Part shown: piece by piece, positions 1 through 64,000 of the stretch | Numbering within the stretch: position 1 is the stretch's first letter | Layout: each line of letters starts with the position of its first letter | Assembly: GCA_000004985.1 (NCBI GenBank) | Contig: GG738847.1 | Reading direction: 5' to 3' (one strand) | Length of the DNA stretch: 64,000 bases | From: Naegleria gruberi | Lineage: Eukaryota | Made by a program: the position numbers and the translations under genes | The notes under the pieces: generated by a model | Databases searched by the model: none | What the model was told of the DNA's origin: nothing | What the model saw: the letters and a program-made list of their open reading frames with translations, nothing else

Positions 1-48
1 ATTAATTTTCGGAATGATGATGTAAAAAGATTTTCAACAGCTGTTGCC

Positions 49-636
49 TTGATGAATACAATTGATCCTCCACAATTGTTCTTCAAACTTTTAAATCACA
101 TTCTCTTAAAAAAGCTCTCCTCTGAAAATCAATCATTTTCCAGTCTTGAAAAAGAACGTTTATTAGAAACATTCCCAATGATTAAGAATGACAAACTCTT
201 AGTATTATTAATTGATGGTTGTAGCTATGTTTTTGAACAAGCTCTCTATAATGCTTTAAATCCAGAAAAATTATTCCAAGAATTGACTGAATCACAAAGT
301 GGTATTTCTGAAACACATGCTCAAGCTTTTCAAGAAGCTTGGAGAGTGAAAGGAAGAGAATATATGAATACTGCTAAGGAACACACTCTTGGAGGACCAG
401 TTGTTTTGGAAAACTTTGATTGGCGTTTACAAATGCAAATTTCTGAATCAGATCTCTCCAAAATGAAGATACCTAATGTCTTGTTTGAATTCACAACACT
501 TGACTATCAAAATAAGAATACTGAAACAATGAAACCAAAAGAGGAAAATATTGTGGTGGAATTTACTAAAGAAGAATTGTATGGATTCTTTACAAAACTT
601 GAAGCTATTCAAAATCAATTGGATAAGATTAGTTAA
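49..636 (+). CDS. COMM domain-containing protein (COMMD-like)
   Basis: 195-aa ORF. C-terminal ~70 aa (LENFDWRLQMQISESDLSKMKIPNVLFEFTTL...IVVEFTKEELYGFFTKLEAIQNQLDKI) fits the COMM domain pattern DW+l-v-l-sS...p-l-leL...v-fe-t-eeL-...L. AT-rich 5' flank. Confidence 0.5.
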   Translation: MMNTIDPPQLFFKLLNHILLKKLSSENQSFSSLEKERLLETFPMIKNDKLLVLLIDGCSYVFEQALYNALNPEKLFQELTESQSGISETHAQAFQEAWRVKGREYMNTAKEHTLGGPVVLENFDWRLQMQISESDLSKMKIPNVLFEFTTLDYQNKNTETMKPKEENIVVEFTKEELYGFFTKLEAIQNQLDKIS

Positions 637-858
637 ATATCTTTTGTTGTGTATTATAGAAAACTATTTAAAACTATTGAAATTGTATTAAAAAAAATTA
701 TGTCTTTCAATTATTTTGATTTTTTAATCGTAGATGATACCCTATGAACCTTATTATCATTCTATGGACAATTTTAAATGTATTGAAACATAATGTATTA
801 ACAAAATTTAATAAATATTAAATATTAAATGTTAAAAATAAAAATAATTTAAAAAAAA

Positions 859-2274
859 ATGAAGTCAAAGCTTATTCAGAAAATTTCATCAACAAACTTT
901 GATCTTGGAGCCTGTGCAGCCTTCCACAATCTCTTCACCGTTCATCACTTTAGTAATGAGAAGAATAAATTGGAAATTTTCGCAATTTTTGAAGAAAACA
1001 AAGCGGAAGAACAAGATAAGAAGGATTCAAGCCTTGGTGATGGTCAAGAACAACAACAAAATCCAACTCTATCGGGAGGATTAGAAGTTAAAACACCAGG
1101 AATGACCTTTCAGAAATTACGTGAATTGGATGAAGTTAAATTATTTTGTATTGTGCCTCTTTCTACTCTTTTCGAGGAGAGAAATTTGGTGATTTGTATT
1201 ATGAATGATAATTCAAAGAAATTAGTTTATATTAGTAGAGGTATTAAATCAACAAGTGAATATAATGTAAAGGATGTGGAAGATCAAATTCCTTCAACTA
1301 TTACTGATTTGCTTGATTCTGAGTGTTTGATGAGTTCTTGCTCTTCGGGATACTTTAGTTTTTATTCACCACAACATAATTTATTACAAATTATTAGAAT
1401 TAGTATGGCTAATCAAGGTTTGGTATTTGATAAGATTGCAGATATTGACATTTTCTCAAAGAAGGCCTATAGCTTACAATTAACACATTCTCATGTTGTG
1501 CTTGGACAATTGAATTCTATTCAACTTTGTGATTGGAGATATCAACAAATTAAGCAAAATAATAGTGACAACTCTAATTCAAATCTTAGAACAACAGGAA
1601 GAATTATTTATTTGCCAAAGGTTACTAAAACCACAAAGAAGAAGGCAAAGCAAGGAATTACCACAGAAAAGAATGGCTTACTAGTTCCAAAGAAAGAGGG
1701 AGAATCAGCAACAGCTGCAACCACATCAACAACAAGTGAATCAACAACAAATACTCAACCATCAACAACAAGTGAAAAACCTATTCTTGTTGAAGAGACT
1801 ATTTCAACAATTAGTAAGCAAAGAGATGAAAAAGTTAAGGATGTAAAGAGTTTGAGCAATAACTCATTCATCATATTATCAAGCTTGGGTAATTTATACT
1901 TATTGAACTGTCTCATGCCAAATGAGGGAGATGTTTTCGTCAAGCTTTCTCTTCCAATTACCAATGAAAAGCTCTCAAAGATCACTAGTTTTGATGTCTT
2001 ATCAACACAATTGGAACCACTTTATAATCCATCCTTATCAGGACTTTTGGTATTGGCTTTTGAAAATTCAGACACTATTGTTGTTACATCATTGAAACCA
2101 ATTTATTCATATTTACAAACCAAACAATCACAACCAAAGGAGCCATCTGTAATTGATATTGGAATTGACAATACGATTTTTAGCACTGACATTATCCATG
2201 GTCTTTGCTTGTCTGCTGTTAACAATCTAGTTGTTTCAGACAAAAAAGAAATATTAATGTATCAAATAATTTAA
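859..2274 (+). CDS. hypothetical protein with S/T/N-rich central linker
   Basis: 471-aa uninterrupted ORF preceded by a very AT-rich intergenic region. No recognisable domain. Low-complexity T/S tract (TAATTSTTSESTTNTQPSTTSEK). Its 3' end overlaps by 4 nt the 3' end of the convergent amidase gene. Confidence 0.4.
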   Translation: MKSKLIQKISSTNFDLGACAAFHNLFTVHHFSNEKNKLEIFAIFEENKAEEQDKKDSSLGDGQEQQQNPTLSGGLEVKTPGMTFQKLRELDEVKLFCIVPLSTLFEERNLVICIMNDNSKKLVYISRGIKSTSEYNVKDVEDQIPSTITDLLDSECLMSSCSSGYFSFYSPQHNLLQIIRISMANQGLVFDKIADIDIFSKKAYSLQLTHSHVVLGQLNSIQLCDWRYQQIKQNNSDNSNSNLRTTGRIIYLPKVTKTTKKKAKQGITTEKNGLLVPKKEGESATAATTSTTSESTTNTQPSTTSEKPILVEETISTISKQRDEKVKDVKSLSNNSFIILSSLGNLYLLNCLMPNEGDVFVKLSLPITNEKLSKITSFDVLSTQLEPLYNPSLSGLLVLAFENSDTIVVTSLKPIYSYLQTKQSQPKEPSVIDIGIDNTIFSTDIIHGLCLSAVNNLVVSDKKEILMYQII

Positions 2275-3800
2275 GCAAGTTTAACTTTCTCTAAAACAGT
2301 GGCACCTTCGAGACATGATTGTTCACTCAAAGCAATTAATTGTAAACCAATCTTTGATTTGGAACCCTCCTTATTTGGATCATTAATTTCAATAGGCACA
2401 GATATTGCTGGCACACCTGCTAAACTGCTTGGAACGGTAAAGATATCATTAACAAACATTTCCACAGGTGACATCTTTGTAAATAAATCTCTATCAATAG
2501 CTGGGGTAGGTGTGCAAGGCGTTAATAAATAATCAATTCCTTGATCTTGTAAAACTTGATAAAAATCGTTAGCAATTAATCTTCTGGTTTGTTGGGCCTT
2601 CTTGAAGAAGGTATCATACTTATCTACTGAAAGGGCAAAATTACCAGAAACAATTCTTCTCAAAACTTCATTTCCAAAACCTTCGCTTCTATTTTGTAAA
2701 TAATATGCAAGTAAATCTTGATTCTTTGAGACCTTATTACCATATCTCAAACCATCATATCTAGATAAATTGGAAGAAGCCTCAGCTGTTGCAATAACAT
2801 AATAAGTAGAGAGAGCTTCTTTTGAGTGTGGTAAGGAAACATATTCAACTTGAGCTCCAGTTTGATCTTGTATCCATTTAATAGTTTCTTCCCAAACTTT
2901 AACAATATTATCATTCAATTCATCAACGAAATATTCAACAGGAATACCAATCTTGACATTCTTGAGTATTCCCTTATTATATTCATTATCAATTGAATCC
3001 AATTTAGATAAATCCACAGGTGAAACATTGAGTTTTGTAGTTGGATCATTTTGATCATTTCCACTAAGAGTATTAAAAACAATTGCACTTTCCCTGACAG
3101 TCTTTGAGAAAATTCCACAAGTATCAAGAGAAGATCCATAAGAAATCATACCATATCTACTGCATGAACCATAGGATGGTTTAAACCCAACAACTCCACA
3201 ATATGATGCAGGTAAACGAACACTACCACCTGTATCAGTACCTAAAGAGCTATATAATTATATACTAATTAATAAATGAATTTAACATTAAATCACATAC
3301 AAGAAACAACTTTCCTCAGCAACACAAGCAGCACTACCTCCTGAACTTCCTCCAGCAATTTTCTTTTCATCGAGTGGATTTCTAGTTTCTCCAAAAGCTC
3401 CAAAAATTGTACCACTTCCCATAGCAAACTCATCCATATTTGTTTTTCCAATCATGACAGCACCTACATCTTCCAATCGTTTTACTACAGTAGCTGTGTA
3501 TGGTGGAATGTAATCCTTAAGAATATTACTAGCCATTGTTGTTTGAATTCCTTGCGTACAGAAAGCATCCTTCACAGCAAAAGGAACACCTTTAAGTGGA
3601 TGTTCTGGTTTTTCATGTGATTCATCCAACTTTTTCTTGGCATACTCTGGACATGTTCTAATGTAGGCATTAAATTTATTTTCCGAAGCCTTGTTCAAAC
3701 AATAATTCAAAACTCCTTCTCCGTTTTTAAAAGATGATGAAGCCTTTGCTTTAGAAAAACAGAGGGAAAGCAATTTGGATGCTTCTTGTGGTGATGGCAT
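2271..3800 (-). CDS. Glu-tRNA(Gln) amidotransferase subunit A-like amidase (amidase signature family), 2 exons
   Basis: Two minus-strand ORFs joined by a 51-nt intron (plus coords 3250..3300, donor GTATGT, acceptor TATATAG). The spliced frame reads ...[45 protein letters not shown]. GatA hallmarks present: [55 protein letters not shown] = complement(join(2271..3249,3301..3800)), 1479 nt. Confidence 0.75.
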
Positions 3801-3865
3801 TTTTTTTAAATTACTTAAGTAAACATTTTTTATTAATTATTTAAATTATTTAATATTTAGGAATA

Positions 3866-6424
3866 TTAATTAGCAATGGAAGGTGTGGAGCTAGTATTTG
3901 AACGGTAAGTTGATTTAAAATTTGGAATTGAAAGAAATCTTCTCTTGATCCAATCTGTGAGTTGATCGTAATTTTCAAATTGATTTTTCATTCCACACTG
4001 GGTCATTACTTGATTCCATTCCTCAATGGAGAGCAAATCAATTAATTTGGTGAGAGAATCAATTGCAGATAGCCTCCATTCAGTTCTATATTGATCCCTA
4101 ATTGTGGCATTGTATTTGGAACGAATAGTTTTAAGAACGAGATGCATGGTATTGATTCGTTCCTGGATTGACATTTCACAATTTTCAAATTGGTACTTGA
4201 CATATAATTTAACATGAGAGATGTTTCCACTTTCCAATAGAGAAATGATTACTCTCAAATAATAGTATCTTCTGAGAGAATTATTTCTGGAATAGGCACC
4301 AGAAACAAATTCTAGCAAATCATCAATTTGTCTCAATCTTGGTTTGATAGCATAATTTTGAATTAATATTCTCAAATCTAATCGACATGTATCAGATGCT
4401 ATGAGTTTGGATTGTTTGTTTTGTAAAAAGTGTGGAATGCTGGAATCAGAAGAAGAAAGAAAAGATTCTTCATCCATTGACCTAGTTCCATACCTTAAAT
4501 GCCTAGCTGTAGATTGTGGCATGTACCAATCGGCCTTGCTTGTCTTACTCTTCGATTGTTCTTCATTGAGTTTTCCCATAACACTGTAACTTGTCAGTAT
4601 GTATTTGTCAAATGATCTCTCCATTTGTATAACCAGATATTCAAAAATCATGGTTTGGGTTGAAATATTCTTCTCTTTAGTAGTGTCAAATAGAGGATTT
4701 TCATGTAAATTCTTCTTCCAATCAATTAGAGAAGATTGATTATTCTTCTCAAATGCTTTGATAGACTCAAGAAGTGGAATATTAGTTGCTTTGAAAGTGG
4801 TTGGTATATTATCAGTTCCAATATTAACTGTATGATCTATTGTCATCATGGTGTTCCATATAAAATCGTGATAAATTTTCCATACAATATTGAGGAATGG
4901 TATATCAAATACGAGTGGCTCTCGAATGATTCTGTCACATATTTTAATAGCATCTTCATACTTGGCATTATTAGCCAAGTAGGTAAGAATGATGGTGAGA
5001 GTAGAGACATTAATTTGTACACCATTTTCCTCAAATTTAGTCAAAGTTTTTAGTGCATCTGCTTCTTTGCCATGTTTTAACTGTAAATTCAAAAATATAT
5101 TTAAAATTCTAGTACTACATTTGATATTTAACTTGTTAAGGAATATGTCAAACAGAGTCGATACTTGTTCATAGGTCATTAAACTAGATGCCTTTGACTC
5201 GGATCTGAATAGGTCTCTAATATTTATAGGTGAAATAATATGAACATAATTACTCTTATTAGTTATGTTTTCTTGAATAATATCAATTAGTATCCTCAAA
5301 TGGTCTGGCTTATTAGATTCCGACAGATAATAAATTAATAAATTAAAACACCTTTGGGATGGTCTCTTAATGAGCTTGTATACCTCATAAACTTGATCAT
5401 AGTATTTACACTCCCCAAATATTGTCAATAATTTGTGTGCAATCTCATAAACATGCGAATTGCTAAAGAAATGTGACTCAGTATGATCATTTGCCAAACA
5501 AGTAATAAATGGAAGAATTAATCTATCACTTTCTTGCTTTACCAAAAGATAGGCCGTTTCATATTTTCTTCCTTCAATTAAAAGTTCCAAAATAATATCC
5601 AGTGAATAAATATCCATAATATAATAATCACTATTAGACATTCCAACAACAAATGATAAACATTGTTGCATGGATGAATCATTGGTAAAATCATCCTGTC
5701 TGAAAATATCCAACAAGAGTTGAAGGGAAGGAGCAGAAGGTGAAGAATTTCCTTCATTATTATTAACAGCTTCAAACAGTCTTTTTCCATATTCTTCCTT
5801 CATTGAATTAATAGATAATCTCACAAGAAATGATATTCCTTTTTGAGTGATTGGATCACAAATATTTTTCTTATTCCATGAATTATCCTTTGTGTAATCT
5901 TTCAGAAATATTAAAATCTTTTGAATTTTTAAATATTCTTTGGTTTGATCAAAATGGCAAAGAAGAGTATCACAAATCTTGGCAATTGACAATACTGTAT
6001 ATTTTTCCGAGTTTTCATCATGTTCTTCATATATGAAATCAAATAGATCCTTCCCTTTTTCTAATAAAAACAATGCTTTGTGATAGTTTCCTCGATCCAA
6101 TTGTTCAAAAATTGGATTAAAATTATTAGCAATTTGTGTTAATTTTTTTAAATTAATTGCCATATCATTTGATAAATTAGTATTAGATGAAATTATTTTC
6201 AATGATTTCCTAGATGTTGAATGATTAAATTTCTTTGATGTTGAAATAATAACCTCCTCATGTAGTTTAATTCTGTTTCTTTTCTTTTTTTCTTCCACAT
6301 TTTGTGTAAATGATGATTCCTCATGATATGTAAATCCGCTTCCGAAGGAGGAACTATATTTTCTATATCCTGTTGGGGTCACAGAAAATGTCTTGTGTAG
6401 AAAAGGAAGAAGCTGTTTTTTCAT
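3866..6424 (-). CDS. large alpha-helical repeat protein, possibly a mitochondrial PPR/TPR-like RNA-metabolism factor
   Basis: 852-aa ORF. Basic, acid-poor N-terminus (MKKQLLPFLHKTFSVTPTGYRKYSSS). Body made of degenerate ~35-aa helical repeats (e.g. ILNIFLNLQLKHGKEADALKTLTKFEENGVQINVSTLTIILTYLANNAKYEDAIKICDRII). The product assignment is inference only. Confidence 0.4.
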   Translation of the reverse strand: MKKQLLPFLHKTFSVTPTGYRKYSSSFGSGFTYHEESSFTQNVEEKKKRNRIKLHEEVIISTSKKFNHSTSRKSLKIISSNTNLSNDMAINLKKLTQIANNFNPIFEQLDRGNYHKALFLLEKGKDLFDFIYEEHDENSEKYTVLSIAKICDTLLCHFDQTKEYLKIQKILIFLKDYTKDNSWNKKNICDPITQKGISFLVRLSINSMKEEYGKRLFEAVNNNEGNSSPSAPSLQLLLDIFRQDDFTNDSSMQQCLSFVVGMSNSDYYIMDIYSLDIILELLIEGRKYETAYLLVKQESDRLILPFITCLANDHTESHFFSNSHVYEIAHKLLTIFGECKYYDQVYEVYKLIKRPSQRCFNLLIYYLSESNKPDHLRILIDIIQENITNKSNYVHIISPINIRDLFRSESKASSLMTYEQVSTLFDIFLNKLNIKCSTRILNIFLNLQLKHGKEADALKTLTKFEENGVQINVSTLTIILTYLANNAKYEDAIKICDRIIREPLVFDIPFLNIVWKIYHDFIWNTMMTIDHTVNIGTDNIPTTFKATNIPLLESIKAFEKNNQSSLIDWKKNLHENPLFDTTKEKNISTQTMIFEYLVIQMERSFDKYILTSYSVMGKLNEEQSKSKTSKADWYMPQSTARHLRYGTRSMDEESFLSSSDSSIPHFLQNKQSKLIASDTCRLDLRILIQNYAIKPRLRQIDDLLEFVSGAYSRNNSLRRYYYLRVIISLLESGNISHVKLYVKYQFENCEMSIQERINTMHLVLKTIRSKYNATIRDQYRTEWRLSAIDSLTKLIDLLSIEEWNQVMTQCGMKNQFENYDQLTDWIKRRFLSIPNFKSTYRSNTSSTPSIAN

Positions 6425-6579
6425 TTTTTTAGAATGCTATTCTTTCAAGAAATTTCTTTGTTGCATTTAATGAGTTTCTTTTATTGAACAAAATTTCTAC
6501 AAGATATTCTGATCACAAAATAACTCGACCTAGGTTTTCTACAGTTCACAGCAAACATTTAGCCGTTTCATTGATTTAT

Positions 6580-7806
6580 CTAATCAACACGACCATAAAC
6601 TCTTCCATAAGCTTTCCTTAAATCTTGGTATCTTTGTTTTAGTTCCTGTTCCTTACTTCTTGAAACTACATTAGTTCTTTCAACTGGTGCTTCCTTTTTA
6701 GGTGGTGCACTCCTTTGAGGTGGATAATCTGACTCGGAATCACTCTCCTCTTTCTTATAGGAATCTACCACTGATCGTTTTGAAGAGTGGTTCTTTTGAG
6801 ATGATTTTGGTTTTTCTTCCAACATTTCATTCTCTGATTCTGTTGATAAAAATTCAGTAGAGTGGGTTTCCTTCCTGAAAACTGGAGAATTGATGGCAGT
6901 TCTCTTTGAAAGAACTACTAATTGAGGTTGCTCTCCCTCTGTATCAGAGGACGACGCGGATGACATTACAATTCTATCCCTCGATCTTTCCCTCGAGTCT
7001 GGTTCTTCCTCAGGTTCTGGCTTCTGTGAAGCAAGATCTTTGAACTTTTTCTGGAGGTATGCAGTCTTCCTTCTGTATCTTTCTTGAATGTCTCTAAGCT
7101 CGGTTAATCTCTCCTCGAATATCTTCAGTTTTGTTTCATGAAGTGTAAAAAGCTCCTCTATTGACTTTTTTTGAGAACTAACATTTTCTTCAATGTTGTC
7201 CACTCTGTGTCTTAATGAACTGTACTTTTTGGCCTGGGTTGTTACTTGTAAATCCATTTCCTTCATCATTTCTTCAACAGAAACAATTTTCTTTTCTATA
7301 GCATGGTTTTTGCTCTTTTGCTGGTCGTACAATAATTGATACTTGTTGAAGAGTGTCTCGTACTTTTTCAATTGTTCTTGATATTGACTTGTTGTTGAAG
7401 AGGACCTCATTGGAATACTCTCGGCATTGTTGTTACTATTACTGGAAGCTGTTTTTGAAACATTATGGGATGACGAAGAAGGTCTGGGTATTGTTACAGT
7501 GTTTGTCCTAGATGGTGTTTGTTGAGAATTACTGCTCAATGATTTACGAACGGGAGAGCTTGATTTTGATCTTTTAGGTTTCTTCTTTGTCGTATTTCTA
7601 GATGATGATTTGTTGTTTTCATTTCTTTGAGCCATTGTCTGATTGTACCTAGCACTGGATGAAAAAGTTGGTTGTGTGAGTCTTGATTGCTGTTGTTGCT
7701 GTTGTTGTTTGGTCGATGATGAGTGAGTGGTTGTCGATGGAACTGCTGCATTCAGTAAGGGAGATGAGTATGCCTTACCGCCCATCAACACACTCTTTGT
7801 TTTCAT
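6580..7806 (-). CDS. hypothetical Ser-rich coiled-coil protein
   Basis: 408-aa ORF. poly-Q (QQQQQQQQ). Long S/T/N-rich N-terminal half. Heptad-like central region (EELFTLHETKLKIFEERLTELRDIQERYRRKTAYLQKKFKDL). Acidic S-rich C-terminus. Confidence 0.5.
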   Translation of the reverse strand: MKTKSVLMGGKAYSSPLLNAAVPSTTTHSSSTKQQQQQQQSRLTQPTFSSSARYNQTMAQRNENNKSSSRNTTKKKPKRSKSSSPVRKSLSSNSQQTPSRTNTVTIPRPSSSSHNVSKTASSNSNNNAESIPMRSSSTTSQYQEQLKKYETLFNKYQLLYDQQKSKNHAIEKKIVSVEEMMKEMDLQVTTQAKKYSSLRHRVDNIEENVSSQKKSIEELFTLHETKLKIFEERLTELRDIQERYRRKTAYLQKKFKDLASQKPEPEEEPDSRERSRDRIVMSSASSSDTEGEQPQLVVLSKRTAINSPVFRKETHSTEFLSTESENEMLEEKPKSSQKNHSSKRSVVDSYKKEESDSESDYPPQRSAPPKKEAPVERTNVVSRSKEQELKQRYQDLRKAYGRVYGRVD

Positions 7807-8070
7807 TTTTTTATGCTTTTGAAAATTGTTTTTTGAGCGGGAAAAGTGTTACAGTGGCGCCACAAAATTTTGATGGGTTGCTGAGGTTTCTAATGACCAT
7901 CATCATTGAAGTTTTTTCAGAAAGGAATGTATTATTTTGAATTAAACTAATGATACATCATACGTTATTCTTTTGGAAATTTGTTGTTAATGGCAAATGG
8001 ATTGAAAGTGTAGTTGAAGAGATTGAAGGCATTATGACGTGCTGATTGCAAAATAACAATCAAATAAAAC

Positions 8071-9627
8071 ATGTCTATTCGATTGAGTGGACGTTGGAAT
8101 AGTGAATTATTGAATTTGCATCTACAACAATCTCAACCTAATTCTCGGAATGATCAATCCAATAATTTGGGAAGAGTTATAAATTTGAAACATGCTTTGA
8201 ATGGAAGAAACATCAAGGATATTTCCTTGGGAGTGTATCATATGCTAATATTGACAGGTTTGTAGTTCTCCATTGATTTCAAAGTGGTTAATTGAACAAC
8301 ATGACAGACCAAGATGATATTCTGGTGGCAGGTACTAGTTTACCAATTAATGAAAAAAGTTTCCAACTCGTCCAAATTCAAGATCCAAAGAATGAGAGTA
8401 ATATTTATTTTCCCATTTATAAATTTACTCCCTCACTCTCGTCCTCACAAACACTATTTCAATCTCCACAAATAGCATGCGGTCCAGAATTCTGTATCTT
8501 TACCCAATCAGTTAAGGAAGGTAAAAATTATAGGCATTACCTTAATTTGTTTGGGTGGGATAGTAAGAAAGTATTCGATTCTCGTAGGAATACTACTAGA
8601 AACTCCCTTACAGATATTTTGCAAGGATTACTTCTCAAAAATATGATAACAGAGGAAATTCCAACAACATGTGAAGGAGATACAATTAGTCAAATAGTGT
8701 GTGGTGGAGACTTTTGGATGATTGTCATGAATAGGAAGAAGATATTCGGAAAGGTATGTTGTTGAATTTGATAAATAATATCACAACTATTCAAAGGGAT
8801 ACAATAGAGATGGTGTGCTTGGGTTAGGACACAAGAATGATTGTAAGAAAATTACAATCCTCCCTTCACAAGACATGTTCCAATGCGAGTATGATACAAT
8901 TAAGAAGGTTTCTTGTGGGCTTCACCATGCAATATTTGTCATTTCTAACCTGTTAAATTCCTCAATTCAAGTATTTACCAGTGGTGACAATAGATTTGGT
9001 CAACTTGCACATAATAATAGCAAGTTCCAAACCAAATTTTCCAAGAGTGAATCTCTAACCAATCTCATTCAGACAAACGGATTTAGAGATGTTTGTTGTG
9101 AATATCAATCTACATGGTTATTAACATCAAATAATAAGTTGTTTGCCTGTGGTCTTTTAAGTTACTCTTCGACCAATCAGTCAGTTCTACGTAAGGTACT
9201 CGTTCCTATTGAATTTAAAGTTCCATACTCGAGCTCATTGTTGTCCAATGGTTTATCTCCAAAAACATCATTTCACTTTGGATGTGGAGGATTCCATTCT
9301 GTTTTCTCCAATCATCGAAGTGATTCAATAGTAGGTATTGGAACTAACACGTGTGAGCAGCTCTTCCCTCACCAAAGTACTACAATCCAAGAGCATCAGA
9401 AGAATACTCCACCAAGTACAGTTGGAATGACAGTTGCAGTGAGCAAGCTAACTTCCATGCAACAAGAAAATAGTCCAGAGAAAATGATATTGAAGAAGAT
9501 ATTATGCTCTCGTGACTGTTCGTTCATGGTATTTGAACCATTACCTGCTATCCAGGGATTGCATGAATATTTAATCAAATCCAATAGAAAACTATCCGAT
9601 GTAGTGTTGATTACTTCCTCTTGCTGA
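8071..9627 (+). CDS. RCC1-repeat (regulator of chromosome condensation-like) protein, 3 exons
   Basis: Three ORF fragments joined by a 50-nt intron (8258..8307, donor GTTTGT) and a 43-nt intron (8754..8796, donor GTATGT, acceptor TTCAAAG). CDS = join(8071..8257,8308..8753,8797..9627), 1464 nt. RCC1 blade motifs: ALNGRNIKDISLGVYHMLILTG, IVCGGDFWMIVMNRKKIFGKGYNRDGVLGLGHKND, VSCGLHHAIFV, VFTSGDNRFGQLAHNN, FGCGGFHSVF. Confidence 0.6.
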
Positions 9628-10137
9628 GATGATGGTGATATTATTAATAAAAGCAATTCCACAGAAAATCCATCAAAATTATTATAGTTTTGATAAATAC
9701 TTGCTAGTGATAACAAGAATTAAATAATAGGATCAGAAATCTGTCTTGAACACAGAGGTTTGTTTTCATGGTTAAGTTACCGATCAACAACACGGACCAA
9801 TAAATTATCATCATCAACTTTCATTATTGGCATAACTCGTGGTAAAGATGCAATGTTGAGTTAAATTTTTTATTTTGGTTTTGAAAATATTCCAATTTAT
9901 CAAATTAATCAGCTCATCACACACCAAGAACAATTAATTTCAACTGAATATTAGCACTTCATCACAATTAATCATAAACAACAATATTGATGATTTGTAT
10001 TTTAGAAATTTTATGTTTAATAAATATTTATTTTGAAAAAGCTTAGGAACTATAAAGTTCGGTTTACAATGAGAATGCTCCACTACTAATGGAACAAATT
10101 ATATATTTACAAGAATCGCAAATTACCATTATCTAAT

Positions 10138-10554
10138 TTATGTTCTTTCACCTCTAATTCTCTTGGCCAATTGCATATCCTTTTGCATGATAGTAACTCT
10201 CTTGGCGTGAATAGCACACAAGTTAGTATCTTCAAAGAGGGAAACAAGGTAGGCTTCGGAAGCTTCTTGGAGAGCCAAGACAGCATTAGATTGGAAACGC
10301 AAGTCAGACTTGTAGTCTTGAGCAATTTCTCTGACCAATCTTTGGAATGGCAACTTTCTAATCAACAATTCAGTAGACTTTTGATACTTTCTGATTTCTC
10401 TCAAAGCAACAGTACCTGGCTTATATCTGTGTGGCTTCTTCAAACCACCAGTTGATGGTTGTTTGGCAGACTTTCTAGCAGCTTTAGAGGCCAATTGTTT
10501 TCTTGGTGCTTTACCACCTGTAGACTTTCTGGCAGTTTGTTTGGTTCTAGCCAT
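10138..10554 (-). CDS. histone H3
   Basis: [138 protein letters not shown], 138 aa, ending in TAA. ATG at 10552..10554 on the minus strand. The longer listed ORF (to 10827) is an in-frame read-through of the 5' leader. No 3' histone stem-loop downstream. Confidence 0.95.
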
Positions 10555-11193
10555 GTTGTTGTATTTTTTTCGGTTAGTTGTTCTATGATCTGGAAAGTAG
10601 AACGGAAAGGTAGCATTTATGAGGTGGTAAGATTTTCGACTTTCATGTAACGGTTTTGCAGGGCATTTTTCGTCATTAGAGTTTTCGAGCCGCTTTTCTT
10701 TCCAAGCGCAAGTGGATGCGCATTTTTGGTAGTTGTTACAATAAAATTTCTGACCAATCGTTTCAATAGAGACTGTTGTAAAGCGATTAACAATTATTTT
10801 CGTCATTTGAACATTTGGAGCCATCACAAAAATTTGTCATTACCCATTAGAATGCTCCTTCAATCGTGACCATGATGTGTTTTCACATCAAGTTGGACAA
10901 TATTCATCATCTCTTGAATATTTTCATGGAATTTAATATCTAATTATCATAACACCACAGTGTTGGATCGGAAAGTTCTTGGTCTCAACAAATAAGAAAG
11001 CCCTTCATTCACACTCACTTTAGGAGCATATAATAATGTGAAGATTCTCCAAACCAACTTTCTGTGAAGACAATTTTCATTGTATAATCTTCTCTTCTAT
11101 CGTTTCAAACAGGAGAAGAGGTTAAGTCCTTTTTTGTGTAACCCTAGTATTATACACGTAATATGATGAGCAAATTTTCATTGTGAATGTGAA

Positions 11194-11266
11194 GGGGATG
11201 TAGCTCACATGGTAGAGCGCTTCTTTAGCATGGAAGAGGTACGGGGATCGATACCCCGCATCTCCA
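11194..11266 (+). tRNA. tRNA-Ala (anticodon AGC)
   Basis: 73-nt cloverleaf GGGGATGTAGCTCACATGGTAGAGCGCTTCTTTAGCATGGAAGAGGTACGGGGATCGATACCCCGCATCTCCA. Acceptor stem GGGGATG/CATCTCC contains the G3:U70 wobble pair, the Ala identity element. Anticodon loop CTTTAGCAT. Internal A box (TAGCTCACATGG) and B box (GGGATCGATACC). No CCA encoded. Confidence 0.9.
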
Positions 11267-11426
11267 CTCAATTTTTTACCTACTTTTCAACATTTTCACA
11301 ATTTCTATTAGTAATTGTAGACTGTTCTTATTCTTGTTTCTTAACCTTTTCAAAATAAAGTACTGCAACCTAATTGTTATCTTCAAAACTCACTTCAACT
11401 CAATCAAAACAACTTCAAACAAAAAA

Positions 11427-12551
11427 ATGGGCGGAAACACAATCTCCAAAGTTACCAAAACACTTCCGAAAAATCCTGCCTCTGTTTTGCAAGAAGCAAA
11501 AGCTTCTCGTGCAGTAGCAAACAATGCTGCCAGTACATCATTTTCTTCTCCAACATCTTCATCTAAATTTTCCAAGAGAGAAGAGGAAGATAAATGGATG
11601 GAAGACCAAGCAACCAGAGTAGTCGGAGATGAACATAGAAAAGTAAGACTTGTTGGATATAATCTTCCTGGAGAGGATGTAAAATATGTTTCACGAGAGG
11701 ATTATGATGTCATGGAGGAATGGAATAATCTTGTAAAGGAGCAAGGAGTTAAAGGATTGGAACAAGTTGAAAGGGAAATGAAGGAAATGAACGATATCAA
11801 TGTTGAAGAACGTAAATATTGGGAAGAACAACAATTGAAGGAAGAATATAAAATTTCCTCTGGTGTTGCAGCAGATGAGAGCCCTGACGAATCAAATGTT
11901 AAATTAACACCAGAACAAGAATTATTAATGAAATTATCTGGAAATGCACAAGTGAAGGATTTGACAGATTCAGACAATAATAAGGAGGATGAATATGAAA
12001 AATTAGTGAGTCAAAACAAGGATGATGATTTCGTGCATCACTTACAAAATATTACTTCAACTTTCAAAGTACAAACTAATGAAGTTGAGGAAACAACAAA
12101 TACTGATTATACTAATGTAGTGGGTAAAGCTCGTGCTCGTCCATTATTCGAAGATATTCACAATGATTCTGGAAGAGTTTATTTACCACACAACAATCAA
12201 CTCAATGCTGGTGAAGATAAGGAAGAACTTGCAAGAGGAATTATAACAAGTATATCCGGTAATAATAATCCAAGAGCTGTAAGAGGTAGATTCTATCCTG
12301 ATACAGTCAAAGATGTGGAATTGAGAAAATTCTGTGATTTGAAGAGGGAATTGGAATATGCCAATACAGAACAATCGAATAAGGATGCTGAAGCTCTGCT
12401 CAAAGATTTTGCCTCACAACAAGCCATGAGTGAAGAAACATTGAAGAGTATTTTGAAATATGTAAATAGTGTGTATGTTTATTCTCCTTCTCAAAATCTT
12501 GAAAGAGATGGAGAATCGTATGGATTTTGGAATAAAATTGAAAGGCAATAA
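11427..12551 (+). CDS. hypothetical acidic E/K-rich protein
   Basis: ORF 11334..12551. Likely initiator is MGGNTISK at 11427, preceded by an A-rich leader (CAAACAAAAAAATGG). Highly charged low-complexity sequence with no recognisable domain. Confidence 0.45.
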   Translation: MGGNTISKVTKTLPKNPASVLQEAKASRAVANNAASTSFSSPTSSSKFSKREEEDKWMEDQATRVVGDEHRKVRLVGYNLPGEDVKYVSREDYDVMEEWNNLVKEQGVKGLEQVEREMKEMNDINVEERKYWEEQQLKEEYKISSGVAADESPDESNVKLTPEQELLMKLSGNAQVKDLTDSDNNKEDEYEKLVSQNKDDDFVHHLQNITSTFKVQTNEVEETTNTDYTNVVGKARARPLFEDIHNDSGRVYLPHNNQLNAGEDKEELARGIITSISGNNNPRAVRGRFYPDTVKDVELRKFCDLKRELEYANTEQSNKDAEALLKDFASQQAMSEETLKSILKYVNSVYVYSPSQNLERDGESYGFWNKIERQ

Positions 12552-13236
12552 TCTGAAAAGGGGTTCCAATTCTTATCAATATTATAAGGTGCATTTCTAC
12601 TCCTTAAATTAATTATACGAAACAAAACAATGGCCAAAGTCAATCCACCATCTATAATAAAAGAGGAAGGTAAAAGTTACTGATATCAGAAGCCTGGCTC
12701 CTTTTTTTCAATTTCGTAGATTATAACAATGCCAATTGAGGTCAGAATAGCAACCCGAGTCTAAAAACAACTACATTACCAACGATGATCGTTCTAAATG
12801 TCCCTTGTCATCAATAAACAAAAAAAAGCAACAACAATTTCCAAGTTGTGTGAATGTTTGTGAAATAACATGTCAAGACACAAACAAGCAATAACTTCAC
12901 AAGATCTTCGAGATGGCAATGACCACAATATAACAACTCCAACTGCACAGAATCAAATCACATCCAATGATGATGAGGAAAATAATGTTGTGGAATTTTC
13001 ATCCGAATCATCCATAACCAATATCAACAACCAAAATTCCAACCACAACATTATCTGCCAATAACAAGTCAACCACAACAAAAACTCGAACCAGTCATAC
13101 TGCTAGGAGACTCTCTCGAATCTATCGATCCTCACCATCCTCACCATCAGTAGTAGTTGTACAGAGTGGTACTGCTGAAAACTATCATCAGGATAATTCC
13201 TTTGCTGTTGAAGAGAATACAGATGATCCGAATGTT

Positions 13237-16218
13237 ATGGCTGATGATGAACAAGATGAAGAGGAGGGAGCACTCTCTCCACCACAAATCATTACCAAAT
13301 CACCGACTCCTTCTTCATCTTCTCCAAATTTCAAACTGAATCTTGCTAATATCAAATCTTACCAACAACAACAAAACAATTCAATCAATGATGCTTCATT
13401 ATCAACAACATCTAATAAGATGTCTTCTATTCAGCATATTATGATTAAAACACCGAGAGGAAGAAGTGTTTCGGAGGCTGTTCTTCCAAACTCTGCAAGA
13501 GTCAGTAGTAGTAACAATTCATTGGAATCCGAGTCAGAGTTTTATCAAGTACCAGCAGTCAATTCTTCTGGTCGATTCACATCAAGAACAAGTCGAATGA
13601 ATAATAATTCGAGTACTAGGAGAACTAATCAATCATCACCATATTACATTCCTCCTTCTTCTTCTACTCAATCACCTCGTTCAATTCTCTCCAATTATAA
13701 TAATAATAATAACAATTCATCATCAACACCAAGAACCCGATCACCAGCCAATCAATCACCTCGATCAGCTCTCACACCCAGACAAGTTACCTTCTTTGAT
13801 GAGTCACCTAACCAGTTGCCTCATTCAGCCAATGCCATACTCTTTAATCAGCAGCAGCAAATGAGTCCCGATTACATTTTCCAATTAGCAGCAGCAACAA
13901 ATTCAAATAATAATGCTATTGGCAGTAGTGGCAATAATAGTCGATCTCAATCACCAGCAACAACAAACAAATTGGCGCCAAAACATTTACAAGGCAACTT
14001 GAAAATTCCTCACGAAAAATATATCACAACACCATCACCCAATGGTGGAAATGGATCAAAATCACCTTTGGCACCATCGGTTTACGAGTCGATTTTTGGA
14101 GTGCCTCATTCAAAGCAATCACTCATGTTTAGGCACAGTTATGGAAATGAATTTGAGGCGAGAGGAGAGGAAGAGGTTGTTGAGGATTTGAGTTTCAATC
14201 ACAAAAGTCCAAATTATAGTAATAATCAATCGAATAGGACTGCCTCTCCGCAATTAACACCAAGAAGATTGGCACAACAAATGACATCTTCTATTAAGGC
14301 ACGTCTTTCGCCGAGAAATAAGGCAGAGAAGGAGGGATTTTCTGGACTAGTTGATGAAAGTAGTTCATTGGAAATGAACCAAAATGTTTTCTCAAATGAT
14401 ATTGGAATAATTATGCATTCTCATGATGATCATCTAAATGATCTTAAAAGTGATGATGAGAGCTCTGTGAGACATGTCGTTCAGGATATTGACATGCACG
14501 AGGTTATTGCGACTGCTATGGATGGAATGAAATCACACCACGTTCAAACCATTTCAGCAGATAGTATCAATAGGGAGGGATCAACTCTTTCAGTGAGTCC
14601 AAATTATTTGATACCAAACATGGATTCAACAGAGTCAAGTTGCCAATCCCCTCCAACAACTTCACAATTAGTCATGGCTGCTAGTGTAACAAATATTAAC
14701 AAGCCACCCATGCATACCTATTCCACTTCTGATTTGACAACCATCAGTCCAGGTATGATGAAAGGGAGAGCCAGTGTTGGAACAGATGCTGAGGGAAAAT
14801 CAGTTGTTTCAAATCACAAGAAGAAGCAATTATTCAAAGTTAAAACTTGTTGTGGTACCATTGAGCTGTCTGTTTTCAAGCTTTTTGCACTTGCTGCACT
14901 CTTTGTAAACACTTTGGCCTTTGTGTGGCTTGCTGTATTGCTTTCCTTAATTTATGTCAATCAAATTGACCAGTACACCCTCGAGACAACTCCAAGTTTA
15001 AAAGCCACACAAAGTATACAATACACCAGAGCAATGATGTCCTATCTCACTAAAGTAACTGCATATTCATCGACTTGTGCTCCACTACTTTTACAATATG
15101 AAAACTTTACTTATTACAACGAAACTATGTACATTAACAGGTTTGAAGCTGACTATTTGGCATTAATGAGCGATCTTAATGCCTCCAAAGCTGTTCTATC
15201 TCAAGAAATTGTAAATAATTTGGAAAATTCTTCCTTTATGGGAAAAGATTTAGAGGCATACCAATTATTGAAAAATGGTCAACCTTTGGAAGCTCTCAAA
15301 TTATTGGAAAGTAATGAATATGTAAAACAGTACAAGATGGAAAAAGATACTGTAGTAGACCCTATTTCTAGCTATTTTGAAGCTCTAGGATTGAAGAAAA
15401 CATATGAAATGTCATTTTTATCATTGATGGGTCTGATTGTGGTTGCCTGTGTATTTGCATTTGTGGTTCCTCTATTTATTTTCATTTTGGTTTGTGCTTT
15501 CAATAGAGATAGCTTACATTTGGAAAGATTGAATAGAGCCAATGCAGTTATGCTCATGGATACTATGAACAATGAAATACTCAGAGACCTTTTCAAAAAG
15601 CATTGCGAGATCGAGTATGCCTCAGAGAATTTCTCAATTTTGGAAAAGATCAATGAATACAAACAATTATGTGAAAAGAGTTTTGAAATTCAAGTGGCAC
15701 TATTTGATATTGAAAATAATGGACCAAACGAATTGGATGTTTCCTCACCTGTAAAGAGAAGGCCAGGAACTGTTGAAATCGAATTTCCTAGCTCACCTAT
15801 TTCTCCAATGAGAAGAAAGCAATCTTCTGCTGATAATAGAGATTCAAAGAGAATGAAACTATTTAAACGACAATACTCTGAAAAGGATTTAGAACGTATT
15901 GAACAAGAAAAGTATGAAATTGCATTCGAAATATTCACTGACTATCTTGATGTGAATGGAGAAAGGTCTATAAATATTAACAAAACCCTTTCAGATAAGG
16001 TAAAAGAACAAATGGATGGCTATGCCAAGGGTATGATTGACTTTTTGTCAGACAATTTGTTTGACATTGTAGAATTAGAAGTTTGTGTAGTATTGCTAGA
16101 TACTCACTATCGTTTTAAGGAGAGTTTGAGTTTCCAAAAACAAATGAAGATTGACAAGATCAATAAGGCCAAACTGGTACGAAAACATCGTACAAGAAGT
16201 TCAAGATATTTTCAATAA
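13237..16218 (+). CDS. membrane protein with C-terminal RGS (regulator of G-protein signalling) domain
   Basis: 993-aa ORF. About 540 aa of S/N/Q-rich disordered N-terminus. Two predicted TM helices (LSVFKLFALAALFVNTLAFVWLAVLLSLIYV and SFLSLMGLIVVACVFAFVVPLFIFILVCAF). C-terminal RGS-like box (LRDLFKKHCEIEYASENFSILEKINEYKQL ... IAFEIFTDYLDVNGERSININKTL). The upstream frame is open from about 13015 with no ATG, so the 5' end is uncertain. Confidence 0.6.
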   Translation: MADDEQDEEEGALSPPQIITKSPTPSSSSPNFKLNLANIKSYQQQQNNSINDASLSTTSNKMSSIQHIMIKTPRGRSVSEAVLPNSARVSSSNNSLESESEFYQVPAVNSSGRFTSRTSRMNNNSSTRRTNQSSPYYIPPSSSTQSPRSILSNYNNNNNNSSSTPRTRSPANQSPRSALTPRQVTFFDESPNQLPHSANAILFNQQQQMSPDYIFQLAAATNSNNNAIGSSGNNSRSQSPATTNKLAPKHLQGNLKIPHEKYITTPSPNGGNGSKSPLAPSVYESIFGVPHSKQSLMFRHSYGNEFEARGEEEVVEDLSFNHKSPNYSNNQSNRTASPQLTPRRLAQQMTSSIKARLSPRNKAEKEGFSGLVDESSSLEMNQNVFSNDIGIIMHSHDDHLNDLKSDDESSVRHVVQDIDMHEVIATAMDGMKSHHVQTISADSINREGSTLSVSPNYLIPNMDSTESSCQSPPTTSQLVMAASVTNINKPPMHTYSTSDLTTISPGMMKGRASVGTDAEGKSVVSNHKKKQLFKVKTCCGTIELSVFKLFALAALFVNTLAFVWLAVLLSLIYVNQIDQYTLETTPSLKATQSIQYTRAMMSYLTKVTAYSSTCAPLLLQYENFTYYNETMYINRFEADYLALMSDLNASKAVLSQEIVNNLENSSFMGKDLEAYQLLKNGQPLEALKLLESNEYVKQYKMEKDTVVDPISSYFEALGLKKTYEMSFLSLMGLIVVACVFAFVVPLFIFILVCAFNRDSLHLERLNRANAVMLMDTMNNEILRDLFKKHCEIEYASENFSILEKINEYKQLCEKSFEIQVALFDIENNGPNELDVSSPVKRRPGTVEIEFPSSPISPMRRKQSSADNRDSKRMKLFKRQYSEKDLERIEQEKYEIAFEIFTDYLDVNGERSININKTLSDKVKEQMDGYAKGMIDFLSDNLFDIVELEVCVVLLDTHYRFKESLSFQKQMKIDKINKAKLVRKHRTRSSRYFQ

Positions 16219-16244
16219 TTTCCAAAAAAGAAATTAATAATAAA

Positions 16245-16858
16245 TTAGTAAGTGCTATATTCAGGAGGTTGAGAATTTTTCTTATTCTTTGGTGAAGACA
16301 TTTCTCTTCTCAAACCAGTCAGAATTTGAGCAATATCATAATTGCTATTCCATTGAGATCCAAGCAGTGGGAATTCATTGAGAAGAATTTCACCACGCAA
16401 ACCAACACAACTCATATTAACTTTGCTGACAAAACGAACAGTTGGTGCAATTTCAGGATAGCGATCTCCACAAACAATATTAACAGTGAAAATTCTACCT
16501 TCAAATGCAGTCTACAATTCCAATATTATTTTGATTAGCCTACAAATCAATATAATTATTATTATACATACACCTGATGGTCCAATAATAGTTCCGTCCC
16601 AATTTGTGAGAGTAATATCATCACCATTTTGAAGCCCGTAACTAACAGTACCATCACCGATACCCTTTTCACCCTTTTCTAATTCTTCCAAAAGACGGAA
16701 ACTTCTTGGTACTATATTCCGTTATTATTTATCATCACCAAATAGTCATATAAAAATTTTCCAATATCAAATTAATATTGATCCATCAAAATGATCAAAA
16801 GTTTTCGGCCGATTAAAAAACAAATTCCTTCATCCATTACTACCATACCTTTGGACAT
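16245..16858 (-). CDS. ubiquitin-conjugating enzyme E2 variant (UEV/MMS2), 3 exons
   Basis: Hand-assembled: complement(join(16245..16511,16572..16711,16849..16858)), 417 nt, 138 aa. Translation: [138 protein letters not shown]. Intron 1: 137 nt, donor GTATGG, after the 10-nt first exon ATGTCCAAAG. Intron 2: 60 nt, donor GTATGT. The N-terminal 20 aa nearly match yeast Mms2. The listed plus-strand ORF 16326..16538 is antisense noise. Confidence 0.85.
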
Positions 16859-17099
16859 TTTTGTATTTTTTTATTATTTAAAAATTTATTTTTAGAAGTT
16901 CAACTCCCAACACAAAAACCTTAAAATTCCTCCTAACTAATTCCATGAAGAGAAACTACATTTCTGGCAGATGAATATTATTGAAATTAACATTATCACA
17001 CAAATACAAGAAGTTTTTCAGAATGCTGTTGTTTCAATTAAAACAAGTTCATAGCGCAGTTGACAAGAATCTTGTAATGAATTTCAATTTTAAAAAAAA

Positions 17100-18950
17100 A
17101 TGGGCAATGATAAGAGTAAGGGCTTTTTGAACTCTGCCAATTCGGCAGACAAGGATGAACTTGATAAAACCATAGAAAAATTGAAGGGTATTGAAGTATC
17201 TTCGATGAAATTCTATCCGATCAAGTTGAATGGCAAGGAGAAGAATCAAAACTTGTTATTTCCAAAGGAGGTTATTATGGAGATGGCAATTAATTATTTG
17301 GAAATTAGGGATATGCATAAATTGGCAATGACTTGTAAATTATTGTATAATTGGTTATTTTCTGATGCAAATGAATTTTGGAGAAGAGTTGGAGAGAGGG
17401 ATGGATTTTCTGATAAAAGTGGAGAAGAAATTCAGAAAATCTATGCTAATTTATGGAAGCAATGTTTTGATTTTGAGAATCATCAGTATTTTGAAAATTG
17501 CCTTCAATCTAAGATGTATACCTACTCGAATAGCCATTCTTACAATTATGAGAATTTTATGAAATTTTTGGATGGAATTAATAGAGATATTAATCAAATG
17601 ATTTATGTTTTGAGAAATCCAAAGAGAAATATCATTTTGAGGGCTTATATTGCTGTTTATGGATTGTGGGATCACACAAAGGGAGAAGAGTTGGATGAAA
17701 AACTTGAGAAAATCTTCAGAACACTGTGTTTCACTGAAGATGGAACTGAATTAGAGGCAATTATTGATTGGCAAAGTACCAAAGTTTGCAATTTACTCTC
17801 TATTACAATGGATATGAACCTTCAAAGGTTAAATAGTGATCAGGTAAAGGAAAGAATTGAAGATTTATTTCTACAAACAGCAGCATTTAGAGTTGACTGT
17901 TCTGGATTCACAAAATATTATAGGTTTGCAGAGGGACAATTATCTGAAAGGGCTAACAAACTTCTCTCTAACAGATATCAAACTAGGGAAAGCAATCCAA
18001 AATGGTGTGAATATTATGATTTGCTTTTGAGGGTTCTGACAACACCAGAGATACGTAAGACAATCCATAGCATTTATAGCTTAGAATCCATCATGCAGTA
18101 TTTCCAATCATTTAAAAGGGAGGAATCGATTGATATTATTATAGATCTTTTAAGGAGTAATGAGTTATTTAAGGAAGAACAAACAATTGGATATATAACC
18201 TGTAAGAGTTTAGCTTGGGATCATCCGAGAATATTTGAAGAGTTGATGAATGAAAGATACTATTCGAATGAGTGTTCATATATCTATGCAAATCTGATCG
18301 GAAGATATATATACACCAATAGTCAGGAGGTTAATGTGGATGTCAGGAAAAGAGCATTGAACCACATTTCATTTATATGTAAGAATAAGAAGCATATTAA
18401 TGAGATTGCAGATACATTCATCTATTATCTACCATGGAAGAAATTGAAAGAATTTACTAATTTCCAATGGACAGAATTTAAAGAGGAAGCATTGAAAGAG
18501 TTAAAGGAATGTACATATTATATGTGGACCTACACGCAAAAAGTTTCATTCCTTCCAATCCTTACAGATTTTTATGCTGAAGAACAAGATAGAACAATCA
18601 ATCAACTATTGAGCTTAAAGCCCCTTTCAGGTAGAGACACAAGCCACTACATTGTTGAGGAGGCATTCAGAATCTTGAAAAATTATGCTGAGAGAATTCA
18701 ACTACAAGACTACGATTCATATTTCCCTCGGTTGATTGAGTACCTGAAGGCTTATATTCTAAACCCTGATTGCCACAATAATGATTGTACTATTAAGGAA
18801 ATAGTTAAAGCTGCTGAATGGATTCAACCAAAGTATTCTATTGAGAAACTGTATGGAACCATGAAAAAGGCATCAGAAACCAGTTCATTTATTCAATACT
18901 ATGTAAAAGATGGTCTTCCAAGTATTGAATTAATCATGAACAAACAATAA
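17100..18950 (+). CDS. F-box domain protein
   Basis: 616-aa ORF. F-box-like segment FPKEVIMEMAINYLEIRDMHKLAMTCKLLYNWL near the N-terminus. MGNDKSK start (possible N-myristoylation). Remainder helical with no other recognisable domain. Confidence 0.55.
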   Translation: MGNDKSKGFLNSANSADKDELDKTIEKLKGIEVSSMKFYPIKLNGKEKNQNLLFPKEVIMEMAINYLEIRDMHKLAMTCKLLYNWLFSDANEFWRRVGERDGFSDKSGEEIQKIYANLWKQCFDFENHQYFENCLQSKMYTYSNSHSYNYENFMKFLDGINRDINQMIYVLRNPKRNIILRAYIAVYGLWDHTKGEELDEKLEKIFRTLCFTEDGTELEAIIDWQSTKVCNLLSITMDMNLQRLNSDQVKERIEDLFLQTAAFRVDCSGFTKYYRFAEGQLSERANKLLSNRYQTRESNPKWCEYYDLLLRVLTTPEIRKTIHSIYSLESIMQYFQSFKREESIDIIIDLLRSNELFKEEQTIGYITCKSLAWDHPRIFEELMNERYYSNECSYIYANLIGRYIYTNSQEVNVDVRKRALNHISFICKNKKHINEIADTFIYYLPWKKLKEFTNFQWTEFKEEALKELKECTYYMWTYTQKVSFLPILTDFYAEEQDRTINQLLSLKPLSGRDTSHYIVEEAFRILKNYAERIQLQDYDSYFPRLIEYLKAYILNPDCHNNDCTIKEIVKAAEWIQPKYSIEKLYGTMKKASETSSFIQYYVKDGLPSIELIMNKQ

Positions 18951-19586
18951 CTTTAATATTAGATAATTCCAAAATGATGACCTTAACAAAAAAAATGAAA
19001 CATTCACTCTCTGACTCGTATTGTGAGGCAAACAAGAAGAATAAATCTGTTCCTTCGTTGGACAAGTGTAAAGGATTTGATTCAACGATGACTAGAGATT
19101 TATTGAAAGAATTTGTTCATTCATCTCTTTAGATGCTGGCTCTTCTTTAACAAGCGTTGAGATTGATTATGGTCCATCCAAGCAAGAAACTGATTGGTCT
19201 TGATGAACATTTCACCTTAACAAAATTTTGACAATATCTTCTTTATAGTGGAATTCGTGTAATGTTCCAAATCAGAAAGAACAATTATAATTCAAAACTG
19301 GCATCCATTGGATGAGTATGTCATTACTATTGTGATTGGCATGACTAAGTCCAAATGGTGTGAACTACTGTGTTCTTGGAATTTTCTATTAAGGAGAGTT
19401 CTTAAATTGAGTCTGCGAGTAAATTCTTCAATTGAGGGAAATCACCAAATCTATTCTTGATTCCAGTGAGGGTTTGACATTAATTTTGGACAATTGTGTA
19501 AATAAACTAATCTCTTTGGCACGTAGTTGAAGTTTAAGTATTGGGAAATATTTCAATGATTCATTGAATTTTGCCATCTTGTTTTC

Positions 19587-19610
19587 AATACTATAATACT
19601 ATAATACTAT
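19587..19610. repeat. short tandem repeat (AATACTAT)x3
   Basis: AATACTATAATACTATAATACTAT, read directly in a ~900-bp ORF-free AT-rich spacer. Confidence 0.5.
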
Positions 19611-19892
19611 GAATCTCTTCCAAGTCATGAACAAGCAATAAATTCATCCTTTTTCAAATTGACAAGAATCCAATCTTATCTTGCTTTTGGCTACTCAGTG
19701 AAATTGAAGTTACCTTCCTTGTGCTATCCCGATTTCTAACCACAAAATTAAATTTTAATTAATTAATTGCAAATTCAATGTTCCGAAACATGATGACCAT
19801 GCTATCAATCGGAGATGACTTCATAAAATTCTAAGAATGGCTCCTTTCAATAAAGATCGCAAATAATTAAATTAATATTTAAAAAATTCAAG

Positions 19893-20099
19893 ATGAGATT
19901 CACTGGCTTGTATCGTACCACCAATTATTTGCGCAATAATGCTCTCGGCAAGGTTGCCTCTCCTTCTTCAACAAGTTCTACTACATCAACAACAACATCA
20001 ACTGTTAAAACCGCTGCTAAGAAATCAGATGGTGTGATTAGAGGAAGTGCCGTTGCTGTTATTGGTGGTGCTGCTATTTTTGGTTCAGCATACTATTAG
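19893..20099 (+). CDS. small hypothetical protein with mitochondrial-presequence-like N-terminus and Gly-zipper C-terminal TM
   Basis: 68 aa. MRFTGLYRTTNYLRNNALGK is basic and acid-free. C-terminus GSAVAVIGGAAIFGSAYY is GxxxG-like. Small size makes the call weak. Confidence 0.3.
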   Translation: MRFTGLYRTTNYLRNNALGKVASPSSTSSTTSTTTSTVKTAAKKSDGVIRGSAVAVIGGAAIFGSAYY

Positions 20100-20203
20100 T
20101 ATGTTTTGTGAATATTATTTAGAGAATTTTAATCATCATAATATTTAATAATTACTTATTATTTAATAATTATATTGTTATCATTTAAATTTTCGGATTT
20201 TAT

Positions 20204-20611
20204 TTGGATAATAATTATCGGATTTATAGTTTGAGAGATCTTATGGAAAGTGAAACAAATCAATTAATTGAAAAGACTAAAAGTATTGAATCATTAAAGA
20301 CTAAACGTCAACTTTTGGAAGAAGAAAAGAGAGAAATAGAAAAGGAACACGAAAAATTATTAAAGAAGAGAGAATTGGCCAATCAATTGCCAGAAGAAAA
20401 GGATCAAGCCTCCCACAAACTTCTCCTCCTTAAATTCTATCGTAATTGGAATTCGATCTTTTATGGTGTTAGCTCTGAAATAGATAGTCAAAATCAAAAG
20501 AAACAACAAGAACGTATGAGTGTTATGAGAAGCAGAGTTGAGGAAGAAGTGCAATCCAAATTTAGTTTGAAGGATGGTCAATATAAGATTAAGACTATTC
20601 AAGAAGAGTAA
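20204..20611 (+). CDS. hypothetical coiled-coil protein
   Basis: 135-aa ORF rich in E/K heptads (LKTKRQLLEEEKREIEKEHEKLLKKRELANQL). No domain identified. Confidence 0.35.
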   Translation: MDNNYRIYSLRDLMESETNQLIEKTKSIESLKTKRQLLEEEKREIEKEHEKLLKKRELANQLPEEKDQASHKLLLLKFYRNWNSIFYGVSSEIDSQNQKKQQERMSVMRSRVEEEVQSKFSLKDGQYKIKTIQEE

Positions 20612-20754
20612 ATCTTGCCAATTTTAAAAACCTTGTAACAAAATGGATTTAATATAATGATATTATTTAAATATTATGACTTTTTTCAATATGTCTCTTT
20701 ATCTCTTAATTAGTGATATCTTTTGGCGCCCAAACAAATTTCAAACCGTAAAAA

Positions 20755-21501
20755 ATGTCTGAAAGTGAGACCATTGATATAAACGAGATTAGGAGGAAGA
20801 GGAAGGATCTCATCAAGGGCCTTCCAAAGCCATCATTTATACGATTAAAAGTAATTAGTATGGGAGAGTCGGAAGTTGGAAAAAGTTGTTTAATTAAAAG
20901 ATATTGCGAGGAAAGAGTATGTTTGTGTGTTCATCTTCATTGAAACAATATTGATGAAATTAAATAGTTTGTACCTAAATATACAGGAACGATTGGGGTA
21001 GATTTCGGAGTCAAAAGAGTAATGATAGATGGAAGAGAGGTACGAGTAAACTTTTGGGATTTGAGTGGACAGCCCGAGTTCTTTGAAGTTAGGAATGAAT
21101 TTTATAAGGATACACAAGGAGTAAGTCAATATAATATTATTTTCGAATGTATTGACAATGATCATCATCACGGAATTGAGTAGGCAGTTTTAGTTTATGA
21201 TGTTTGTTCGAGAGCTAGTTTTGAGGCCCTTGATACGTGGCTGGCAGAATCATCAAAATATGGAGCTAAGGGTCTTTTCATTGCTGTTTGTGGTAATAAA
21301 TCAGACGATAAGAATAGAGCAGTAAGCGAGAAGGATGGAAGGGATTGGGCAGAAAAGAATGGACTGGTGTAAGTTTTCTTCAAACTATTTTGAATTAATG
21401 AACTGTTTAGATTTTTCGAAACGAGTGCACAGAATGGAACAAATGTTCAATTAATGTTTGATACATTATTCAGGGATATCATCACTCAAATGTATTCTTA
21501 A
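20755..21501 (+). CDS. Rab-family GTPase resembling the Rab domain of DNAJC27/RBJ but lacking a J domain, 4 exons
   Basis: join(20755..20916,20968..21120,21184..21368,21411..21501), 591 nt. Introns of 51, 63 and 42 nt with donors GTATGT, GTAAGT, GTAAGT and acceptors AAATAG, GAGTAG, GTTTAG. Translation: MSESETIDINEIRRKRKDLIKGLPKPSFIRLKVISMGESEVGKSCLIKRYCEERFVPKYTGTIGVDFGVKRVMIDGREVRVNFWDLSGQPEFFEVRNEFYKDTQGAVLVYDVCSRASFEALDTWLAESSKYGAKGLFIAVCGNKSDDKNRAVSEKDGRDWAEKNGLVFFETSAQNGTNVQLMFDTLFRDIITQMYS. G1 GESEVGKS, G3 WDLSGQ, G4 GNKSD, G5 ETSAQ. Confidence 0.8.
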
Positions 21502-22015
21502 ATCTTGAGTGTTAGGTTGGTAGTTGTGTTCGATCCTCCTATTTGAACATGAAAGTTCAATTTGTAAATATTTAACCACACATCACCAATAAAATTCCGT
21601 TGTAAAAGTACAAATATATATTCAAATATGGTCATGGTCAATTGTTAAATGTGTAATGAGAACAATATACTATACAACAGAAATTGGTTATTCATCTCTC
21701 TCGGCGTATTATTAAGGCTCTTCGTTCACTTTATGGTGGTTCTCTCTTTAGAGGTGGTAACTGCTAGTACTGACCTATCAAAGAGGTGGTAGCATGACAT
21801 TAGAAATAGTGGCCAATCAAATGATCAAGTTGGTTGGTTTTGACCATCTTATTGTCGTCGTTCCCTTCTTCTCACCAAGAGGAATATTGGACAAGAAGAA
21901 GTGGCCACTCCTCCTCTCTACAATTATCCAAACTCAAAAGAAAGACTTCAACTGATTGAGTCTATCTTCCGATTGAACCTTTTAATTATCCATACTACAA
22001 ACAGAACGACAGCAA

Positions 22016-24091
22016 ATGACTCAATTCAAAGAAGAGAAAGAAATGTTGAATCATCATCAACATGAAGAAGAGGAGCAACTAGTTGAGAATCAAAACCCTT
22101 CGATACCAACAGCAAATAATTCAATTGAAGAAGAAGAACAAGAAACTCATCAAGCTAACACTGAACAAGATTCAAAACAACACAATCATCTGCACCCCAA
22201 TGATTCATATCCTCAACAACATCACGAACAACATCAGCACAACAACCAACATCATCATCAAGTTTATTACAATACAGCTTCCTCACTCTCGACAATATCT
22301 GAGAATAATAGCGAGGAAATTGATCATCCCTACTATGAACAGAATAATGTGGCAACTGATTTGAATCAAGTTTTGGATTGTTTTAATGAGAATGTTTTGC
22401 CAACACTGATTATAACTGAGAGACACATTCACGATGATTTGAAACATAGAGCCTCACTCGAAAAACCTGATCATGGTCATCACAAACATCATGGTCGTCA
22501 ACCTTCCACAGAACAATTAAAAAAGGAAATTGAAGAAATGGGATCTTCAAATAAGGAAAATCAACAAGAATTGAAATTGTCCAATAGGAGAAGATATGTA
22601 AATTTGATACTCTTCCTATTTGGTACCATGTTTTTCAAATTTTCATATGAAACTCTGTCAGGAGCAATTGGTTTAACAATTTTAACACGACTCGAAGGTC
22701 ATCCACTTGGAGCAACTACAATTTTGAGCTTGTTGACCATTACCTTTGGTTTATCTCAATCTGTTTCTTCATCGGCAGTTGAAGGTCTATTGAAGGTTAT
22801 TCGTGCCACTCGTTTGTACTGCATTTCACTGATATTCTTCTCTGCACTGATTATAACAATGATTGTTTTGGAGGCCACCACTGGAGGTACCCTCACCTCG
22901 CCAGGTTATTGGACTCCTTGGATTATTTTCCCAATCTATGTCTTTATTGGATTCAATGTTGGTATTATTGAGGTGGTGAGAAAGATTATTCCTGCCTCAA
23001 TTCTTGGTAATTCTGAATCTTCAACGTTGAAGAGATTGAATGCTGGAATTCACATTTCCTATGAAATTGCTGGAACTATTGGTGCTTTCCTTTCAAGTGT
23101 TTTCATTGAACAATTGGGAACTATCTATGCTCTCTTCCACATGCCGGTTTGCTTCTTTATTGGCTCGTTGTTCTTCTTTTTCATTACATTGAAGGATACT
23201 GAGAGAATTTTGGAAGAGGATACCGCTGATGAAGATGACATCTTTAAGGAAAATGTTCCAACAGAGAATCGTGTCCTCAACATTTTGAAAAAGATTGGCA
23301 AAGTTATTAAGGATTACTTCTACAGCATGTACATTGGAGCCAAAATTGTGCTCACCAACAGATATTACATTTGGTTGATTCCATGCTTTGTCATTCCACA
23401 AGTTCTCCATCGTTTGATTGAGAACATTTTCTTACCTGCCTTCTCCAAGATGATCTTAAAGAAGGGATCCTACTCTGGTATCATGCTCGGGGGTAGTAAT
23501 TTTGGTGAATTGGTTGGTGCTGGTTTACTATTAATCTTTGCCAAGAAGGTCAAACTTCCAACTATATGGATCATTTTGGATTCTCTCTTTTTGAATTTAA
23601 TGTGGATTTTCCCATTCCTCACTTTTGATGAGACAACCAATGAAAATTTAATATTTGCCATTTGCATTGTTCCAGCAATGGTTTTGATTTCTGGATCGTG
23701 GGCTGCTGGTGATATCAGTCAAATTGCCTACTTGCAATCAACCTTATCAGATGAACCAAACGAACAAACTGGAGTCAATGAGTTGGCTGCAGTGATGAGT
23801 TTCTTGTATTCCTGTTATATTGTATTGACTACTTTGGTGGCCTTTGGTCTTTCCCAAGCTGTTGATAGATTTAAGGAAAGTGGACGTCCAGAGTTTGGTT
23901 TCATGACCATTTGTATTGTAATGTCTGTAATTTCCTTTGCTATCTGTATCATTTATTTGACTGTGGCCAAATTCAAACCATCAGTTCATGATGATCACTT
24001 GGGAGAAGAGCTTGAAATGCAGCAAACTGCTACAACAACAAATAATGTTGAAAGAGAAAGTTCAATTGAGGAACAAACAGTAAATGTTTAA
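22016..24091 (+). CDS. polytopic membrane protein, putative MFS-type transporter, with His/Gln-rich N-terminal tail
   Basis: 691-aa ORF. About 190-aa hydrophilic N-terminus (HHQHEEEE, QHHEQHQHNNQHHHQ). Then about 12 hydrophobic segments in two halves separated by an acidic loop (LKDTERILEEDTADEDDIF). The transporter class is inferred from topology only. Confidence 0.5.
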   Translation: MTQFKEEKEMLNHHQHEEEEQLVENQNPSIPTANNSIEEEEQETHQANTEQDSKQHNHLHPNDSYPQQHHEQHQHNNQHHHQVYYNTASSLSTISENNSEEIDHPYYEQNNVATDLNQVLDCFNENVLPTLIITERHIHDDLKHRASLEKPDHGHHKHHGRQPSTEQLKKEIEEMGSSNKENQQELKLSNRRRYVNLILFLFGTMFFKFSYETLSGAIGLTILTRLEGHPLGATTILSLLTITFGLSQSVSSSAVEGLLKVIRATRLYCISLIFFSALIITMIVLEATTGGTLTSPGYWTPWIIFPIYVFIGFNVGIIEVVRKIIPASILGNSESSTLKRLNAGIHISYEIAGTIGAFLSSVFIEQLGTIYALFHMPVCFFIGSLFFFFITLKDTERILEEDTADEDDIFKENVPTENRVLNILKKIGKVIKDYFYSMYIGAKIVLTNRYYIWLIPCFVIPQVLHRLIENIFLPAFSKMILKKGSYSGIMLGGSNFGELVGAGLLLIFAKKVKLPTIWIILDSLFLNLMWIFPFLTFDETTNENLIFAICIVPAMVLISGSWAAGDISQIAYLQSTLSDEPNEQTGVNELAAVMSFLYSCYIVLTTLVAFGLSQAVDRFKESGRPEFGFMTICIVMSVISFAICIIYLTVAKFKPSVHDDHLGEELEMQQTATTTNNVERESSIEEQTVNV

Positions 24092-24666
24092 GTGTATGTG
24101 CCCCATTTACGTTATTTGTGAAAAGCATTTGGAAAGTCATTAATTTCCAAAATTTCCAAACTTTTGAATAGTAAATGGATCAGATATCAAGCTTGGCACT
24201 TGATTTGATTCAGAAAGTGAGTTATTCTTCTTTATCTTTGAAAGTTTCGGATTTTCAATTTCTGAAACTCTATACTGTTATCGTATTTTTGAATATTTCT
24301 ATTAAGTATTGCTCTGAAGTGCTTTCAGAGTTCAAAAATTGTTTTCTCAAACTCTTTCGAAGCAAGAAAACGGGTAGAAAAGGGCAGATCGCAATCAGCA
24401 ATTACGTGTTTCACAGTGACGATCAAGAACAACGTAAAATCCCTGGACAAGAACTGTTTGGAAATAACTGGATATGAGTGATGTATTAGTAAACTCGGAA
24501 GTGCCTTGGAAAATGTTAATATATTGTGGTTTTGGCAAGGTTGAACCAGTAGCAATGTTAATACGCCTTCTTTAAGAACAATATAACAATTCTTACTTAT
24601 TGGATCTTCTTCTTTCAAAGTGTAGAAGCTACACAACATCTTGTTTTAATTTATTGTATTTATTCT

Positions 24667-25809
24667 TTAGATTTTGAATTTTGCTGTTTTCAAAGAATTG
24701 TGGAATAGTCTGCTTTGAATTGGACCTCCCAAGAAATCAATATGTGATTGTAAAGTGAATTGTCCAGCTCTATATATGAAATTGGGTGACTTGTTGAGAA
24801 TAAGATTGCCTGCATCCATCTTTGGATCTGGATAATAATTGAATATTAAATAATTCATATCCTCAGTATTCTCAAAGTGATAGACAAATATTCTTCTTCC
24901 CATACTTTTTCTAATTTGTTCACCCGATCTGGCAACATTCCACACTCTTATATCTGTAAATTCACCCTTCATAGTTCCAGAATGAATATCAGAAGCGGCA
25001 GCAATCACTAGCTCCATATTATTCTTTTCAAAATCCAAATCTCCATCAGAAATAAATACCTTGTCAAATGCTTCTCCATTCACGTAAAATGTTGCATAAT
25101 TACTCTTCATATCATACACTCCAGCAACATGTGTCCATTCGTATGATTTGGTGAGATAGCATTGAGTTTGTTTAGATCCAACTCCAAATCTAATATCTAA
25201 CTTTGGAGAAATATATAATCCAATACCATGTTTCGAATCCTTATTTCTCAATACTAGAACACAATCATTTCCATGCACTGTATTCCATTCATATGGAATA
25301 TTTATCCATGCCTCAATGGTAATTCCCTCATTTTGAACCAAGACTGAATGAAAATCCTCATTCAAATCTTCAGATAAAATCCCATTCAAATTGCTAAATC
25401 TAGAACTAGCTTGAAAAGTGTAAAAATCCGAAGAGAAGAACAAATTTTTCATCTCCAACCAATTATTATTCATAAAGAAAATAACTTGTAAACAATTTAG
25501 GGATGAAATTTGATCCAGAGTTGTTTCCTTAGGAATTAACTTTCTTCTGCTTAATTGCTTCCAAACATAGGGCTTGAATTTTTCAATTTCATTCCACATC
25601 TCTCTGGTCATACTTTCTCCATCATTCCTTGTCTTTTCACTACTTTTAGCAATGATCTGCAATAACCATTCCGTAAAGGCAGATGAGTTTGGATCTCGAA
25701 AATGTGTCTCATAACATGATCGGGAAAACAACGTCATAGATTTGTAATCAGAGATGGGACAATAGCTTAACACGAGACCTAGGACATCCCCCGTTAAGTC
25801 GTCTAGCAT
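24667..25809 (-). CDS. F-box protein with C-terminal concanavalin A-like/laminin G-like domain
   Basis: 380 aa. N-terminal F-box-like LDDLTGDVLGLVLSYCPISDYKSMTLFSRSCYE. C-terminal LamG/ConA-like core (ITIEAWINIPYEW...WTHVAGVYDMKSNYATFYVNGEAF...GEFTDIRVWNVARSGEQI). Confidence 0.6.
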   Translation of the reverse strand: MLDDLTGDVLGLVLSYCPISDYKSMTLFSRSCYETHFRDPNSSAFTEWLLQIIAKSSEKTRNDGESMTREMWNEIEKFKPYVWKQLSRRKLIPKETTLDQISSLNCLQVIFFMNNNWLEMKNLFFSSDFYTFQASSRFSNLNGILSEDLNEDFHSVLVQNEGITIEAWINIPYEWNTVHGNDCVLVLRNKDSKHGIGLYISPKLDIRFGVGSKQTQCYLTKSYEWTHVAGVYDMKSNYATFYVNGEAFDKVFISDGDLDFEKNNMELVIAAASDIHSGTMKGEFTDIRVWNVARSGEQIRKSMGRRIFVYHFENTEDMNYLIFNYYPDPKMDAGNLILNKSPNFIYRAGQFTLQSHIDFLGGPIQSRLFHNSLKTAKFKI

Positions 25810-25976
25810 TTTTTTTGTAATTTTTTTGTAAGTTTTGAGGAATAAGAACTTGTGATTTCTTTATAGGTAGGATTCCTTCTATCGGTTCAAATGTAAACTC
25901 TGGGGAAATGTTCGGAAACAAATGCTTGAAATTACTATTCTTAATATTATTAGTAAATATTCGTTATGAATGTGAA

Positions 25977-26049
25977 GGGGATGTAGCTCACATGGTAGAG
26001 CGCTTCTTTAGCATGGAAGAGGTACGGGGATCGATACCCCGCATCTCCA
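25977..26049 (+). tRNA. tRNA-Ala (anticodon AGC), second identical copy
   Basis: 73/73 identical to the copy at 11194..11266. The 10 nt immediately 5' (GAATGTGAAG) and 6 nt immediately 3' (CTCAAT) are also identical. Confidence 0.9.
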
Positions 26050-26200
26050 CTCAATATTTTTAAATAACTTTAAATTTTTAAAAGCCTACACAAAATTAGG
26101 AAGAATAGGTCCCTATATAATATTCTCCACTCAAACCTTAAATATGATACAAAAACACATTTTACTATACTCAATGGCTGATCAAGATAAAATAAATTAG

Positions 26201-27118
26201 CTAAACAATAACCACAGTTTCTCCTGGAAAGACAGCCTCAATGTCATCGTTTCCATCAAAGGAACTTGTCTTATCTTCCAACACTTCTGCATAATGAGAA
26301 AAGGTCCCATGATGAACAACCAATGTTTTTCTCGCTTTCAATTTCTTATGCATTTCAATAATATTCTTTGAATTATTGGTAATTGAACCAATTACTCTAG
26401 TTGCAATAGCTCCAATAATTTTCTTCTTATCCATTGATGCTTCTCCTCCATTTGTTACAATAAAATCCAATGGATTTTCACTCAATTCCTTGTAATCATC
26501 TGAAATATTGTCCTCATTATAAATTGAATCACCAGTTGCATAAAATCTTGAATGATGATTGCCATTTGAGGATATTGATACCAAATAACCATTTCCATTT
26601 CCAACCATTGCTCCAATTTTTCTGCAACTTCCATGGAAAGCATTTACTGATCTCAATGTAATATCAAATCCATTAATTTCCAATTTTAAATCTTGAGCAG
26701 GTGACATCCAATGAACATTTCTATTTCCAAATGTCAAATCCTTTTGTTTCAGAACTTTTTTCATTAATCCCTCAACACTTGGATGAGCAATCACAATACT
26801 ATCCTTCTTTCCATTCAAAATTCGTTCCAATCCAAATGAGTCCAAGTGATCTTCATGTCCATGAGTTAACAGCCACAAATCAACATCCAATAAATCAGCA
26901 TCACCTTCCAGTGCAGGTTCTTGCATTCTAGTCGATTTAAAAAGTCCATAATTCTGCACATGTCCTTTTGGACACAACACTGGATCACACGCGATGATCA
27001 AGTCTTGTTTTCCTGTTGTTATTATCTTATATACAAATGTTGCTCCTCCAATGGATCGGAGAGTTGAAGTGCCCTCTGTTGCTGCTGTATTCTCAACGAG
27101 TATTTCAGCTTGTTGCAT
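26201..27118 (-). CDS. metallo-beta-lactamase-fold hydrolase
   Basis: 305 aa. HxHxDH zinc motif (LLTHGHEDHLD), followed by conserved His/Asp positions (AFHGS..., VVHHGTFSH). Confidence 0.65.
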   Translation of the reverse strand: MQQAEILVENTAATEGTSTLRSIGGATFVYKIITTGKQDLIIACDPVLCPKGHVQNYGLFKSTRMQEPALEGDADLLDVDLWLLTHGHEDHLDSFGLERILNGKKDSIVIAHPSVEGLMKKVLKQKDLTFGNRNVHWMSPAQDLKLEINGFDITLRSVNAFHGSCRKIGAMVGNGNGYLVSISSNGNHHSRFYATGDSIYNEDNISDDYKELSENPLDFIVTNGGEASMDKKKIIGAIATRVIGSITNNSKNIIEMHKKLKARKTLVVHHGTFSHYAEVLEDKTSSFDGNDDIEAVFPGETVVIV

Positions 27119-27464
27119 ATTCTAGATTTGTATTTATTTTTTTTGTTGTTGAGAGTTTGTTTTTTTGTTGTGAATACAATTTGAGTTAAAGCAACCCAGT
27201 TCATATATGCGTTTAAATTATTAATATAATATCCTTTTAAGCGAAATAGATATGAAATTGTACCATCTCGGAGATGTATATGTTTAAGGTTATCATTTCA
27301 ACTGCCACTGTTTAAATTGATTATTTTCTATTTTCTTTTGAAAAATTGTTAATACGCTATGAATTGGCCTCCACGTCGCTTCTTATTGTAAAAATTCATA
27401 ATTTGTCCGCTCAGTTACAGTCCAAAAGTAATCAACGGTTGTAGGACCGTTTTACTATTGGTCA

Positions 27465-28826
27465 TTAATTAATTGTTGATGAGCTAATATCGCAAACCAA
27501 TCTATGAGTTTGAGATGATGGAATTGAAAAGAAAGTAACACTCAATGGCAGTTCAGTATATGAATTTCCTTGCTTTTTTGGAGAATTTAAAATTGCCACT
27601 TTTGGAGAATAATCTGTTTCAATAAATGGTAATCCAAATATTTCTAATTCGATTTTGGAGGATAATTTGAATACTGGTAACCCTGATTCAATGTGATATA
27701 ATGAATCATGAGTCATTATAAAGCTTAATCGAACACCTTCCATCTCTCTAGATTGTATTTGAGAAAATTCTAATGGTCTTGGAGTAGAGATTGTAAACTG
27801 TGCAAGACTTTGTCTGTTGAATCTGGGCATTTGAGGAGTGAATGTAATTGCATCCGAATTATTGTTGTTATATGATAACTGATGATATGTTTGTCTAATA
27901 GAATTTACACTATATTTTACACATAGGAGTTGCAGATGTTCAGCTCGAGCACAATCATTGTCTGTGAATGGAACATGATTTGTTTCAATTTGTTGTTTGA
28001 TTTGATGTAAATAGGTCACAAAGGACTTGGTATCCATTGATTTATCTGTTTGTTCCTCGTTAGTGTATTTCCGTTTAACACCTGTAGTATATGGTAGTTT
28101 TACACATTCTTTCTTGAAATATTGAAATTTGAGTGATGAATATTTCATAATATACTCCATTACTGTTGTTCTTTTCGAATACACTCGTTGTTCACCAAAA
28201 AATCCTTCTAAAGATCTTGTGCCAAACACTTGAAGTTGTGGCTGGGTATTTGGTGGTATTAAGGGAATTAATTTTGAAATTGTTTCCAAGTTATGCTTAA
28301 TCGTTGCCTTGGAAAACGTTCCAAAAATAGTAAAATTATTATTCTTGTTGGTGCTATTTACATCACTAAAGATATCATCCCACCAATCAAGAAACTCTAA
28401 TGATTGAGAAAGAATTAATAACTTGAGTGAGAGAATTTTTTGATTTCTTTGTGACTTTGTGAATGTCATCGTACGTGAAAAATCATGAATAAGTTTCAAG
28501 TAAGAATATAGACCCAAATATTTGTTGTTAGTTTGTTGATTCAATTTTGCCAATTCATTAATTAACAAGGGAGAACACACTTGCCGCAATACATCTTCAG
28601 ATTGATCATCATAATTAATAAAAGCAGACCTTCTAATAATTTTGCACCAATATGATGGATTTGTTTGGTAAATTTCATCTAATGTCTTCAGCTCAAATTT
28701 TTGTAAGAGTGATTCTTCAATTGAAATGAAAAACACATTCTCAATACTTCTATTGTTAATTGTTAAATTTGGAATACTTGTTTGGTTGGGGTTGGAGCAG
28801 AGAAAAGTTAATGATAAATTATGCAA
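27465..28826 (-). CDS. hypothetical protein, probably the 3' portion of the gene at 28940..29722
   Basis: 453-aa ORF. Its reading frame is open upstream to plus 29039 with no ATG, and it overlaps the end of the upstream ORF in a different frame. Confidence 0.4.
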   Translation of the reverse strand: MHNLSLTFLCSNPNQTSIPNLTINNRSIENVFFISIEESLLQKFELKTLDEIYQTNPSYWCKIIRRSAFINYDDQSEDVLRQVCSPLLINELAKLNQQTNNKYLGLYSYLKLIHDFSRTMTFTKSQRNQKILSLKLLILSQSLEFLDWWDDIFSDVNSTNKNNNFTIFGTFSKATIKHNLETISKLIPLIPPNTQPQLQVFGTRSLEGFFGEQRVYSKRTTVMEYIMKYSSLKFQYFKKECVKLPYTTGVKRKYTNEEQTDKSMDTKSFVTYLHQIKQQIETNHVPFTDNDCARAEHLQLLCVKYSVNSIRQTYHQLSYNNNNSDAITFTPQMPRFNRQSLAQFTISTPRPLEFSQIQSREMEGVRLSFIMTHDSLYHIESGLPVFKLSSKIELEIFGLPFIETDYSPKVAILNSPKKQGNSYTELPLSVTFFSIPSSQTHRLVCDISSSTIN

Positions 28827-28939
28827 GGAATCATCAATAGTGTAAAAAAAAGATGAGCTTGCACCATTAACAGTAGTGGATTTCTTATTGGCCCAAGAAA
28901 CAACTATTTCATCATCTCCAAGATTGAATGCAAGATTAA

Positions 28940-29722
28940 TTATAGCATCACTATATTTGTGAAATGAAAGTTTAAGTAGATGACTGTCCTCCAGTTGTTG
29001 ATGATAATGGAAGAGTGGAACGACCTGGTATTTCTTCCATTATATATCTCCTTTGATACTGATGGAAAGAGTTTTGGCTTTGTTTCAATAGCATTCCTCA
29101 AATTTTTACATAAATGAGAATAGCAAAAATGGTGAGGATATTCTGATGTTTGCCAATTAGCACCTCCTGCATCAGAAACAGTGCATGTTATTTGATTAGT
29201 ATACACATCCTTGAATTTTGTAATAACATGTTGAAGATCTTCACTTGTTTCAGACTTGCAAAACTTGAAATTGCCTGGAATTCTCAATTTTCCTTCAATA
29301 TAGAGTGTTTGGATAACCTTTTCGGCCAGAAAATTATTTTGAATAATATTATCATTAATTGTATGTGATTGTGTTATTGGAATAGGACCTTGAATAGCTC
29401 CAATTAATAATCCAGATTTACGATTAATACTTAAACTAGAGAAAAGATCCATTCCATCCACTTGCAAAATACCTAATGTAGTATTATCTATTCCAATGAT
29501 TTCACGTAGATGTGAGAAATCAGCTGCATCTAAAGAAGTATCACCATAGCCAACATTTGGGTGATGAAAATGATTATCAAGCGTAGAAGAACATGGAAGT
29601 ATTAAATTACAATAGTATGCAGATGTGTCAAATTTTTCTGAATTTCCAGTCATATATCCTCTTCCGATAGCTTCATAAAGATTATAACCCATAGCTGCTA
29701 GCAAATCTTGACCATGATACAC
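28940..29722 (-). CDS. hypothetical protein, probably the 5' portion of one gene continuing into 27465..28826
   Basis: 260-aa ORF. The last ~30 aa (WRTVIYLNFHFTNIVML) look non-protein-like, while the alternative frame over the same bases continues cleanly into the downstream ORF. Confidence 0.4.
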   Translation of the reverse strand: MYHGQDLLAAMGYNLYEAIGRGYMTGNSEKFDTSAYYCNLILPCSSTLDNHFHHPNVGYGDTSLDAADFSHLREIIGIDNTTLGILQVDGMDLFSSLSINRKSGLLIGAIQGPIPITQSHTINDNIIQNNFLAEKVIQTLYIEGKLRIPGNFKFCKSETSEDLQHVITKFKDVYTNQITCTVSDAGGANWQTSEYPHHFCYSHLCKNLRNAIETKPKLFPSVSKEIYNGRNTRSFHSSIIINNWRTVIYLNFHFTNIVML

Positions 29723-30118
29723 AAAATTATGAATATTGGGTCATGTTCAACAAGTACATGTTGTTGCACTACTCTGAAGGTCAAAGTTCTTGACAATAAT
29801 AATCTAGATTATGTTAATTATCCATGTGGTTGGTATACATGCCTGGGCGAAACCAGGAAATATTGGATTCATCCACAAGGTATTCCTTTGGAAGGGTCGG
29901 AAAGTACTTTTTATTTGACCAGCACAATGAATTATTGGAACGTGTTGAAATGAATGACAATACGTACATTATTTTCAAGTATTTGCACTTGTTTTTTCCA
30001 AACTACATTCAATACGACCAACGTTATCATCATCAAATCATGCAATCACCAAATCACAACACCATCACAATCATCACAACGGTGCCATCAAATAGCTTAA
30101 AAAAAAATCATCAAAAAT

Positions 30119-32248
30119 ATGAAACATACCTTCCTTCGTAAAATCAATAGATTGCAGTTATTTACTGCATCACCCAAAATCAACAGATCAATATTAAAAA
30201 TTAATAATTTAACTAATGATATTAACAAGTTTACAATTAATAGAGTGAATCAAACTAAAAACTATTCAAATACATTAAAACCAACAACAAATAATGTTGA
30301 AAATATTAAATTTAAAAATATTGGTGACCGAAATTTGTTGGTGCCATATTTTCCATATGGTGAATCAGATTTTGCTTCCATCAGAAGAAGTAAACAATTT
30401 TATGTTGATAAAACTAATTTAATTCCTCTATTAGAAGAAAGTGGAAAACAATTATTTTTTGTTCGTCCTCCGAGATGGGGAAAATCACTATTATTATCAA
30501 TGCTTTCATCATATTATGATGTTAACAAGAAAGATGAATTTGATGAATTATTTTCTGGTTTATGGATTGGTGATGAAAATAATTGGACACCTGGAAAGAA
30601 TCAATATTATGTTTTAAAGTTAGATTTTTCTATTCAAGTTGATGGTACTGCTGATGATATTAATCAACGACTTCACACAAAAATCAATACAACCATTGAA
30701 GGATTTTTGGAATGTTATGGTATGGGTGGTGAGGTTAGCATTAATCAAAATGATTCATTTGATACTTATCAAAAACTTATCCAACTTTTAGTCAAGAGAA
30801 AAGGCAAATTAATGGTATTAATTGATGAATATGATAGATTTGCAAACAAATTAATGTTTGAAAATCCTGAAAAATATCAATTAATAGTTGAAGGAAAGAG
30901 AGGAGATCCAACATCTTCACCAATTCGTTCTTTCTTTGAAAGATTGAAAGAGTCTTCCGCTACTGGTTTACAAGATTTTCGTAGTATCATCACTGGTATC
31001 ACTCCTATTGCTCTTGCTGATGCATCTGGATATAATGTTTCCAGTAATATTTCCTCTGATAAGATATTTGGTGGTTTGGTTGGTTTTACAGAAAATGATT
31101 TGAGAATGGCATTAAATAACATTGATATTATTGGAAATGATCAAGATATTACCATTTCAACCATGAAAAAGTATTATAAAGGTTATCATTTTCCTGGTTC
31201 AAAACATGCTCTATTCAACACAACTCTTTCAATGTTCTTTTTGAACAAACTTGTAAAAGATGAACCTTTCAGAAATGCTGTTCTACAAAAACAAGAAATT
31301 CCATTATCAATATTAACAGATACCAACACAATGATCAGTGAGAACGTTTTTGCAACTTTGGCATCATCAGTTGTATCGAATGATATTATTCAACAATTAC
31401 TTTCAAAAGATTATGTAGAAGTAACAGAGTCAATTTATCCTTCACTGAAATTAAGAGAGATTATTGATCCACCATCCAATGAAGAAGATATACAAAAGAT
31501 TCGTGATAATGCTTTATCATTCATGTATTATCATGGTATGATTACTTTCACAGAATCATCCTCAAAACAAATGAATCCAAAACAATTGTTAATTCCAAAT
31601 GAAATTGCAAAGGTTCAATATTTGGAACAGTTACGTAGACTTATATCTTTACGTGAAAGTGATATATCAACTTTTATTAATGAACCAACTCAAGATAATT
31701 TGAAAAAATTACTTTGGAGTATTTTAAGCAAGCAAGAAACAGTGTTTGACAATGATATGTCTGAAGGAGGTTTACAATCTTGTATTGAATCTGCATTGAG
31801 ATCATATTCTTTATATAGAAGCAAAGATTTTACTCTTAGAGCAGAAAAGGAATATACAAATTATCATATCAATGGAAAAGAATATACTGAATTAAGAGCT
31901 GACCTTGTTATTTCAACCGACAATGACATATTTATCATTGAATTGAAACATTTGAGACCAATGTATTTATCACAATATTCTACTATTAGAATTTGGAAAC
32001 CTTATATGTTTAAGGAAAAATTTAAAGAATTATTACAAGCTGATGAAAGCCAGTTATTGAATATGCTAGTTTTTCAAAAATGGGCAAACAAATATGTTAA
32101 AGTTGAAAGTATCTTAAATGAGGCAAGTTCTAAGGTTAAACAATATGCCAAAAAAGAACAAGAATTACTTGGCAATAATGATAAAACTATCCACAAGTTC
32201 GTTGTCATTCAAGTTGGTTGGCCTCTTATTGTGAGGAAAGTAAATTAA
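30119..32248 (+). CDS. bacterial-type AAA-ATPase-like (PF09820-like) plus PD-(D/E)xK nuclease-fold (PF08011/PDDEXK_9-like) protein with eukaryotic N-terminal extension
   Basis: 709-aa intronless ORF. After a ~75-aa basic N/K-rich extension, the sequence LLVPYFPYGESDFASIRRSKQFYVDKTNLIPLLEESGKQLFFVRPPRWGKSLLLSMLSSYYD matches the N-terminal signature of the predicted AAA-ATPase family (P.G..DF..I.....YYVDKT..I..L......F..RPRRFGKSL..S.L..Y). The C-terminus carries a PD-(D/E)xK core: ELRADLVISTDNDIFIIELKH...VIQVGW. Confidence 0.8.
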   Translation: MKHTFLRKINRLQLFTASPKINRSILKINNLTNDINKFTINRVNQTKNYSNTLKPTTNNVENIKFKNIGDRNLLVPYFPYGESDFASIRRSKQFYVDKTNLIPLLEESGKQLFFVRPPRWGKSLLLSMLSSYYDVNKKDEFDELFSGLWIGDENNWTPGKNQYYVLKLDFSIQVDGTADDINQRLHTKINTTIEGFLECYGMGGEVSINQNDSFDTYQKLIQLLVKRKGKLMVLIDEYDRFANKLMFENPEKYQLIVEGKRGDPTSSPIRSFFERLKESSATGLQDFRSIITGITPIALADASGYNVSSNISSDKIFGGLVGFTENDLRMALNNIDIIGNDQDITISTMKKYYKGYHFPGSKHALFNTTLSMFFLNKLVKDEPFRNAVLQKQEIPLSILTDTNTMISENVFATLASSVVSNDIIQQLLSKDYVEVTESIYPSLKLREIIDPPSNEEDIQKIRDNALSFMYYHGMITFTESSSKQMNPKQLLIPNEIAKVQYLEQLRRLISLRESDISTFINEPTQDNLKKLLWSILSKQETVFDNDMSEGGLQSCIESALRSYSLYRSKDFTLRAEKEYTNYHINGKEYTELRADLVISTDNDIFIIELKHLRPMYLSQYSTIRIWKPYMFKEKFKELLQADESQLLNMLVFQKWANKYVKVESILNEASSKVKQYAKKEQELLGNNDKTIHKFVVIQVGWPLIVRKVN

Positions 32249-32353
32249 ACATTTCATAAAATAAAATGTTAAGAATGGAACTGGGTTTGATGAGAAGTTT
32301 TTTGTTGATCATTTGTAAAATATTAAAAGGAATACATCAAACGTGCTGATCTT

Positions 32354-32686
32354 GTGATAAGAACTTCTAAAAAAGTATTAATAATTGAATTCAAACGTAT
32401 TAGACCAAATTCTTTAACAAAATATTCCAATATTGAATATTGGAATCCGCAAATTTTTAAAAATATATTTAAAGATTTATCTAAACAAACTGATGAAGAA
32501 TTATTAGAAATGGAAGTACTTACTCATGCCAAAGAGAAAGTTGTAGCCAGATCAATTTTGAATTCTGCAATTTCTCAAGTCAAACAATATGCTCAATATG
32601 AAAATGATGCTGACAAATCAAAAAGCATTCATAAGTATGCAGTGATACAAGTTGGTTGGCCCTTAATTGTAAGAAAATTGAATTAA
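32354..32686 (+). pseudogene. tandem partial duplicate of the PD-(D/E)xK C-terminal module of the upstream gene (gene fragment)
   Basis: 110-aa ORF. VLIIEFKRIRPNSLTKYSNIEYWNPQIFKNIFKDL...SQVKQYAQYEND..KSIHKYAVIQVGWPLIVRKLN aligns collinearly with DIFIIELKHLRPMYLSQYSTIRIWKPYMFKEKFKEL...SKVKQYAKKEQ..KTIHKFVVIQVGWPLIVRKVN at the end of 30119..32248. It lacks the ATPase-like N-terminal two thirds. Confidence 0.6.
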
Positions 32687-33317
32687 AATGTTTGCTGCAA
32701 CTAAAAGAACTTTCTACAGTTGCTCTCTTTATCACTAAATAAAAAGTTGAATGATGTATAGACAACTTTCGTGTAAAAACTTGTTCTCCAGACATGCTCA
32801 TCTCCTAAATGAAAAGATAAAAATCTTTGAACAAAGTGCGCCAGGTTTCGAGATGAAAAAGTTGTCAATATTTCACTATTCTGTTATCTCTAATGATGGC
32901 AGGTTTTGGGATAACAATTTCAAGGATTAGGAAATTGAGTGTTTGCATAGAATCACAATACATCAACAAGCAATACATGAACCAACGCTTAATATTATAA
33001 GGTAATATAGAATGATGTTCACGTATACAAGTCAAACACATCCCTCAGCAACTGTCAAATGTCATGCTTTGGGACTCGCAATATTAATGTGTAGTTTTTG
33101 GCGAGGATCATCTCTTGATGGAATAACAAATAAGAGATTATCTCAAGATAAAATATATTATTTGGATTCTCAAATCTAAGTGTCTGTATTTATTTTTTAT
33201 TTTATATTGAATGTTGGTAAAATCTCCCGAAAACCCAAGTATTGACATCCATTGACTGCTTAGTTTTCAGCCAAAACTTGCTTTGGTTTCAAGCCGATAA
33301 AATCCCACTAAAAGTAC

Positions 33318-34108
33318 TAGGGCAAAATAATTTAATTCCGATCACATTCAAATTCCGATCATTGGTGTAGAAATAAATTGTTGATTTATTTGAAATGTCA
33401 TTGGGAAGTCATGGCTCTTTCTCTCCACAATCAATACATAAGATGTTGGTAATCTCTTTTCCATTGATTGTTTCTGTTGATGGCATTGTACATGTTTTGG
33501 AATGGCATAATTTTTTACAAGTAGAGCATGTCATTATCGTCTTTAAATTTACATCCATAGTAGCAGCATATATTTTGTGATGATGATGCACTTGGAGAGG
33601 AGGTTGGATTTCTATCCATAGTATATCCACTAACAATATTATGATGGGTTAGAATTTTCATATGCTTCATGTAATATCTTTGTAAAGTCTTTTTTGGATT
33701 ATTTTCACTCCTTTAATTCATCCTCTTCCTCTTTAGTAAAGTAGGTCTTTCTACCAGCATGTGAATTAATTGATGATCTTCCATTTACTAGATCATTAAA
33801 AGTTGTATATGGAATGTCGAATTTTTTGGCTACGCTTCTGATGGAGGCACCATTTGTGGTATTTTAATATTCTAATGCTTTATCTCTCTTCTCCTCCTCC
33901 TCCTGTTGCTGTTGTTCATGTTCCTGCTTTTTTGTTAATTTCTTCTTAATCATGATGATGAAGGTGATCGGAATTATATTTTTTTCATATTAAAAATGGT
34001 TGTAAACTTTGGTAATTTTGTTGTACATAAAAACTTTGAAAGTTTACTATTAAAATTGTTCAAGATGATCGAAAATCGAGGTGATCGGAATTGAAATATT
34101 TTGCCCTA
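33318..34108. mobile_element. non-autonomous TIR DNA transposon relic (pogo/Tc5-like), about 790 bp, with 28-bp terminal inverted repeats and TA flanks
   Basis: Left end TAGGGCAAAATAATTTAATTCCGATCAC (33318..33345). Right end GTGATCGGAATTGAAATATTTTGCCCTA (34081..34108), whose reverse complement is TAGGGCAAAATATTTCAATTCCGATCAC: 26/28 matches with one indel. Read as TA|GGGCAAAAT...ATTTTGCCC|TA, this gives TA target-site duplications. Subterminal direct repeats GTGATCGGAATT / TTCCGATCA occur twice at each end. Confidence 0.6.
33696..33944 (-). pseudogene. relic of pogo/Tc5-family transposase N-terminus (HTH_psq type), interrupted by an in-frame TAA
   Basis: Minus-strand translation: MIKKKLTKKQEHEQQQQEEEEKRDKALEY*NTTNGASIRSVAKKFDIPYTTFNDLVNGRSSINSHAGRKTYFTKEEEDELKE*. 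This matches the psq/CENP-B-type HTH pattern (..AlEa..nG.SIRkAAK.fgIP.sTL.drl.Gr....GR...LT.EEE..L). It lies inside the TIR element. Confidence 0.55.
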
Positions 34109-34739
34109 ATGATACATTTTAAATTGTGCAATTTGGAATTTGCTTTGGGTATAGTGTTGAACACATTTTCAAGTTGACTATTGTAAAGTTTAAATGTTTC
34201 GTCTACAGTTTAATTAACGTTGAAAAGAGTTCGTGTGAGTACTTCTGTAAGGCTTGCGTAATGTAAAAAGGGAGATGTTGGAACGAGGTATCAAGTTCCT
34301 TTGAATTAAACTGAACTAAACGAAACATTACAATAATACTATTAAACAATATGTTGAACAACTACAGTTATTGATTGTTTCAAAAAGTGATCACTCAAAA
34401 TTGACTGGTACTATACTGTTAGAGATCATTCTCCAGAATGGCAATACCTCATTGTTTGTGGTGGCAGTTGACATGAGAACCTCGCATTCCCTTCGCCAAT
34501 CATTAGAAAAAAAACACACACATCCCAACGAGCTAGCACACATAAATAGACGCTGCAACTAGTTCACTGACCATCCATCATCAGAATCGCAGCAAATATA
34601 TTCCACATCATCATTTCGTACATAAAATTAAAGTACTTGCCTCGATATAAAGTATTTCTTCATCTCACAACAATTTATACCTTCGAGAGGAATAACATCA
34701 ACAACAACAAACTGACATATTATCATATTATATATTGAC

Positions 34740-35438
34740 ATGATTTTTAAGAGACTTTTTGCATCACCGATTGTATCAGCATCTGCGGAGGATGATATAA
34801 GTACACTTTCATCATCAACTCATCGACTCAATCGAAAGGTACTGAAAATAATGATATTAGGAGATGGTGAAAGTGGAAAAACAAGTATTGCTAAACAACA
34901 AATAGAAACATCAGGATTTACATTTAAACAGCCAAAGAGTGACCAAGAAGTATTGGAAGGTCAAAATTGTTTTGTTATTGTGGATGGAAAGGATGTGACT
35001 GTTAAATTATTGGATTCACCACCAGGAAATGATATTGGTTTAACCATTGAATGTGTTAAAGATTGTGATGGATTTATATTGGTGGTTGATTTGAGTCGTC
35101 CAAAAACGCTACAAGTTTTGAATCGATACAAGGCACTAATGTTAGAAAATTTATCCATGTCAACAATTCCTTGTGTGATTGCTGCTAATAAGTGTGATTT
35201 GGAAAGACAATTATCCATGTCACAGGTTAATGCATTTGCCAAGAACTTTTTCATTGATAGAAGTATTGCTAGTTTTGAATGTAGTGCATTGTCTGGTAGT
35301 GGTATCAATGACATGTTTTCATTCCTTTATAATCTTATCAAGACTTCTCAGAAGGAAGATAAACCAATCATCAAGGCAAAACAAAAACGTGGACTTCTTT
35401 CCTCTTCCTCAGAATCAAATGCTGATGAATGGTTTTAA
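34740..35438 (+). CDS. atypical Ras-superfamily small GTPase, possibly RABL5/IFT22-like
   Basis: 232 aa. G1 ILGDGESGKTS. Degenerate G3 (LDSPPG in place of DxxGQ). G4 ANKCD. G5 CSAL. The degenerate-G3 pattern recalls IFT22/RABL5. Family assignment is tentative. Confidence 0.5.
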   Translation: MIFKRLFASPIVSASAEDDISTLSSSTHRLNRKVLKIMILGDGESGKTSIAKQQIETSGFTFKQPKSDQEVLEGQNCFVIVDGKDVTVKLLDSPPGNDIGLTIECVKDCDGFILVVDLSRPKTLQVLNRYKALMLENLSMSTIPCVIAANKCDLERQLSMSQVNAFAKNFFIDRSIASFECSALSGSGINDMFSFLYNLIKTSQKEDKPIIKAKQKRGLLSSSSESNADEWF

Positions 35439-35537
35439 TAAGGTTAATTATTGACCTTTTTGTTTTATTTAATAATTATATGAGTGAGAGAGATTTGAGA
35501 GCATTTTTGACTGTACAATAGAGGAATGTTGGATTAC

Positions 35538-36211
35538 TTATAAGTTATTGGAAACAACCAATAATCCTGAAAATTTGTCATTAAAATAATCCTTCTTCTT
35601 GTATGAAAGCATCAATTCTTTGAAATCTATAAAGTTTGTAAATGAAAGAAGCATTTCGAAAACATCTCCTGACATATCACCTTCCTCAAAATCTTCCCAA
35701 TCATCGTCATTGCTATCATCTTCAATATCGTTATTCTTCTGTCTGTCCTTCTCTACCTTTTCCAGCACTTTTAAAAAACGATCCATTTCAAAATTATCAA
35801 TCTTTTCTGATAAAGATTGCTCCAGGTATTTTTCGATCATACCTTGATACTCGGTAAATATTGATGTGTATACAAGCTTGTTTTCTTCTCCTTCATCGAA
35901 TTGATTACAGTACTTTTCAGCAAAAGAATCTATCATTTTGGAAAATTGATTCTCTATATTATTAAGAAATAATCAAGCGATATGTTGGATTGGTTGTTAT
36001 TGTATGAACCAAAGAGGATATTTCATCATCATACAAAATATTGTTCGGCATTTTCTTCAGTAAAAAGAATCTCAAAATACCTACCCATCAACGTTTCCTC
36101 GAGAGCCCCTATTATTGAATCAAAATATGCTTGTTCTTCATCTTGTGGTGATGAGGCTAAAAATTCGTCGTCTTCTTGGACGCTTTGGTCGTATTCCTTA
36201 GATTTTGTCAT
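35538..36211 (-). CDS. ADP-ribosylation factor-like 2-binding protein (ARL2BP/BART) homolog, 2 exons
   Basis: complement(join(35538..35953,36085..36211)), 543 nt, 180 aa. The 131-nt intron has donor GTAGGT and acceptor ATATAG. Spliced sequence ...AYFDSIIGALEETLMENQFSKMIDSFAEKYCNQFDEGEENKLVYTSIFTEYQGMIEKYLEQ...VFEMLLSFTNFIDFKELMLSY aligns without gaps to the ARL2BP core YLEDIIMDDEFQLLQRNFMDKYYLEFEDTEENKLIYTPIFNEY...IFDMLLTFTDFLAFKEMFLDY. Confidence 0.8.
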
Positions 36212-36380
36212 TTTTTTTAAACTTGTTTTTGTACAAAATTTGGCGGCAAGACTTCATACACTGTTCCACAAAAGGAATTATTCTAAAATTCACTTCTGTC
36301 TTCATTTCTAGAATAATAGAGCAATAAACTGGAAGAAGGATTTTATCAAAGAAGGATATTTAAAATCTTTTAGAAGAAAA

Positions 36381-36659
36381 ATGTCCAACTCGAAATACAC
36401 TTCCTATATCAATGATAGAGGTGAATTGGTTGAGAAAATCGTAACCACAGAAAACTATGTTGCTACCCGATTGAATGAAAAAGACGATCCAAATACAGCC
36501 TCAAGGGTTCTATCTAAGGAAGAGTGGTTTGATAAGAGTAGAAAGGAGGCACCTTTGGGCGTTTCATCTGGCCATGTTGAACAGAAGGCAAAGGATGAAA
36601 ATGGAGAGCTCATTCTGAATCCTTTTGAATCGTCAAGTAAACGAGATGAGAACCAGTAA
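36381..36659 (+). CDS. small hydrophilic hypothetical protein
   Basis: 92-aa ORF, charged, no TM, no domain recognised. Ends 48 nt upstream of tRNA-Ser. Confidence 0.35.
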   Translation: MSNSKYTSYINDRGELVEKIVTTENYVATRLNEKDDPNTASRVLSKEEWFDKSRKEAPLGVSSGHVEQKAKDENGELILNPFESSSKRDENQ

Positions 36660-36707
36660 ACTTATTCTTTGATGATACAATGAGTAGTTGTTTTTATATC
36701 AATGTAA

Positions 36708-36788
36708 GTTGAGGTGGCCGAGTGGTTAAGGCGCCAGCCTGCTAAGTTGGTGGAGTAATCCGCGTGGGTTCGAATCCCATCCTCAACG
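36708..36788 (+). tRNA. tRNA-Ser (anticodon GCT)
   Basis: 81 nt: GTTGAGGTGGCCGAGTGGTTAAGGCGCCAGCCTGCTAAGTTGGTGGAGTAATCCGCGTGGGTTCGAATCCCATCCTCAACG. Acceptor GTTGAGG/CCTCAAC. Long variable arm (class II). Anticodon loop CTGCTAA. Discriminator G. Confidence 0.9.
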
Positions 36789-37320
36789 TTTTGCTTGATT
36801 AATTTTTTAATCTTTCTTTATATTCCAGATAATCACCAATTGAGTGATTCTTTCAGTATTTTTTACCAACCATGACTAGTATAACACAATCTTTTAAAAC
36901 TGGAAAAAATCTTTCTTAGCAATTGGACCATTGTTAGAATCCAAAATTCAGAATGGATTGAAATAAAAGTTGTAGTATCAATTTTGTTTCTATCTACAAT
37001 GGAATTGATGTCAACAGGTGCATCATTGTATTGATTTATTCGAACATGGAACCTTAGATTATTCTCTCCAAGCATGGTTGTATTGCCAAATACTATAATA
37101 ACATTACAAGCACGCTCAATTTGTCGGAGATGGATTTTTGAAACCTTATTGAAAGTGCAACCGCTTTAAAACTGCCATTGTGTAAGAGTCGCAATTGACA
37201 AAAACTGCGCGAGACATTTTTTCGAAAGCCGATCACAACACCATCAAAACCCGCCTGAATATTTGCGTCCTCAATTTTGACTCACGCTTGATAGAATCAG
37301 CAATCAACAAGAACAAAAAA

Positions 37321-38348
37321 ATGTCTGAAAGAAAGGGTCACACTAGAATGTACGTTAATAGATTCTTTTTCATTATCTAATTCATTGAATGACCATTGTT
37401 ATGTGCATTATTAAACTGCACTGCCATTATTATTATACCAATAATAACAGGCACAGCGCCACATCATTCATTGATGTTACCAAGGGATATAACCCAAGAA
37501 CATCACTGACGCAAGAACAAAATGAAATTTTAAACGATTTTATCAAGAAAATCGATTATGATAGTTTAACCGATAGAGAACGTAAATATCTTGATGAACC
37601 ATCACTTTTACGTTTCCTCAGAGCAAGAGACTATGATTTAAACAAGGCAGAAAAGTTAATGAACAGCTGTCTTGAATGGAGAAGAACATTTAAACCAGAT
37701 GAAATTACTGCCAAAGAATTGGAAGATGAATCATCATCAGGAAAACTCTTCCAAAGAGGATTTGATAAGAATAATAGACCAATTATATACATGTTCCCTG
37801 CTAGAGAAAATTCTACTGACTATGAAAAGAATATTAAATTATTGGTATATACTATGGAAAGAGCAGTTGATGCAATGCCAGAAGGTGTTGAACAAATGAC
37901 TTGGATCATTGACTTTAACGGCTATACTACAAGAAACGCTCCACCATTTTCTGTTGCCAAACAAACTTTAAGCATTTTGAACGAATGTTACCCAGAAAGA
38001 CTTGGTGCTTGTTTTATGGTTGATACACCTTTCATCTTTAATATTTTCTGGAGAGCAATTTCTCCATTCATTAATCCAGTTACAAAGAATAAGATTCACT
38101 TTGTGAATGGTAAGGAAAGCGAAAAGGCCAAGATTTTTGGAAAACACATTGATCTTGCACAAATTGATACAACTTGGGGTGGTACTTCAACATTTGTCTT
38201 TGAACATTCAGACTTTTGGGGTAACGTCATGGAACTTGATAAGCACAGACTCAAGAGATTGGGCATTACTCAAGATGCTCCTGTTGTAGAAGAGAAAAAG
38301 TTTGAAAATACTAACAATACCGAAGGTGCTAAGGCAATTACCAATTAA
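37321..38348 (+). CDS. Sec14-like phosphatidylinositol/phosphatidylcholine transfer protein (CRAL-TRIO domain), 2 exons
   Basis: join(37321..37349,37451..38348). The 29-nt first exon ends ATGTCTGAAAGAAAGGGTCACACTAGAAT|GTACGT. The 101-nt intron ends AATAACAG, restoring ...TRMHSATSFIDVTKG. CRAL-TRIO hallmarks: LLRFLRARDYDLNKAEKLMNSCLEWRRTF, MTWIIDFNGYT, LGACFMVDTPFIFNIFWRAISPFINPVTKNKIHFV. Confidence 0.8.
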
Positions 38349-38487
38349 TGTTTGCGAATTGACCAATTTTGTCCCTTAATCTTCCTCCCCTAATGTAAAT
38401 AACCTCACTCTCACTGCAGTGATTATTGCCTCTTTCCTCCACTATCATTTTCCCTCCCACAACAAATACAATTCCATCCAATAAAAA

Positions 38488-39617
38488 ATGGAATTACTTC
38501 AAGACTTGCAAAAACATTTTCAATCTTTGGTGTTTACCATCAATATGCAATACGGTAACATGATCAGTATGAATGAATTCTTTGATGATTGTAAATCTTT
38601 TGCTTCTCTCTTTTCTGATTGTCTAGACTTGTTTGACTGTATCGGAGAAAGAATGATCACTTTAGAGAAGGAGAACTCAACGTACAGGGTAAGTTATTTG
38701 AATCAAGCCTTTGAAAATTTAAATCAAAAAGCAAATCATTTTACAAATGAAACATCTGTACACAGAGGAAGTAACTAGATTGAGGAGTGATTTACAAGAA
38801 ATCAAACAACAGGCAATTCTCTTTCCAAATCTCCATATGGATGAAAGTTTACACTTGTTTCATGTATGGGATTTCACCACAAAGACCTTTGAACATACAT
38901 CAAGAACTCTCCTTAACAATGTAAGTATTATACCAATGCAACTCGTTTACAATACCATTATTTCTTTCAATGTTGAAATCTACTCTTCATAATATTCGGT
39001 AGTCTTGGAAGGCAAATGTAGATTTGACAAACAAGATCAAGCTTTATGAAAAGGACATTGGAAGGTTGAAGAAGGAATTATCGGAAAGCTCAAACACAAG
39101 GAATGATGAAAGGGAAACAATAGAGAGGGAACTAGGAAAGAAATGTAAAGATAATGAGGAAAAGATCACTCAACTCAGGCTGGAGCTTGCTGTCCTTGAG
39201 AATGAAAATCAGACACTCCAAAAATCATCCAAAGCATCCGAACAAGAACTTCAATCCAAAGTGAAGAACCTTCTCCAAATCAACTCATTGAATTCCTTAA
39301 ACATTAACTCCCTCAAACAACAAATAGAAAACACACTTGACTATAGTTGTGTAGAGAGTACATCGAAAGCTTCGAAAGAGGCAATCCTTTTGCAGGAAAT
39401 GATAAAATCTGCAAATGAATTTAGGGAGGAATTTTCTCGCCTCCTTGAAGAGTCTAAGGAAAACACAATGACGTTGGAGAAAAGAGTAGAGCATCTCACC
39501 AGAGAAAATGTAGACCTTCAAGGGTCAGTTAAAAACACATTGAGGTTATACTCGTTACTAGTGAGAGCAAGTAAGGGCTTTTCTTTTGATAACGTAAAAA
39601 CTAATGCCCTTGAGTGA
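38488..39617 (+). CDS. hypothetical coiled-coil protein, 3 exons
   Basis: join(38488..38688,38732..38920,39003..39617). Introns of 43 and 82 nt, both with GTAAGT donors. C-terminal two thirds is continuous coiled coil (KIKLYEKDIGRLKKELSESSNTRNDERETIERELGKKCKDNEEKITQLRLELAVLENENQTLQK). The exon 1/2 junction is less certain than the exon 2/3 junction. Confidence 0.45.
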
Positions 39618-39748
39618 TGTAATATCATTACACCAACGATACTAAGAATCCAAAATTTAAACGTTGGATTTTGGACTTAGTTACATGTTTGGAACTGTTT
39701 TGGAGATAATTACGGTGCAATTTTTGTAATTTTTAAGATGAGGATTTA

Positions 39749-42700
39749 TTAAACATTGGAAGAACTTCTTTTACAAAGAGAAAATATTTTTCTGGCTTGA
39801 GTAGAGAAGAAGTTGTGAGTGGCAATGACAGCAAGGTTATAGAAACTAGATGGTTTGACACAAACAAGGGACATAAAAGAGATTATTCTGAAAACAAAAC
39901 CAAAAACTACCATCATATAAATACTCATGTAGAATTCATCCCACTCATAGCCCATAATCTTCAAACTCTTAGAAAGGTCATAAATATTCTCGTATCTCTT
40001 CAATTCAATAAGATAAGCATTTTCGTGACTGTAAGTCAAGTAGGAAAGATAAGGTAAAATATTGATAGGGAAATACATAGATTTGAAGGTTGGTAGAGGT
40101 GTTGTAGCACCACTGAAAGTATTGAAAATGAAAACAATAACTACAGCAGTCAATTGAGAAATGTTTGGTTGAATAATAATACTAATAAAATAGCCCAAAC
40201 CATATGAAGTCCAATATACCAACAATAAAACATAATAGTATTCGTATACGGGCGCTCTAGGAGCAACTGTTGTGTAGTAAATTCCAAGGAAAACCATAGG
40301 AGCAAAAATGTTTACAATGAACATTGAAATGTCCTTAGCCCAGAAATAGCAGAAAGTGCTGAGACCAGTTTGACTTTCTCTATAGAAAACAAGATATTCA
40401 TTACCAAAAACTCTGAGTGCTGACATGGCACCCATAAGAGCCATAGCCAATGTCATCAATGAGGATGTTGCATAGATTGGATCTTCAAGAGGTTGAGCAC
40501 AAATTTCTTCTAAACCATTAGGACACATTTCATAGACAGATTTTGGTGGAGGACCAATGTAAACCTTATTATAATAAATTAAACCAAGGAAGGCACCGCA
40601 CAAGAATACTAACGCATAATCGAGTACCAAGCTAGGTAATGTTCTCAATAATTGTGTACAACTTCTCTTGAAACACATCCAGAATTGAGAAAAGTACGGA
40701 ATTCTTGGATTCTTGAATTTGTTAACTCTGGCAGGTGGAGCATTAGTCTTACAGCATGATTTGACTTCAGTTGCTTGGATAGTTCCTTCAAAGGAGGTTG
40801 GTGATTCATTCTCGATTGGTGGCAAATGTTGAGCAATACCAGTTTGATCATCCGCATACTTGACCTTCAATCTATCCCAAATGGCAGGTAAATCAGTAGG
40901 ATGGAATTCTTCACCATCATCTCTTTCCATAAGACCAGCAGATACGTCAATAACAAAGTCAGCCAAGTTAGTGCCAAGAGGTTTAGTAAAACCAATTTCC
41001 TTAAAGTATTCTTCGACTCTATGAACTGACCCCAAGTAAATGGTTCTACCACCCTTACCTAAGAGGAGTAAATTGTCGAACATGTTGAAAATTTCATATC
41101 TAGGCTGGTGAATAACTGTAATAACAGTGATACCACAACTAGAAATTGCTTGAAGAGCTTCACAAACTTCCTTAGAGCTGGCAGAATCCAAACCTGATGT
41201 AGGCTCATCCAAGAACAAAACATATGGAGATGAAACAAGTTCAATACCAACATTAACACGTTTCTTTTGACCTCCAGAAATACCTCTCTTTTCTTGATCT
41301 CCAATAATACTGTGTCTGACATCTTCTAATCTTAAAACTTTGATAACATCATTTACAATGGAATCAATTTGTTTAGATGGAGTATTGGCATCAAGTCTTG
41401 TCTTGGCTGAGAAGAATAAGGTTTCTTCGACAGTCATAGAGCTAATCATAATATCATCTTGTGGAACAAATCCAATCTTACGATTGTATTTTGATAATGG
41501 TTCTTCAACACCATTAACAAATACTTTACCAACTTGAGCACCATAGTAGGCACGATTGGAAAGTGTTGTAATAAATGTACTCTTACCAGCACCACTCAAA
41601 CCCATGACAGCAGTCAATTTACCATGTTTGATTTCACCAGTAACACCATCAAGAACCTTCTTACCAGAACCTCTCAAAACAAGACCTAAATCTTGGAATC
41701 CAATGTCAACAGTAAATTGTTCTTCATGGAAACTACTGCCATAATTTTGTTGTTTTTGAGCTCTGGAAAAGAGGGAAGATGCTTCATGTGGATTTTCCTC
41801 CCTTTGACGAGCACTCATCTTGACATAAAACTTGAATGCAGCTCCATAAGCAAAGTAAAGACATGCCAATAAAACAAGCAAACACAAAACAAGGAGCAAG
41901 CCTCCAATGGTCATTCTATCAGTTGGGCTACCTTCAGGACAAGAAGAAAAGAACCAAGAACATGTAGATGGTTCAATAAAGCCTTGTCTACAGAAATATC
42001 CTTCTGGGCAAATAACTTTGAGACTAGCATTTGGACAATAATAACCTTCTGGGCAAAGAGAATAGGTGAATGAACCTTCAGGACAATATTGGGTCAGTGA
42101 GCACTCCTTAATGGAATTTGGATTTTCACAATAGAAACCAGCTGGGCACAAATCCTTTTCAACAGTACCAGGTGGACAGTAATCCATTGAGTCATTGGTG
42201 AATGAGCATAGAGATGGTTGCAAAATTGATGCATTAACACAATAAGTGTCAGCAGGACAAAGAAGACTGGTCAAGGTTTTGTTTTCAGGAGTCAAAATGA
42301 CCTCTCTTCCCAAGTTACAATAATCTCCCTCCTCGCACAAAGCCAATCCATTGAGAAGTAATGAACCATCTGGTTGGATGGTCTTCTTAACAAAGTGACC
42401 TGGAGAAGCAGGAATAGGAATAAGATAATCAGTTGTACACAAGGTACCATTTGGACATTCATATGCAGAGACTAAATTTTGGCTGTAACATGTTTGATAT
42501 CCATAGTCGGCATCACACTTTTTAGGTGCATCCATAGCAAAATCTGGGCAAACATAACCAAAAGGACATGGAATTCTAATACCAGCAACACAATAACTAC
42601 CCAAAATACAAGGAATTTCTGCAAGAGACCTGTAAACAAAAGTACCTTTTGATGCAGATGGTCTAACTTGATTCTTACTGAAAAATCCACAAACATTTCC

Positions 42701-44878
42701 TCTAACACAAGAACTTGAAGCAATAGCAAATTGATTTTCATCGATTGGAGTTGGTGGAACGAGAGTACATTCATCATCGAACATCTTAAGGAAGACATTA
42801 TCAGGATTAGGCAAAAGAGTTTCACAGACAAGACTATATCTCTTCTTTGCTTCTAATTCCCATTTTTGTCTGCTAACAGCAATAAATAAATGTTGATTGT
42901 TGGTTGAAACGAAAACATCAATAATATTTCCTAGAGTTTTGAATCTGTTCAATTTCTTGAGAGAAACATAGGCTTGAGGTTTAACAAGGTCAATATCCAA
43001 AGCCATTGCATGAATTTCCATAGCAGCAGAAGCTTTAGCAACATAGATATTTTGTTGCCAATATCCATAGAAGAAACTGTAAAGGTTTCTTACATCTCCC
43101 ATACCACCATTGAAAATTTCAATTTCACAAGTTAAGTTCTTGGCAGCTATTCTACAAGATTCCCTATGAGGTGGTCTACCAGATCCTATATATTCCATTT
43201 CGCAAAATACTTCAGGATTGAGTTTACCTCCTTCAAAATAAGATTGAACGGCTCCAGTAGTATGGTTTACATCCATGAATCTTGAGGTAATTGAAATAAT
43301 TTCTGAATCAAACACTTCATAATTTTCAACGTTATCTTCACATTCACCGTTAGCATTGATAAATTGAGATCCACTACAGGCAAAATTCTTTGCTCTGTTT
43401 GCAGTGTTGGAGAAATCCCTTTCAAAGTTGTAGCTATAAAACTCTTCCATGTGATGAATGGTGAGTCTGTAAATTGGATTACTTGGACCGTTATAGGTTT
43501 GTGTTAATCCCAAAATCAAGAACATATTTTGAGAAACTGGAAATTGAACATTATCACAAGTGGTTTGTCTTGTAATTGCTAAAGGTCTTCTAATCTTTTC
43601 AGCCACTAAGTGAGAATAGGTGATTTCAGTGTACTCAGGGGCAACATAGAAAGTATTCAACAAGTCTTTGGTGGTAAAATCAATTTCTTTTTGTGGGGCA
43701 TCTCTTTCTGAAAATTCAAAAATTCTAACCTCCTTATCTGTTTGAATGCTTACCAAAACTCTAGAGGTGCTCAATTTCTTAGCGAATAAAAAAGTTGGAT
43801 CGATACGCATTGGGGCAGATGGAGAAAACTTTCCATGTTGATGGGCAAGATCAAAGACAACATTCTTGTTACCTTCAGGAACAGTAATTGTCCATTTGGT
43901 GACCTTGAACTCATTTTGTGAAACTGCTTCAGGTTGAATAAAGTAAATTTGATATTTTGTTGATGATATTTTAGCCAAAGCAACAGAATAAATATGTTGC
44001 TCTTGTGATTCTCTAACCATACGTAATTGTAAAACATCACTGACAGATTCATCTAATGGATAATACCAATTCTTTCCTTTGAGAGACCCATCAGCAAAGT
44101 CTAATGTAATGTTAAAAATACCATTAATATATAATTGGTTATTTCCAACAGCATTTTGAGCAAATGACAAGTGGTCATAGGCATCAGAACCATAACCTGT
44201 TTCCTTGGCATGTCCATCAAATTTGATAATATTCTTGAAAAGTTCTGGCTTATAGTAAATTCTTGTTGCTTTTTCAAACATATGTTCAAGGGTATTTCTC
44301 ATAAGGAAAATTCTACCATTTGAAAATGCTTCCACTACATAACTCATATCATATAGGATGAAATTTTCATCAAAACCTCTAATACCCACAATACTTTTAC
44401 AATTATTCATTTGGTCGTCATGTGGTTCAGAATGATTATAAGGCCCAGATTCACATTCATAACTAAAATCACCTTTTGGTATAATTGTTGTGTCAAAGAA
44501 AATGTCAGGTGTGCCAGCATACGGATTGACAACTTCACACCACATATTTTTGACGAAACTTCCAAATAATAAAGTTGGAACACAAACACCTGCACTTCCA
44601 GGTCCTCTAAATATATAATTTGTATTTGGTTTTGGAGGATCAACCTTGTTGATTGTATTTTGTTTTGAAATATAATCCCTTAGCTGAGAAAAAGCGACAG
44701 GATCATTTGGGAGAATTCTTTTTGAGCGAGGCACATTGTATCCACTAATTCCATAATTGCCTAAAAGTACTATGCACAGTACAAGACAACACAGAAGGAT
44801 TTTCAATGATGATGATGATAATATTGTTACTCCCCTGGAGGATCTGTTAAAACTACTATTAATAATAATATTCTTCAT
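39749..44878 (-). CDS. ABC transporter, G subfamily (White-type half transporter: NBD then TMD) fused to a ~950-aa N-terminal cysteine-rich extracellular domain
   Basis: 1709-aa single ORF. N-terminal hydrophobic anchor (ILLCCLVLCIVLLGNYGISG). About 640 aa of unknown fold. About 300 aa of repeated CPxG(Y/F)(Y/F)C modules (CPEGSFTYSLCPEGYYCPNASLKVICPEGYFCRQGF). TM helix (LLLVLCLLVLLACLYFAYGAAF). NBD with Walker A GLSGAGKST, signature ISGGQKKRVNVG, Walker B VLFLDEPTSGLD. Six C-terminal TM helices. Confidence 0.85.
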   Translation of the reverse strand: MKNIIINSSFNRSSRGVTILSSSSLKILLCCLVLCIVLLGNYGISGYNVPRSKRILPNDPVAFSQLRDYISKQNTINKVDPPKPNTNYIFRGPGSAGVCVPTLLFGSFVKNMWCEVVNPYAGTPDIFFDTTIIPKGDFSYECESGPYNHSEPHDDQMNNCKSIVGIRGFDENFILYDMSYVVEAFSNGRIFLMRNTLEHMFEKATRIYYKPELFKNIIKFDGHAKETGYGSDAYDHLSFAQNAVGNNQLYINGIFNITLDFADGSLKGKNWYYPLDESVSDVLQLRMVRESQEQHIYSVALAKISSTKYQIYFIQPEAVSQNEFKVTKWTITVPEGNKNVVFDLAHQHGKFSPSAPMRIDPTFLFAKKLSTSRVLVSIQTDKEVRIFEFSERDAPQKEIDFTTKDLLNTFYVAPEYTEITYSHLVAEKIRRPLAITRQTTCDNVQFPVSQNMFLILGLTQTYNGPSNPIYRLTIHHMEEFYSYNFERDFSNTANRAKNFACSGSQFINANGECEDNVENYEVFDSEIISITSRFMDVNHTTGAVQSYFEGGKLNPEVFCEMEYIGSGRPPHRESCRIAAKNLTCEIEIFNGGMGDVRNLYSFFYGYWQQNIYVAKASAAMEIHAMALDIDLVKPQAYVSLKKLNRFKTLGNIIDVFVSTNNQHLFIAVSRQKWELEAKKRYSLVCETLLPNPDNVFLKMFDDECTLVPPTPIDENQFAIASSSCVRGNVCGFFSKNQVRPSASKGTFVYRSLAEIPCILGSYCVAGIRIPCPFGYVCPDFAMDAPKKCDADYGYQTCYSQNLVSAYECPNGTLCTTDYLIPIPASPGHFVKKTIQPDGSLLLNGLALCEEGDYCNLGREVILTPENKTLTSLLCPADTYCVNASILQPSLCSFTNDSMDYCPPGTVEKDLCPAGFYCENPNSIKECSLTQYCPEGSFTYSLCPEGYYCPNASLKVICPEGYFCRQGFIEPSTCSWFFSSCPEGSPTDRMTIGGLLLVLCLLVLLACLYFAYGAAFKFYVKMSARQREENPHEASSLFSRAQKQQNYGSSFHEEQFTVDIGFQDLGLVLRGSGKKVLDGVTGEIKHGKLTAVMGLSGAGKSTFITTLSNRAYYGAQVGKVFVNGVEEPLSKYNRKIGFVPQDDIMISSMTVEETLFFSAKTRLDANTPSKQIDSIVNDVIKVLRLEDVRHSIIGDQEKRGISGGQKKRVNVGIELVSSPYVLFLDEPTSGLDSASSKEVCEALQAISSCGITVITVIHQPRYEIFNMFDNLLLLGKGGRTIYLGSVHRVEEYFKEIGFTKPLGTNLADFVIDVSAGLMERDDGEEFHPTDLPAIWDRLKVKYADDQTGIAQHLPPIENESPTSFEGTIQATEVKSCCKTNAPPARVNKFKNPRIPYFSQFWMCFKRSCTQLLRTLPSLVLDYALVFLCGAFLGLIYYNKVYIGPPPKSVYEMCPNGLEEICAQPLEDPIYATSSLMTLAMALMGAMSALRVFGNEYLVFYRESQTGLSTFCYFWAKDISMFIVNIFAPMVFLGIYYTTVAPRAPVYEYYYVLLLVYWTSYGLGYFISIIIQPNISQLTAVVIVFIFNTFSGATTPLPTFKSMYFPINILPYLSYLTYSHENAYLIELKRYENIYDLSKSLKIMGYEWDEFYMSIYMMVVFGFVFRIISFMSLVCVKPSSFYNLAVIATHNFFSTQARKIFSLCKRSSSNV

Positions 44879-45712
44879 TGTAAATAAATATATATATTAA
44901 AAATTGGAATCTTCCGATCTGATGATTCTCAAATTATTATTCTTCTATATATTGATAAGTATCGTTAGGCTAACGACCACACAATATTGTTGTTGTTTGT
45001 TGAAGACTCTCTATCGAAGAACGCTGCAACTGTTGAACGAACAAAAAAAAATCACAAAAAGGCTTTTTCGATTTTGGCGCGAAAAGAGTCAGCAGCACGA
45101 GTTGTTGTGAATTTTTTTGTTGTTAAAATTTCATTTCATGTGATGGATGTGATGCATGTTCGGAGTCATCTCGGGAAAAGAAATTGTCTCCGTAAACAGG
45201 AAGATAAAAAAACTCTAGGCAACAAGTCAGACAAGTGGAGCAACATTGTTAACAAGGTCAAATAATAATCATTCCACTCTGAGCATTATAATAGTTTGAT
45301 TATATTGTATCATGTAATGAAATATTATATGCGGATGAATACATTTCCATTTCCGATAACACCTCTTAAGAGTTCCTAAAGGAAAATTCTGTTTGATGTA
45401 TTCCGAGTAGGCTATGGAAATGTTTCCTCAAACAAATTACCGTAAATTTACATTAAGGAAGCTCAGTATTTAAGGAAAATTTCACATTCTTATTCTCGTT
45501 TCGATTTGGAAGTTAAAGAATACTGTAAATTCTAATGTATTTATTGTAACAACATTCAAAAAAGGAATAGGAATTCACATTTTGTTATTTACCAAAAGAA
45601 AATGGACAGAAATATCATCTTTCATAGAGTATGAAAGTACAAATAAAACCATTGTAAAGTAAATTTGAAAGATGTGAATTCCCAATAAGTTTTAAAATTA
45701 GATCAGAAAAAA

Positions 45713-48058
45713 ATGCCTGGAAATCACCATCACACTCACCCACACAAAAAGCAGCACCATCACTCAAACAATCCTGCAGCAAATACTTCCAATAGTAATA
45801 CTAATACCAATAATACTAATAATAATAATCAGATGCAACAACAGCATAGTAGGGAAGGAAAATCCAATAATTCTACCAATTATATAAATAATAATACTAC
45901 AACTAATAATAATAATTATTACCATCAACAACAACAACAATCCATGCCAAATAATGCCACTCGATTCAATCACAATTACAATTCTTCTAATAACAAGTAT
46001 AATAATTATAATAATAGCAAATCGATCGTGATCCAACCGAATCCTTCTACACTCAATAATAGACCATCATTGACACCATCACCAATTCCTTCAGCATCAT
46101 CAGCTTTGAAAAGTAATAATTTGAGGAAAAAGTTGGAGATTATTTTGGAAGAGAGGATTGCTCAGAATGATTTGTGTTTTTCAATTTGTAATCATTATAG
46201 GGCAATTATTAATCATTTGGAAAAGATCAAGTTTGATTCGAAAGAAAAGCTGCAATCATTCTTGTTTTTAAAAAGTCAACTGGATGCTAAATTTGAATTT
46301 TATATTGTAAAAAAGATAATTATTCCACATTTAATAATTGCTTTGGGTGTTGAGGCTTATGAAGTTAATCAGAATTCTCAACAACCGTCTGCAATACCAG
46401 ATAAGAAGAGCTATAATTTAACTGCTCGTCCTAAAAAAGTTGAAAGTCAGACAGAGCAAGCTAAATTGATTGAATTAGCTCCAAAATTGAGTAGTTCAGG
46501 AAACGCTTATTTTTCATTAGAATTTGACAGTGTCAGTGTTATTACTAGATTATTTTATGAACTTATCAAAACAAGCAAAAAGCTCTTTCGTTTGATGAAT
46601 ATCAAAATTATTTATGAGAAGAATGGATTTGAAAATCTTGATTTCACATCCCTAAAGAAAACTCTTAGTTTTTATAAGCATCTTTTACCAGCTCATGCCA
46701 CATTTATGAAATTGAAGGGTATAAGAAACGATTGGGCTCACTTTGTAAATCCAACGACCATTCCATCACATATTATAAGGGCCTGCTTTATTTTCTGTCG
46801 TGAAATTTATGACCACTATCTCAGTATTACAACACCCAATTCAGATTCCAATTTATATATGAAGAGAAAAATAACTCTACATGAAGGTTTTGAGTATGAC
46901 TACAAGATTTGGGAATCTAAATCTAAAATTATTTCTGGAGTTGTGGCTCAATTTTGTCAGAAGCCAGAAAAAAAGAAGCAATCTGCTCTTAGAGTTGTTG
47001 AAGTGCTATCAGGCAGTTTGAAGAATGGAGGTCATCAAGAGAAAGATTTAGATAGACTTTGCAATGAGATTTTATTGAATTTGTTACCAAGATCTCCATA
47101 CCTATTGAAAGAAATGCAACAGATTAATGAGAAGGAAACACCAAGGGAGGATATTGTTTTCATTCTTCTTTCAAACGAATTCCAATCAAGAATCAAAAAG
47201 GACGAGCAATATGTTAAGGCTTTTAGTGGAACAAACTTGACAGATCAGAAATTTGTTAGCAAATCAGTTTTCTTCAAGGCTATTGTAACGAATATGAAGA
47301 ATGAAAACGACCATAGACAATTACTATTCGAAAGAGCTTACCATTACTTTATATTAGAAAAATGTTTGAAGAATCTCAAAGATCATAATTTTGAAGAAGT
47401 AATTATTCAAAAGTTCAAACAGGAAAAGAACATTAATACCCCAAAGGAACTTTATGAGAGGATATTGACAGATATTAATACACAAGTGGGCGAATTCAGA
47501 AAACTTTGGGTCTCTATTGCTATTGCCTTTAGTTCGTGTACTAACTTGGAAATACCTGATGCAATCAAATATTTGTCTTGGGCTCTGAAAGAAATGACAA
47601 TGACCACCAACAAATTTACATTTCCCCACATTATCAAACCTTACATAGTATTGGTGACAAAGTATCTCTGCCAATTCAATGATATAATGTTGTCGAATTT
47701 AATTCATTCGAGTGATGTAGCTATTTTGAAAACAGTGACCATTAGAGTTTGTTTGGCCTCGCTATTGAAATTCTACCATCTTTCTCCTGAAATCAGTCAA
47801 TTATTTATTGTTGCAAGAGAACAAATCAAAAGTATGGACCCTCAAATCTTACAACAATTAGAGGCAGAAGATTATTACGTCTTGAATGCAGATCCACAAA
47901 ATATCAACAAGGATTTGCTTATTCCAGTTGAGCTCACCTTTTCCGACTTGTGTAAGAATGAACGTGCTAATATTTCAGTGGAAGGATGTTTCGCATTCTC
48001 CTCATACCAAGAAATTCTGGAAGACGACAATAATACAGAAAACCAAACCGAACAATAA
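45713..48058 (+). CDS. hypothetical protein with His/Asn/Gln-rich low-complexity N-terminus
   Basis: 781-aa ORF. First ~130 aa MPGNHHHTHPHKKQHHHSNN...NNNNYYHQQQQQS. The remainder is an ordered helical region with no identifiable domain. The antisense ORF 45764..46036 is a compositional artefact. Confidence 0.5.
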   Translation: MPGNHHHTHPHKKQHHHSNNPAANTSNSNTNTNNTNNNNQMQQQHSREGKSNNSTNYINNNTTTNNNNYYHQQQQQSMPNNATRFNHNYNSSNNKYNNYNNSKSIVIQPNPSTLNNRPSLTPSPIPSASSALKSNNLRKKLEIILEERIAQNDLCFSICNHYRAIINHLEKIKFDSKEKLQSFLFLKSQLDAKFEFYIVKKIIIPHLIIALGVEAYEVNQNSQQPSAIPDKKSYNLTARPKKVESQTEQAKLIELAPKLSSSGNAYFSLEFDSVSVITRLFYELIKTSKKLFRLMNIKIIYEKNGFENLDFTSLKKTLSFYKHLLPAHATFMKLKGIRNDWAHFVNPTTIPSHIIRACFIFCREIYDHYLSITTPNSDSNLYMKRKITLHEGFEYDYKIWESKSKIISGVVAQFCQKPEKKKQSALRVVEVLSGSLKNGGHQEKDLDRLCNEILLNLLPRSPYLLKEMQQINEKETPREDIVFILLSNEFQSRIKKDEQYVKAFSGTNLTDQKFVSKSVFFKAIVTNMKNENDHRQLLFERAYHYFILEKCLKNLKDHNFEEVIIQKFKQEKNINTPKELYERILTDINTQVGEFRKLWVSIAIAFSSCTNLEIPDAIKYLSWALKEMTMTTNKFTFPHIIKPYIVLVTKYLCQFNDIMLSNLIHSSDVAILKTVTIRVCLASLLKFYHLSPEISQLFIVAREQIKSMDPQILQQLEAEDYYVLNADPQNINKDLLIPVELTFSDLCKNERANISVEGCFAFSSYQEILEDDNNTENQTEQ

Positions 48059-48071
48059 AATTCCAAACAAT

Positions 48072-49337
48072 CTATTTATTTGAATTCAATGGGCAATCAT
48101 ATGGAAAATCTAGCCAACAAGCAAGCTCTGGATATTGCAAAGATAAAGATTTCACAATATATTCCCAAACTTCCCAATGAGATTTCGAGGTTGCTAAGGC
48201 CACCAGGTACGTTGGATCATTAACTGTTACAACTAACCAGGTCCCATGCTGTATTTCAGAAGCCAATTGTCCTTTTCTCCATGTAGCCAATCTTTGTCTT
48301 TGAAATTATTAAATAAATGGATAAAAACCAAATTAAACTTACTTTGCTTCCAGTTCTTCTACCAAATTATCTACGTATCGCTTGCTTTGTTCTTCTAAAG
48401 TTTGATTGACTGCCATGTTTATCAGAGACTCCTCCAGAATGGCATTGTTGTCTTCATAAATTTCCAAATCCTCATCAAAGTCGTTATACTCTCCATCTTC
48501 ATCAAAATCATTATTAACAGATACTTCTGGAGCGGCCACAGGTTCAATTGACAATGGAATTCTACTCTTCAATAAATTAGGGTCATTAGGATCTGTTAAT
48601 TTCTCAATATCAAATACCACATCAGAATCTGTGTTATTTTCAACCTTCTGATTTGTCTCATTAGTTTCCTTTTTACTTGTGGAATTCAATTGCTTTGATT
48701 TTTTCTTCTTTTTCTTCTTCTTTAATTCATGAGCACGTTTTCCCAGAATAACAGCAAAACGTTGTCTGTTATCAGGCAAGACATAGGCAGTTCTCTCATA
48801 AACAGGTGAAGATAACATTGGGTGTGATAACAAAATATTATATCTCTTTGGTTCTGTAGTATTTAAAATGTTAAAGGTTACATATTTTCCAATTTCATCC
48901 TCCGTTTCCTTCTCTTCTTCCTTAATTTCAGTCACTTTCTGTGATAAGAATAATTCCTTCACCTTGTCCGAAGTAATATTCATTTCACTTTGTACTCCAA
49001 AACAAACTTCCATAGCATCATTAGTATTCATTGCAATGTTATCCTTGTTCCTAAAAATATCTTTACATATTCTTTCCAAACTTTCATTTGCTACTATTTT
49101 ACTTTCCGAATCAATGTGAGGAGTATAAAAGAAGGCTTTCGGATGTTTAAATACTTTAGAAATTACGTATTGTCCAATAGCACTTCTTGTCCATCCACGA
49201 GTAATCATTGTACTACTCTTTGTATTTCTCGGATTAATAAGTGAATATTTTAGAAGGGGTTGGTTATCATATTGTCGACACAATTTGAGTACCGATTTGT
49301 ATAAAAAGCAAAAAAACCTCCTTTCTTTTTCGTTCAT
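48072..49337 (-). CDS. hypothetical protein, probably 2 exons
   Basis: 332-aa ORF ending ...VEELEAK. A GTAAGT donor overlaps its stop codon (GCAAA|GTAAGT). A 45-nt intron (48298..48342, acceptor TTTCAAAG) would join in frame to the downstream small ORF, giving ...EELEAKQRLATWRKGQLASEIQHGTWLVVTVNDPTYLVALATSKSHWEVWEYIVKSL...NSNK. Proposed CDS = complement(join(48072..48297,48343..49337)). Poly-K and acidic D/E tract. No domain recognised. Confidence 0.45.
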
Positions 49338-49475
49338 TTTTTTAAAGAATTTAAATTTTTTAATTCAAAATAGATTGCATGTGTGAAACAAGCAAAAAAA
49401 GAATCATAAGTAGATTCATGATTTAAGATTAGTCATTAATATGATACTGACTAAAAGTATCGAGGTGTTGTCTTT

Positions 49476-50609
49476 TTATTCATCAAAATCAAAGTCAGAT
49501 GGTGGTTCAAGAACTACATCATCTGGATAATAGACAACGTTAGTGAGGAAGAGACCGTGAGGTGGAGCTGAGCCCTTCTCTGGATATCTCATATTTGGAT
49601 TTTGAACGAGAGCTCTCAGATAGGTCGGATTCATCTTTCCAATACCAACCTTAACAAGTGCATCAACCATGATTCTTACTTGATTATGAAGGAATGAATT
49701 TCCTCTGATAGTGAACCTAATTTCCTTACATTTCGAAGTGGAAAAGAATAGAGGACTGATAGTTTGGTCCTGTTGAAGATCTATTTCCTCTACAGTGACA
49801 GAGTTGATGGTTTTAATTCTGGAAACTCTTTCTGGTAAATCAGATTTACAGAAATTATTAAAATTATGAGTTCCAATAAAATATTGACAAGCCTCTCTAA
49901 CATCATCAATTCTGAAATAAGTTTCCAATGATCTGAAATCCAATGAAATTTCTTGTTTAGTAGGACCACCTTGCTCATATTTAGCTCCATTAACAATCCA
50001 ATATTGATCTTGGATGAAAGGTACCTTGTAGGCCAAGTCAGGTTTTGGACCTGTTAACAAAACTCTGTATTGATATTCTCTCTCCTTAACACGATGTCTT
50101 GCATGAAAATTCATATCCTTCTTCTCACATGAACATATCACAATATCTTCATCCTTCAAGTAAAAATTCAATCCAAATATGACATTCTTTGCTGTGTAAT
50201 TTTCTCGTTTTTCAATAATTTCCGAAGCCACATCAAAATGGCAAGTATTATGAAGAGCATGAACACCAGAATCAGTTCTTGAACTTCCTACAATGTAAAT
50301 ATCATTTGTATTGAATAGTTTATGTAAAGATCCCTCTATATGTTTTTGAATGGTATTTCCACGTGGTTCTCCTTTGTTATTTTGCTTTTGATATCCGTCA
50401 TAATTATTTCCTCTATATTGAAAAATTAATTTATATCTGTCCTTTCTTTCCGTAGTATTGCTGTTAGTAGTATGATTATCAGAATAAAATCTTCTCAAAT
50501 AATTTGTATTATTTTGAATAATTTTAAGTGATGATGAAAATTTGTTCTTGTACGTTGTTCCGATAATAAGACTTCTATTGGTGGTATGTAGTTGACGTAA
50601 AATGTTCAT
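49476..50609 (-). CDS. tRNA pseudouridine synthase, TruA/Pus1 family, with presequence-like N-terminus
   Basis: 377 aa. Catalytic-loop motif IVGSSRTDSGVHALHN (RTDxGVHA with the catalytic Asp). Basic N-terminal 45 aa lacking acidic residues. Confidence 0.75.
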   Translation of the reverse strand: MNILRQLHTTNRSLIIGTTYKNKFSSSLKIIQNNTNYLRRFYSDNHTTNSNTTERKDRYKLIFQYRGNNYDGYQKQNNKGEPRGNTIQKHIEGSLHKLFNTNDIYIVGSSRTDSGVHALHNTCHFDVASEIIEKRENYTAKNVIFGLNFYLKDEDIVICSCEKKDMNFHARHRVKEREYQYRVLLTGPKPDLAYKVPFIQDQYWIVNGAKYEQGGPTKQEISLDFRSLETYFRIDDVREACQYFIGTHNFNNFCKSDLPERVSRIKTINSVTVEEIDLQQDQTISPLFFSTSKCKEIRFTIRGNSFLHNQVRIMVDALVKVGIGKMNPTYLRALVQNPNMRYPEKGSAPPHGLFLTNVVYYPDDVVLEPPSDFDFDE

Positions 50610-50895
50610 TTTTAAATCAATTTTAATAAAATTTAATTTACTGCAATTTTATTCTTTGTTTTTAGGAAATTACTTCTTCCATTATTTCAGTTTAATTCAA
50701 ACGAGTTTACAACTACTTTATCTAGTTGATGCTGGAAGAAAATAAACTTAATTAATCAAATTTCTCCATTCTCAATTTTCTTTTCAAGTAATCATTTCTA
50801 TCTTCAAATGATAATATACGTTATCAAATCATATTTGATTGAATTTATTGATAGATACAAAGAGTATAATGTAGTATGAAAATAATTTACAAAAT

Positions 50896-51522
50896 TTATG
50901 AGAGTTGGTCAATTCTTGATTGAATAACTTTGAATTGTTCCATAACGCTCTTGACTGTGTCCTTGTCCATTTCAAAAAGTAATGTAGAATTGACATCACT
51001 TCTAGTTGATATTTGTACAACAGCTACACTTTCATTAATTTCACTAAGTTTGTTAATGTTGGTCTTTTGATCAATTCTCCATTTCATATCTATCATGGTA
51101 TTACCAAATTCTTCCTTAGAATCACTAATCAATTTTTGGTGAATTTGCAAAGAGTTTAATGACCAGAATTTAACAAATGATTGAACAAGTTCAGGAGTTG
51201 AGATGAAGGATTTTGCTTCCTCATCATTTGTTAAATATTCCTTCAAAGCATCCGAATTCCAATTTTTAAATCCAGCTAATTTAATGATTTGTTTACATTT
51301 CTTTGCAAATTGTGATTGTTCTTCAGTGAGAATTTCATTTCCGAATACTTGTTGATAGACAGCTGATTCTGTAATGTCTGAATCCTTTTCGTACATAATT
51401 TGATGTAATCCTTTCAACAATGCTAATAAATATTTTCCATCAATAGTGAAGGCAGTATTTTCGGATGGTGTATTAACAGTGTGAGCTTCATCAGTTTGCT
51501 CTCCAGTTTGTTCTGAAAACAT
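50896..51522 (-). CDS. COMM domain-containing protein (second COMMD paralog in window)
   Basis: 208 aa. C-terminal MIDMKWRIDQKTNINKLSEINESVAVVQISTRSD...LLFEMDKDTVKSVMEQFKVIQSRIDQL fits the COMM domain. Confidence 0.55.
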   Translation of the reverse strand: MFSEQTGEQTDEAHTVNTPSENTAFTIDGKYLLALLKGLHQIMYEKDSDITESAVYQQVFGNEILTEEQSQFAKKCKQIIKLAGFKNWNSDALKEYLTNDEEAKSFISTPELVQSFVKFWSLNSLQIHQKLISDSKEEFGNTMIDMKWRIDQKTNINKLSEINESVAVVQISTRSDVNSTLLFEMDKDTVKSVMEQFKVIQSRIDQLS

Positions 51523-51680
51523 TTTTTATTATTATTATTTTGATGAAGATTTTTATTTGATGATCAGGAGCTAAAGGAGACAGCAGAAGAAAGATGATGA
51601 TTTCAAGTACTTGCATTGTGTTCTGGGATCCAAGAGTGTGATTATACCATGCATGGATAATAAATTAGACCTAGATTTAT

Positions 51681-52154
51681 TTACATTTTAATTTCCTTGT
51701 GAATGATAGAAGAGAATTGGATCCAATCCAATGCTGCTTGAATATCTTGTTCATATTGTGGATCCTGATCAAGTGTCCACGTGGTAAAATCATTGAATGT
51801 ATGCACACAACTTTTATCTTCATTGATGATGTATCCAGTTACTTGGAGTGGTGTTTCTTGTTGTTCGGAGAGAATAATCTTCTTTCCTTGAAGAGGTCTT
51901 CCTCTGAATGAACCTTCCAATATCGATTCATCATTACTATTTGGTTTTATATTAGGTTCAAAGTATTCCTCCACTTTGGCTTCCCCATCATGGTCAATGT
52001 GGCAAGGTAAGTGATGTATCTTTAGAGAGTCATCCGTTGAGTTTAATAATTTAATTTCCAACACATCATTATTTGAAATCATTTTTTGGAGGGAAAAATT
52101 AGGAGTGAAAGTGGTAATGTTATTGAAACAATTTACCAAACAAAATAAATTCAA
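51681..52154 (-). CDS. ribonuclease H2 non-catalytic subunit C-like protein
   Basis: KIHHLPCHIDHDGEAKVEEYFEPNI...ILEGSFRGRPLQGKKI...VTGYIINED and FNDFTTWTLDQD...ALDWIQFSSIIH align with human RNASEH2C ([24 protein letters not shown]...LEVSFRGRCLRGEEV...VGYVMVTEE; FSRFTLWGLE...ALTWPSLAAAIH). The true start Met may be internal (MISNND). Confidence 0.65.
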   Translation of the reverse strand: MNLFCLVNCFNNITTFTPNFSLQKMISNNDVLEIKLLNSTDDSLKIHHLPCHIDHDGEAKVEEYFEPNIKPNSNDESILEGSFRGRPLQGKKIILSEQQETPLQVTGYIINEDKSCVHTFNDFTTWTLDQDPQYEQDIQAALDWIQFSSIIHKEIKM

Positions 52155-52410
52155 TGAAACCTACAGAATTAACTTTGAATTAAAATTGAATCTAATTGTT
52201 TTGGTTATATTAGTTTCTGTTATCATAAGAATGTCTAAGGGTGAAATAGGTTTTGATAGTTTGAGTTACAATTTTAATTAATAATTATTGCATTTCGGAA
52301 ATGATTTTTAATTGTTTTTTTATTGAGCAAAGTAGCCAATCTATTTAGTGTTTTTGAAAATTTAAAAGGTAAGAAGAGAAAAGAAAACTGTGATGAAGTG
52401 AAAGTAAAAT

Positions 52411-52857
52411 TTAAGCAAGGACGATACCCATAGTACGGTTGTAATTATTTTCCTTGATTTTTTGTCTTCTCATCAATTTATGCATTCTCTTTACTTCCGC
52501 AAAGGTTAATTGTTGTCCACTGGCCTTCTTTGACTTGAGTTGTTCGAGAGAAAGGTCTGTTGCTCTAGAAATTTCCAATAACCATTCTGGATAAGCTTCT
52601 GGGGCTTTAATAACTGGGTTTTTACCTTCCTTCAAAATGTTGATGTTGAGTTCGTGTCCTTCTTGACCAAATCCTTTCGAGCCTTTTGGTGCTTCAGGTC
52701 CGTACTTTTTTACTAAATCTTTAATTTCTTGCTTTGATAATGATTTGATTGCAACCAATCTATTTGTTCGCAATTGGCTTGTGCATATCGAAATTTTGAG
52801 AGTGTTATTATTGTTGAGGCAAGGTGAAAGGACTTTGGTGGAGAGTTGTTTCAGCAT
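52411..52857 (-). CDS. mitochondrial ribosomal protein mL54 (MRPL54/yeast Mrpl37 family)
   Basis: 148 aa. ELNINILKEGKNPVIKAPEAYPEWLLEI matches the mL54 signature [26 protein letters not shown]. Basic presequence-like N-terminus. Confidence 0.7.
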   Translation of the reverse strand: MLKQLSTKVLSPCLNNNNTLKISICTSQLRTNRLVAIKSLSKQEIKDLVKKYGPEAPKGSKGFGQEGHELNINILKEGKNPVIKAPEAYPEWLLEISRATDLSLEQLKSKKASGQQLTFAEVKRMHKLMRRQKIKENNYNRTMGIVLA

Positions 52858-52907
52858 TTTTTAAATTAAAAAACAAAATTTTTAATTAAATAAAAAATTG
52901 AATAATC
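52858..52907. promoter_or_regulatory. 50-bp AT-rich divergent intergenic region shared by the mL54 gene and the ISD11-like gene (putative bidirectional promoter)
   Basis: Start codons of two head-to-head genes lie only 50 nt apart (52857 on minus, 52908 on plus). Sequence TTTTAAATTAAAAAACAAAATTTTTAATTAAATAAAAAATTGAATAATC. Confidence 0.3.
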
Positions 52908-53117
52908 ATGTCTACTATTATTCGTTCTCCTGTTCATCTCTACAGAATTCTTCTCAAGCACACTCAATCTAACAAAATATTCGGAAATGAAAAAGTGAGA
53001 AATTATACATTTAACAAAATTAGAGAATGTTTTAGGGATGCTAGAAATTCCGATATTGCTTTCCAACAATTACAATATCAAAGAGCCATACAATTCTTGA
53101 CTGTCACTTCTCGGTAA
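52908..53117 (+). CDS. LYR-motif protein, ISD11/LYRM4-like
   Basis: 69 aa. Contains L-Y-R (VHLYRILLKHTQ), then F..R.Y...KIRECFRDARN. Collinear with ISD11: LDLYRAMLRESKHF..NYRTYAVRRIRDAFRENKN. Confidence 0.65.
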   Translation: MSTIIRSPVHLYRILLKHTQSNKIFGNEKVRNYTFNKIRECFRDARNSDIAFQQLQYQRAIQFLTVTSR

Positions 53118-53412
53118 TTAATTGTTAGTATTCAAAATAAATTATTATTATTTAATTGGAATCTAATCATTTGCCATCTCATTCAATATCACAATTATTG
53201 ATGCATTAAAAAGATAGAAATCACACTTTCATTCCACCATCAACTTTGAAAACAACCTTCTCCAAAGAAAAGACCTTCTTGTTGCTATTTTTATTTTCAC
53301 TTATTATCCAAGCATGTCAACTACTGAAATATACCTTTGTTGTATGGAGTATTGTTTCTTAGAAGATATTGAGGTTGTTTTGTATTGTGAGGGTTAAGTA
53401 CGCGCAAAAAAA

Positions 53413-56400
53413 ATGTCTGAAGAGGAAGTGAGAGAAGACCCAACAACTGAATGGTTGTTCGGGAAAGTGATGCACAACATTAAAATCAACAAGACAAAAT
53501 GGAATGAATTCAGAACTAGTGAGGAAACAAGGTAAGTGTAGTATTAGGATTTGGACCTATATGAAAATGATCAGAGTTAAAATACAAAAATTCCTTACAG
53601 TGGAATCAGAAATGATGTTGTTTTTTATTAAGAGCAAAGAAAAAGAAGAAATAATAGTATCTGCGGAACCAGTTATTGGAGGTCATAAAAAAGGAATTGT
53701 GTTTTTGAAACATTCCCCTATCAAAATCACCACAGATAATTATGTAGAATCTCTATTTTATGAGGATGTTTTTGCTGATCCTCTTTTAAATTTACAAAGA
53801 ATTGTGGAAGGAGTTTATCTTCCTCTCCTTCAATCACCAAAGAATCAAAAAGGATGGCCAAATGTAGTGGCTCAAGATTTGATAAGACAATTCCATCGAT
53901 TTACAGGAATGTTAGATTTATTTATTGGACATACTAGAGGATCTGTAGTTTTACCAATGCCACCCGTTGATGAAACAGTGGAAACGGCTTCTCAAGATAG
54001 ATCCCTTGTTCATGCTTTTGAAACTTCAGTAATAGATTGGAGTAAGGAAACAAGGAAAGTAATAGAGTTGGATTCTGATAAAATATTGGATGAATTGGAA
54101 AAGGAAGAAAAATATCAAGGACCTCTTTTTGAAATTGATTTTTGGCAAGCAAAGAAAACAAAATTGACTGATCTTGCTCATCAATTATCAAATGACAGAG
54201 TGAAAATGGTGATTTCAACATTAGAAAAAACTCAAAGTTCATATGTTACCGGATTCAAGAAAATGTTGGATGATTTAAATTTTGCATTGGATGAATCTGA
54301 AACAATTTCCAAATATTTCGAACCTCTAAGAAAGTATTTCCAAGATTTGAATGATTCAACAATATCAGTTTCTGATCTTGGAGAAGTTTTTAAACCAATT
54401 CTACATTTAATTTCATTGATGTGGAGAAAGTGCGAGTATTTCAACACAGGTCATTTATATGTTCTCATAAGAGAGATTTGTAATGATATTGTTACTAGAA
54501 TTTATAATTATATTGAACCATCAGAGCTATGGACTAATCCTATGAAAGTTGTTGCAGAAAAACTTCAAATTTCATTTAATGGATGTGAAGAATTCAAAGT
54601 ATTATTTTTCCAATATAGGGATATTGTAAATAGAACTAATCCTCAAAAAACTTGGAAATTTGAAAGTTCTAAGGTTTTTACTAGGTTGAACTTATTTATC
54701 GAGAGATTACACGATTTAAGAACAATTGCTTTGTATATAGATGATTTCTTATCACTCGATAAATTTGATATTGGTGGTGTGAATGGAGCAGAATTAACTG
54801 GTATGATGTCTCAACTATTTGAAGAATTTGTAGATCAACAACAAAAGATTCAAAACGTTAGTTATGATGTACTTGATTTGAAAGAGGAACAATTTGAGAG
54901 AGATTTTTACAAATTCTGTGATGCTATTAATGACTTTGATAAGAGAATTTGCTTCATGATTAATAAGGCATTACAATTGAATACTGGATTCAAGTTTACT
55001 TTTAAACTTTTAGAAAGCTTTGAGTCTCAAGCAAGAAGAGAAAAAATCAGGCAAGAAATTGAGGGTAAAATTTCCAACATGTTATCGGTATATTCAGAGG
55101 AAATAACAAAAGTGTCAACAATATTTAACAAGAACAAAGAAAATCCTCCTTTATTAGATAACTTCCCAAAGGTTTCTGGAGCTATTGCTTGGTGTTATTC
55201 ACTGAGAGAAAGAGTAACATGGCCATTAGAAAAATTTAAAGAGCAACCTTTTCTAACCACCAGCTCTGAATTACAAGATATCATCCAAAGACATGAGAAA
55301 CTGATGGCTCAGATGAAAAAATATGAGGATGAGATTTTCAATTCTTGGAAGGAGCAGCTTAATGTAAATAGTTTATCCCATCTCAATGATAATATTATTT
55401 CCAGAATGCCAGATAAAAGATTGGTGGTTAACTTTAATCCAGAACTGAGTTTCTGTATTCAAGAAGTAGAACATTTGAAACCTTATGCAAACGCAGTTCC
55501 AGAAGAGGCGATTGCACTCTTTGAAAAAGGGGATATTTACAGAGCTAAAGTCGCAACAATGGATCTTATGGTTCGTCAGTACAACACTGTAATTCAAACA
55601 TTGATAGATGTAGAAAAGCCTCTTTTGGCCGATAGATTAACCACTGTAGATAACATTTTGGTGGAGTCTACTGAAAAATTAACGTGGCAAAGCGATATTG
55701 ATAATTTTATATTACAATCTAGGGAAAATGTGAGAGACATTTACAATAGAACAAACTTCCTTAAAGGGAATGTTAAAACAATCGAAAAAATGGTTGAGAG
55801 CTGGATGACTATTTCTAATTTAATAATTACTGATAACTCTGGTATTGAGGAGATGAAAGAGAAAAAGGCCAGCAAAATATTTGATATGGTTGGATTTTGG
55901 AGACAATCTACTGACTCCAATCCAACTTTCAAAGTCTATTCTCAATGGAAGTCAAAAGTCTCAGCCAATATCAAAAAGTTGAGTGATGTTATTATCCAAA
56001 GTGAAAGAATTGGTCATATTATGGAAAGCAGCCGTCTCAAAATTTGTCCACAAAGCTCATCAGAGGAATGGAATAATTATTGGAGAAATTATGTTCTCTT
56101 TGTAAATAGTATTATTGAAAAGGGAGTATTTAATGCTGTAAGAGAAGGATTGACATTTTTAATTAACTCATTCTCAGGAAAAAATGATATGATTGCTTTG
56201 AACTCCAAAACACTGAGTAATATCTTCATAACTGTCAAACTAGAACTCTATTCTAATGATGCTGTATTCACCCCAAACTTGATTGAGAGTACAAACAGTG
56301 TTCATAATAGTGTAAAAATTTGGGTCAGTAGAGTCATTGGCTTAGCATCCATGGTAAAGAGATTAGATGAAGTTACAACTTTCGAAAAGGTCATCAAAGA

Positions 56401-59400
56401 CGATGAAAACATCAATGGTTTGAGGCAAAAAGTGTTCTCGTTAATGGGCAATACCATAAATGATATGAATGATCTCAGAGAAAAGTTCTGTGAGTTCTCT
56501 CATCTTTGGGAAGAAGATCCTAGGGAGTATCTGGCCAGATTCATCAAGAGTGGTGGTGATGATGTTAGATTTAACAGTGATAGTGAAGTTTCTGATGGAG
56601 AGAATGAAGATGACGAAGAAGAGCAGGAAAACGTAGTGGCATCTCTTGAAGAATTTGAAATGCAAATCCTAAAATATGAGAAAATTGTGTTAGAGATTGC
56701 AGATCTTCCAGATAAGGCTTCATTTGGTTGGTTGATCGTAGATTCATCTCCAATTAAGACAGCTCTATCTAATTTGGCTAGCAAATGGCGTTTTACATTC
56801 CTTGATCATTTGTTATCTGATGTAAGATCAACTTTGCACGAATTTAACTCGTTTGTCAAGGAATTAAAGGAAGGTTTATGCCAACCTATTCCAAAAGATG
56901 ACTACCCAAAGCTTGTAGAAATGATGAGATATATTGTAAGATTTAAAGAAAGACCTGAACATAAGCAAAAAGATGGACTCTTTGATAACTTGAGAGAGAC
57001 TGTTCAATTATTGAAGAAGTGTAGTATTGTGGTCCCACAGGAAATTATTCTTGACCTAGACGATGCTAAAAACAAGTGGAGTGACTTGTCTAAGGTTTAT
57101 TTTGAAGTTAAAGATAAACTCTCTGTTGTCCAAGATGAAGAGATTAAAAAGATTTCAAAGGAGGAGATTGTATTTGCCAATGTTTCAGAAAAGTTGAGAG
57201 AGGACTTTGTTAAGGATGCTCCTTTCTACTATTCTATTGGTGTTGATGCTGCCTACGAAAGAATTGATGAGGTTCATGAACGTATTTTGGTAGTAGAAGA
57301 AAATATGAGAGAGCTCCGAGATAGACAAAAGTTATTTGGCCTCATGCAAAACCAAGGTAAATTGGTAAGAGAATCAAGGGCAGAGTTGAGACTTTTAAAG
57401 AGAGTCTGGGATTTAGTGGCCCTAGTTCAATCCCAAATAGATGAATGGAAATCTATTCCTTTCCTTAAAATCAATGACGAAGAGCTAACAGAAGAAACAA
57501 AGAAATTTATCACCGAATTGAAATCTGTAGATAAGAGAGTCAAGAGATGGGAAGTTTTCATTGGGCTTCAAAATTATGTAGATAATTTCATGATTACCCT
57601 TCCTTTGATCCAAAAGTTGAGAAACCCAGGTATGAGAAGTAGACATTGGAAGCAACTTATGGAAAAATCAAAGGTTGACTTTACTGTTACAGAAAAATTT
57701 TCCTTATCAGATTTATTGTCTTTGAATTTACACAAATATCAAGATGATGTTAACGAAATCGTAGATAAATCAGAAAAAGAAATGAAAATGGAGAAGCAAC
57801 TCAAGGACTTGGATGCACTGTGGAGCGATCTCAAGTTTGATTTCACTGTTCACACTAATGGTGTAGAAATAGTTAAAGTTAGTGAAGAAGTAAGGGAAAG
57901 TCTTGAAGATAACCAATTACAATTGCAATCCAGTAGTTCTAGTAGATTTGTTGAGTTTTTCATAGAAGAAATTGAAGAATGGTTGAGAAAGCTTGGAAAA
58001 GTTGATACAGTTATCAATGGTCTTCTTGACGTTCAAAGAAAATGGCTCTACCTGGAGAATATTTTCATCGGTACTGATGATATTCGTCAACAATTACCTA
58101 ATGATGCCAAAAATTTTGATGCAGTAGATCGTGAATTGAAACTTATTCTAACTGAGGCAAAGAAGGTCATGAATATTGTTTCCTTCTGTTCTTCTCCTGG
58201 ATTGGAGGAAAAAATAGTTGTGTTACAAGATAGTTTAACTTCTTGTGAGCACCAACTTTCCAAATATTTGGAAACAAAGAAGAAAGCTTTCCCAAGATTT
58301 TACTTCACTTCAGAGTCTGATTTATTAGATATCTTAAGTAAGGGTGGACAATCTCCACATAAAATCTTAAAGCACATGCCTAAACTCATTCAGGCTGTTA
58401 AAACTCTAAAGTTCAGAGTTGATGATAACGGAAATCAAACAAATGAAGTGATTGCCATAGTCAGTAGAGAGGATGAAGAAGTGAGTTTGACACATCCATG
58501 CATTCTTCAAGGAAAAGTAGAGGATTATCTGAATGATCTTTTGAAAGCTATTTCTAGGACACTAAGGGATATTCTCTCTGAAGCTATGTTAACATATTCA
58601 AGTGCCAATAGAGAAGAATGGCTTTCAGGTTATGCTTCGCAAGTTATTTTAGTTACATCTCAAATTTACTGGACATTAGAAGTTAACCAAGCTTTTGAAG
58701 CTTTGGAAGAAAATAACGAAGCAGCTATGAAAAATTATTATAAGAAACAAGTTAATCAGTTAAACAAACTTATTTCCCTTGTTCAAAATGATTTAGAAAA
58801 GGGAGAAAGACAAAAGATTATGAATTTGGTTACTCTTGATGTTCACGCGAGAGATATTGTGGATATGCTCATCAATGAGAATATTACCTCTGCTCAAGAT
58901 TTTGGTTGGCAATGTCAACTCAGACAAAGATGGGATGCAGAGCACCAGGATTGTATTATTGATATTTGCGATGCTACTTTTAAGTACGGCTATGAATATT
59001 TGGGTAATGGTCCTAGACTAGTGATTACACCTCTTACAGATCGTATTTACATCACACTTACCCAAAGTTTGCACTTGATTATGGGCGGTGCTCCTGCTGG
59101 TCCTGCTGGTACAGGTAAAACGGAAACTACAAAAGATTTGGGTTCTCAATTGGGTAAATCAGTTTATGTTTTCAATTGTTCTGACCAAATGAATAATGAG
59201 AGTTTAGCAGACATTTTCAAAGGATTAGCATCAAGTGGTGCTTGGGGATGTTTTGACGAATTCAATCGTATTGCTGTAGAAGTTTTGTCTGTAGTCTCAA
59301 CTCAGTTCAAGAGTATTTTGAATGCAATCAGAGCAAAGAAGGACAAGTTCATGTTTGAAGGAGAAGAAATCACTCTTGATAGAACAAACGGTGTTTTCAT

Positions 59401-62400
59401 TACTATGAATCCTGGTTACTTGGGAAGAACAGAGCTTCCAGAATCTTTGAAAGCATTGTTTAGACCAGTTACAGTTGTGGTACCTGATCTCGAATTGATT
59501 TGTGAAAATATGCTTATGGCTGAAGGCTTCAAGGAAGCAAAGGTGTTGGCCAAAAAGTTTATTACTTTGTACAGTTTGAACAAAGACTTACTTTCAAAAC
59601 AAGATCACTATGATTGGGGTTTAAGAGCAATTAAATCTGTACTTGTAGTTGCTGGTTCTCTGAAAAGAGCTGAACCAAGCATGCCAGAAACTCACGTATT
59701 GATGAGAGCTTTAAGAGATTTCAATCTTCCAAAAATTGTTCAAGACGATTTGGAAGTTTTCACTGGTTTAATCAATGACTTATTCCCTGGAATTGATCCT
59801 CCAAGAAAAGTTGATCTTGACTTTGAAGGAATAGCTGCAGAAGAAATAACTGCTCTCAAACTTCAACCAGAAGACAGTTTAATTTTGAAGGTTGTCCAAT
59901 TAGCAGAGTTATTGGAGGTCAGACACAGTGTCTTTATTATTGGTCCTGCAGGAAGTGGTAAATCAGTATGTTGGAAATCATTAGCTGCAGCAAAGAAGAG
60001 AAGAAATGAAAAGGTTCTTGTCAGATTTTTGGATCCTAAGGCAATTACCTCTCATGAACTTTATGGTTACAAGAGTGAACAAGCCGACGAATGGAAAGAT
60101 GGTTTATTGAGTAGTATTATGAAAAATTTATCTGAAAGAGAAGATACTGATCCTAAATGGATTATTTTGGACGGTGACTTGGATACTGAGTGGATTGAAT
60201 CAATGAACTCTGTCATGGACGACAATAGAATTTTGACATTGGCCAATAATGATCGTATCCCACTCCTTTCTCACATGCGGTTAGTGTTTGAAATTTCTCA
60301 TCTTAAGTATGCCACACCAGCCACCGTATCTAGAGCAGGTATTTTATATATTGGAGAAAAGGATATAGGATGGCAACCATATGTTGCATCTTGGATAGAT
60401 CAAAGGCCACAGGCTGAAAGGGCTCATTTACTCATCTTGGTTGATAAGTATATTCCTGAAACTTTAAGATTTGTAAAAGCAAACTTTAAGCACCTTATTC
60501 CATTAACCGACTTCCATCTCATTCATAGTTTATTCCAAATATTGGAAAGTCTCTTTGCTAAAAATCCAACCCAAGGCGAGAAGGAAGTAATGGAGAATTT
60601 CTTTGCATTTGCTACAATATTCTCCTTCATGGGTGCCATATCTGACACTGAAAAGAAAACCAACAAAATGCTTTTTGATAAGTGGTGGAGATCTACATAC
60701 AAGTCGATCAAGTTCCCAGATGATTTACTTGTGTTTGATTGCTACTATAATCCAAAGACCAAATTAATGGAACCTTGGAGGGAGATTATGCCAAATTATG
60801 AATATGATGCTGATATTCCTGTTCCTCAAATTATGGTCCCAACAGAAGAGACTACATGTATTAGATATTTGATGGATCATATTGTTGATATTGGTAAACC
60901 TTTGATGCTTGTTGCTAATGCAGGTGTTGGTAAAACACAATTAATTTCAGACAAGTTAAATAACTTGGATATCCTTAACTTTGCCTCAACCTCGATCAGT
61001 TTCAATTATTATACTGACTCTGAGTCTTTACAAAAGTTTTTGGAAGGTTCTCTTGAATCAAAGGGTGGTAAGAGGTTGGGACCACCAGGCAATAAGAAGA
61101 TGATTTTCTTCATTGATGATTTCAACATGCCAAGAGTTGACGCTTATGGAACTCAAACACCTATTGCATTGTTGCGCCAACACCTTGATTATGGTTGTTG
61201 GTATGAAAGAGCAAAATGGAATTTAAAAGAAATTATCAAAGTTCAATATATTGCATCTATGAATCCTACAGCTGGTAGTTTTACCGTTAATCCAAGGCTG
61301 CAAAGACACTTTGTTACCTTGGGTATCAACTTCCCTTCAAGGGCTAGTTTACAAAAGATTTATGGCTCTATTTTAGCAGGTCATTTAAAACGATTCCCGT
61401 TAGAATTAGCATCTGTTTGTAATAATGTAGTGAATGGTACTCTAGACTTACATGAAAAGGTTGTAAACTTATTCCCAAAGACTGCAAACAAATTCCACTA
61501 CGAGTTTAATCTCAGACAATTATCTAGTGTATTCGAAGGACTGTTAAGAAGTGAGGTGAACGAATTCAAGGAACCAAAACTTGGAAACCTCAAATTCGCA
61601 AGATTACTCACTCACGAGATTAACAGAGTTTATGGTGATAGGCTGTCCTCAAAGGATGACTTGATAATATTCGAAAAGGAACTCAAGAACATTGTGAATG
61701 ACAAGTTCCCAGAGTTTGGAGGTGAAGCAATTATTAGTAAGCCTCTAGTGTTTTCTCATTTTGTTTCTGGTGGAGATGGTGCTTATGACCAATTCACAAG
61801 TACGGAAAGTGTAAGAAAGGTATTGGAAGAGGCTCTAAAGAGACATAATCTTACAAAGACCAACATGGACCTTGTACTCTTTGAGGATGCTCTTGAACAT
61901 GTATGCAGAATTAATCGTATCATCAAGGGTGCTAATGGTAACGCTCTCTTAGTTGGTGTTGGTGGTAGTGGTAAGCAAAGTCTTTCAAGACTTGCTGCCT
62001 TTGTGGGCGATTTTGAAGTTTGTAAAATTGTCATTACAAAAGATTATGGTGTCAATAACCTCAAGGAAGATCTTAAAAATATGTACAAGAAGGCTGGTAA
62101 GAACCAAAAATTGGTATTCTTACTCAATGATAACCAAATTGTTGATGAGAAATTCCTTGTTTATATTAACGATTTATTATCAACAGGTAATATTCCTGAT
62201 TTATTTGCTGCAGACGAGAAGGAAGAAATAGCAAACTCTCTTAGAACTGAAGTCAAATCTGCTGGTATTTTTGATATTTCAAAAGAAAGCTGTTGGAAGT
62301 TCTTCATTAATAAGGTTAGAAGAAACTTACATGTTGTTTTATGTTTCTCACCTGTTGGAGAAAGTTTACGTATTAGAAGTAGAAACTTCCCAGCTATCAT

Positions 62401-64000
62401 CAACTGTACTCAAATCGATTTCTTCTTCCCTTGGCCAAAAGAAGCCTTATTGAGCGTTGCTGATAAGTTCTTGAAACCTGAAATGCCAATTACTGGAGAA
62501 CACCATCCATCAATTGTAAAAGCAATGGCATTCACTCATGAAAAAGTCAATGAATTTAGCTCTAGATTCCTCAACGAACTTGGTAGATATACCTATACTA
62601 CTCCAAAGAGCTATCTTGAATTCTTGAAACTGTACAAATCTCTTCTTTACAAAAAGAGAGAGCTTATCAAGGGTTTAATTGATAGATTGAGCCAAGGTAT
62701 TCAAAAATTGAGGGATACCACCATGAACGTAACCAAATTACAAAAACAATTGGAAACGCAAGAAAAGGAGGTCAAGGAAAGAGAAATAGCAGCCGATATT
62801 ATCTTGGAGAAAGTTAAAAAGGAAAGAACAGTTGTGGAAGCAGAAAACAAAAAAGCTCTCACAGAAGAAAAATTCGCCCAAGAAATCAACCAACAAGTTG
62901 CTCAACAAACAGCAGAGTGTGAGGGAGAAGTTGAAAAAGCCAAACCAATCCTTGAAAAAGCAGAATTGGCTCTTCAAACTCTTAACAAGACTGAATTGAC
63001 AGAACTTAGGTCCTTCAGAACTCCAAACGTCAATGTACTTCTTGTATTCCAAGCTGTGCTTATTTTACTAAGTACAAAGTCTGGTGTAACAAAAGATTTG
63101 AGTTGGTCTGCAGCTCAGAAGGCTATGGCTCGTGGTTCTGATAAGTTCTTGGCTGTATTGGAAGCATATGATTCCAAGAATATCTATCCTCACATCCTTA
63201 CCGCTATCCAACCGTTCATGGATAATCCTAAATTCACAGGTGAGGAAATCAGAAAACATTCATCAGCTTCTGGAGGTTTATGTGAATGGGTCAGAAACAC
63301 TATTGAATATAATAAGACATTCGTAGCAGTGAAGCCAATGTTTGACAGCTTGGAAAAATCCAAACTTGAAAAGGCAGCAGCAGAAGAAAAATTGGCTAAA
63401 GTAAGAAAAACAGTAGCTAAATTGAATAAGCAGTTAAAGAAGATTGAAGGTGATTATCAAGCAGCAGAAGATGAAAAGAATGCCGCTCTTGACATTGCTA
63501 AAAAGACTCAAGAAAAATTGGACTTGGCTCAACGTTTTGTTCGTGCTTTGTCATCTGAAAATGCTCGTTGGTTGGAGGAAATTCAAAAACTACAAACTCT
63601 TAACAATGTATTAATAGGAGATGTACTTCTTGCGTCTGCCTTTATTTCATATGCTGGTAGTTTTGATATGAGATTTAGAACAGAGCTCACAGAAGCATGG
63701 AAACAAGAAATTATTGGAGAGTTAAAGATTCCAACTTCTGAAAATCTTAATTTGTTAGAAGTTATGACTGATGATGCTGAAATAGCTAAGTGGGGTAATC
63801 AAAAACTTCCATCAGACAAAACAAGTATTGAAAACGGCTGTATTTTATTGAATTGTGAAAGATGGCCTCTGGTTGTAGATCCTCAGCTCCAAGCCATTAC
63901 ATGGATTAAGAACCATTACAAAGATTTAATAATACTGAGATTAGAACAACCAGATATCATTGAAAAAATGGAACGAGCCATTCAAAAAGGCCAAACAGTT
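53413..64000 (+). CDS. axonemal outer-arm dynein heavy chain, 5' partial (continues past window end)
   Basis: ATG at 53413. First intron 53519..53600 (donor GTGAGG, acceptor TTACAG, frame verified). One continuous frame then runs to 64000. AAA1 region LTDRIYITLTQSLHLIMGGAPAGPAGTGKTETTKDLGSQLGKSVYVFNCSDQMNNESLADIFKGLASSGAWGCFDEFNRI (P-loop at ~59099). This is the TETTKDL/FNCSDQ axonemal form, not the cytoplasmic TESVKAL form. AAA2 GPAGSGKS (~59942). AAA3 ANAGVGKT (~60914). AAA4 VGVGGSGKQS (~61951). It ends in the post-stalk region ...DPQLQAITWIKNHYKDL...IEKMERAIQKGQTV. Confidence 0.9.

Follow-up and report, generated by a model that had tools for sequence, protein, structure and literature searches.

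A Mosaic Gene of the DUF1703 ATPase–Nuclease Family in a Naegleria gruberi-Like Amoeba

The Gene, Its Setting and Its Replaced 3′ End

The 64-kb stretch of DNA that was analysed (hereafter, the window) contains a complete gene for a DUF1703-family protein, in which an ATPase module is followed by a helical middle region and a C-terminal nuclease domain; downstream of the gene lies an orphan copy of a 3′ gene end (Table 1). The ORF listing returns exactly the intronless 709-aa reading frame of the initial annotation, opened by an ATG. Besides the two Walker motifs, FPYGE (residues 78–82), RADLVI (593–598) and IIELK (606–610) were located in the translation. The protein is orthologous to N. gruberi NAEGRDRAFT_78045 (P0002, NEG-M; 82% identity at 100% coverage) and is 86% identical to the metagenome protein P0001.

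Table 1. Features of the DUF1703-family gene and its 3′ flank (coordinates refer to the window; residues to the 709-aa protein).
Feature	Coordinates	Strand	Evidence
DUF1703-family ATPase–nuclease CDS, complete, intronless, 709 aa + stop	30119..32248	+	ORF listing
N-terminal extension, residues 1–77, presequence-like, K/R/N-rich	30119..30349	+	Composition, comparison with bacteria, model
PF09820 AAA-ATPase_like domain, residues 79–301	30353..31021	+	Pfam, E 1.1e-41
Non-canonical Walker A, RPPRWGKS, residues 116–123	30464..30487	+	Alignment A1, DUF1703 signature
Variable helical insertion, strand β2 to Walker B strand, residues 181–240	30659..30838	+	Segment identities, model
Walker B, DEYD, residues 236–239	30824..30835	+	Alignment A1
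Lid and helical middle region, residues 302–540	31022..31738	+	AlphaFold2 secondary structure, high pLDDT
Divergent 3′ cassette: codons 461–709, stop and 78 nt of 3′ flank	31498..32326	+	Identity drop, dS
PD-(D/E)xK nuclease domain, residues 541–709 (predicted)	31739..32245	+	Profile–profile comparison, motifs, predicted fold
Orphan displaced reference-type 3′ end, last 120 codons, KEYIKRADLVI to stop	32327..32689	+	100% nt identity with L001 4934–5320

A eukaryotic nuclear setting had been proposed, and it is confirmed by a histone H3 gene at 10144–10551 (minus strand; 89% identity), two genes for tRNA-Ala and one for tRNA-Ser. The GC3 of the DUF1703 gene is 0.186, as compared to 0.277 ± 0.043 for the remaining 22 long ORFs of the window, and with an overall GC of 0.288 it is the most AT-rich of the 23. 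Because its GC3 is lower than that of its neighbours, its composition is not bacterial-like, and it bears no foreign signature; the absence of introns is uninformative for the origin of this gene. We take it to be a normal nuclear gene of a N. gruberi-like amoeba with host-like composition, as part of an overall reading that we hold with slightly more than even confidence. No Pfam domain matches the upstream ORFs at 27465–29722 (minus strand), for which just two homologs turned up; a P-element-like transposase, suspected there from a motif, is unsupported.

The gene is a mosaic. The DNA-level comparison was made against the metagenome contig L001, to which nucleotide identity falls from ~100% through 90% to 50–65% across a recombination breakpoint at ~31497/31498, downstream of which the reference-type sequence is replaced. 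Codons 1–460 are ~99% identical to that independent contig in DNA (dS 0.014), as opposed to a dS of 0.73 from the reference type for codons 461–709, the nuclease domain of the window gene being a deeply diverged variant. The two C-terminal types, far apart as they are, show a dN/dS of 0.37, which rejects positive selection as the average regime of the swapped C-terminus. The orphan 3′ end begins 78 nt beyond the stop codon of the gene, has stop codons upstream and no ATG, and its translation is identical to the C-termini of P0001 and P0002, with a weak match to PF08011 (E 0.007). Near-identical modules thus sit beside modules of ancient divergence, and a displaced C-terminus follows downstream, which is evidence of recombination between old alleles or paralogs. 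Tandem duplication followed by deletion could alternatively have produced the layout of cassette and orphan.

Modules of the Encoded Protein

The family DUF1703 was defined by Knizewski et al. 2007 as the combination of the PF09820 AAA-ATPase_like and PF08011 PDDEXK_9 domains (PMC1913061). The presence of the former, which the initial annotation had asserted, was verified by HMM search: PF09820 is matched over profile positions 1–199 of 201 with 143.3 bits, against a gathering cutoff of 26.1. The Walker A motif fits the DUF1703 signature RPRRFGKS (PMC1913061); in the alignment of 69 eukaryotic and bacterial homologs, R116, P117, R119, G121 and K122 are invariant, as are D236 and D239 of Walker B, where E237 and Y238 are nearly so. 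DUF1703 proteins have atypical residues at sensors I and II, and the helical middle region corresponds to domain 2 and the α-helical linker of the family (PMC1913061). The variable insertion preceding the Walker B strand, in which the AlphaFold2 model places helices at residues 178–199 and 213–226, shares only 55% identity with the NEG-M protein, as opposed to 96–99% in its flanks.

Structure comparison places the ATPase module near NLRs, CED-4/Apaf-1, Avs3/4/5 and BrxC, and on the predicted model it is best read as being of the STAND/ORC-like AAA+ type. The nearest known ATPases are the archaeal family PF01637 (SSO1545, 2fna; PAB2304, 2qen) and the STAND NTPases (NLR, CED-4/Apaf-1, Avs, MalT), from which the window protein differs by the lack of sequence-level membership, by its non-canonical Walker A, by the absence of a repeat-type sensor domain and by an effector that is C-terminal rather than N-terminal. 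With the window protein as query, NCBIfam gave no match and a PDB sequence search nothing significant.

The C-terminal domain had been annotated as a PD-(D/E)xK nuclease joined to the PF09820 ATPase. That architecture stands on profile comparison, motifs and fold, whereas a direct match to PF08011 was not obtained, neither with the full-length window protein (E ≤ 0.01) nor with its last 209 aa (E ≤ 10), and none of the eukaryote-type homologs has a precomputed PF08011 match. The last 209 aa gave a sub-threshold Pfam match to NERD (E 0.0014). By hhalign, the profile of the eukaryotic C-termini aligns with that of bacterial PF08011-bearing proteins at 96.9% probability (E 1.4e-10), and a bacterial C-terminal HMM matches the window nuclease domain at E 1.6e-9. 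The predicted structure has the PD-(D/E)xK nuclease fold, nearest to CinB and restriction enzymes; close modules include those of Wolbachia CinB/CidB, type II/IIG enzymes (BpuSI, SwaI), Cas4, NucS and Hjc. The E-D-ExK residues of the predicted active site are intact, with E549 in motif I, D595 in motif II and E608-L-K610 in motif III; among the 69 homologs, hardly any variation is seen at E549 and E608. The nearly invariant Gln of motif IV is K672 in the window allele, although it is retained in the proteins of NEG-M, N. fowleri and Balamuthia. The profile–profile comparison, the conserved motifs and the predicted fold carry the assignment, rather than a PF08011 match. The domain has ~45 aa inserted after strand β3 relative to its bacterial counterparts. 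Both the ATPase and the nuclease activity are predicted from these motifs.

The N-terminal extension was assessed from its composition and its computed hydrophobic moment. Of its 77 residues, 14 are K/R and 15 are N, with seven K/R and no D/E among the first 30; the earlier description of a basic, acid-free leader of ~75 aa is right as to its basic character, but acidic residues occur beyond residue 33 (D34, E61, D70). Translation of the leader is required because there is no internal Met between the start and the Walker A motif, the ORF being devoid of an alternative start codon. In the AlphaFold2 model, the leader is disordered (pLDDT < 50 for residues 1–67 and 69–72). The median length of the extension is 38 aa in the eukaryotic members versus 6 aa in the bacterial ones, in agreement with the claim that the leader has no bacterial counterpart. 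Thirty of the 41 full-length eukaryotic-clade leaders listed have three to eight K/R and no D/E in the first 30 residues. The KNYSNT of the window leader aligns with RRFSTT in orthologs; N. lovaniensis and N. fowleri both have motifs of the RRFSTT type, and examples from the eukaryotic clade, MLVRRAFAGRRFLSTTTR and IRRFSTT, present an R-3-type cleavage context. The leaders of N. gruberi proteins assigned to mitochondria by LOPIT look similar.

Two observations count against import: the N-termini are acidic in one eukaryotic subclade (P0033, P0034, P0036, P0037, P0039, P0044, P0045), and a few eukaryotic members (P0016, P0046) miss the extension altogether. A search for sequence strings from the NEG-M ortholog gave no match in the part of the N. 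gruberi LOPIT mitochondrial proteome table that was covered, nor did the supplement of the Andalucia godoyi mitochondrial proteome contain a match. Nevertheless, a basic, acid-poor and clade-wide extension with RRFSTT-like motifs points to a mitochondrial presequence, which is what the leader most likely is; the organelle-targeting peptide of the initial annotation is thereby retained as the best available reading, from composition and clade-wide pattern. The idea that the leader was added in this host has to be abandoned, since the extension is common to most of the eukaryotic clade and was, therefore, not acquired in Naegleria.

Eukaryotic Relatives and the Origin of the Clade

Homologs were identified in Naegleria (three, including N. 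fowleri and N. lovaniensis), Willaertia, Balamuthia, Clydonella, Flabellula and Amoeboaphelidium, as well as in an MMETSP transcript, a red alga and eukaryotic metagenome contigs that also carry retrotransposon, INTS8 and Ras genes. None of the sampled Naegleria species lacks an ortholog or paralog, nor does Willaertia. The eukaryotic homologs are 34–37% identical to the query (Balamuthia, E 1e-93) and nearer to it than any bacterium, the best bacterial matches reaching 30–33% (E 1e-56); selection has kept ~35% identity across supergroups. In a neighbour-joining tree of the 95 best matches only, which is unrooted and names no donor, all eukaryotic members form one clade apart from the bacteria (bootstrap 100/100), within which Heterolobosea are monophyletic (100/100). 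Among named bacteria, Desulfobacterota and a purple sulfur gammaproteobacterium come closest, and not the gut Bacteroidetes and Firmicutes that had been suggested.

These relations bear on the proposal that a bacterial DUF1703 gene was transferred recently into the Naegleria lineage and domesticated, with a eukaryotic leader added later. In its favour, the great majority of DUF1703 members are prokaryotic (6501 representatives of clusters at 50% identity, E ≤ 1e-3) and the family is described as bacterial in the literature (PMC1913061); the gene is intronless, and the best bacterial matches have the identities and E value given above. This origin has become very improbable, given that homologs occur in all sampled Naegleria, Willaertia, Amoebozoa, an aphelid and unidentified protists as a single clade in which most members carry the extension, that they are closer to the query than any bacterium, and that GC3 lies below that of neighbouring genes. 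An old, eukaryote-only branch with a clade-wide leader refutes recent transfer into this host: homologs are widespread among related eukaryotes, across Heterolobosea and in other supergroups. The clade may have one ancient origin among bacteria, and eukaryote-to-eukaryote transfer may have taken place, being compatible with the neighbour-joining tree. Literature searches on NAEGRDRAFT_78045 and on horizontal transfer of AAA-ATPase genes in Naegleria returned nothing specific.

The loci in N. lovaniensis (L002) and Willaertia (L003) share nothing with the window beyond the gene itself. A giant-virus vector was considered and is unsupported, as the IMG/VR contigs (each ≤57 kb) gave only bacterial-type relatives with 24–32% identity over long matches, higher identities, up to 49%, being confined to short N-terminal segments; in BFVD, no more than a weak resemblance to a Sylvanvirus protein was seen (E 9e-6, 12% identity).

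DUF1703 expansions have been described in Cardinium, Rickettsia and Simkania (PMC6387759), and the window gene shares the tendency towards paralogs with intragenic recombination. Unlike bacterial DUF1703 proteins, the one in the window belongs to a eukaryote-only clade with a presequence-like extension of 20–100 aa, has the additional residues after β3 and a C-terminus below the PF08011 threshold, and is encoded by a nuclear gene with host-like codon usage.

Candidate Function and Rival Explanations

We consider it slightly more probable than not that the protein is a mitochondrially imported, ATP-gated DNA endonuclease of an old, eukaryote-specific DUF1703 branch. The data establish to which family it belongs, its predicted fold, the conservation of its catalytic residues, the leader common to the clade and the broad occurrence among eukaryotes, while import, ATP-gated activity and substrate are what we infer. 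The presequence of ~77 aa would direct the protein into the mitochondrion and be removed there. The STAND/ORC-like AAA+ module, with its RPxRxGKS Walker A and DEYD Walker B, followed by the helical lid and linker, would bind ATP and undergo a conformational switch or assemble on DNA, which would position or license the C-terminal PD-(D/E)xK domain (E-D-ExK) to cut. The target would be DNA in the mitochondrion, either in mtDNA recombination and repair or in the removal of damaged or foreign DNA. The eukaryotic clade would have been founded once, long before the split of Naegleria and Willaertia, and shaped later by duplication, loss and recombination between diverged copies.

A known system offers a conceptual parallel. 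MSH1 of plants and algae is a fusion of a MutS ATPase with a GIY-YIG endonuclease, which is targeted to organelles and acts on organelle DNA, its function and localisation having been demonstrated. The window protein would resemble it as a bacterial-type ATPase–endonuclease fusion that is patchy in eukaryotes and has an N-terminal organelle-targeting peptide, here predicted, but the folds are unrelated (ABC/MutS with GIY-YIG versus AAA+/STAND-like with PD-(D/E)xK).

Alternatively, the protein could act in the cytosol or nucleus as an NLR/Avs-type immune or allorecognition protein, whose STAND ATPase would sense non-self, oligomerise and activate the nuclease, the leader not being an import signal. 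Both the structural neighbours of the ATPase and a nuclease effector nearest to CinB and restriction enzymes are in keeping with this, as are the paralog expansions, with a tandem pair in Willaertia and catalytic residues lost in N. lovaniensis P0008 and P0009, and the two mosaic modules in N. gruberi-like genomes, namely residues 181–240 and the nuclease domain with its orphan C-terminus. We regard such a role as unlikely, however: the C-terminal repeat or sensor domain of NLR and Avs proteins is absent, the presequence-like character of the leader is conserved across supergroups, and dN/dS between the C-terminal types is below 1. Moreover, PADLOC-DB 2.0 contains no model matching the window protein or two bacterial homologs; PF09820 is listed among the ATPase domains of RADAR RdrA, PARIS and Old-tin in one review (PMC10952713), with no match here.

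A selfish mobile element moving within amoeba genomes, with the protein as its TnsC/MuB/IstB-like target ATPase or its nuclease, is a far weaker candidate: the window harbours one copy and one fragment, neither terminal repeats flanking the gene nor an adjacent transposase or integrase domain were found, the N. lovaniensis and Willaertia loci show no synteny with repeat structures, and gene and leader have been conserved over long times. Bacterial contamination, an assembly artefact or a decaying pseudogene, for which the bacterial-type family assignment alone speaks, has a negligible probability, with the intact 709-aa ORF retaining all catalytic motifs inside an AT-rich eukaryotic window with histone H3 and tRNA genes, with codons 1–460 nearly identical to an independent metagenome contig, and with a protein 96–99% identical to the NEG-M one except in residues 181–240.

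If the mitochondrial localisation of the preferred reading holds, an uncharacterised ATP-dependent nuclease would join the set of proteins that handle mitochondrial DNA in several lineages of protists, and the eukaryotic branch would offer a tractable entry to the functional study of DUF1703 as a whole, a large family of fused ATPase–nucleases without an experimentally known function. The present analysis shows that this family has a coherent, old and eukaryote-only branch, concentrated in amoeboid protists that include Balamuthia and the genus of the brain-eating amoeba, by which the tempting reading as a recent bacterial transfer is corrected.

A broader and decidedly speculative extension, to which we give a little less credence than to the immune-type role, is that the eukaryotic clade serves as organelle-resident DNA surveillance, policing mtDNA against foreign, damaged or competing DNA with exchangeable DNA-contacting modules. 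These would be the 181–240 insertion and the nuclease domain, of which ancient variants would be kept within species and swapped through cassette insertion, leaving orphan C-termini behind. In bacterial polymorphic toxin loci (Rhs, CdiA), C-terminal displacement leaves orphan modules. The layout in the window appears analogous, in that a diverged cassette, closed by a stop codon of its own, has taken the place of the old C-terminus and left it just downstream as a promoterless orphan, yet it is a single instance, has no immunity gene and occurs in a eukaryotic host; were the surveillance role true, it would parallel in eukaryotes the C-terminal displacement known from bacterial polymorphic nuclease toxins. 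The mosaic gene in N. gruberi-like genomes is also relevant to whether genetic exchange occurs in Naegleria.

The gene and its nearest relatives

The open reading frame reported in the initial annotation was recovered as described, together with all of its quoted motifs: RPPRWGKS (residues 116-123), DEYD (236-239), RADLVI (593-598) and IIELK (606-610). It lies in AT-rich, eukaryotic nuclear DNA (GC 0.29-0.37 in the window). The top database match of the gene product is P0001, a metagenome protein encoded by contig L001 (86% identity), and the N. gruberi NEG-M protein P0002 (NAEGRDRAFT_78045) is 82% identical over 100% of the length. These are followed by proteins from N. fowleri (60%), Willaertia magna (53%) and three N. 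lovaniensis paralogs (40-47%); the window thus comes from N. gruberi itself or a lineage very close to it. By sequence comparison, the gene is the ortholog of the already annotated hypothetical protein NAEGRDRAFT_78045.

Features of the window and their positions
Feature	Position	Strand	Remarks
Histone H3 gene	10144-10551	-	adjoins first tRNA-Ala
tRNA-Ala(AGC)	11194-11267		first of two, ~15 kb apart
tRNA-Ala(AGC)	25977-26050		second copy
Two neighbouring ORFs	27465-29722	-	453 and 260 aa, directly upstream of gene
Segment shared with L001	29727-29871		L001 2897-3035
ATPase-nuclease gene	30119-32248	+	709 aa, ATG start
Second swapped module	30659-30838		residues 181-240, helical insertion, beta2 to Walker B strand
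Codon of K672	32132-32134		motif IV
Orphan 3' end	32327-32689		last 120 codons of NEG-M/L001-type gene, 78 nt after stop codon
Inverted 255-bp segment	32720-32973		right after orphan; inverted relative to L001 5319-5574
Collinearity with L001 regained	32969-33242
MITE-like element	33318-34108		~790 bp; 28-nt terminal inverted repeats TAGGGCAAAATAATTTAATTCCGATCAC, 93% complementary
Related repeat copy	33959-33985		inside MITE-like element
Segment shared with L001	34107-34461		L001 1144-1495
tRNA-Ser(GCT)	36708-36788
Long ORF	53504-64000	+	>3499 aa, continues past window end

ATPase and nuclease modules

A Pfam profile search placed PF09820 (AAA-ATPase_like) on residues 79-301 (E 1.1e-41); an NCBIfam search with the gene product gave no match, and none of the PADLOC models matches. 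The full-length structure is predicted with confidence (pLDDT 86.1 and pTM 0.83), save for the disordered residues 1-72. For the ATPase module, the archaeal PF01637-type ATPases SSO1545 and PAB2304 were the closest solved structures (16.7 and 16.5; values as given), followed by plant NLRs and CED-4 (14-14.7), BREX BrxC (13), ORC/Cdc6 (11-12.6), TnsC (10.2-12.4), Avs3/4/5 (9-11) and MuB (9.5).

The PF09820 plus PF08011 architecture initially proposed holds for the ATPase and for the PD-(D/E)xK fold family of the C-terminus, but PF08011 (PDDEXK_9) itself gave no match to the gene product in the Pfam search, where the last 209 aa yielded only a sub-threshold NERD match. E549 and E608 are almost invariant across 69 aligned homologs from eukaryotes and bacteria (consensus GxxDLxL...ELK). 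Eukaryotic and PF08011-bearing bacterial C-termini, re-aligned independently and then compared by hhalign, matched with 96.9% probability (E 1.4e-10), and the bacterial C-terminus HMM picks up the C-terminus of the window gene at E 1.6e-9. On these profiles, we identify the C-terminal domain as a PD-(D/E)xK nuclease. It differs from the bacterial PDDEXK_9 domains by some 45 additional residues after the ExK strand, an insertion that may account for the missing Pfam match. In this allele, K672 stands in place of the nearly invariant motif IV Gln, which is kept in the NEG-M, N. fowleri, Willaertia and Balamuthia proteins.

In two N. lovaniensis paralogs, P0008 and P0009, the catalytic Asp and Lys are gone (GSSLLI...IIEFTR), and both are therefore likely inactive nucleases. 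An exhaustive search also yielded a fusion variant of the DUF1703 family, the 1428-aa homolog P0148, in which an uncharacterised N-terminal region of ~800 aa precedes a complete ATPase-nuclease unit (residues 809-1427).

N-terminal leader and eukaryotic clade

Bacterial members carry 2-20 residues (median 6) ahead of the conserved PYG..DF..IR start of PF09820; in eukaryote-type members, the median is 38, with up to 123 residues. In 30 of the 41 full-length eukaryote-type leaders listed, acidic residues are absent from the first 30 positions, which include 3 to 8 K/R. One eukaryotic subclade has N-termini that are acidic, and in a few members there is no extension. The leaders resemble textbook presequences, e.g., in P0018 (MLVRRAFAGRRFLSTTTR), P0026 (MFPVFFRRVALSSAALRRFAATR), P0031 (MLSVRRGAVVPRFARG), N. 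lovaniensis (...CCIRRFSTM and ...SIRRFSTT) and N. fowleri (...TIRSFSTT). Similar-looking leaders occur in N. gruberi LOPIT mitochondrial proteins (...QQRLFSTL, ...VRNFSSS and ...KRSFGTQ; PMC8134430, Supplementary Data 2). The leader of the window gene holds 7 K/R and no D/E among residues 1-30, and its KNYSNT aligns with the orthologs' RRFSTT; by composition and alignment, it is the AT-rich counterpart of the same presequence-like type, and it cannot be skipped, because there is no internal Met. The idea of an organelle-targeting leader thus gains support from composition and from the clade-wide leaders, and we infer, with good support, that the gene product is imported into mitochondria. The protein was not matched in the searched portion, a part only, of the N. 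gruberi LOPIT mitochondrial table (PMC8134430).

Named eukaryotic homologs occur in Balamuthia mandrillaris, Clydonella sp. and Flabellula baltica (the latter two from EukProt transcriptomes), Amoeboaphelidium occidentale, an MMETSP transcript and Pyropia yezoensis. Unnamed metagenome homologs lie on contigs that we regard as eukaryotic, since they also carry retrotransposon RT/integrase, ankyrin, INTS8, Ras and ion-channel genes. In an unrooted, locally sampled neighbour-joining tree of 95 near-full-length best hits, 47 eukaryote-type and 48 bacterial-type sequences are separated with 100/100 bootstrap; Heterolobosea are monophyletic (100/100), and N. gruberi and Willaertia group together, with N. 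fowleri and N. lovaniensis outside (100/100). This grouping, along with a full-length, head-to-tail tandem pair in Willaertia magna (locus L003, 7853-9868 and 10001-12046) and three copies of the DUF1703-family gene in N. lovaniensis, indicates that this family has long been duplicating in Heterolobosea.

The initial annotation had proposed a horizontal transfer from bacteria, to be checked by codon usage. At 0.186, the gene has the lowest GC3 of the window's 23 long ORFs, the others averaging 0.277 +/- 0.043, and hence carries no bacterial compositional signal. Given this, the homologs in other eukaryotes and the fully supported clades, a recent bacterial import is rejected, as judged by the refutation rule that the initial annotation itself had set. 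Nor do the nearest named bacterial relatives (Desulfamplus, Desulfosarcina, Candidatus Electrothrix and Halochromatium) bear out the suggested link to gut Bacteroidetes and Firmicutes. The tree is compatible with descent of the eukaryotic clade from the mitochondrial ancestor, with one later transfer, or with eukaryote-to-eukaryote spread; for a giant-virus vector, no support was found. The gene belongs to a known but uncharacterised family, as a eukaryote-specific, probably mitochondrial variant of which we found no description in the searchable literature.

Mosaic structure, proposed function and flanks

Compared with L001, the window gene is essentially identical through position 31497; beyond it, identity drops at once to 90% and then lower still, to 50-65%. 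The 3' third of the gene is a cassette of ancient divergence: synonymous divergence is 0.014 over codons 1-460 and 0.73 over codons 461-709. Over residues 561-709, its nuclease domain shares only 50% identity with those of NEG-M and L001 and 54% with that of N. fowleri; the NEG-M-type domain shares 60-72% with the Willaertia copies. The two nuclease types must thus be very old. The orphan 3' end is 100% identical to L001 at the nucleotide level, has stop codons ahead of it and lacks an ATG. The second swapped module is 55% identical to NEG-M and 98% to P0001, between flanks of 96-100%; together with the C-terminal cassette, it brings the module combinations in N. gruberi-like genomes to three or more. 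The layout arose either by insertion of a diverged cassette, which displaced the old C-terminus, or by partial deletion of a Willaertia-like tandem pair. Recombination inside genes has been reported for DUF1703 paralogs in Cardinium and Rickettsia (PMC6387759).

The protein would probably enter the mitochondrion and have its leader removed; its activity would then probably be that of a DNA endonuclease gated by ATP. The STAND/ORC-like module would hold ATP via the invariant K122 and D236/E237, and the ATP-bound module would change conformation or assemble on DNA, by which the E549/D595/E608/K610 active site would be placed for cutting. The ~35% identity retained among homologs across supergroups, and a dN/dS of 0.37 even between deeply diverged variants, argue against decay and for a role in the cell; candidate roles are mtDNA recombination or repair, and the clearance of DNA that is damaged or foreign. 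The strongest competing reading is an NLR-like, non-mitochondrial nuclease for defence or allorecognition, for which the structural neighbours of the ATPase module, the turnover of paralogs and the module polymorphism of this mosaic gene speak; the presequence-like leaders speak for the mitochondrial endonuclease.

No inverted repeats were seen flanking the 255-bp inversion. The two upstream ORFs have no Pfam domain, and their sole homologs are a Logan contig protein (99%) and an N. lovaniensis hypothetical protein (42%); this region, which may represent a strain-variable or mobile gene, is missing from L001 and apparently also from the annotated NEG-M proteome. The L001 sequence upstream of the gene is found in the window inverted just upstream of the gene, and in direct orientation ~2 kb downstream, while the remaining L001 flanks are not present in the window; the mismatch is due either to a rearrangement at this locus or to L001 being chimeric. 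In the region of the long ORF, GC skew is strongly positive (0.11-0.24 at 52001-60000), and weaker towards the window end.

Follow-up and report, generated by a model that had tools for sequence, protein, structure and literature searches.

A probable orphaned 3′ end of a DUF1703 family gene downstream of a full-length member in Naegleria gruberi

What is the short reading frame that directly follows a full-length ATPase–nuclease gene in Naegleria gruberi and repeats the end of that gene? We analyzed this question in a window of 64,000 nucleotides, i.e., the whole stretch of DNA under study (GenBank assembly GCA_000004985.1, contig GG738847.1). An initial annotation of the window had interpreted the frame either as a local segmental duplication in decay or as a stand-alone nuclease-fold fragment. 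Our comparisons favor another reading, to which we assign a probability of about 0.7: the segment at 32327-32686 represents the orphaned 3′ end of a different, “B-type” member of a small mosaic DUF1703 family, left behind by recombination or repair between paralogues and likely a silent relic. The C-terminal module of the full-length gene itself is designated “A-type” below. The main object of comparison was L001, a 7.5-kb metagenome contig (ENA ERZ929261) with an intact 704-aa relative (P0001). The locus consists of the following features:

30059-30118, plus strand: 5′ flank in common with the paralogous gene unit of L001 (blastn, and MAFFT against L001 3118-3178)
30119-32248, plus strand: full gene, 709 aa
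31534-32326, plus strand: A-type tract, i.e., codons 473-709, the stop codon and the 78-bp 3′ flank, delimited by divergence from L001
32249-32326, plus strand: spacer, the 78-bp 3′ flank of the A-type end (frame translation, local alignments)
32326/32327, no strand: junction J1, where the A-type 3′ flank is joined non-homologously to the equivalent of codon 587 of a B-type gene (comparison with L001)
32327-32686, plus strand: orphan B-type 3′ end, 119 codons and TAA in the frame of the gene (tblastn, identity with L001)
32354-32686, plus strand: the initially annotated 110-aa frame with a GTG start, nested in the orphan segment (ORF listing)
32687-32713, plus strand: 27-bp B-type 3′ flank, identical to L001 5294-5320 (blastn)
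32714-32719, no strand: 6-bp filler CTACAG at inversion junction J2 (direct reading)
32720-32973, minus strand: 255-bp inversion relative to L001 5319-5574, 98.8% identical (blastn)
32974-33242, plus strand: rest of the 3′ flank, collinear with L001, 98.5% identical (blastn, 32969-33242 against L001 5570-5840)

The full-length gene and the segment behind it

The full gene matched exactly the 709-aa protein NAEGRDRAFT_62270 (EFC49512.1) of N. gruberi NEG-M. Of nine other ORFs compared with known proteins, four matched NEG-M proteins of a 941,567-bp scaffold exactly, and two more fell into a 90% cluster together with NEG-M proteins. Its N-terminal part contained the PF09820 domain (AAA-ATPase_like, aa 79-301) with an E-value of 1.1e-41 and 143 bits against a cutoff of 26.1. 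The C-terminus was a PD-(D/E)XK-like domain with the motif residues D595, E608 and K610. The Pfam search for PF08011 gave no match in this protein, where only a weak NERD match appeared, and 16.7 bits (E 0.0071, under the 25.5-bit cutoff) for the segment 32327-32686; bacterial homologues retrieved with the same query had PF08011 and PF09820 together. The AF2 model of aa 455-709, with a pLDDT of 88.5, comprised the following elements:

aa 549-564: alpha1
aa 572-584: beta1
aa 587-599: beta2, with D595
aa 603-612: beta3, with E608 and K610
to aa 709: a helical insert, then two closing strands

The predicted structure thus contains the alpha-beta-beta-beta-alpha-beta core of PD-(D/E)XK nucleases with D...E-x-K. 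The top PDB matches found by Foldseek were nearly all nucleases of this fold (SduA, CidB, AdnAB, MGME1, McrC, Hjc), the matches being weak (E-values of at least 1.5e-3). On domain architecture and modeled fold, NAEGRDRAFT_62270 is assigned to the DUF1703 family. The full 709-aa protein matched none of the PADLOC and NCBIfam models, and scans of 28-36 kb for Rfam families, tRNAs and tandem repeats revealed nothing relevant. Apart from the segment at 32327, tblastn with the 709-aa protein detected no second family copy in the 64-kb window.

The 110-aa frame exists as first described. BLASTP aligned the whole of it with residues 597-709 of the upstream protein (54/113 identical, 48%, E 2e-29). 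The similarity spanned the entire segment and was not confined to low-complexity residues, and the common terminus VIQVGWPLIVRK(V/L)N was confirmed. By tblastn, the homology ran from 32327 to about 32683 and corresponded to residues 587-709 (50% over 122 positions, E 4e-26). It set in 27 nt upstream of the GTG, directly 3′ of an in-frame TAA (32324-32326); it began 78 bp after the stop codon of the gene, the GTG lying 105 bp after it. In the nine additional codons, KEYIKRADL, the catalytic-type Asp of the RADLV sequence is encoded (nt 32348-32350). The E-x-K part of the nuclease core had been correctly located in the frame; the refinement is that the homologous segment is longer by these 27 nt and includes the Asp as well, so that D...E-x-K is found in the segment, while the GTG frame itself is devoid of D. 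The PF09820 ATPase domain was entirely missing from 32327-32686. As initially proposed, the segment repeats only the 3′ end of the gene and leaves out the ATPase region.

GTG is not plausible as a start codon in N. gruberi, a eukaryote, and the 110-aa frame is a product of the bacterial start-codon rule applied within the orphan segment. The first in-frame ATG of the segment is located at 32510, codon 62 of 119. Projected on the AF2 map of the upstream protein, the segment spans beta2 to the C-terminus, alpha1 and beta1 being absent. The alternative of a stand-alone PD-(D/E)XK nuclease is not supported: the core is incomplete, there is no early ATG, and the GTG frame lacks the Asp. Stop-codon read-through from the gene into the segment was rejected, since six in-frame stops intervene; beyond the TAA of the gene, the spacer 32249-32326 has five more stops in the gene frame, the last one at 32324-32326. 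The exact 110-aa product was absent from a collection of 15 billion proteins. The consecutive numbers EFC49512 and EFC49513 (a Ras GTPase) suggest an annotation without any plus-strand gene at the segment. By itself, the segment does not count as a member of the family, and the lesson for annotation is that a 110-aa “nuclease-fold ORF” of this kind should not be called a gene.

Two types of ending in a mosaic gene family

Two further proteins of strain NEG-M, NAEGRDRAFT_78045 (P0002) and NAEGRDRAFT_62226 (P0148), each of 705 aa, belong to the same 90% cluster as the protein of the window; both are reported on a contig of 941,567 bp, equal in size to that of NAEGRDRAFT_62270. A partial fourth member of the family exists in this strain. 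The orphan segment was identical to the C-termini of P0001 and P0002 (119/119 aa each) and differed from that of P0148 in 2 aa. At the nucleotide level, window positions 32327-32713 were identical to L001 4934-5320 (387/387 nt, blastn); the identity to the NEG-M paralogues is thus one of protein, and the nucleotide figure refers to a single metagenome contig from another strain or locus. By these sequences, the B-type is the usual ending of the family, all intact paralogues carrying it.

This result speaks against the initial proposal of a local duplication followed by decay. The segment matches the 3′ end of L001 in 387 of 387 nt and NAEGRDRAFT_78045 in 119 of 119 aa, and its reading frame has 0 stops and 0 frameshifts in 119 codons. 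A decaying pseudogene is not supported: no disabling change was found, there are 0 differences in 387 nt from an intact gene, and dN/dS against the neighboring end is 0.31. The undamaged sequence reflects either a recent event or ongoing gene conversion by paralogues.

It is the ending of the full-length gene that departs from the family. Window 30059-31533 was almost identical to L001 except for a microtract of 13 differences (window 30941-31018 against L001 3998-4075), two SNPs and two small indels; 31019-31533 was identical. Past 31533, the identity drops to 94-68% and then to 48-70%. The A-type tract (793 bp) that begins here occupies the place of 343 bp in L001 (4591-4933) and is the only part of the gene unit strongly different from the paralogues. 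Synonymous divergence between the window gene and L001 was 0-0.009 over codons 1-270 and 301-472 and about 0.47 over codons 473-586. Between the A-type and B-type copies of codons 587-709, dS reached 1.24, which is near saturation, with dN/dS of 0.31; the step in dS between codons 473-586 and 587-709 was significant (p = 0.002). Over 119 aligned codons, A and B were 52% identical in protein and 64% in DNA.

The comparison of synonymous and non-synonymous changes, suggested earlier as a check, thus reveals old divergence under purifying selection rather than duplication and decay, and the dN/dS value indicates that both A and B diverged as working coding sequences. The B-type segment shared 76% with the Willaertia magna homologue P0007, in line with 73% in the N-terminal region, and the A-type end shared 49% with it. 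The latter was about equidistant from the N. fowleri homologue (55%) and from B (52%). A and B are therefore two old lineages of the C-terminal module that are now adjacent. The divergence of about 50% between the neighboring copies gives no date for a local duplication, because it reflects two old versions of the domain.

No relative of the A tract closer than 46-57% was found in an exhaustive HMMER search of 1.84 billion representative proteins. Neither a peptide-pattern scan nor an exact A-type 24-mer scan of the JGI metagenomes gave a match, and no A-type donor was found in the databases searched. A foreign origin of the tract was rejected on composition: its GC content is 0.287, the same as in the remainder of the gene, and on this basis the tract looks native to Naegleria. 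The 78-bp A-type flank, aligned with the B-type flank, the 5′ flanks, the whole window and L001, scored below the 95th percentile of shuffled sequences.

Old private blocks were found in other members as well. Residues 178-237 of P0002, within the ATPase domain, form a private block of about 50% divergence, the remainder of the protein being identical. The microtract of 13 differences in L001 is another such divergent patch. The family is thus a gene-conversion mosaic, largely homogenized, with a few old blocks left. For Cardinium, DUF1703 paralogues have been reported to recombine with one another (PMC6387759).

Homologous loci of relatives were also inspected. On the Willaertia magna contig L004 (JBEGDK010000141.1), two full-length genes (2853-4868 and 5001-7046) form a head-to-tail tandem pair with a 132-bp spacer, and both have B-like C-termini. 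Five homologous genes of W. magna and N. lovaniensis were examined, and none of them was accompanied by an orphan fragment. No synteny of the window with the family loci of these two species was detected.

Junctions and rearrangements around the segment

At J1, complete identity with L001 begins exactly at 32327 (L001 4934), the sequences differing immediately 5′ of this position. The segment and its 27-bp flank are followed by the 6-bp filler and the inversion, which starts 33 bp past the stop codon of the segment; the right junction of the inversion, J3, shows GCAA microhomology. The repeat scan and the junction sequences revealed no long inverted repeats flanking the inversion, and site-specific inversion was rejected, as there are no inverted repeats at the breakpoints. 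The combination of filler and microhomology points to end-joining or template-switch repair. The small ORFs over the inversion junctions had no exact match in the 15-billion-protein collection.

The adjacent 530 bp of flank had 7 differences from L001, compared with 0/387 in the segment and its own flank (Fisher p = 0.023). Similarity to the L001 3′ flank stops at 33242. On the other side, it ends abruptly upstream of 30059, beyond which mismatches were at the random level (blastn, MAFFT). The outer flanks of L001 did not match the window, with the exception of two displaced pieces: window 29727-29871 (L001 2897-3035), which is inverted, and window 34107-34461 (L001 1144-1495), which lies on the opposite side of the gene, both about 94.6% identical. 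These pieces suggest that the surroundings of the gene unit were segmentally duplicated at an earlier time and have been rearranged since then, the unit itself having been homogenized more recently. Because of the differences in the flanks, the L001 locus is a paralogous or rearranged one and no simple allele of the window. The initial characterization of the locus as a rearranged one agrees with the 255-bp inversion, the displaced flanking pieces and a transposon remnant.

The latter, at 33318-34108, is a MITE-like or internally deleted pogo/Tc1-type transposon of about 790 bp. Its terminal inverted repeats of 28 nt are 93% complementary, and a TA is found at either side of the element; it contains a minus-strand remnant with an internal stop and a weak, sub-threshold HTH_psq match (E 0.0014). 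Directly upstream of the nuclease gene, two minus-strand ORFs of 453 aa (27465-28826) and 260 aa (28940-29722) were found. They had no Pfam match even at E 5, were absent from L001 and probably represent one interrupted gene. The upstream flank of the locus also includes a metallo-beta-lactamase gene. Farther downstream, the window encodes a Ras-family GTPase (34740-35438; the NEG-M annotation is a shorter, 195-aa model) and, on the strand opposite to it, an ARL2-binding BART-domain protein (35538-35936).

Origin of the segment

The orphaned B-type end would have arisen by recombination or double-strand-break repair between paralogues, in which homology settled one side and end-joining or template switching the other; the same event may have given rise to the inversion and its 6-bp filler. 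Two orders of events were considered. According to the first, which we hold at about even odds, the A-type end would be an old resident of the locus that escaped homogenization. The B fragment may then be all that a deletion of about 1.9 kb spared of a B-type tandem partner, for which the tandem pair of W. magna would serve as a precedent by analogy. It may also be an aborted conversion tract that entered from a B-type paralogue via the common 3′ flank and was unable to resolve in the A/B region of 64% identity. According to the second order, a less probable one though still a serious candidate, the locus was once an ordinary B-type one: a 793-bp A-type patch from an unseen donor would have taken the place of 343 bp and shifted the former ending in the 3′ direction, by an exchange that was homologous near 31534 and illegitimate at 32326. 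The first order needs no donor and at least two events; the second needs one event and a donor absent from the databases, and it is weakened by the failure to find an A-type donor. Under either of them, the segment most likely makes no protein and would be a silent relic. The intact 119-codon frame in the phase of the gene also fits some retained use.

Such retained use is an improbable alternative to a relic. The segment would act as an alternative or additional 3′ exon, as a small stand-alone protein or as a silent cassette for swapping the nuclease end, comparable with the orphan tips of bacterial Rhs/CdiA loci, for which recombination has been documented in the case of Rhs (PMC3967940). 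Apart from the intact frame in phase with the gene, this agrees with the presence of the C-terminal module of the family as two old types, with the lack of differences from L001 in 387 nt next to 7 in the following 530 nt, and with the positions of a GT (32240) and an AG (32328-32329) that would bound a 90-nt intron in frame. A mutually exclusive exon is contradicted by the lack of any GT in 31800-31906, which leaves no donor at the homologous point, and all homologues end at RK[VL][ND], the same place as the annotated stop of the gene. A separate protein would have a fold without alpha1 and beta1 and no early ATG, and its exact 110-aa version is missing from the large protein collection. Regarding a cassette, the longest exact match between A and B is 14 nt at 64% identity, a poor substrate for homologous switching; there is no accompanying immunity-like ORF, and none of the five homologous genes in W. 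magna and N. lovaniensis has an orphan fragment beside it.

Even less probable is an in-situ tandem duplication of the last ~120 codons of the gene with the downstream copy drifting as a decaying pseudogene. In its favor, the copies lie next to each other as direct repeats, 78 bp apart and in one frame, and other rearrangements occurred at the locus. The model is already largely refuted by four observations. Neither a stop nor a frameshift interrupts the 119 codons of the downstream copy, which match the ends of intact genes elsewhere exactly; the copies have diverged with a dN/dS of 0.31 and not ~1; the Willaertia orthologue is nearer to the downstream copy (76%) than to the in-gene copy (49%); and the single-copy codons 473-586 have diverged too, which a duplication of 587-709 alone leaves unexplained.

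An assembly artefact, i.e., a false partial duplication produced in the NEG-M scaffold by the joining of two diverged alleles or paralogues, is very improbable: near-identical paralogues, a classic cause of misassembly, are present in the family, three junctions lie within 650 bp and no independent contig with the junction was found, but a 3′ flank is linked to codon 587, a non-homologous position, an outcome that repeat collapse or haplotype switching would not normally give, an assembler would not confuse A and B at only 64% identity, and the junction is interior to a 941-kb scaffold with the annotated 709-aa ORF intact.

Of the ordinary categories among known systems, the orphaned B-type end comes closest to the truncated relics of paralogues in families that evolve in concert. 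Like concerted-evolution families with escape islands, this family combines long tracts of dS ~0 with private blocks of dS 0.5 to >1. Like truncated tandem gene relics, the segment is a 5′-truncated remnant without promoter and start codon, and a related genus has two full-length genes in tandem; unlike usual relics, it is undecayed and lies next to a complex cluster of junctions (filler and inversion).

The DUF1703 genes of Cardinium cCpun (PF09820 AAA-ATPase_like and PF08011 PDDEXK_9), which have expanded to 25 paralogues (PMC6387759), have in common with the Naegleria family the two-domain architecture, multiple diverged paralogues and intragenic recombination without full homogenization; occasional nuclease-only or ATPase-only genes are found among them. 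The Naegleria family differs in that it is a eukaryotic (heterolobosean) branch with a C-terminal domain below the PF08011 threshold and only 3-4 copies, and in that its partial copy, a remnant without the 5′ part, directly adjoins a full gene instead of forming a gene of its own.

The layout of the locus, a full gene followed by a 5′-truncated and strongly diverged alternative C-terminal module of the nuclease type, is also that of the Rhs/CdiA orphan tips (PMC3967940), where the displacement of an old ending by a new one would be expected to produce it. Unlike those loci, this one has no cognate immunity gene: the A-type end is followed by 78 bp filled with stops, and no conserved ORF follows the fragment. 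The fragment also lacks the conserved core, its homology starting inside the diverged region; the host is a eukaryote, there is no evidence of secretion or toxicity, and a single instance was found. By analogy, heterolobosean DUF1703 proteins might be eukaryotic polymorphic nucleases, with A and B modules kept over the long term and exchanged, and displaced endings kept as re-usable silent cassettes; we consider this a distant prospect. If strains did swap endings, this would suggest diversifying selection on the nuclease module and hint at a role in conflict or defence, neither of which is shown by the present evidence. The locus is a compact case of how a small bacterial-type gene family evolves in a eukaryote, with homogenization, private ancient blocks and a precise non-homologous scar side by side.

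A further change at the C-terminus was observed in an environmental Naegleria-like sequence (contig L003, ENA k141_563323, positions 1415-1751). Its protein, P0006, loses similarity to the family past the E-x-K strand and stops soon afterwards, with a second short ORF next to it; an intron or a frameshift could account for the loss, as could a further C-terminal module in truncated form.

Follow-up and report, generated by a model that had tools for sequence, protein, structure and literature searches.

Anatomy, relatives and classification of a decayed pogo-type transposon copy in Naegleria gruberi

The locus and its inverted termini

We analysed a 64-kb stretch of genomic DNA from Naegleria gruberi (hereafter, the window), in which positions 33318-34108 delimit a 791-bp segment bounded by inverted repeats. 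The host strain of the element is N. gruberi NEG-M. The segment is intergenic: it lies 632 bp downstream of a paralogue of an AAA-ATPase_like gene that represents a C-terminal fragment of 110 aa, and a Ras-family GTPase gene lies 632 bp downstream of the segment itself (Table 1). Six open reading frames (ORF) of the window have exact matches in GenBank (EFC49512.1, EFC49704.1, EFC49705.1, EFC49709.1 and EFC49516.1; EFC49513.1 is a shorter model of the GTPase gene), and exact look-ups found neither the 75-aa ORF of the element nor the paralogue P0046 on record. The ORFs at 27465-29722, near the element, returned no Pfam or PDB sequence matches, and their single-sequence AlphaFold models, with pLDDT values of 33 and 30, were unusable.

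The inverted termini pair positions 33318-33345 with 34081-34108, with 26 of the 28 nt complementary, and admitting one gap extends the terminal similarity to approximately 45 nt (84 %). When the whole window was searched for this terminus with up to three mismatches, only these two sites were recovered, and none in 100 shuffles. The near-perfect 28-bp inverted termini reported in a preliminary description of this DNA are hence found exactly where that description had placed them, at a chance expectation of zero, and the window copy has the bounding terminal inverted repeats that characterize pogo elements. A second copy of the element, or any other pogo-like sequence, was absent from the 64-kb window, and searches of metagenome, viral and prokaryote-genome contigs for the exact terminal inverted repeat (TIR) pattern returned no match.

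The same termini do bound transposase genes on two metagenomic contigs, designated L042 and L044, which provide a 5′ and a 3′ end, respectively. An alignment of the four ends from the window element and these contigs reveals two invariant blocks, TAGGGCAAAA and TTCCGATCAC, with a variable, AT-rich spacer between them and a second CGAxC-containing repeat located 17 nt further inward. At both ends of the window element TA adjoins GGGC/GCCC, in keeping with the earlier remark that the ends are compatible with a TA target-site duplication, and TA stands next to GGGC at all four readable ends of the window, L042 and L044, with the base outside it varying among them (T, C, T, A). Duplicated flanks of 3, 4, 8 or 9 bp were not found at the window element, and no duplication length other than TA fits it. 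The arrangement is consistent with TA being the target-site duplication, although the two letters may instead form the end of the repeat itself. If TA was duplicated upon insertion, the pre-insertion site would read ...CCCACTAAAAGTAC-TA-ATGATACATTTTAAATTG..., with a single TA.

The termini enclose a repeated motif. Allowing at most one mismatch, GTGATCGGAATT occurs at four sites in the 64 kb, all of them within the element, against 0.25 sites expected by chance. Each end of the element holds two copies of the motif 17 nt apart, of which the one at 34065-34076 is degenerate, and an extra copy is present in the interior. The latter, close to the start codon of the gene described below (AATTCCGATCACCTTCATCATCATG), is conserved at the equivalent place in L042 (AAATCCGATCAC, 230-238) and is diverged but recognisable in the more distant contig L043 (GCCGATCA). 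The subterminal motifs had been put forward earlier as candidate transposase-binding sites, and this proposal is strengthened by the contigs encoding the pogo-type protein P0005, which carry the same terminus and motif. On a further contig, L045, the 3′ end presents a different motif, GCGTGTCCC, in two copies that are again 17 nt apart and at the equivalent position (exact GTGTCCC). The corresponding ATG-proximal copy in L045, with one mismatch, amounts to 5 matches against 2.7 expected, a value reached in 19 of 200 shuffles and thus not above chance. The change of motif in L045 is suggestive of co-evolving binding sites, at a level that is not statistically firm. A looser version of the motif pattern returned 40 loci in metagenomes, all of them chance matches confined to the pattern itself.

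Table 1. Features of the 791-bp segment and its surroundings, with the terminal sequences of the window element and of two metagenomic relatives; orientation of the repeats follows the transposase gene
Feature	Position	Strand	Remarks
5′ terminal inverted repeat	34064..34108	-	Shared with the 5′ end of L042
Terminal TA of 5′ repeat	34107-34108	-	Adjoins conserved block GGGCAAAA
Motif copy AATTCCGATCAC in 5′ repeat	34081-34092	-	
Degenerate second motif copy ATTTTCGATCAT in 5′ repeat	34065-34076	-	
Third, internal copy of AATTCCGATCAC	33964..33975	-	10 nt upstream of transposase ATG
Remnant 1, codons 1-82	33708..33953	-	psq-type HTH and first Tc5-type HTH residues; tblastn 41/82 identical to composite, E = 2e-24
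Junction of deletion 1	33693-33707	-	TGA AAA TAA ...
Remnant 2, ~24 codons (KDFTKILHEAYENS / THHNIVSGY)	33623..33692	-	Putative C-terminal edge of DDE_1, past third catalytic Asp
Remnant 3, last ~75 codons	33412..33625	-	Ser-rich linker and Cys-rich C4HC3-type finger ending CIDCGEKEP; tblastn
3′ terminal inverted repeat	33318..33362	-	Same 3′ end follows the transposase stop in L044
Motif copies of 3′ repeat, 17 nt apart	33351-33362 and 33334-33345	-	
Terminal TA of 3′ repeat	33318-33319	-	3′ repeat also holds block TTTTGCCC
GTGATCGGAATT sites	33334-45 (-), 33351-62 (-, 1 mismatch), 33964-75 (+), 34081-92 (+)		
Window element, 5′ end			TAGGGCAAAATATTTCAATTCCGATCACCTCGATTTTCGATC
L042, 5′ end			TAGGGCAAAACCATTGAATTCCGATCACCATCAAATTTCGATC; also written TAGGGCAAAACCATTGAATTCCGATCACC
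Window element, 3′ end			GTGATCGGAATTAAATTATTTTGCCCTA
L044, 3′ end, past stop codon			GTGATCGGAAAAAAATTATTTTGCCCTA; unrelated sequence beyond
Ras-family GTPase gene	34740-35438		

Coding remnants and transposase-bearing relatives

On its minus strand the segment retains three co-linear pieces of a single transposase gene. The first of these opens at ATG 33953 and reads MIKKK...KALEY*NTTNGASIRSVAKKFDIPYTTFNDLVNGRSSINSHAGRKTYFTKEEEDELKE*, with an in-frame TAA at 33864-33866, and thus corresponds to the minus-strand frame with a psq-type helix-turn-helix (HTH) and an in-frame TAA that had been recognized from the start. The Pfam HTH_psq profile assigns the window fragment 19.0 bits (E = 0.0012), just under the gathering cut-off of 20.4 bits, so the HTH assignment rests on homology to relatives. 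The comparison of the fragment against this profile, as recommended in the preliminary description, therefore falls short of the cut-off, whereas the HTH itself is supported by its homologues.

Relatives were sought with phmmer by searching the 52-aa fragment exhaustively against 1.84 billion protein representatives, which yielded 30 matches at E <= 1e-3, the majority of them pogo-type or multi-psq proteins. Among single-stretch matches the closest, P0005 (215 aa, 60 % identity, E = 1.9e-9), represents the N-terminal part of a pogo-type transposase, in which HTH_Tnp_Tc5 (31.6 bits, with a cut-off of 22.2) is followed by the start of DDE_1. The Lys-rich leader and the psq-type HTH recur at the start of P0005 and P0031, where they are followed by HTH_Tnp_Tc5 and the opening of DDE_1 (...IYNCDETG...). 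A search with a joined query added P0032, a 441-aa protein in which DDE_1 precedes a Lys/Glu-rich linker and a Cys-rich tail, and P0033, an intact 607-aa protein of P0032-like architecture (DDE_1, 89.4 bits; HTH_Tnp_Tc5, 34.9 bits) that L045 encodes at 35 % identity. A word-index search of 5.8 billion proteins found none nearly identical to the 82-aa fragment; together with the window, this index thus gave no sign of an annotated autonomous copy of the family in N. gruberi. A search for related loci based on the alignment of remnant 1 with P0005 and P0031 (A1) found no relative in genome contigs or viral contigs.

L042 contains the 5′ end and N-terminus, and L044 the 3′ end with the greater part of the gene. 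The two overlap at 98.2 % identity over 669 bp and together yield a composite of 2095 bp from terminus to terminus, encoding a 593-aa transposase. Pfam detects DDE_1 (83 bits) and HTH_Tnp_Tc5 (28.8 bits, with a cut-off of 22.2) in the composite, the latter at residues 73-135 as in P0005, and the catalytic triad D178/D284/D320 constitutes a DD35D signature with equal spacing in P0033. The preliminary description had named a TIR unique in the genome, together with the absence of transposase-bearing relatives, as an observation that would speak against its reading; such relatives exist in the form of the L042/L044 composite and P0033, both with DDE_1 and HTH_Tnp_Tc5. The readable copies on L042, L043 and L044 are themselves damaged. 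Relatives resemble the window copy at only 50-76 % amino-acid and 68-83 % DNA identity, and hence belong to other genomes or sub-families.

Against this reference, the DNA of the window element is co-linear with positions 1-48, 189-470, 1322-1342 and 1834-2095 of the composite, at 68-90 % identity, and lacks approximately 1.3 kb in two internal deletions. Remnant 1 aligns with P0005 and P0031 from Met1 to codon 82 (alignment A1). It runs co-linearly with P0005 and the composite at 50-60 % identity, and in both of these the pogo-typical order of a psq-type HTH followed by HTH_Tnp_Tc5 is found. The in-frame TAA stands where the relatives have Tyr or Phe, which is consistent with a TAT to TAA mutation. 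Of the pogo/Tc5-type HTH remnant described earlier, the surviving portion is chiefly the psq-type HTH; the Tc5-type HTH is mostly deleted, with only its first ~10 residues left. Deletion 1 removed codons ~83-349, which encode the greater part of the Tc5 HTH and the whole catalytic core with all three catalytic Asp; the region of composite residues 178, 284 and 320 is accordingly missing from the window copy, which has no DDE_1 domain with a DDD triad.

Remnant 2 contains a 2-bp frameshift near 33650 and yields two co-linear weak tblastn matches to residues 350-373 of the composite (E = 0.027 and 0.59), together with a 21-bp DNA match (90 %, E = 0.001) and about 13 of 24 residues identical by eye. 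These statistics are weak when taken alone, and it is their co-linearity with the flanking remnants that points to this stretch as the probable tail of DDE_1. Deletion 2 removed codons ~374-518, which encode the linker and a CXC-like block. Remnant 3, with one frameshift near 33535 and its stop codon at 33409-33411, matches residues 519-593 of the composite in tblastn with 32 of 42 identical residues (76 %, the last 42 residues) plus 14 of 31, for a joint E of 7e-23. It also matches P0033 (E = 2e-5), and the same C-termini are present in P0032 and P0033. The tail of P0032 (...SSCCYSGCKFKDDHVDLVSCYRCKKQCHPKTCTMPSTEKIDGKEITRILCIDCGEKEP) accounts for the 3′ half of the window element, which across one frameshift reads ...SSSQNICCYYGCKFKDDNDM/TCSTCKKLCHSKTCTMPSTETINGKEITNILCIDCGEKEP and then the stop. 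When the frameshift-corrected Cys-rich peptide and the C-termini of the relatives were compared with Pfam, no domain could be assigned (PHD, E = 0.12; preSET_CXC, E = 0.26; C1_1, E = 0.074), and the labels PHD-like and CXC-like as used here denote a putative resemblance in Cys spacing. A literature search returned no discussion of the Cys-rich C-terminal tail and no paper describing the Naegleria element.

In addition to its two deletions, the window copy thus carries one nonsense codon and at least two frameshifts, while both ends and all motif copies are kept. With the Tc5 HTH, the catalytic core and the linker/CXC-like block lost, it cannot encode a transposase or move by itself. The internally deleted pogo-like element of the preliminary description is upheld, with the catalytic domain gone and pogo-type relatives sharing its termini and motif; its deletion reading needs amending, for there are two internal deletions instead of one, and the C-terminal Cys-rich remnant had been overlooked.

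Classification and alternative readings

The anatomy of the window element, its homology, its family and the loss of its catalytic core are established by the data above, and it is very probable that the segment as a whole represents a non-autonomous, decayed cut-and-paste DNA transposon of the pogo superfamily, within the IS630-Tc1-mariner group, in N. gruberi. An inverted repeat arising by chance, or serving as a hairpin or regulatory palindrome without transposition, can be invoked on nothing beyond the existence of the repeat, and we rejected it, since no comparable pair emerged in 100 shuffles and, on independent contigs derived from other samples, transposase genes are flanked by these termini. 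Scans of the element also returned no Rfam family, tRNA or tandem array, and a purely structural origin is vanishingly unlikely. The terminal TAGGG of the element recalls hAT termini, presumably in the manner of Ac/Ds ends, and could be taken to indicate a hAT- or PIF/Harbinger-type miniature inverted-repeat transposable element (MITE) in which the HTH-like frame is coincidental. Relatives with these termini, however, encode a DDE_1 pogo transposase, and the interior of the window copy is co-linear with both ends of that gene. The window element has neither the 8-bp target-site duplication nor the transposase expected of hAT elements: the 8-mers at its two sides, AAAAGTAC and ATGATACA, differ, 3- and 9-bp duplications are equally missing and the coding remnants are of pogo type. 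This reading was likewise rejected, and we consider it extremely unlikely.

Two further readings accept the transposon ancestry implied by these remnants and differ on what became of the copy. The segment might be a domesticated fragment, with the HTH and Cys-finger pieces or the motif cluster serving the host, for instance by encoding a small DNA-binding protein or by regulating the GTPase gene that begins 632 bp from the element. Proximity to that gene speaks for such a role, but the TAA cuts the HTH frame after codon 31, further stops lie at the end of the frame and a frameshift splits the Cys finger. The longest ORFs span 51-75 aa in mixed frames, and none has been recorded elsewhere as a called gene; we regard domestication as very unlikely. 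A much more serious contender, against which we lean only slightly, stays within the same family and holds that what inserted at this locus was an autonomous copy of full length whose interior was later lost in situ, so that it never moved as a 791-bp unit and is not MITE-like. Its case rests on the single copy seen in the window, on the failure to find an identical ORF or TIR in the collections searched and on the several independent lesions of the copy (nonsense codon, frameshifts and deletions), a pattern that fits slow decay in place. On the other hand, the data are compatible with a family of many copies elsewhere in the 41-Mb genome, and the coding interior is less well preserved than the ends and the motif copies, as expected under selection for mobilisation in trans.

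Proposed mechanism and comparison with known elements

The autonomous form from which the window copy would derive can be rebuilt, conditionally, from the relatives. It would be approximately 2.1 kb long, with imperfect inverted repeats of ~45 nt and two conserved blocks, each end consisting of the terminal TA|GGGCAAAA followed by the binding-type motif TTCCGATCAC, repeated 17 nt further in, and an additional copy of the motif would lie 10 nt before the start codon. The predicted transposase, of some 600 aa, would comprise a psq-type HTH, a Tc5-type HTH, DDE_1 with DD35D and a Lys/Glu-rich linker, and its C-terminal part would present a CXC-like Cys block followed by a C4HC3 finger. On the basis of established knowledge of Tc1/mariner/pogo elements, this transposase would bind the subterminal motifs via its HTH domains, pair the ends, cut beside the flanking TA and reinsert at another TA, duplicating it. 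Internal deletions such as those of the window copy are of the kind that would be left by interrupted gap repair after excision. Under this mechanism the window copy could be mobilised only by transposase supplied in trans from an autonomous relative, and would otherwise be inert.

We tentatively suggest, while considering it rather unlikely as a complete package, that the relic and the elements on L042/L044, L043 and L045 form an undescribed pogo/Fot-like lineage, probably of Naegleria-like amoebae. This lineage would be marked by a conserved module of a CXC-like block and a PHD-like C4HC3 finger ending in CxDCGEKE and by its own binding motif 10 nt before the start codon, with the 791-bp copy perhaps mobilisable in trans. 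If such a lineage exists, its C-terminal module and ATG-proximal motif would suggest chromatin-directed targeting and autoregulation of the transposase.

The passages on these families in Gao et al. (PMC7386202) characterize Fot and Fot-like pogo elements by DD35D, HTH_psq plus HTH_Tnp_Tc5, TIRs of 40-60 bp and TA, TAA or TAAA duplications, and record the pogo superfamily in Excavata, with Fot-like elements from one excavate species. As judged from those passages, the transposases of the relatives resemble this group in their DD35D signature, psq-type HTH and HTH_Tnp_Tc5, their length of ~600 aa and the ~2.1-kb element that encodes them, and the window element does so in its ~45-nt TIRs, within the 40-60-nt class, and the TA next to both ends. 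The features of the window element match the Fot-like type, an assignment that is made on shared features and not on phylogeny. The relatives differ from the group as portrayed there in their Cys-rich tail (CXC-like block and C4HC3 finger, CxDCGEKE), a feature that goes unmentioned in the same passages, and the window copy itself differs in having no catalytic domain. Nothing in the element goes against current understanding.

In keeping its termini and subterminal motifs while its catalytic core is gone, and in spanning less than 1 kb, the window copy resembles Ds in its relation to Ac, non-autonomous P and mariner elements and MITEs. A MITE family, however, consists by definition of many homogeneous copies, whereas the window contains one 791-bp copy in which three regions of the gene are still recognisable as coding remnants, and which is closer to a Ds-like deletion derivative than to a classical MITE. 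Tc1 elements of the IR/DR type, such as Sleeping Beauty and Tc3, possess several transposase-binding sites per end, and the window element parallels them in the repetition of its motif at each end, the 17-nt spacing and the extra inner site on the 5′ side. Its predicted binding sites differ from theirs in being asymmetric, with three at the 5′ and two at the 3′ end, and in that the inner site abuts the start codon.

To our knowledge, DNA transposons have been little described in heterolobosean genomes. For annotation purposes, the segment should be masked in N. gruberi as a transposon relic and not treated as a source of genes, and the 28-45-nt terminus, the 593-aa composite and the 607-aa P0033 can serve as queries in surveys of these genomes for other members of the family. 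The features of possible specialist interest are the conserved Cys-rich C-terminal tail and the location of a binding-type motif immediately before the start codon.

The transposase family and its start-proximal motif

The relatives of the element's transposase found on metagenomic contigs, of 441 aa (P0032, on contig L044) and 607 aa (P0033, a distant relative on contig L045), share the conserved Cys-rich tail with which the transposases of this family end. It opens with a CXC-like block (CSCRSTCNTNKTCSCKKKGIACTKYCSCKGTC), after which comes a finger with C4HC3 spacing that terminates in CxDCGEKE[PY]. In Pfam searches both the block and the finger scored below threshold. All three contigs with close relatives carry damaged transposase genes, with a frameshift past ...ILTC in L042, an in-frame stop in L043, and an indel together with a CGA-to-TGA change in L044; an intact ORF, of 607 aa, is found only in the distant P0033. 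Family members (the window element, L042 and L043) conserve a copy of the subterminal motif, the short repeat near both element ends, some 10 nt ahead of the transposase start codon, where it may serve as an autoregulatory binding site.

Features in the window and on the metagenomic contigs (window positions unless a contig is named)
Feature	Position	Strand	Remarks
ORF, 453 aa	27465-28826	-	long reading frame
ORF, 260 aa	28940-29722, possibly to ~29980	-	long reading frame, adjacent to the 453-aa ORF
AAA-ATPase_like gene, 709 aa (EFC49512.1)	30119-32248	+	
ORF, 110 aa	32354-32686	+	C-terminal fragment of AAA-ATPase_like neighbour (48% identity, E = 2e-29)
Subterminal motif copy	33964-33975; L042 230-238; L043 ~233-240		~10 nt upstream of transposase start codon
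Ras-family GTPase ORF, 232 aa	34740-35438	+	uninterrupted
tRNA-Ser(GCT) gene	36708-36788	+	2.6 kb downstream of element
Cys-rich C-terminal tail	L044 1325-1657 (P0032 C-terminus); L045 (P0033 C-terminus)		

Genes upstream of the element

Judging from protein clustering, which groups EFC49512.1 with three further N. gruberi proteins at ≥90% identity, two of them (EFC49725.1 and EFC49683.1) encoded on the same scaffold, the AAA-ATPase_like gene is a multi-copy gene that has expanded recently. The 110-aa ORF is a diverged, truncated tandem paralogue of this gene; its PDDEXK_9 match (E = 0.0071) falls below the cut-off, and the likeness of the C-terminal part of the 709-aa protein to PD-(D/E)XK nucleases is weak.

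Immediately upstream of the AAA-ATPase_like gene lie the two minus-strand ORFs, neither of which matched in Pfam or PDB sequence searches. They contain ILQVDGMDL, TVSDAGGANWQ and SLEGFFGEQR, strings reminiscent of the catalytic motifs and the LENFFG..R motif in transposases of the P-element/THAP9/Kolobok type. If this likeness is true, the pair would represent a second DNA-transposon-derived gene, 4 kb from the pogo relic. Kolobok has been recorded in Naegleria (PMC9587614).

Downstream neighbours

Downstream of the element, the GenBank model of the Ras-family GTPase (EFC49513.1) comprises 195 aa, against 232 aa for the uninterrupted ORF. A metagenome contig of 1.6 kb in ENA (ERZ929261) encodes the identical 232-aa protein, and N. 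gruberi-like DNA is therefore present in that sample.

Follow-up and report, generated by a model that had tools for sequence, protein, structure and literature searches.

Structures have been solved for a range of ABCG transporters, among them human ABCG2, ABCG1 and ABCG5/G8, Arabidopsis ABCG25 and ABCG16, yeast Pdr5 and Candida Cdr1. All of these start directly with the nucleotide-binding domain (NBD), without a signal peptide, an ectodomain or an additional transmembrane (TM) helix. An N-terminal extension before the NBD separates the ABCG24/28 clade from such canonical ABCGs. Our search of the PDB returned no solved structure for any member of this clade and our literature search yielded a single functional study, on Arabidopsis ABCG28. 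In PMC7419745 and PMC9195045, both citing Do et al. 2019, this protein is placed on secretory vesicles and linked to polyamine loading and ROS; PMC9195045 presents the vesicular localization as one that other plant ABCGs do not share. The same literature search found no description of the Cys-rich ectodomain and extra TM helix of the clade, or of the ABCGs of Naegleria.

The window analysed here, a stretch of 64 kb of the Naegleria gruberi genome, has as its longest open reading frame (ORF) an ABCG gene of 1709 codons that opens with an ATG and runs on without interruption (Table 1). Neighbouring ORFs match N. gruberi proteins exactly, which identifies the organism. The product of the ABCG gene consists of a signal-like segment at residues 27-42, an ectodomain of about 940 aa, one TM helix (TM0), an intact NBD and an ABC-2 membrane domain, and the ectodomain is made up of a distal head and a Cys-rich stalk next to the membrane. 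The coding frame holds the terminal stop only, while the other five frames hold 60-182 stops each, and the probability of 1709 stop-free codons by chance is about 10^-52.5 at the local base composition. The single ORF of 1709 aa claimed by the sequence-only reading was borne out exactly in its coordinates and length. No paralogue of the protein was found elsewhere in the 64-kb window.

The exact 1709-aa product had no match in the protein collection searched, and the public N. gruberi gene model may differ from the full ORF. The missing match, together with the shorter annotation of several relatives (P0004, 721 aa; P0008, 1068 aa), would fit an artefact in which the gene of a secreted Cys-rich protein and an ordinary adjacent ABCG gene are read as one, or an assembly chimera. 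We regard such an artefact as extremely improbable and effectively refuted, considering that the frame is free of stops and that collinear full-length proteins exist in N. lovaniensis (1687 aa) and N. fowleri (1678 aa). Moreover, the single ORF of a de novo Rigifila transcript encodes the head and the stalk together with TM0 and the ABC core, the short Acrasis model demonstrably lacks its 5' part, and 68 relatives also have the stalk and TM0. The N. lovaniensis protein C9374_007014 is collinear with that of N. gruberi over residues 59-1707, with 68% identity. The possibility raised beforehand, that the N-terminal region is an annotation artefact present in no related species, is contradicted by its collinearity in N. 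lovaniensis and N. fowleri and by its occurrence in Willaertia, Acrasis and Rigifila; a survey of related genomes likewise recovered the same fusion of ectodomain and ABCG in other Naegleria, in Willaertia, in Acrasis and in the Rigifila transcript. The 1709-residue gene is a real, undivided, single-exon gene.

Table 1. Features of the propeller-headed ABCG gene, with residues of the product and positions in the 64-kb window
Feature	Residues	Window position	Strand	Basis
Complete intronless ORF, propeller-headed ABCG24/28-type half-transporter, 1709 aa		39749..44878	-	ORF and stop statistics, collinearity with N. lovaniensis
Long n-region and hydrophobic core of 14-16 residues (ILLCCLVLCIVLLG, 27-40)	1-45	44744..44878	-	hydropathy
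N-terminal cap, 3 Cys (C99, C114, C142)	46-158	44405..44743	-	alignment; pLDDT 60-90 in the predicted structure
Beta-propeller (predicted), about 27 strands	~159-535	43274..44404	-	predicted structure and fold matches
Helical insert and small alpha/beta domain (predicted)	~536-720	42719..43273	-	conserved motifs
Cysteine-rich stalk, 26 Cys	721-988	41915..42718	-	Cys positions, alignment, AF2, Foldseek
Extra transmembrane helix TM0, then K/R-rich cytosolic flank	991-1012	41843..41908	-	hydropathy 2.87; helix 988-1028 in AF2 model
Nucleotide-binding domain	~1060-1310	40949..41701	-	all catalytic motifs; 91% identical to N. lovaniensis
ABC-2 membrane domain (PF19055 ABC2_membrane_7), ~6 hydrophobic helices	~1396-1709	39752..40693	-	Pfam, hydropathy

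Some 1060 residues, comprising the signal-like segment, the ectodomain and TM0, precede the NBD, and Walker A is found at residue 1093. The hydropathy profile has an N-terminal hydrophobic segment at about 27-45 and a single strong TM helix at 991-1009, ahead of the ABCG membrane domain. The first 45 residues are probably a cleavable signal peptide, the alternative being an uncleaved anchor, and similar segments are found in N. fowleri (P0162, P0169, P0122, P0127 and P0133) and Anaeramoeba (P0170). The ectodomain (45-988) contains 38 Cys, more than two thirds of which (26/38) lie in residues 721-988, eight CPxG motifs (a ninth lies in the membrane domain, in one of its extracellular loops) and five C-x2-G-x-[FYW]-C motifs. 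Since the number of Cys is even, the N-x-S/T sequons are concentrated in the ectodomain (9 of the 13 in the whole protein) and basic residues follow TM0, the ectodomain is most readily placed in the lumen or outside the cell. The topology proposed in the sequence-only reading, with a signal or anchor, an ectodomain, a TM helix, a cytosolic NBD and a membrane domain, found support in the hydropathy, in Pfam and in a helix at 988-1028 in the AF2 model of residues 721-1030. The proposed order of the parts also stood, but their sizes had to be corrected: the part called unknown spans ~46-720 and the Cys-rich part some 268 aa (721-988), instead of about 640 and 300 aa. A Pfam search with the whole protein gave no match upstream of residue ~1000 at E<=1.

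Within the core, Pfam places ABC_tran at 1076-1228 and ABC2_membrane_7/ABC2_membrane at 1398-1674, with the NBD N-terminal to the membrane domain in the reverse order that is typical of ABCGs. A degenerate, non-catalytic NBD could be rejected because all five motifs are intact (Walker A, 1093 GLSGAGKS; Q-loop, 1138 VPQDD; signature, 1200 ISGGQ; Walker B, 1220 VLFLDEP; H-loop, 1256 IHQP). The closest solved relatives in the PDB search were Cdr1/Pdr5, ABCG25, ABCG2, ABCG16, ABCG5/8 and ABCG1 (E 1e-36 to 4e-66), with which the Naegleria protein shares a homologous NBD and type-V exporter membrane domain. The NCBIfam model TIGR00955 aligns over 1071-1673, and its 333 bits fall short of the equivalog-style cut-off of 736. 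PF19055 scores 170.3 bits against a cut-off of 22.7 (E 8e-50).

All of the best 120 listed homologues carry PF19055, and the top matches, which bear the names ABCG24, ABCG28 or white-brown complex homolog 30, originate from plants, cnidarians, fungi, Capsaspora, Andalucia and Acrasis. In most complete clade members, 200-580 aa precede Walker A; they contain 12-36 Cys, CPxG motifs and a TM helix, the latter about 100 aa before Walker A. Residues ~600-984 have alignable counterparts in 68 relatives, which belong to plants, cnidarians, fungi and protists (E 1e-94 to 6e-4), and the stalk can be aligned directly with fern, bean, cnidarian, fungal and protist clade members. Judged by these similarities, the Naegleria protein is a half-transporter of the pan-eukaryotic ABCG24/ABCG28/WBC30 clade, with which it shares the PF19055 core, the signal-like segment, the CPxG[FY][FY]C ectodomain and TM0. 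The architecture that the sequence-only reading had called unusual, a Cys-rich ectodomain followed by TM0 and an ABCG, is therefore the normal build of the clade across eukaryotes, as the 68 alignable relatives attest. However, clade members of plants and animals have only the Cys-rich ectodomain of ~200-300 aa, on a total of 800-1150 aa, whereas the Naegleria protein adds a head of ~660 aa composed of cap, propeller and alpha/beta domain. It is a lineage-specific elaboration of a known ABCG type and not a unique fusion of sensor and pump. Extracellular loop 1 of the membrane domain carries a Cys pair (C1452/C1460), which is present in protist and fungal clade members and absent from those of plants and cnidarians.

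The membrane-proximal half of the stalk consists of tandem C-P-x-G-[FY]-[FY]-C hairpins of about 15-16 aa, and an alignment of the stalk across 21 homologues has 23 invariant columns, most of them Cys. The AF2 model of residues 721-1030 (pLDDT 88.5) contains short beta-hairpins, and in Foldseek it matched Mst1 (E 2.7e-7, 17% identity), Elapor1 (E 0.02), and 4-1BB and the Cys-rich domain (CRD) of CaSR (E 0.15-0.8), with the match to Mst1 as the only statistically solid one. According to this model, the stalk would fold as a ladder of disulfide hairpins that is nearest to the Chlamydomonas mastigoneme protein Mst1, followed by Elapor1 and TNFR-type repeats. The resemblance to Mst1, to Elapor1 with its ephrin-receptor-like/GCC2_GCC3 repeats, to the CaSR Cys-rich domain and to 4-1BB is one of fold and does not extend to a shared Pfam family. 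A Pfam search with residues 721-985 returned no family at E<=10, on which ground membership by sequence of Ephrin_rec_like (GCC2_GCC3, PF07699) or Furin-like was rejected. The resemblance to ephrin-receptor or furin-like repeats that had been noticed beforehand probably holds for the fold class, which the Foldseek matches suggest to be ephrin-receptor-like/TNFR-like, and does not hold for the Pfam families of those names.

The part of the ectodomain that the sequence-only reading had left as a fold to be predicted came out in the structure prediction as a head with a propeller: residues ~46-720 are predicted to form a cap, a beta-propeller and an alpha/beta domain. The cap, modelled at a pLDDT of 60-90 and so less confidently than the rest, has a conserved motif W-C-x3-N-P-[YF], the C and N of which are nearly invariant in the head alignment; C160 follows just after it, at the start of the propeller part. 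The propeller is modelled as a toroidal array of 4-stranded blades and is best matched by 7-bladed propellers. The alpha/beta domain contains the most conserved motifs of the head (S-x-N-x-Q-H-x-F, R-x2-W-E, C685 and C704), is common to the Anaeramoeba, Rigifila and Acrasis proteins, and includes N644 and N660, which like C685 and C704 are invariant or nearly so across the head homologues. Pfam returned no families for the head at E<=10, and the PDB sequence search with the ectodomain gave a chance match only (E 2.2). Because the propeller matches generic propellers only, at 5-11% identity, its fold provides no hint to a ligand. WD40 membership was rejected, as no Pfam WD40 was detected in the Naegleria protein or in any of 41 homologues, which gave ABC and P-loop families only. 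Membership of the Vps10, Sema or PSI families was rejected as well, on account of the lack of a Pfam or PDB sequence match and the generic nature of the fold likeness.

The head appears to be confined to few organisms. Just 40 cluster representatives among 1.84 billion proteins matched it, and the long ones are all ABCGs; those with a source name belong to N. fowleri (two), Willaertia, Anaeramoeba and Rigifila. A further protein search with a head profile of 14 sequences yielded only P0122, which was already known. Head and ABCG core occur together in N. lovaniensis, N. fowleri (two paralogues), Willaertia, Acrasis, where the DNA upstream of the annotated model encodes the propeller, the Rigifila transcript and uncultured eukaryotes. 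To avoid circularity, the propeller HMM was built without the Anaeramoeba and Rigifila rows. This HMM matched Rigifila at E 7.7e-11 and gave no match to the N-terminal ~500 aa of the Anaeramoeba protein. End motifs in common and a long BLAST HSP hint that the Anaeramoeba head is homologous. The head domain family is thus small and apparently exclusive to ABCGs, and it is common to Heterolobosea and Rigifila and probably to Anaeramoeba. The same full architecture including the head is present in N. fowleri FDP41_004289 and FDP41_012002, N. lovaniensis C9374_007014, Willaertia magna ABK040_006162 and the Rigifila ramosa transcript P017043; the Anaeramoeba flamelloides 'abc transporter g family member 28' is a long ABCG of the same build, with the reservation on its head just made. 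These long protist ABCGs span 1450-1850 aa, are unannotated or have generic names, and none has been studied. They group together in a neighbour-joining tree, a crude one without support values, and identity of the head to that of N. gruberi goes down to 20-30% outside its ortholog group. Compared with N. lovaniensis, identity declines from the NBD (91%) over the membrane domain (85%), the stalk (74%), the alpha/beta domain (59%) and the propeller (53%) to the cap (40%), a gradient in keeping with a conserved pump whose exposed head evolves faster.

With a confidence somewhat better than even, we read the protein as a functional seven-TM half-transporter of the ABCG24/28 clade, in which the clade-wide stalk carries a protist head, and which as a dimer acts as an exporter with a partner- or ligand-binding head. 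The ectodomain would be lumenal or extracellular, disulfide-bonded and glycosylated, and homo- or heterodimerization would display two stalks and two propellers. In the manner of ABCG exporters, the protein would move a small substrate out of the cytosol, either to the cell exterior or into a compartment of the secretory or endocytic route. The stalk would serve as a rigid hairpin ladder that holds out the propeller, and the propeller would most likely bind a ligand or partner in the lumen or outside the cell, with substrate acceptors, tethers and sorting determinants as examples.

A role of the propeller in signal transduction is less likely than one as a binding module. If a ligand bound to propeller or stalk controlled ATP hydrolysis or transport by way of TM0, which would make the protein a receptor-regulated pump, the physical connection would be available, as TM0 joins the ectodomain to the segment that directly precedes the NBD, and the conserved Cys pair of extracellular loop 1 could dock the stalk onto the membrane domain. 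The clade-wide retention of stalk and TM0 also suggests that they are integral to function, but this conservation is equally well explained by structural, acceptor or sorting roles. Considering further that neither a signalling domain nor a ligand-binding signature turned up, nor any precedent, that TM0 and the linker to the NBD are poorly conserved (21-69% identity), and that plant and animal clade members work without a propeller, we judge a sensor-transporter to be quite improbable.

Somewhat unlikely, in our estimate, is a protein that is a sorting or adhesion receptor first and a pump second, the ectodomain of which, resembling sortilin/Vps10 or semaphorin-plexin, sets the compartment or binds prey or matrix while the ABC part provides local transport. 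Several extracellular receptors are indeed built from a propeller, then a Cys-rich module and then a TM helix, and sortilin/Vps10, the sema-PSI part of semaphorin-plexin and LGI1 EPTP have the same module order, but the Pfam and PDB searches revealed no sequence-level kinship to the Naegleria protein. Extracellular propellers (LGI1 EPTP, Sema3A) are among the fold matches; however, cytosolic WD40s score equally well or better, which makes the likeness a generic one. The vesicular localization given for AtABCG28 in PMC9195045 would be in line with a sorting role, as would the several divergent paralogues in Naegleria and the head as the fastest-evolving part of the protein, as with surface recognition domains.

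The ABCA transporters offer a further comparison. ABCA1, ABCA3 and ABCA4 have large, disulfide-bonded and glycosylated extracellular domains that are thought to receive the substrate, and ABCA3 was among the NBD matches in our PDB search. The exporter fold class is common to both, but the resemblance is one of analogy and not of homology: the ABCA domains are no propellers and are inserted between TM1 and TM2 and between TM7 and TM8, whereas the Naegleria ectodomain is N-terminal and has its own helix as a tether. Cap, propeller and alpha/beta domain might constitute an undescribed extracellular domain family (~40 representatives among 1.84 billion), fused in every sufficiently complete member to an ABCG24/28 and dedicated to accepting or gating the exported substrate; we consider this unlikely.

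These results overturn nothing, considering that the genes were already public as hypothetical proteins and that the core architecture is typical of the clade. This clade is present in most eukaryotic supergroups, yet it has been little studied, and the Naegleria protein, with its confidently predicted fold of stalk and head, shows how far the clade ectodomain can be elaborated. Binding of a partner or of the exported substrate by the head, if it occurs, would make the head a parallel to the ABCA extracellular domains via a different structural route. If the head acts as an acceptor or gate, such a receptor-like head would be a first among ABCG exporters, and these proteins would form a class of surface proteins that are abundant and evolve fast in Naegleria, the pathogen N. 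fowleri included. Since at least two such genes are present in N. fowleri, the exposed head could be of practical interest as a surface marker.

The 1709-aa protein belongs to the ABCG24/28 clade, the half-transporters with the PF19055 membrane domain, and displays every testable defining feature of it; an extra N-terminal head (residues ~46-720) makes it a variant within the clade. A search with its ABC core (residues 985-1709) recovered thousands of ABCGs, the best 120 of which all contain PF19055. The names borne by some of these are ABCG24, ABCG28 or 'white-brown complex homolog protein 30'. The 120 proteins, typically 800-1260 aa long, derive from ferns, bean, green algae, cnidarians, zoopagomycete and chytrid fungi, Capsaspora, Andalucia, Perkinsus, Acrasis and others. 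In most complete clade members 200-580 residues separate the N-terminus from Walker A; they form an extension that has 12-36 cysteines and CPxG or C-x2-G-x-[FYW]-C motifs, and one hydrophobic helix sits ~100 residues ahead of Walker A. The ectodomain of the window protein gave 68 significant BLAST matches to such extensions, at residues ~600-984 (E 1e-94 to 6e-4), and an alignment of 21 sequences of the stalk (cysteine-rich residues 721-988) contained 23 invariant columns, mostly cysteines. Taken together, these sequence comparisons indicate that proteins of this pan-eukaryotic clade normally consist of a cysteine-rich ectodomain followed by an extra helix (TM0), the NBD and the membrane domain (TMD); this is not the unusual fusion proposed in the sequence-only reading. 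The survey of related ABCGs suggested there did reveal the same head, stalk, TM0 and core in other Naegleria and in Rigifila.

A sequence search of the PDB yielded no structure from the clade; the nearest entries (Cdr1/Pdr5, AtABCG25, ABCG2, AtABCG16, ABCG5/8 and ABCG1) all begin with the NBD, unlike the window protein. In the literature search no paper describing the N-terminal extension was found, and the sole functional study of a clade member found was that of Arabidopsis ABCG28. According to two papers that cite Do et al. 2019 (PMC7419745, PMC9195045), that protein is located on secretory vesicles at the pollen-tube tip and is needed for apical accumulation of polyamines and ROS.

Features of the window protein (residues) and of its genomic surroundings (window nucleotides)
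Feature	Position	Strand	Basis or remark
N-terminal hydrophobic core	27-40		hydropathy
N-terminal cap	46-158		45-770 model; lower confidence
About 27 strands	~159-535		45-770 model
Helical insert, five-stranded sheet, two helices	~557-706		45-770 model
TM0, strong TM helix	991-1012		hydropathy; K/R residues next, then ABCG helices
ABC_tran	1076-1228		Pfam
NBD motifs	Walker A 1093, Q-loop 1138, signature 1200, Walker B 1220, H-loop 1256		all intact
ABC2_membrane_7 (PF19055) and ABC2_membrane	1398-1674		Pfam; PF19055 170 bits, cut-off 22.7
Convergent ORF	ends 39617		neighbour of ABCG ORF
Divergent gene	45713-48058	+	neighbour of ABCG ORF; exact match to N. gruberi protein
Large ORF	3866-6424		exact match to N. 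gruberi protein
Large ORF	17100-18950		exact match to N. gruberi protein
Large ORF	30119-32248	+	exact match to N. gruberi protein

The ATPase is thus intact, and the first ~1000 residues gave no Pfam match, even when scanned separately at E<=10. Residues 45-770 were modelled by AlphaFold2 from a 41-sequence alignment (pLDDT 87.6, pTM 0.89), and the head contains a beta-propeller. The ectodomain (45-988) has 38 cysteines, an even number, of which 26 lie within 721-988, and holds 9 of the 13 N-x-S/T sequons of the whole protein. Near the membrane (positions 901-980) the cysteines are regularly spaced (10-6-9-6-10-6-9-6), forming tandem C-P-x-G-[FY]-[FY]-C hairpins of ~15-16 residues. In the AlphaFold2 model of residues 721-1030 (pLDDT 88.5), short hairpins are stacked as a ladder, and a helix (988-1028) comes after them. 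Foldseek matched the stalk to the Chlamydomonas mastigoneme Mst1 (E 2.7e-7, 17% identity), Elapor1 (E 0.02), and the CaSR cysteine-rich domain, 4-1BB/TNFR, meckelin and thyroglobulin (E 0.15-0.8). Considering these matches, the earlier label 'ephrin-receptor/furin-like' is reasonable for the fold class; tested as sequence membership it did not hold. A C-P-x6-C pair echoing the stalk motif occurs in extracellular loop 1 (TM1-TM2, residues 1452-1460, window ~40499-40525). It is kept in protist and fungal clade members (C in 37-53 of 99 sequences), is missing together with the entire loop insert from cnidarian and plant members, and may be where the stalk docks.

The ORF runs from an ATG exactly as first described (39749..44878, minus strand) and is the longest in the window. 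Its frame contains the terminal stop only, the remaining five frames contain 60-182, and the probability of 1709 stop-free codons, computed from local base composition, is ~10^-52.5. Both flanks are ordinary intergenic DNA. Full-length relatives are N. lovaniensis C9374_007014 (1687 aa, 68% identity, collinear with residues 59-1707) and N. fowleri FDP41_004289 (1678 aa, 52% identity, collinear over residues 90 to 1700); for another N. fowleri paralogue, FDP41_012002 (1549-1726 aa), the match begins at residue 369. Moreover, a de novo transcript of Rigifila ramosa (1575 aa) has head, stalk, TM0 and ABC core within one ORF. Given the collinear proteins and this transcript, we are dealing with one gene whose N-terminal region recurs in relatives, and not with the two genes or the isolated N-terminal region that the sequence-only reading had named as possible refutations. 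A fusion artefact is effectively excluded. In C9374_007014 the hydrophobic signal segment is missing, and the initial ~16 residues are unalignable. The window ORF, FDP41_004289 and several metagenomic homologues all possess the segment; the start codon of C9374_007014 was probably mis-called.

Four neighbouring large ORFs are identical to N. gruberi proteins (EFC49516.1, EFC49512.1, EFC49509.1 and EFC49700.1) of one 941,567-bp scaffold, which assigns the window to that species. An exact-sequence look-up in the protein collection did not find the ABCG product or those of ORFs 13237-16218 and 22016-24091, so the public models of these three may differ from the plain ORFs. The CRAL-TRIO domain gene at 37389-38348 (+) encodes 319 aa from its first ATG versus 308 aa in NCBI model EFC49514.1, implying a start-codon or model discrepancy. 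The ORF at 30119-32248 encodes a 709-aa 'AAA-ATPase-like domain-containing' protein that clusters at at least 90% identity with EFC49725.1 and EFC49683.1 of the same scaffold, and looks like a member of a recently duplicated family. The divergent neighbour (781 aa, NAEGRDRAFT_78037) is uncharacterised and has a long, low-complexity N-terminus rich in His, Asn, Gln and Thr.

When 1.84 billion cluster representatives were searched exhaustively by HMMER for residues 45-720, only 40 proteins matched at E<=1e-3. All those long enough to judge are ABCGs whose Walker A falls at residue 670-1060; the others continue into the cysteine-rich region or are short fragments. Named sources are N. fowleri, Willaertia magna, Anaeramoeba flamelloides and Rigifila ramosa, the others being metagenomic. 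A propeller HMM rebuilt with the Anaeramoeba and Rigifila rows left out matched Rigifila (E 7.7e-11) and one metagenomic ABCG (E 1.5e-5), and gave no Anaeramoeba match. Homology of the Anaeramoeba head is probable in view of its conserved N-cap motifs, C-terminal head motifs and one long BLAST HSP. The Acrasis kona 'ABCG24' model (1068 aa; contig JAOPGA020000634.1, 8001-11283) begins within the head. In tblastn, window residues 373-738 matched this contig at 7338-8480 (E 1e-40), upstream of and across the annotated start; the model is evidently 5'-truncated, with the missing propeller part encoded upstream. The N-cap is matched weakly at 6609-6755. In a crude neighbour-joining tree of the ABC core, made without support values, the heterolobosean long forms group together, with Anaeramoeba adjoining and Rigifila nearby, which is only a hint.

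Identity to N. lovaniensis falls from the NBD (91%) via the TMD (85%), stalk (74%), alpha/beta domain (59%) and propeller (53%) to the cap (40%). What is established about ABCGs, together with topology rules, suggests a lumenal or extracellular, disulfide-bonded ectodomain, a dimeric protein, and export of a substrate from the cytosol, taking place at the plasma membrane or filling a vesicular compartment. The head, held out on the rigid stalk, would most likely bind a partner or ligand, as acceptor, tether or sorting determinant. The sensor role suggested earlier, here understood as gating of the pump by a ligand via TM0, is possible, though nothing specific speaks for it. A serious rival is that the protein is a receptor first. 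The ABCA transporters resemble the window protein by analogy only: they too combine a type-V exporter with a large extracellular domain, although one attached differently. Analogy is likewise all that links it to propeller-plus-cysteine-rich receptors.

Because public databases already contain homologues, entered as hypothetical proteins or under generic names, the head-bearing ABCG is not a new kind of system. What is new is that the head is recognised as a domain family with a propeller, apparently exclusive to ABCGs and occurring in a few protist lineages, and that folds are confidently predicted for the uncharacterised stalk of the ABCG24/28 clade.
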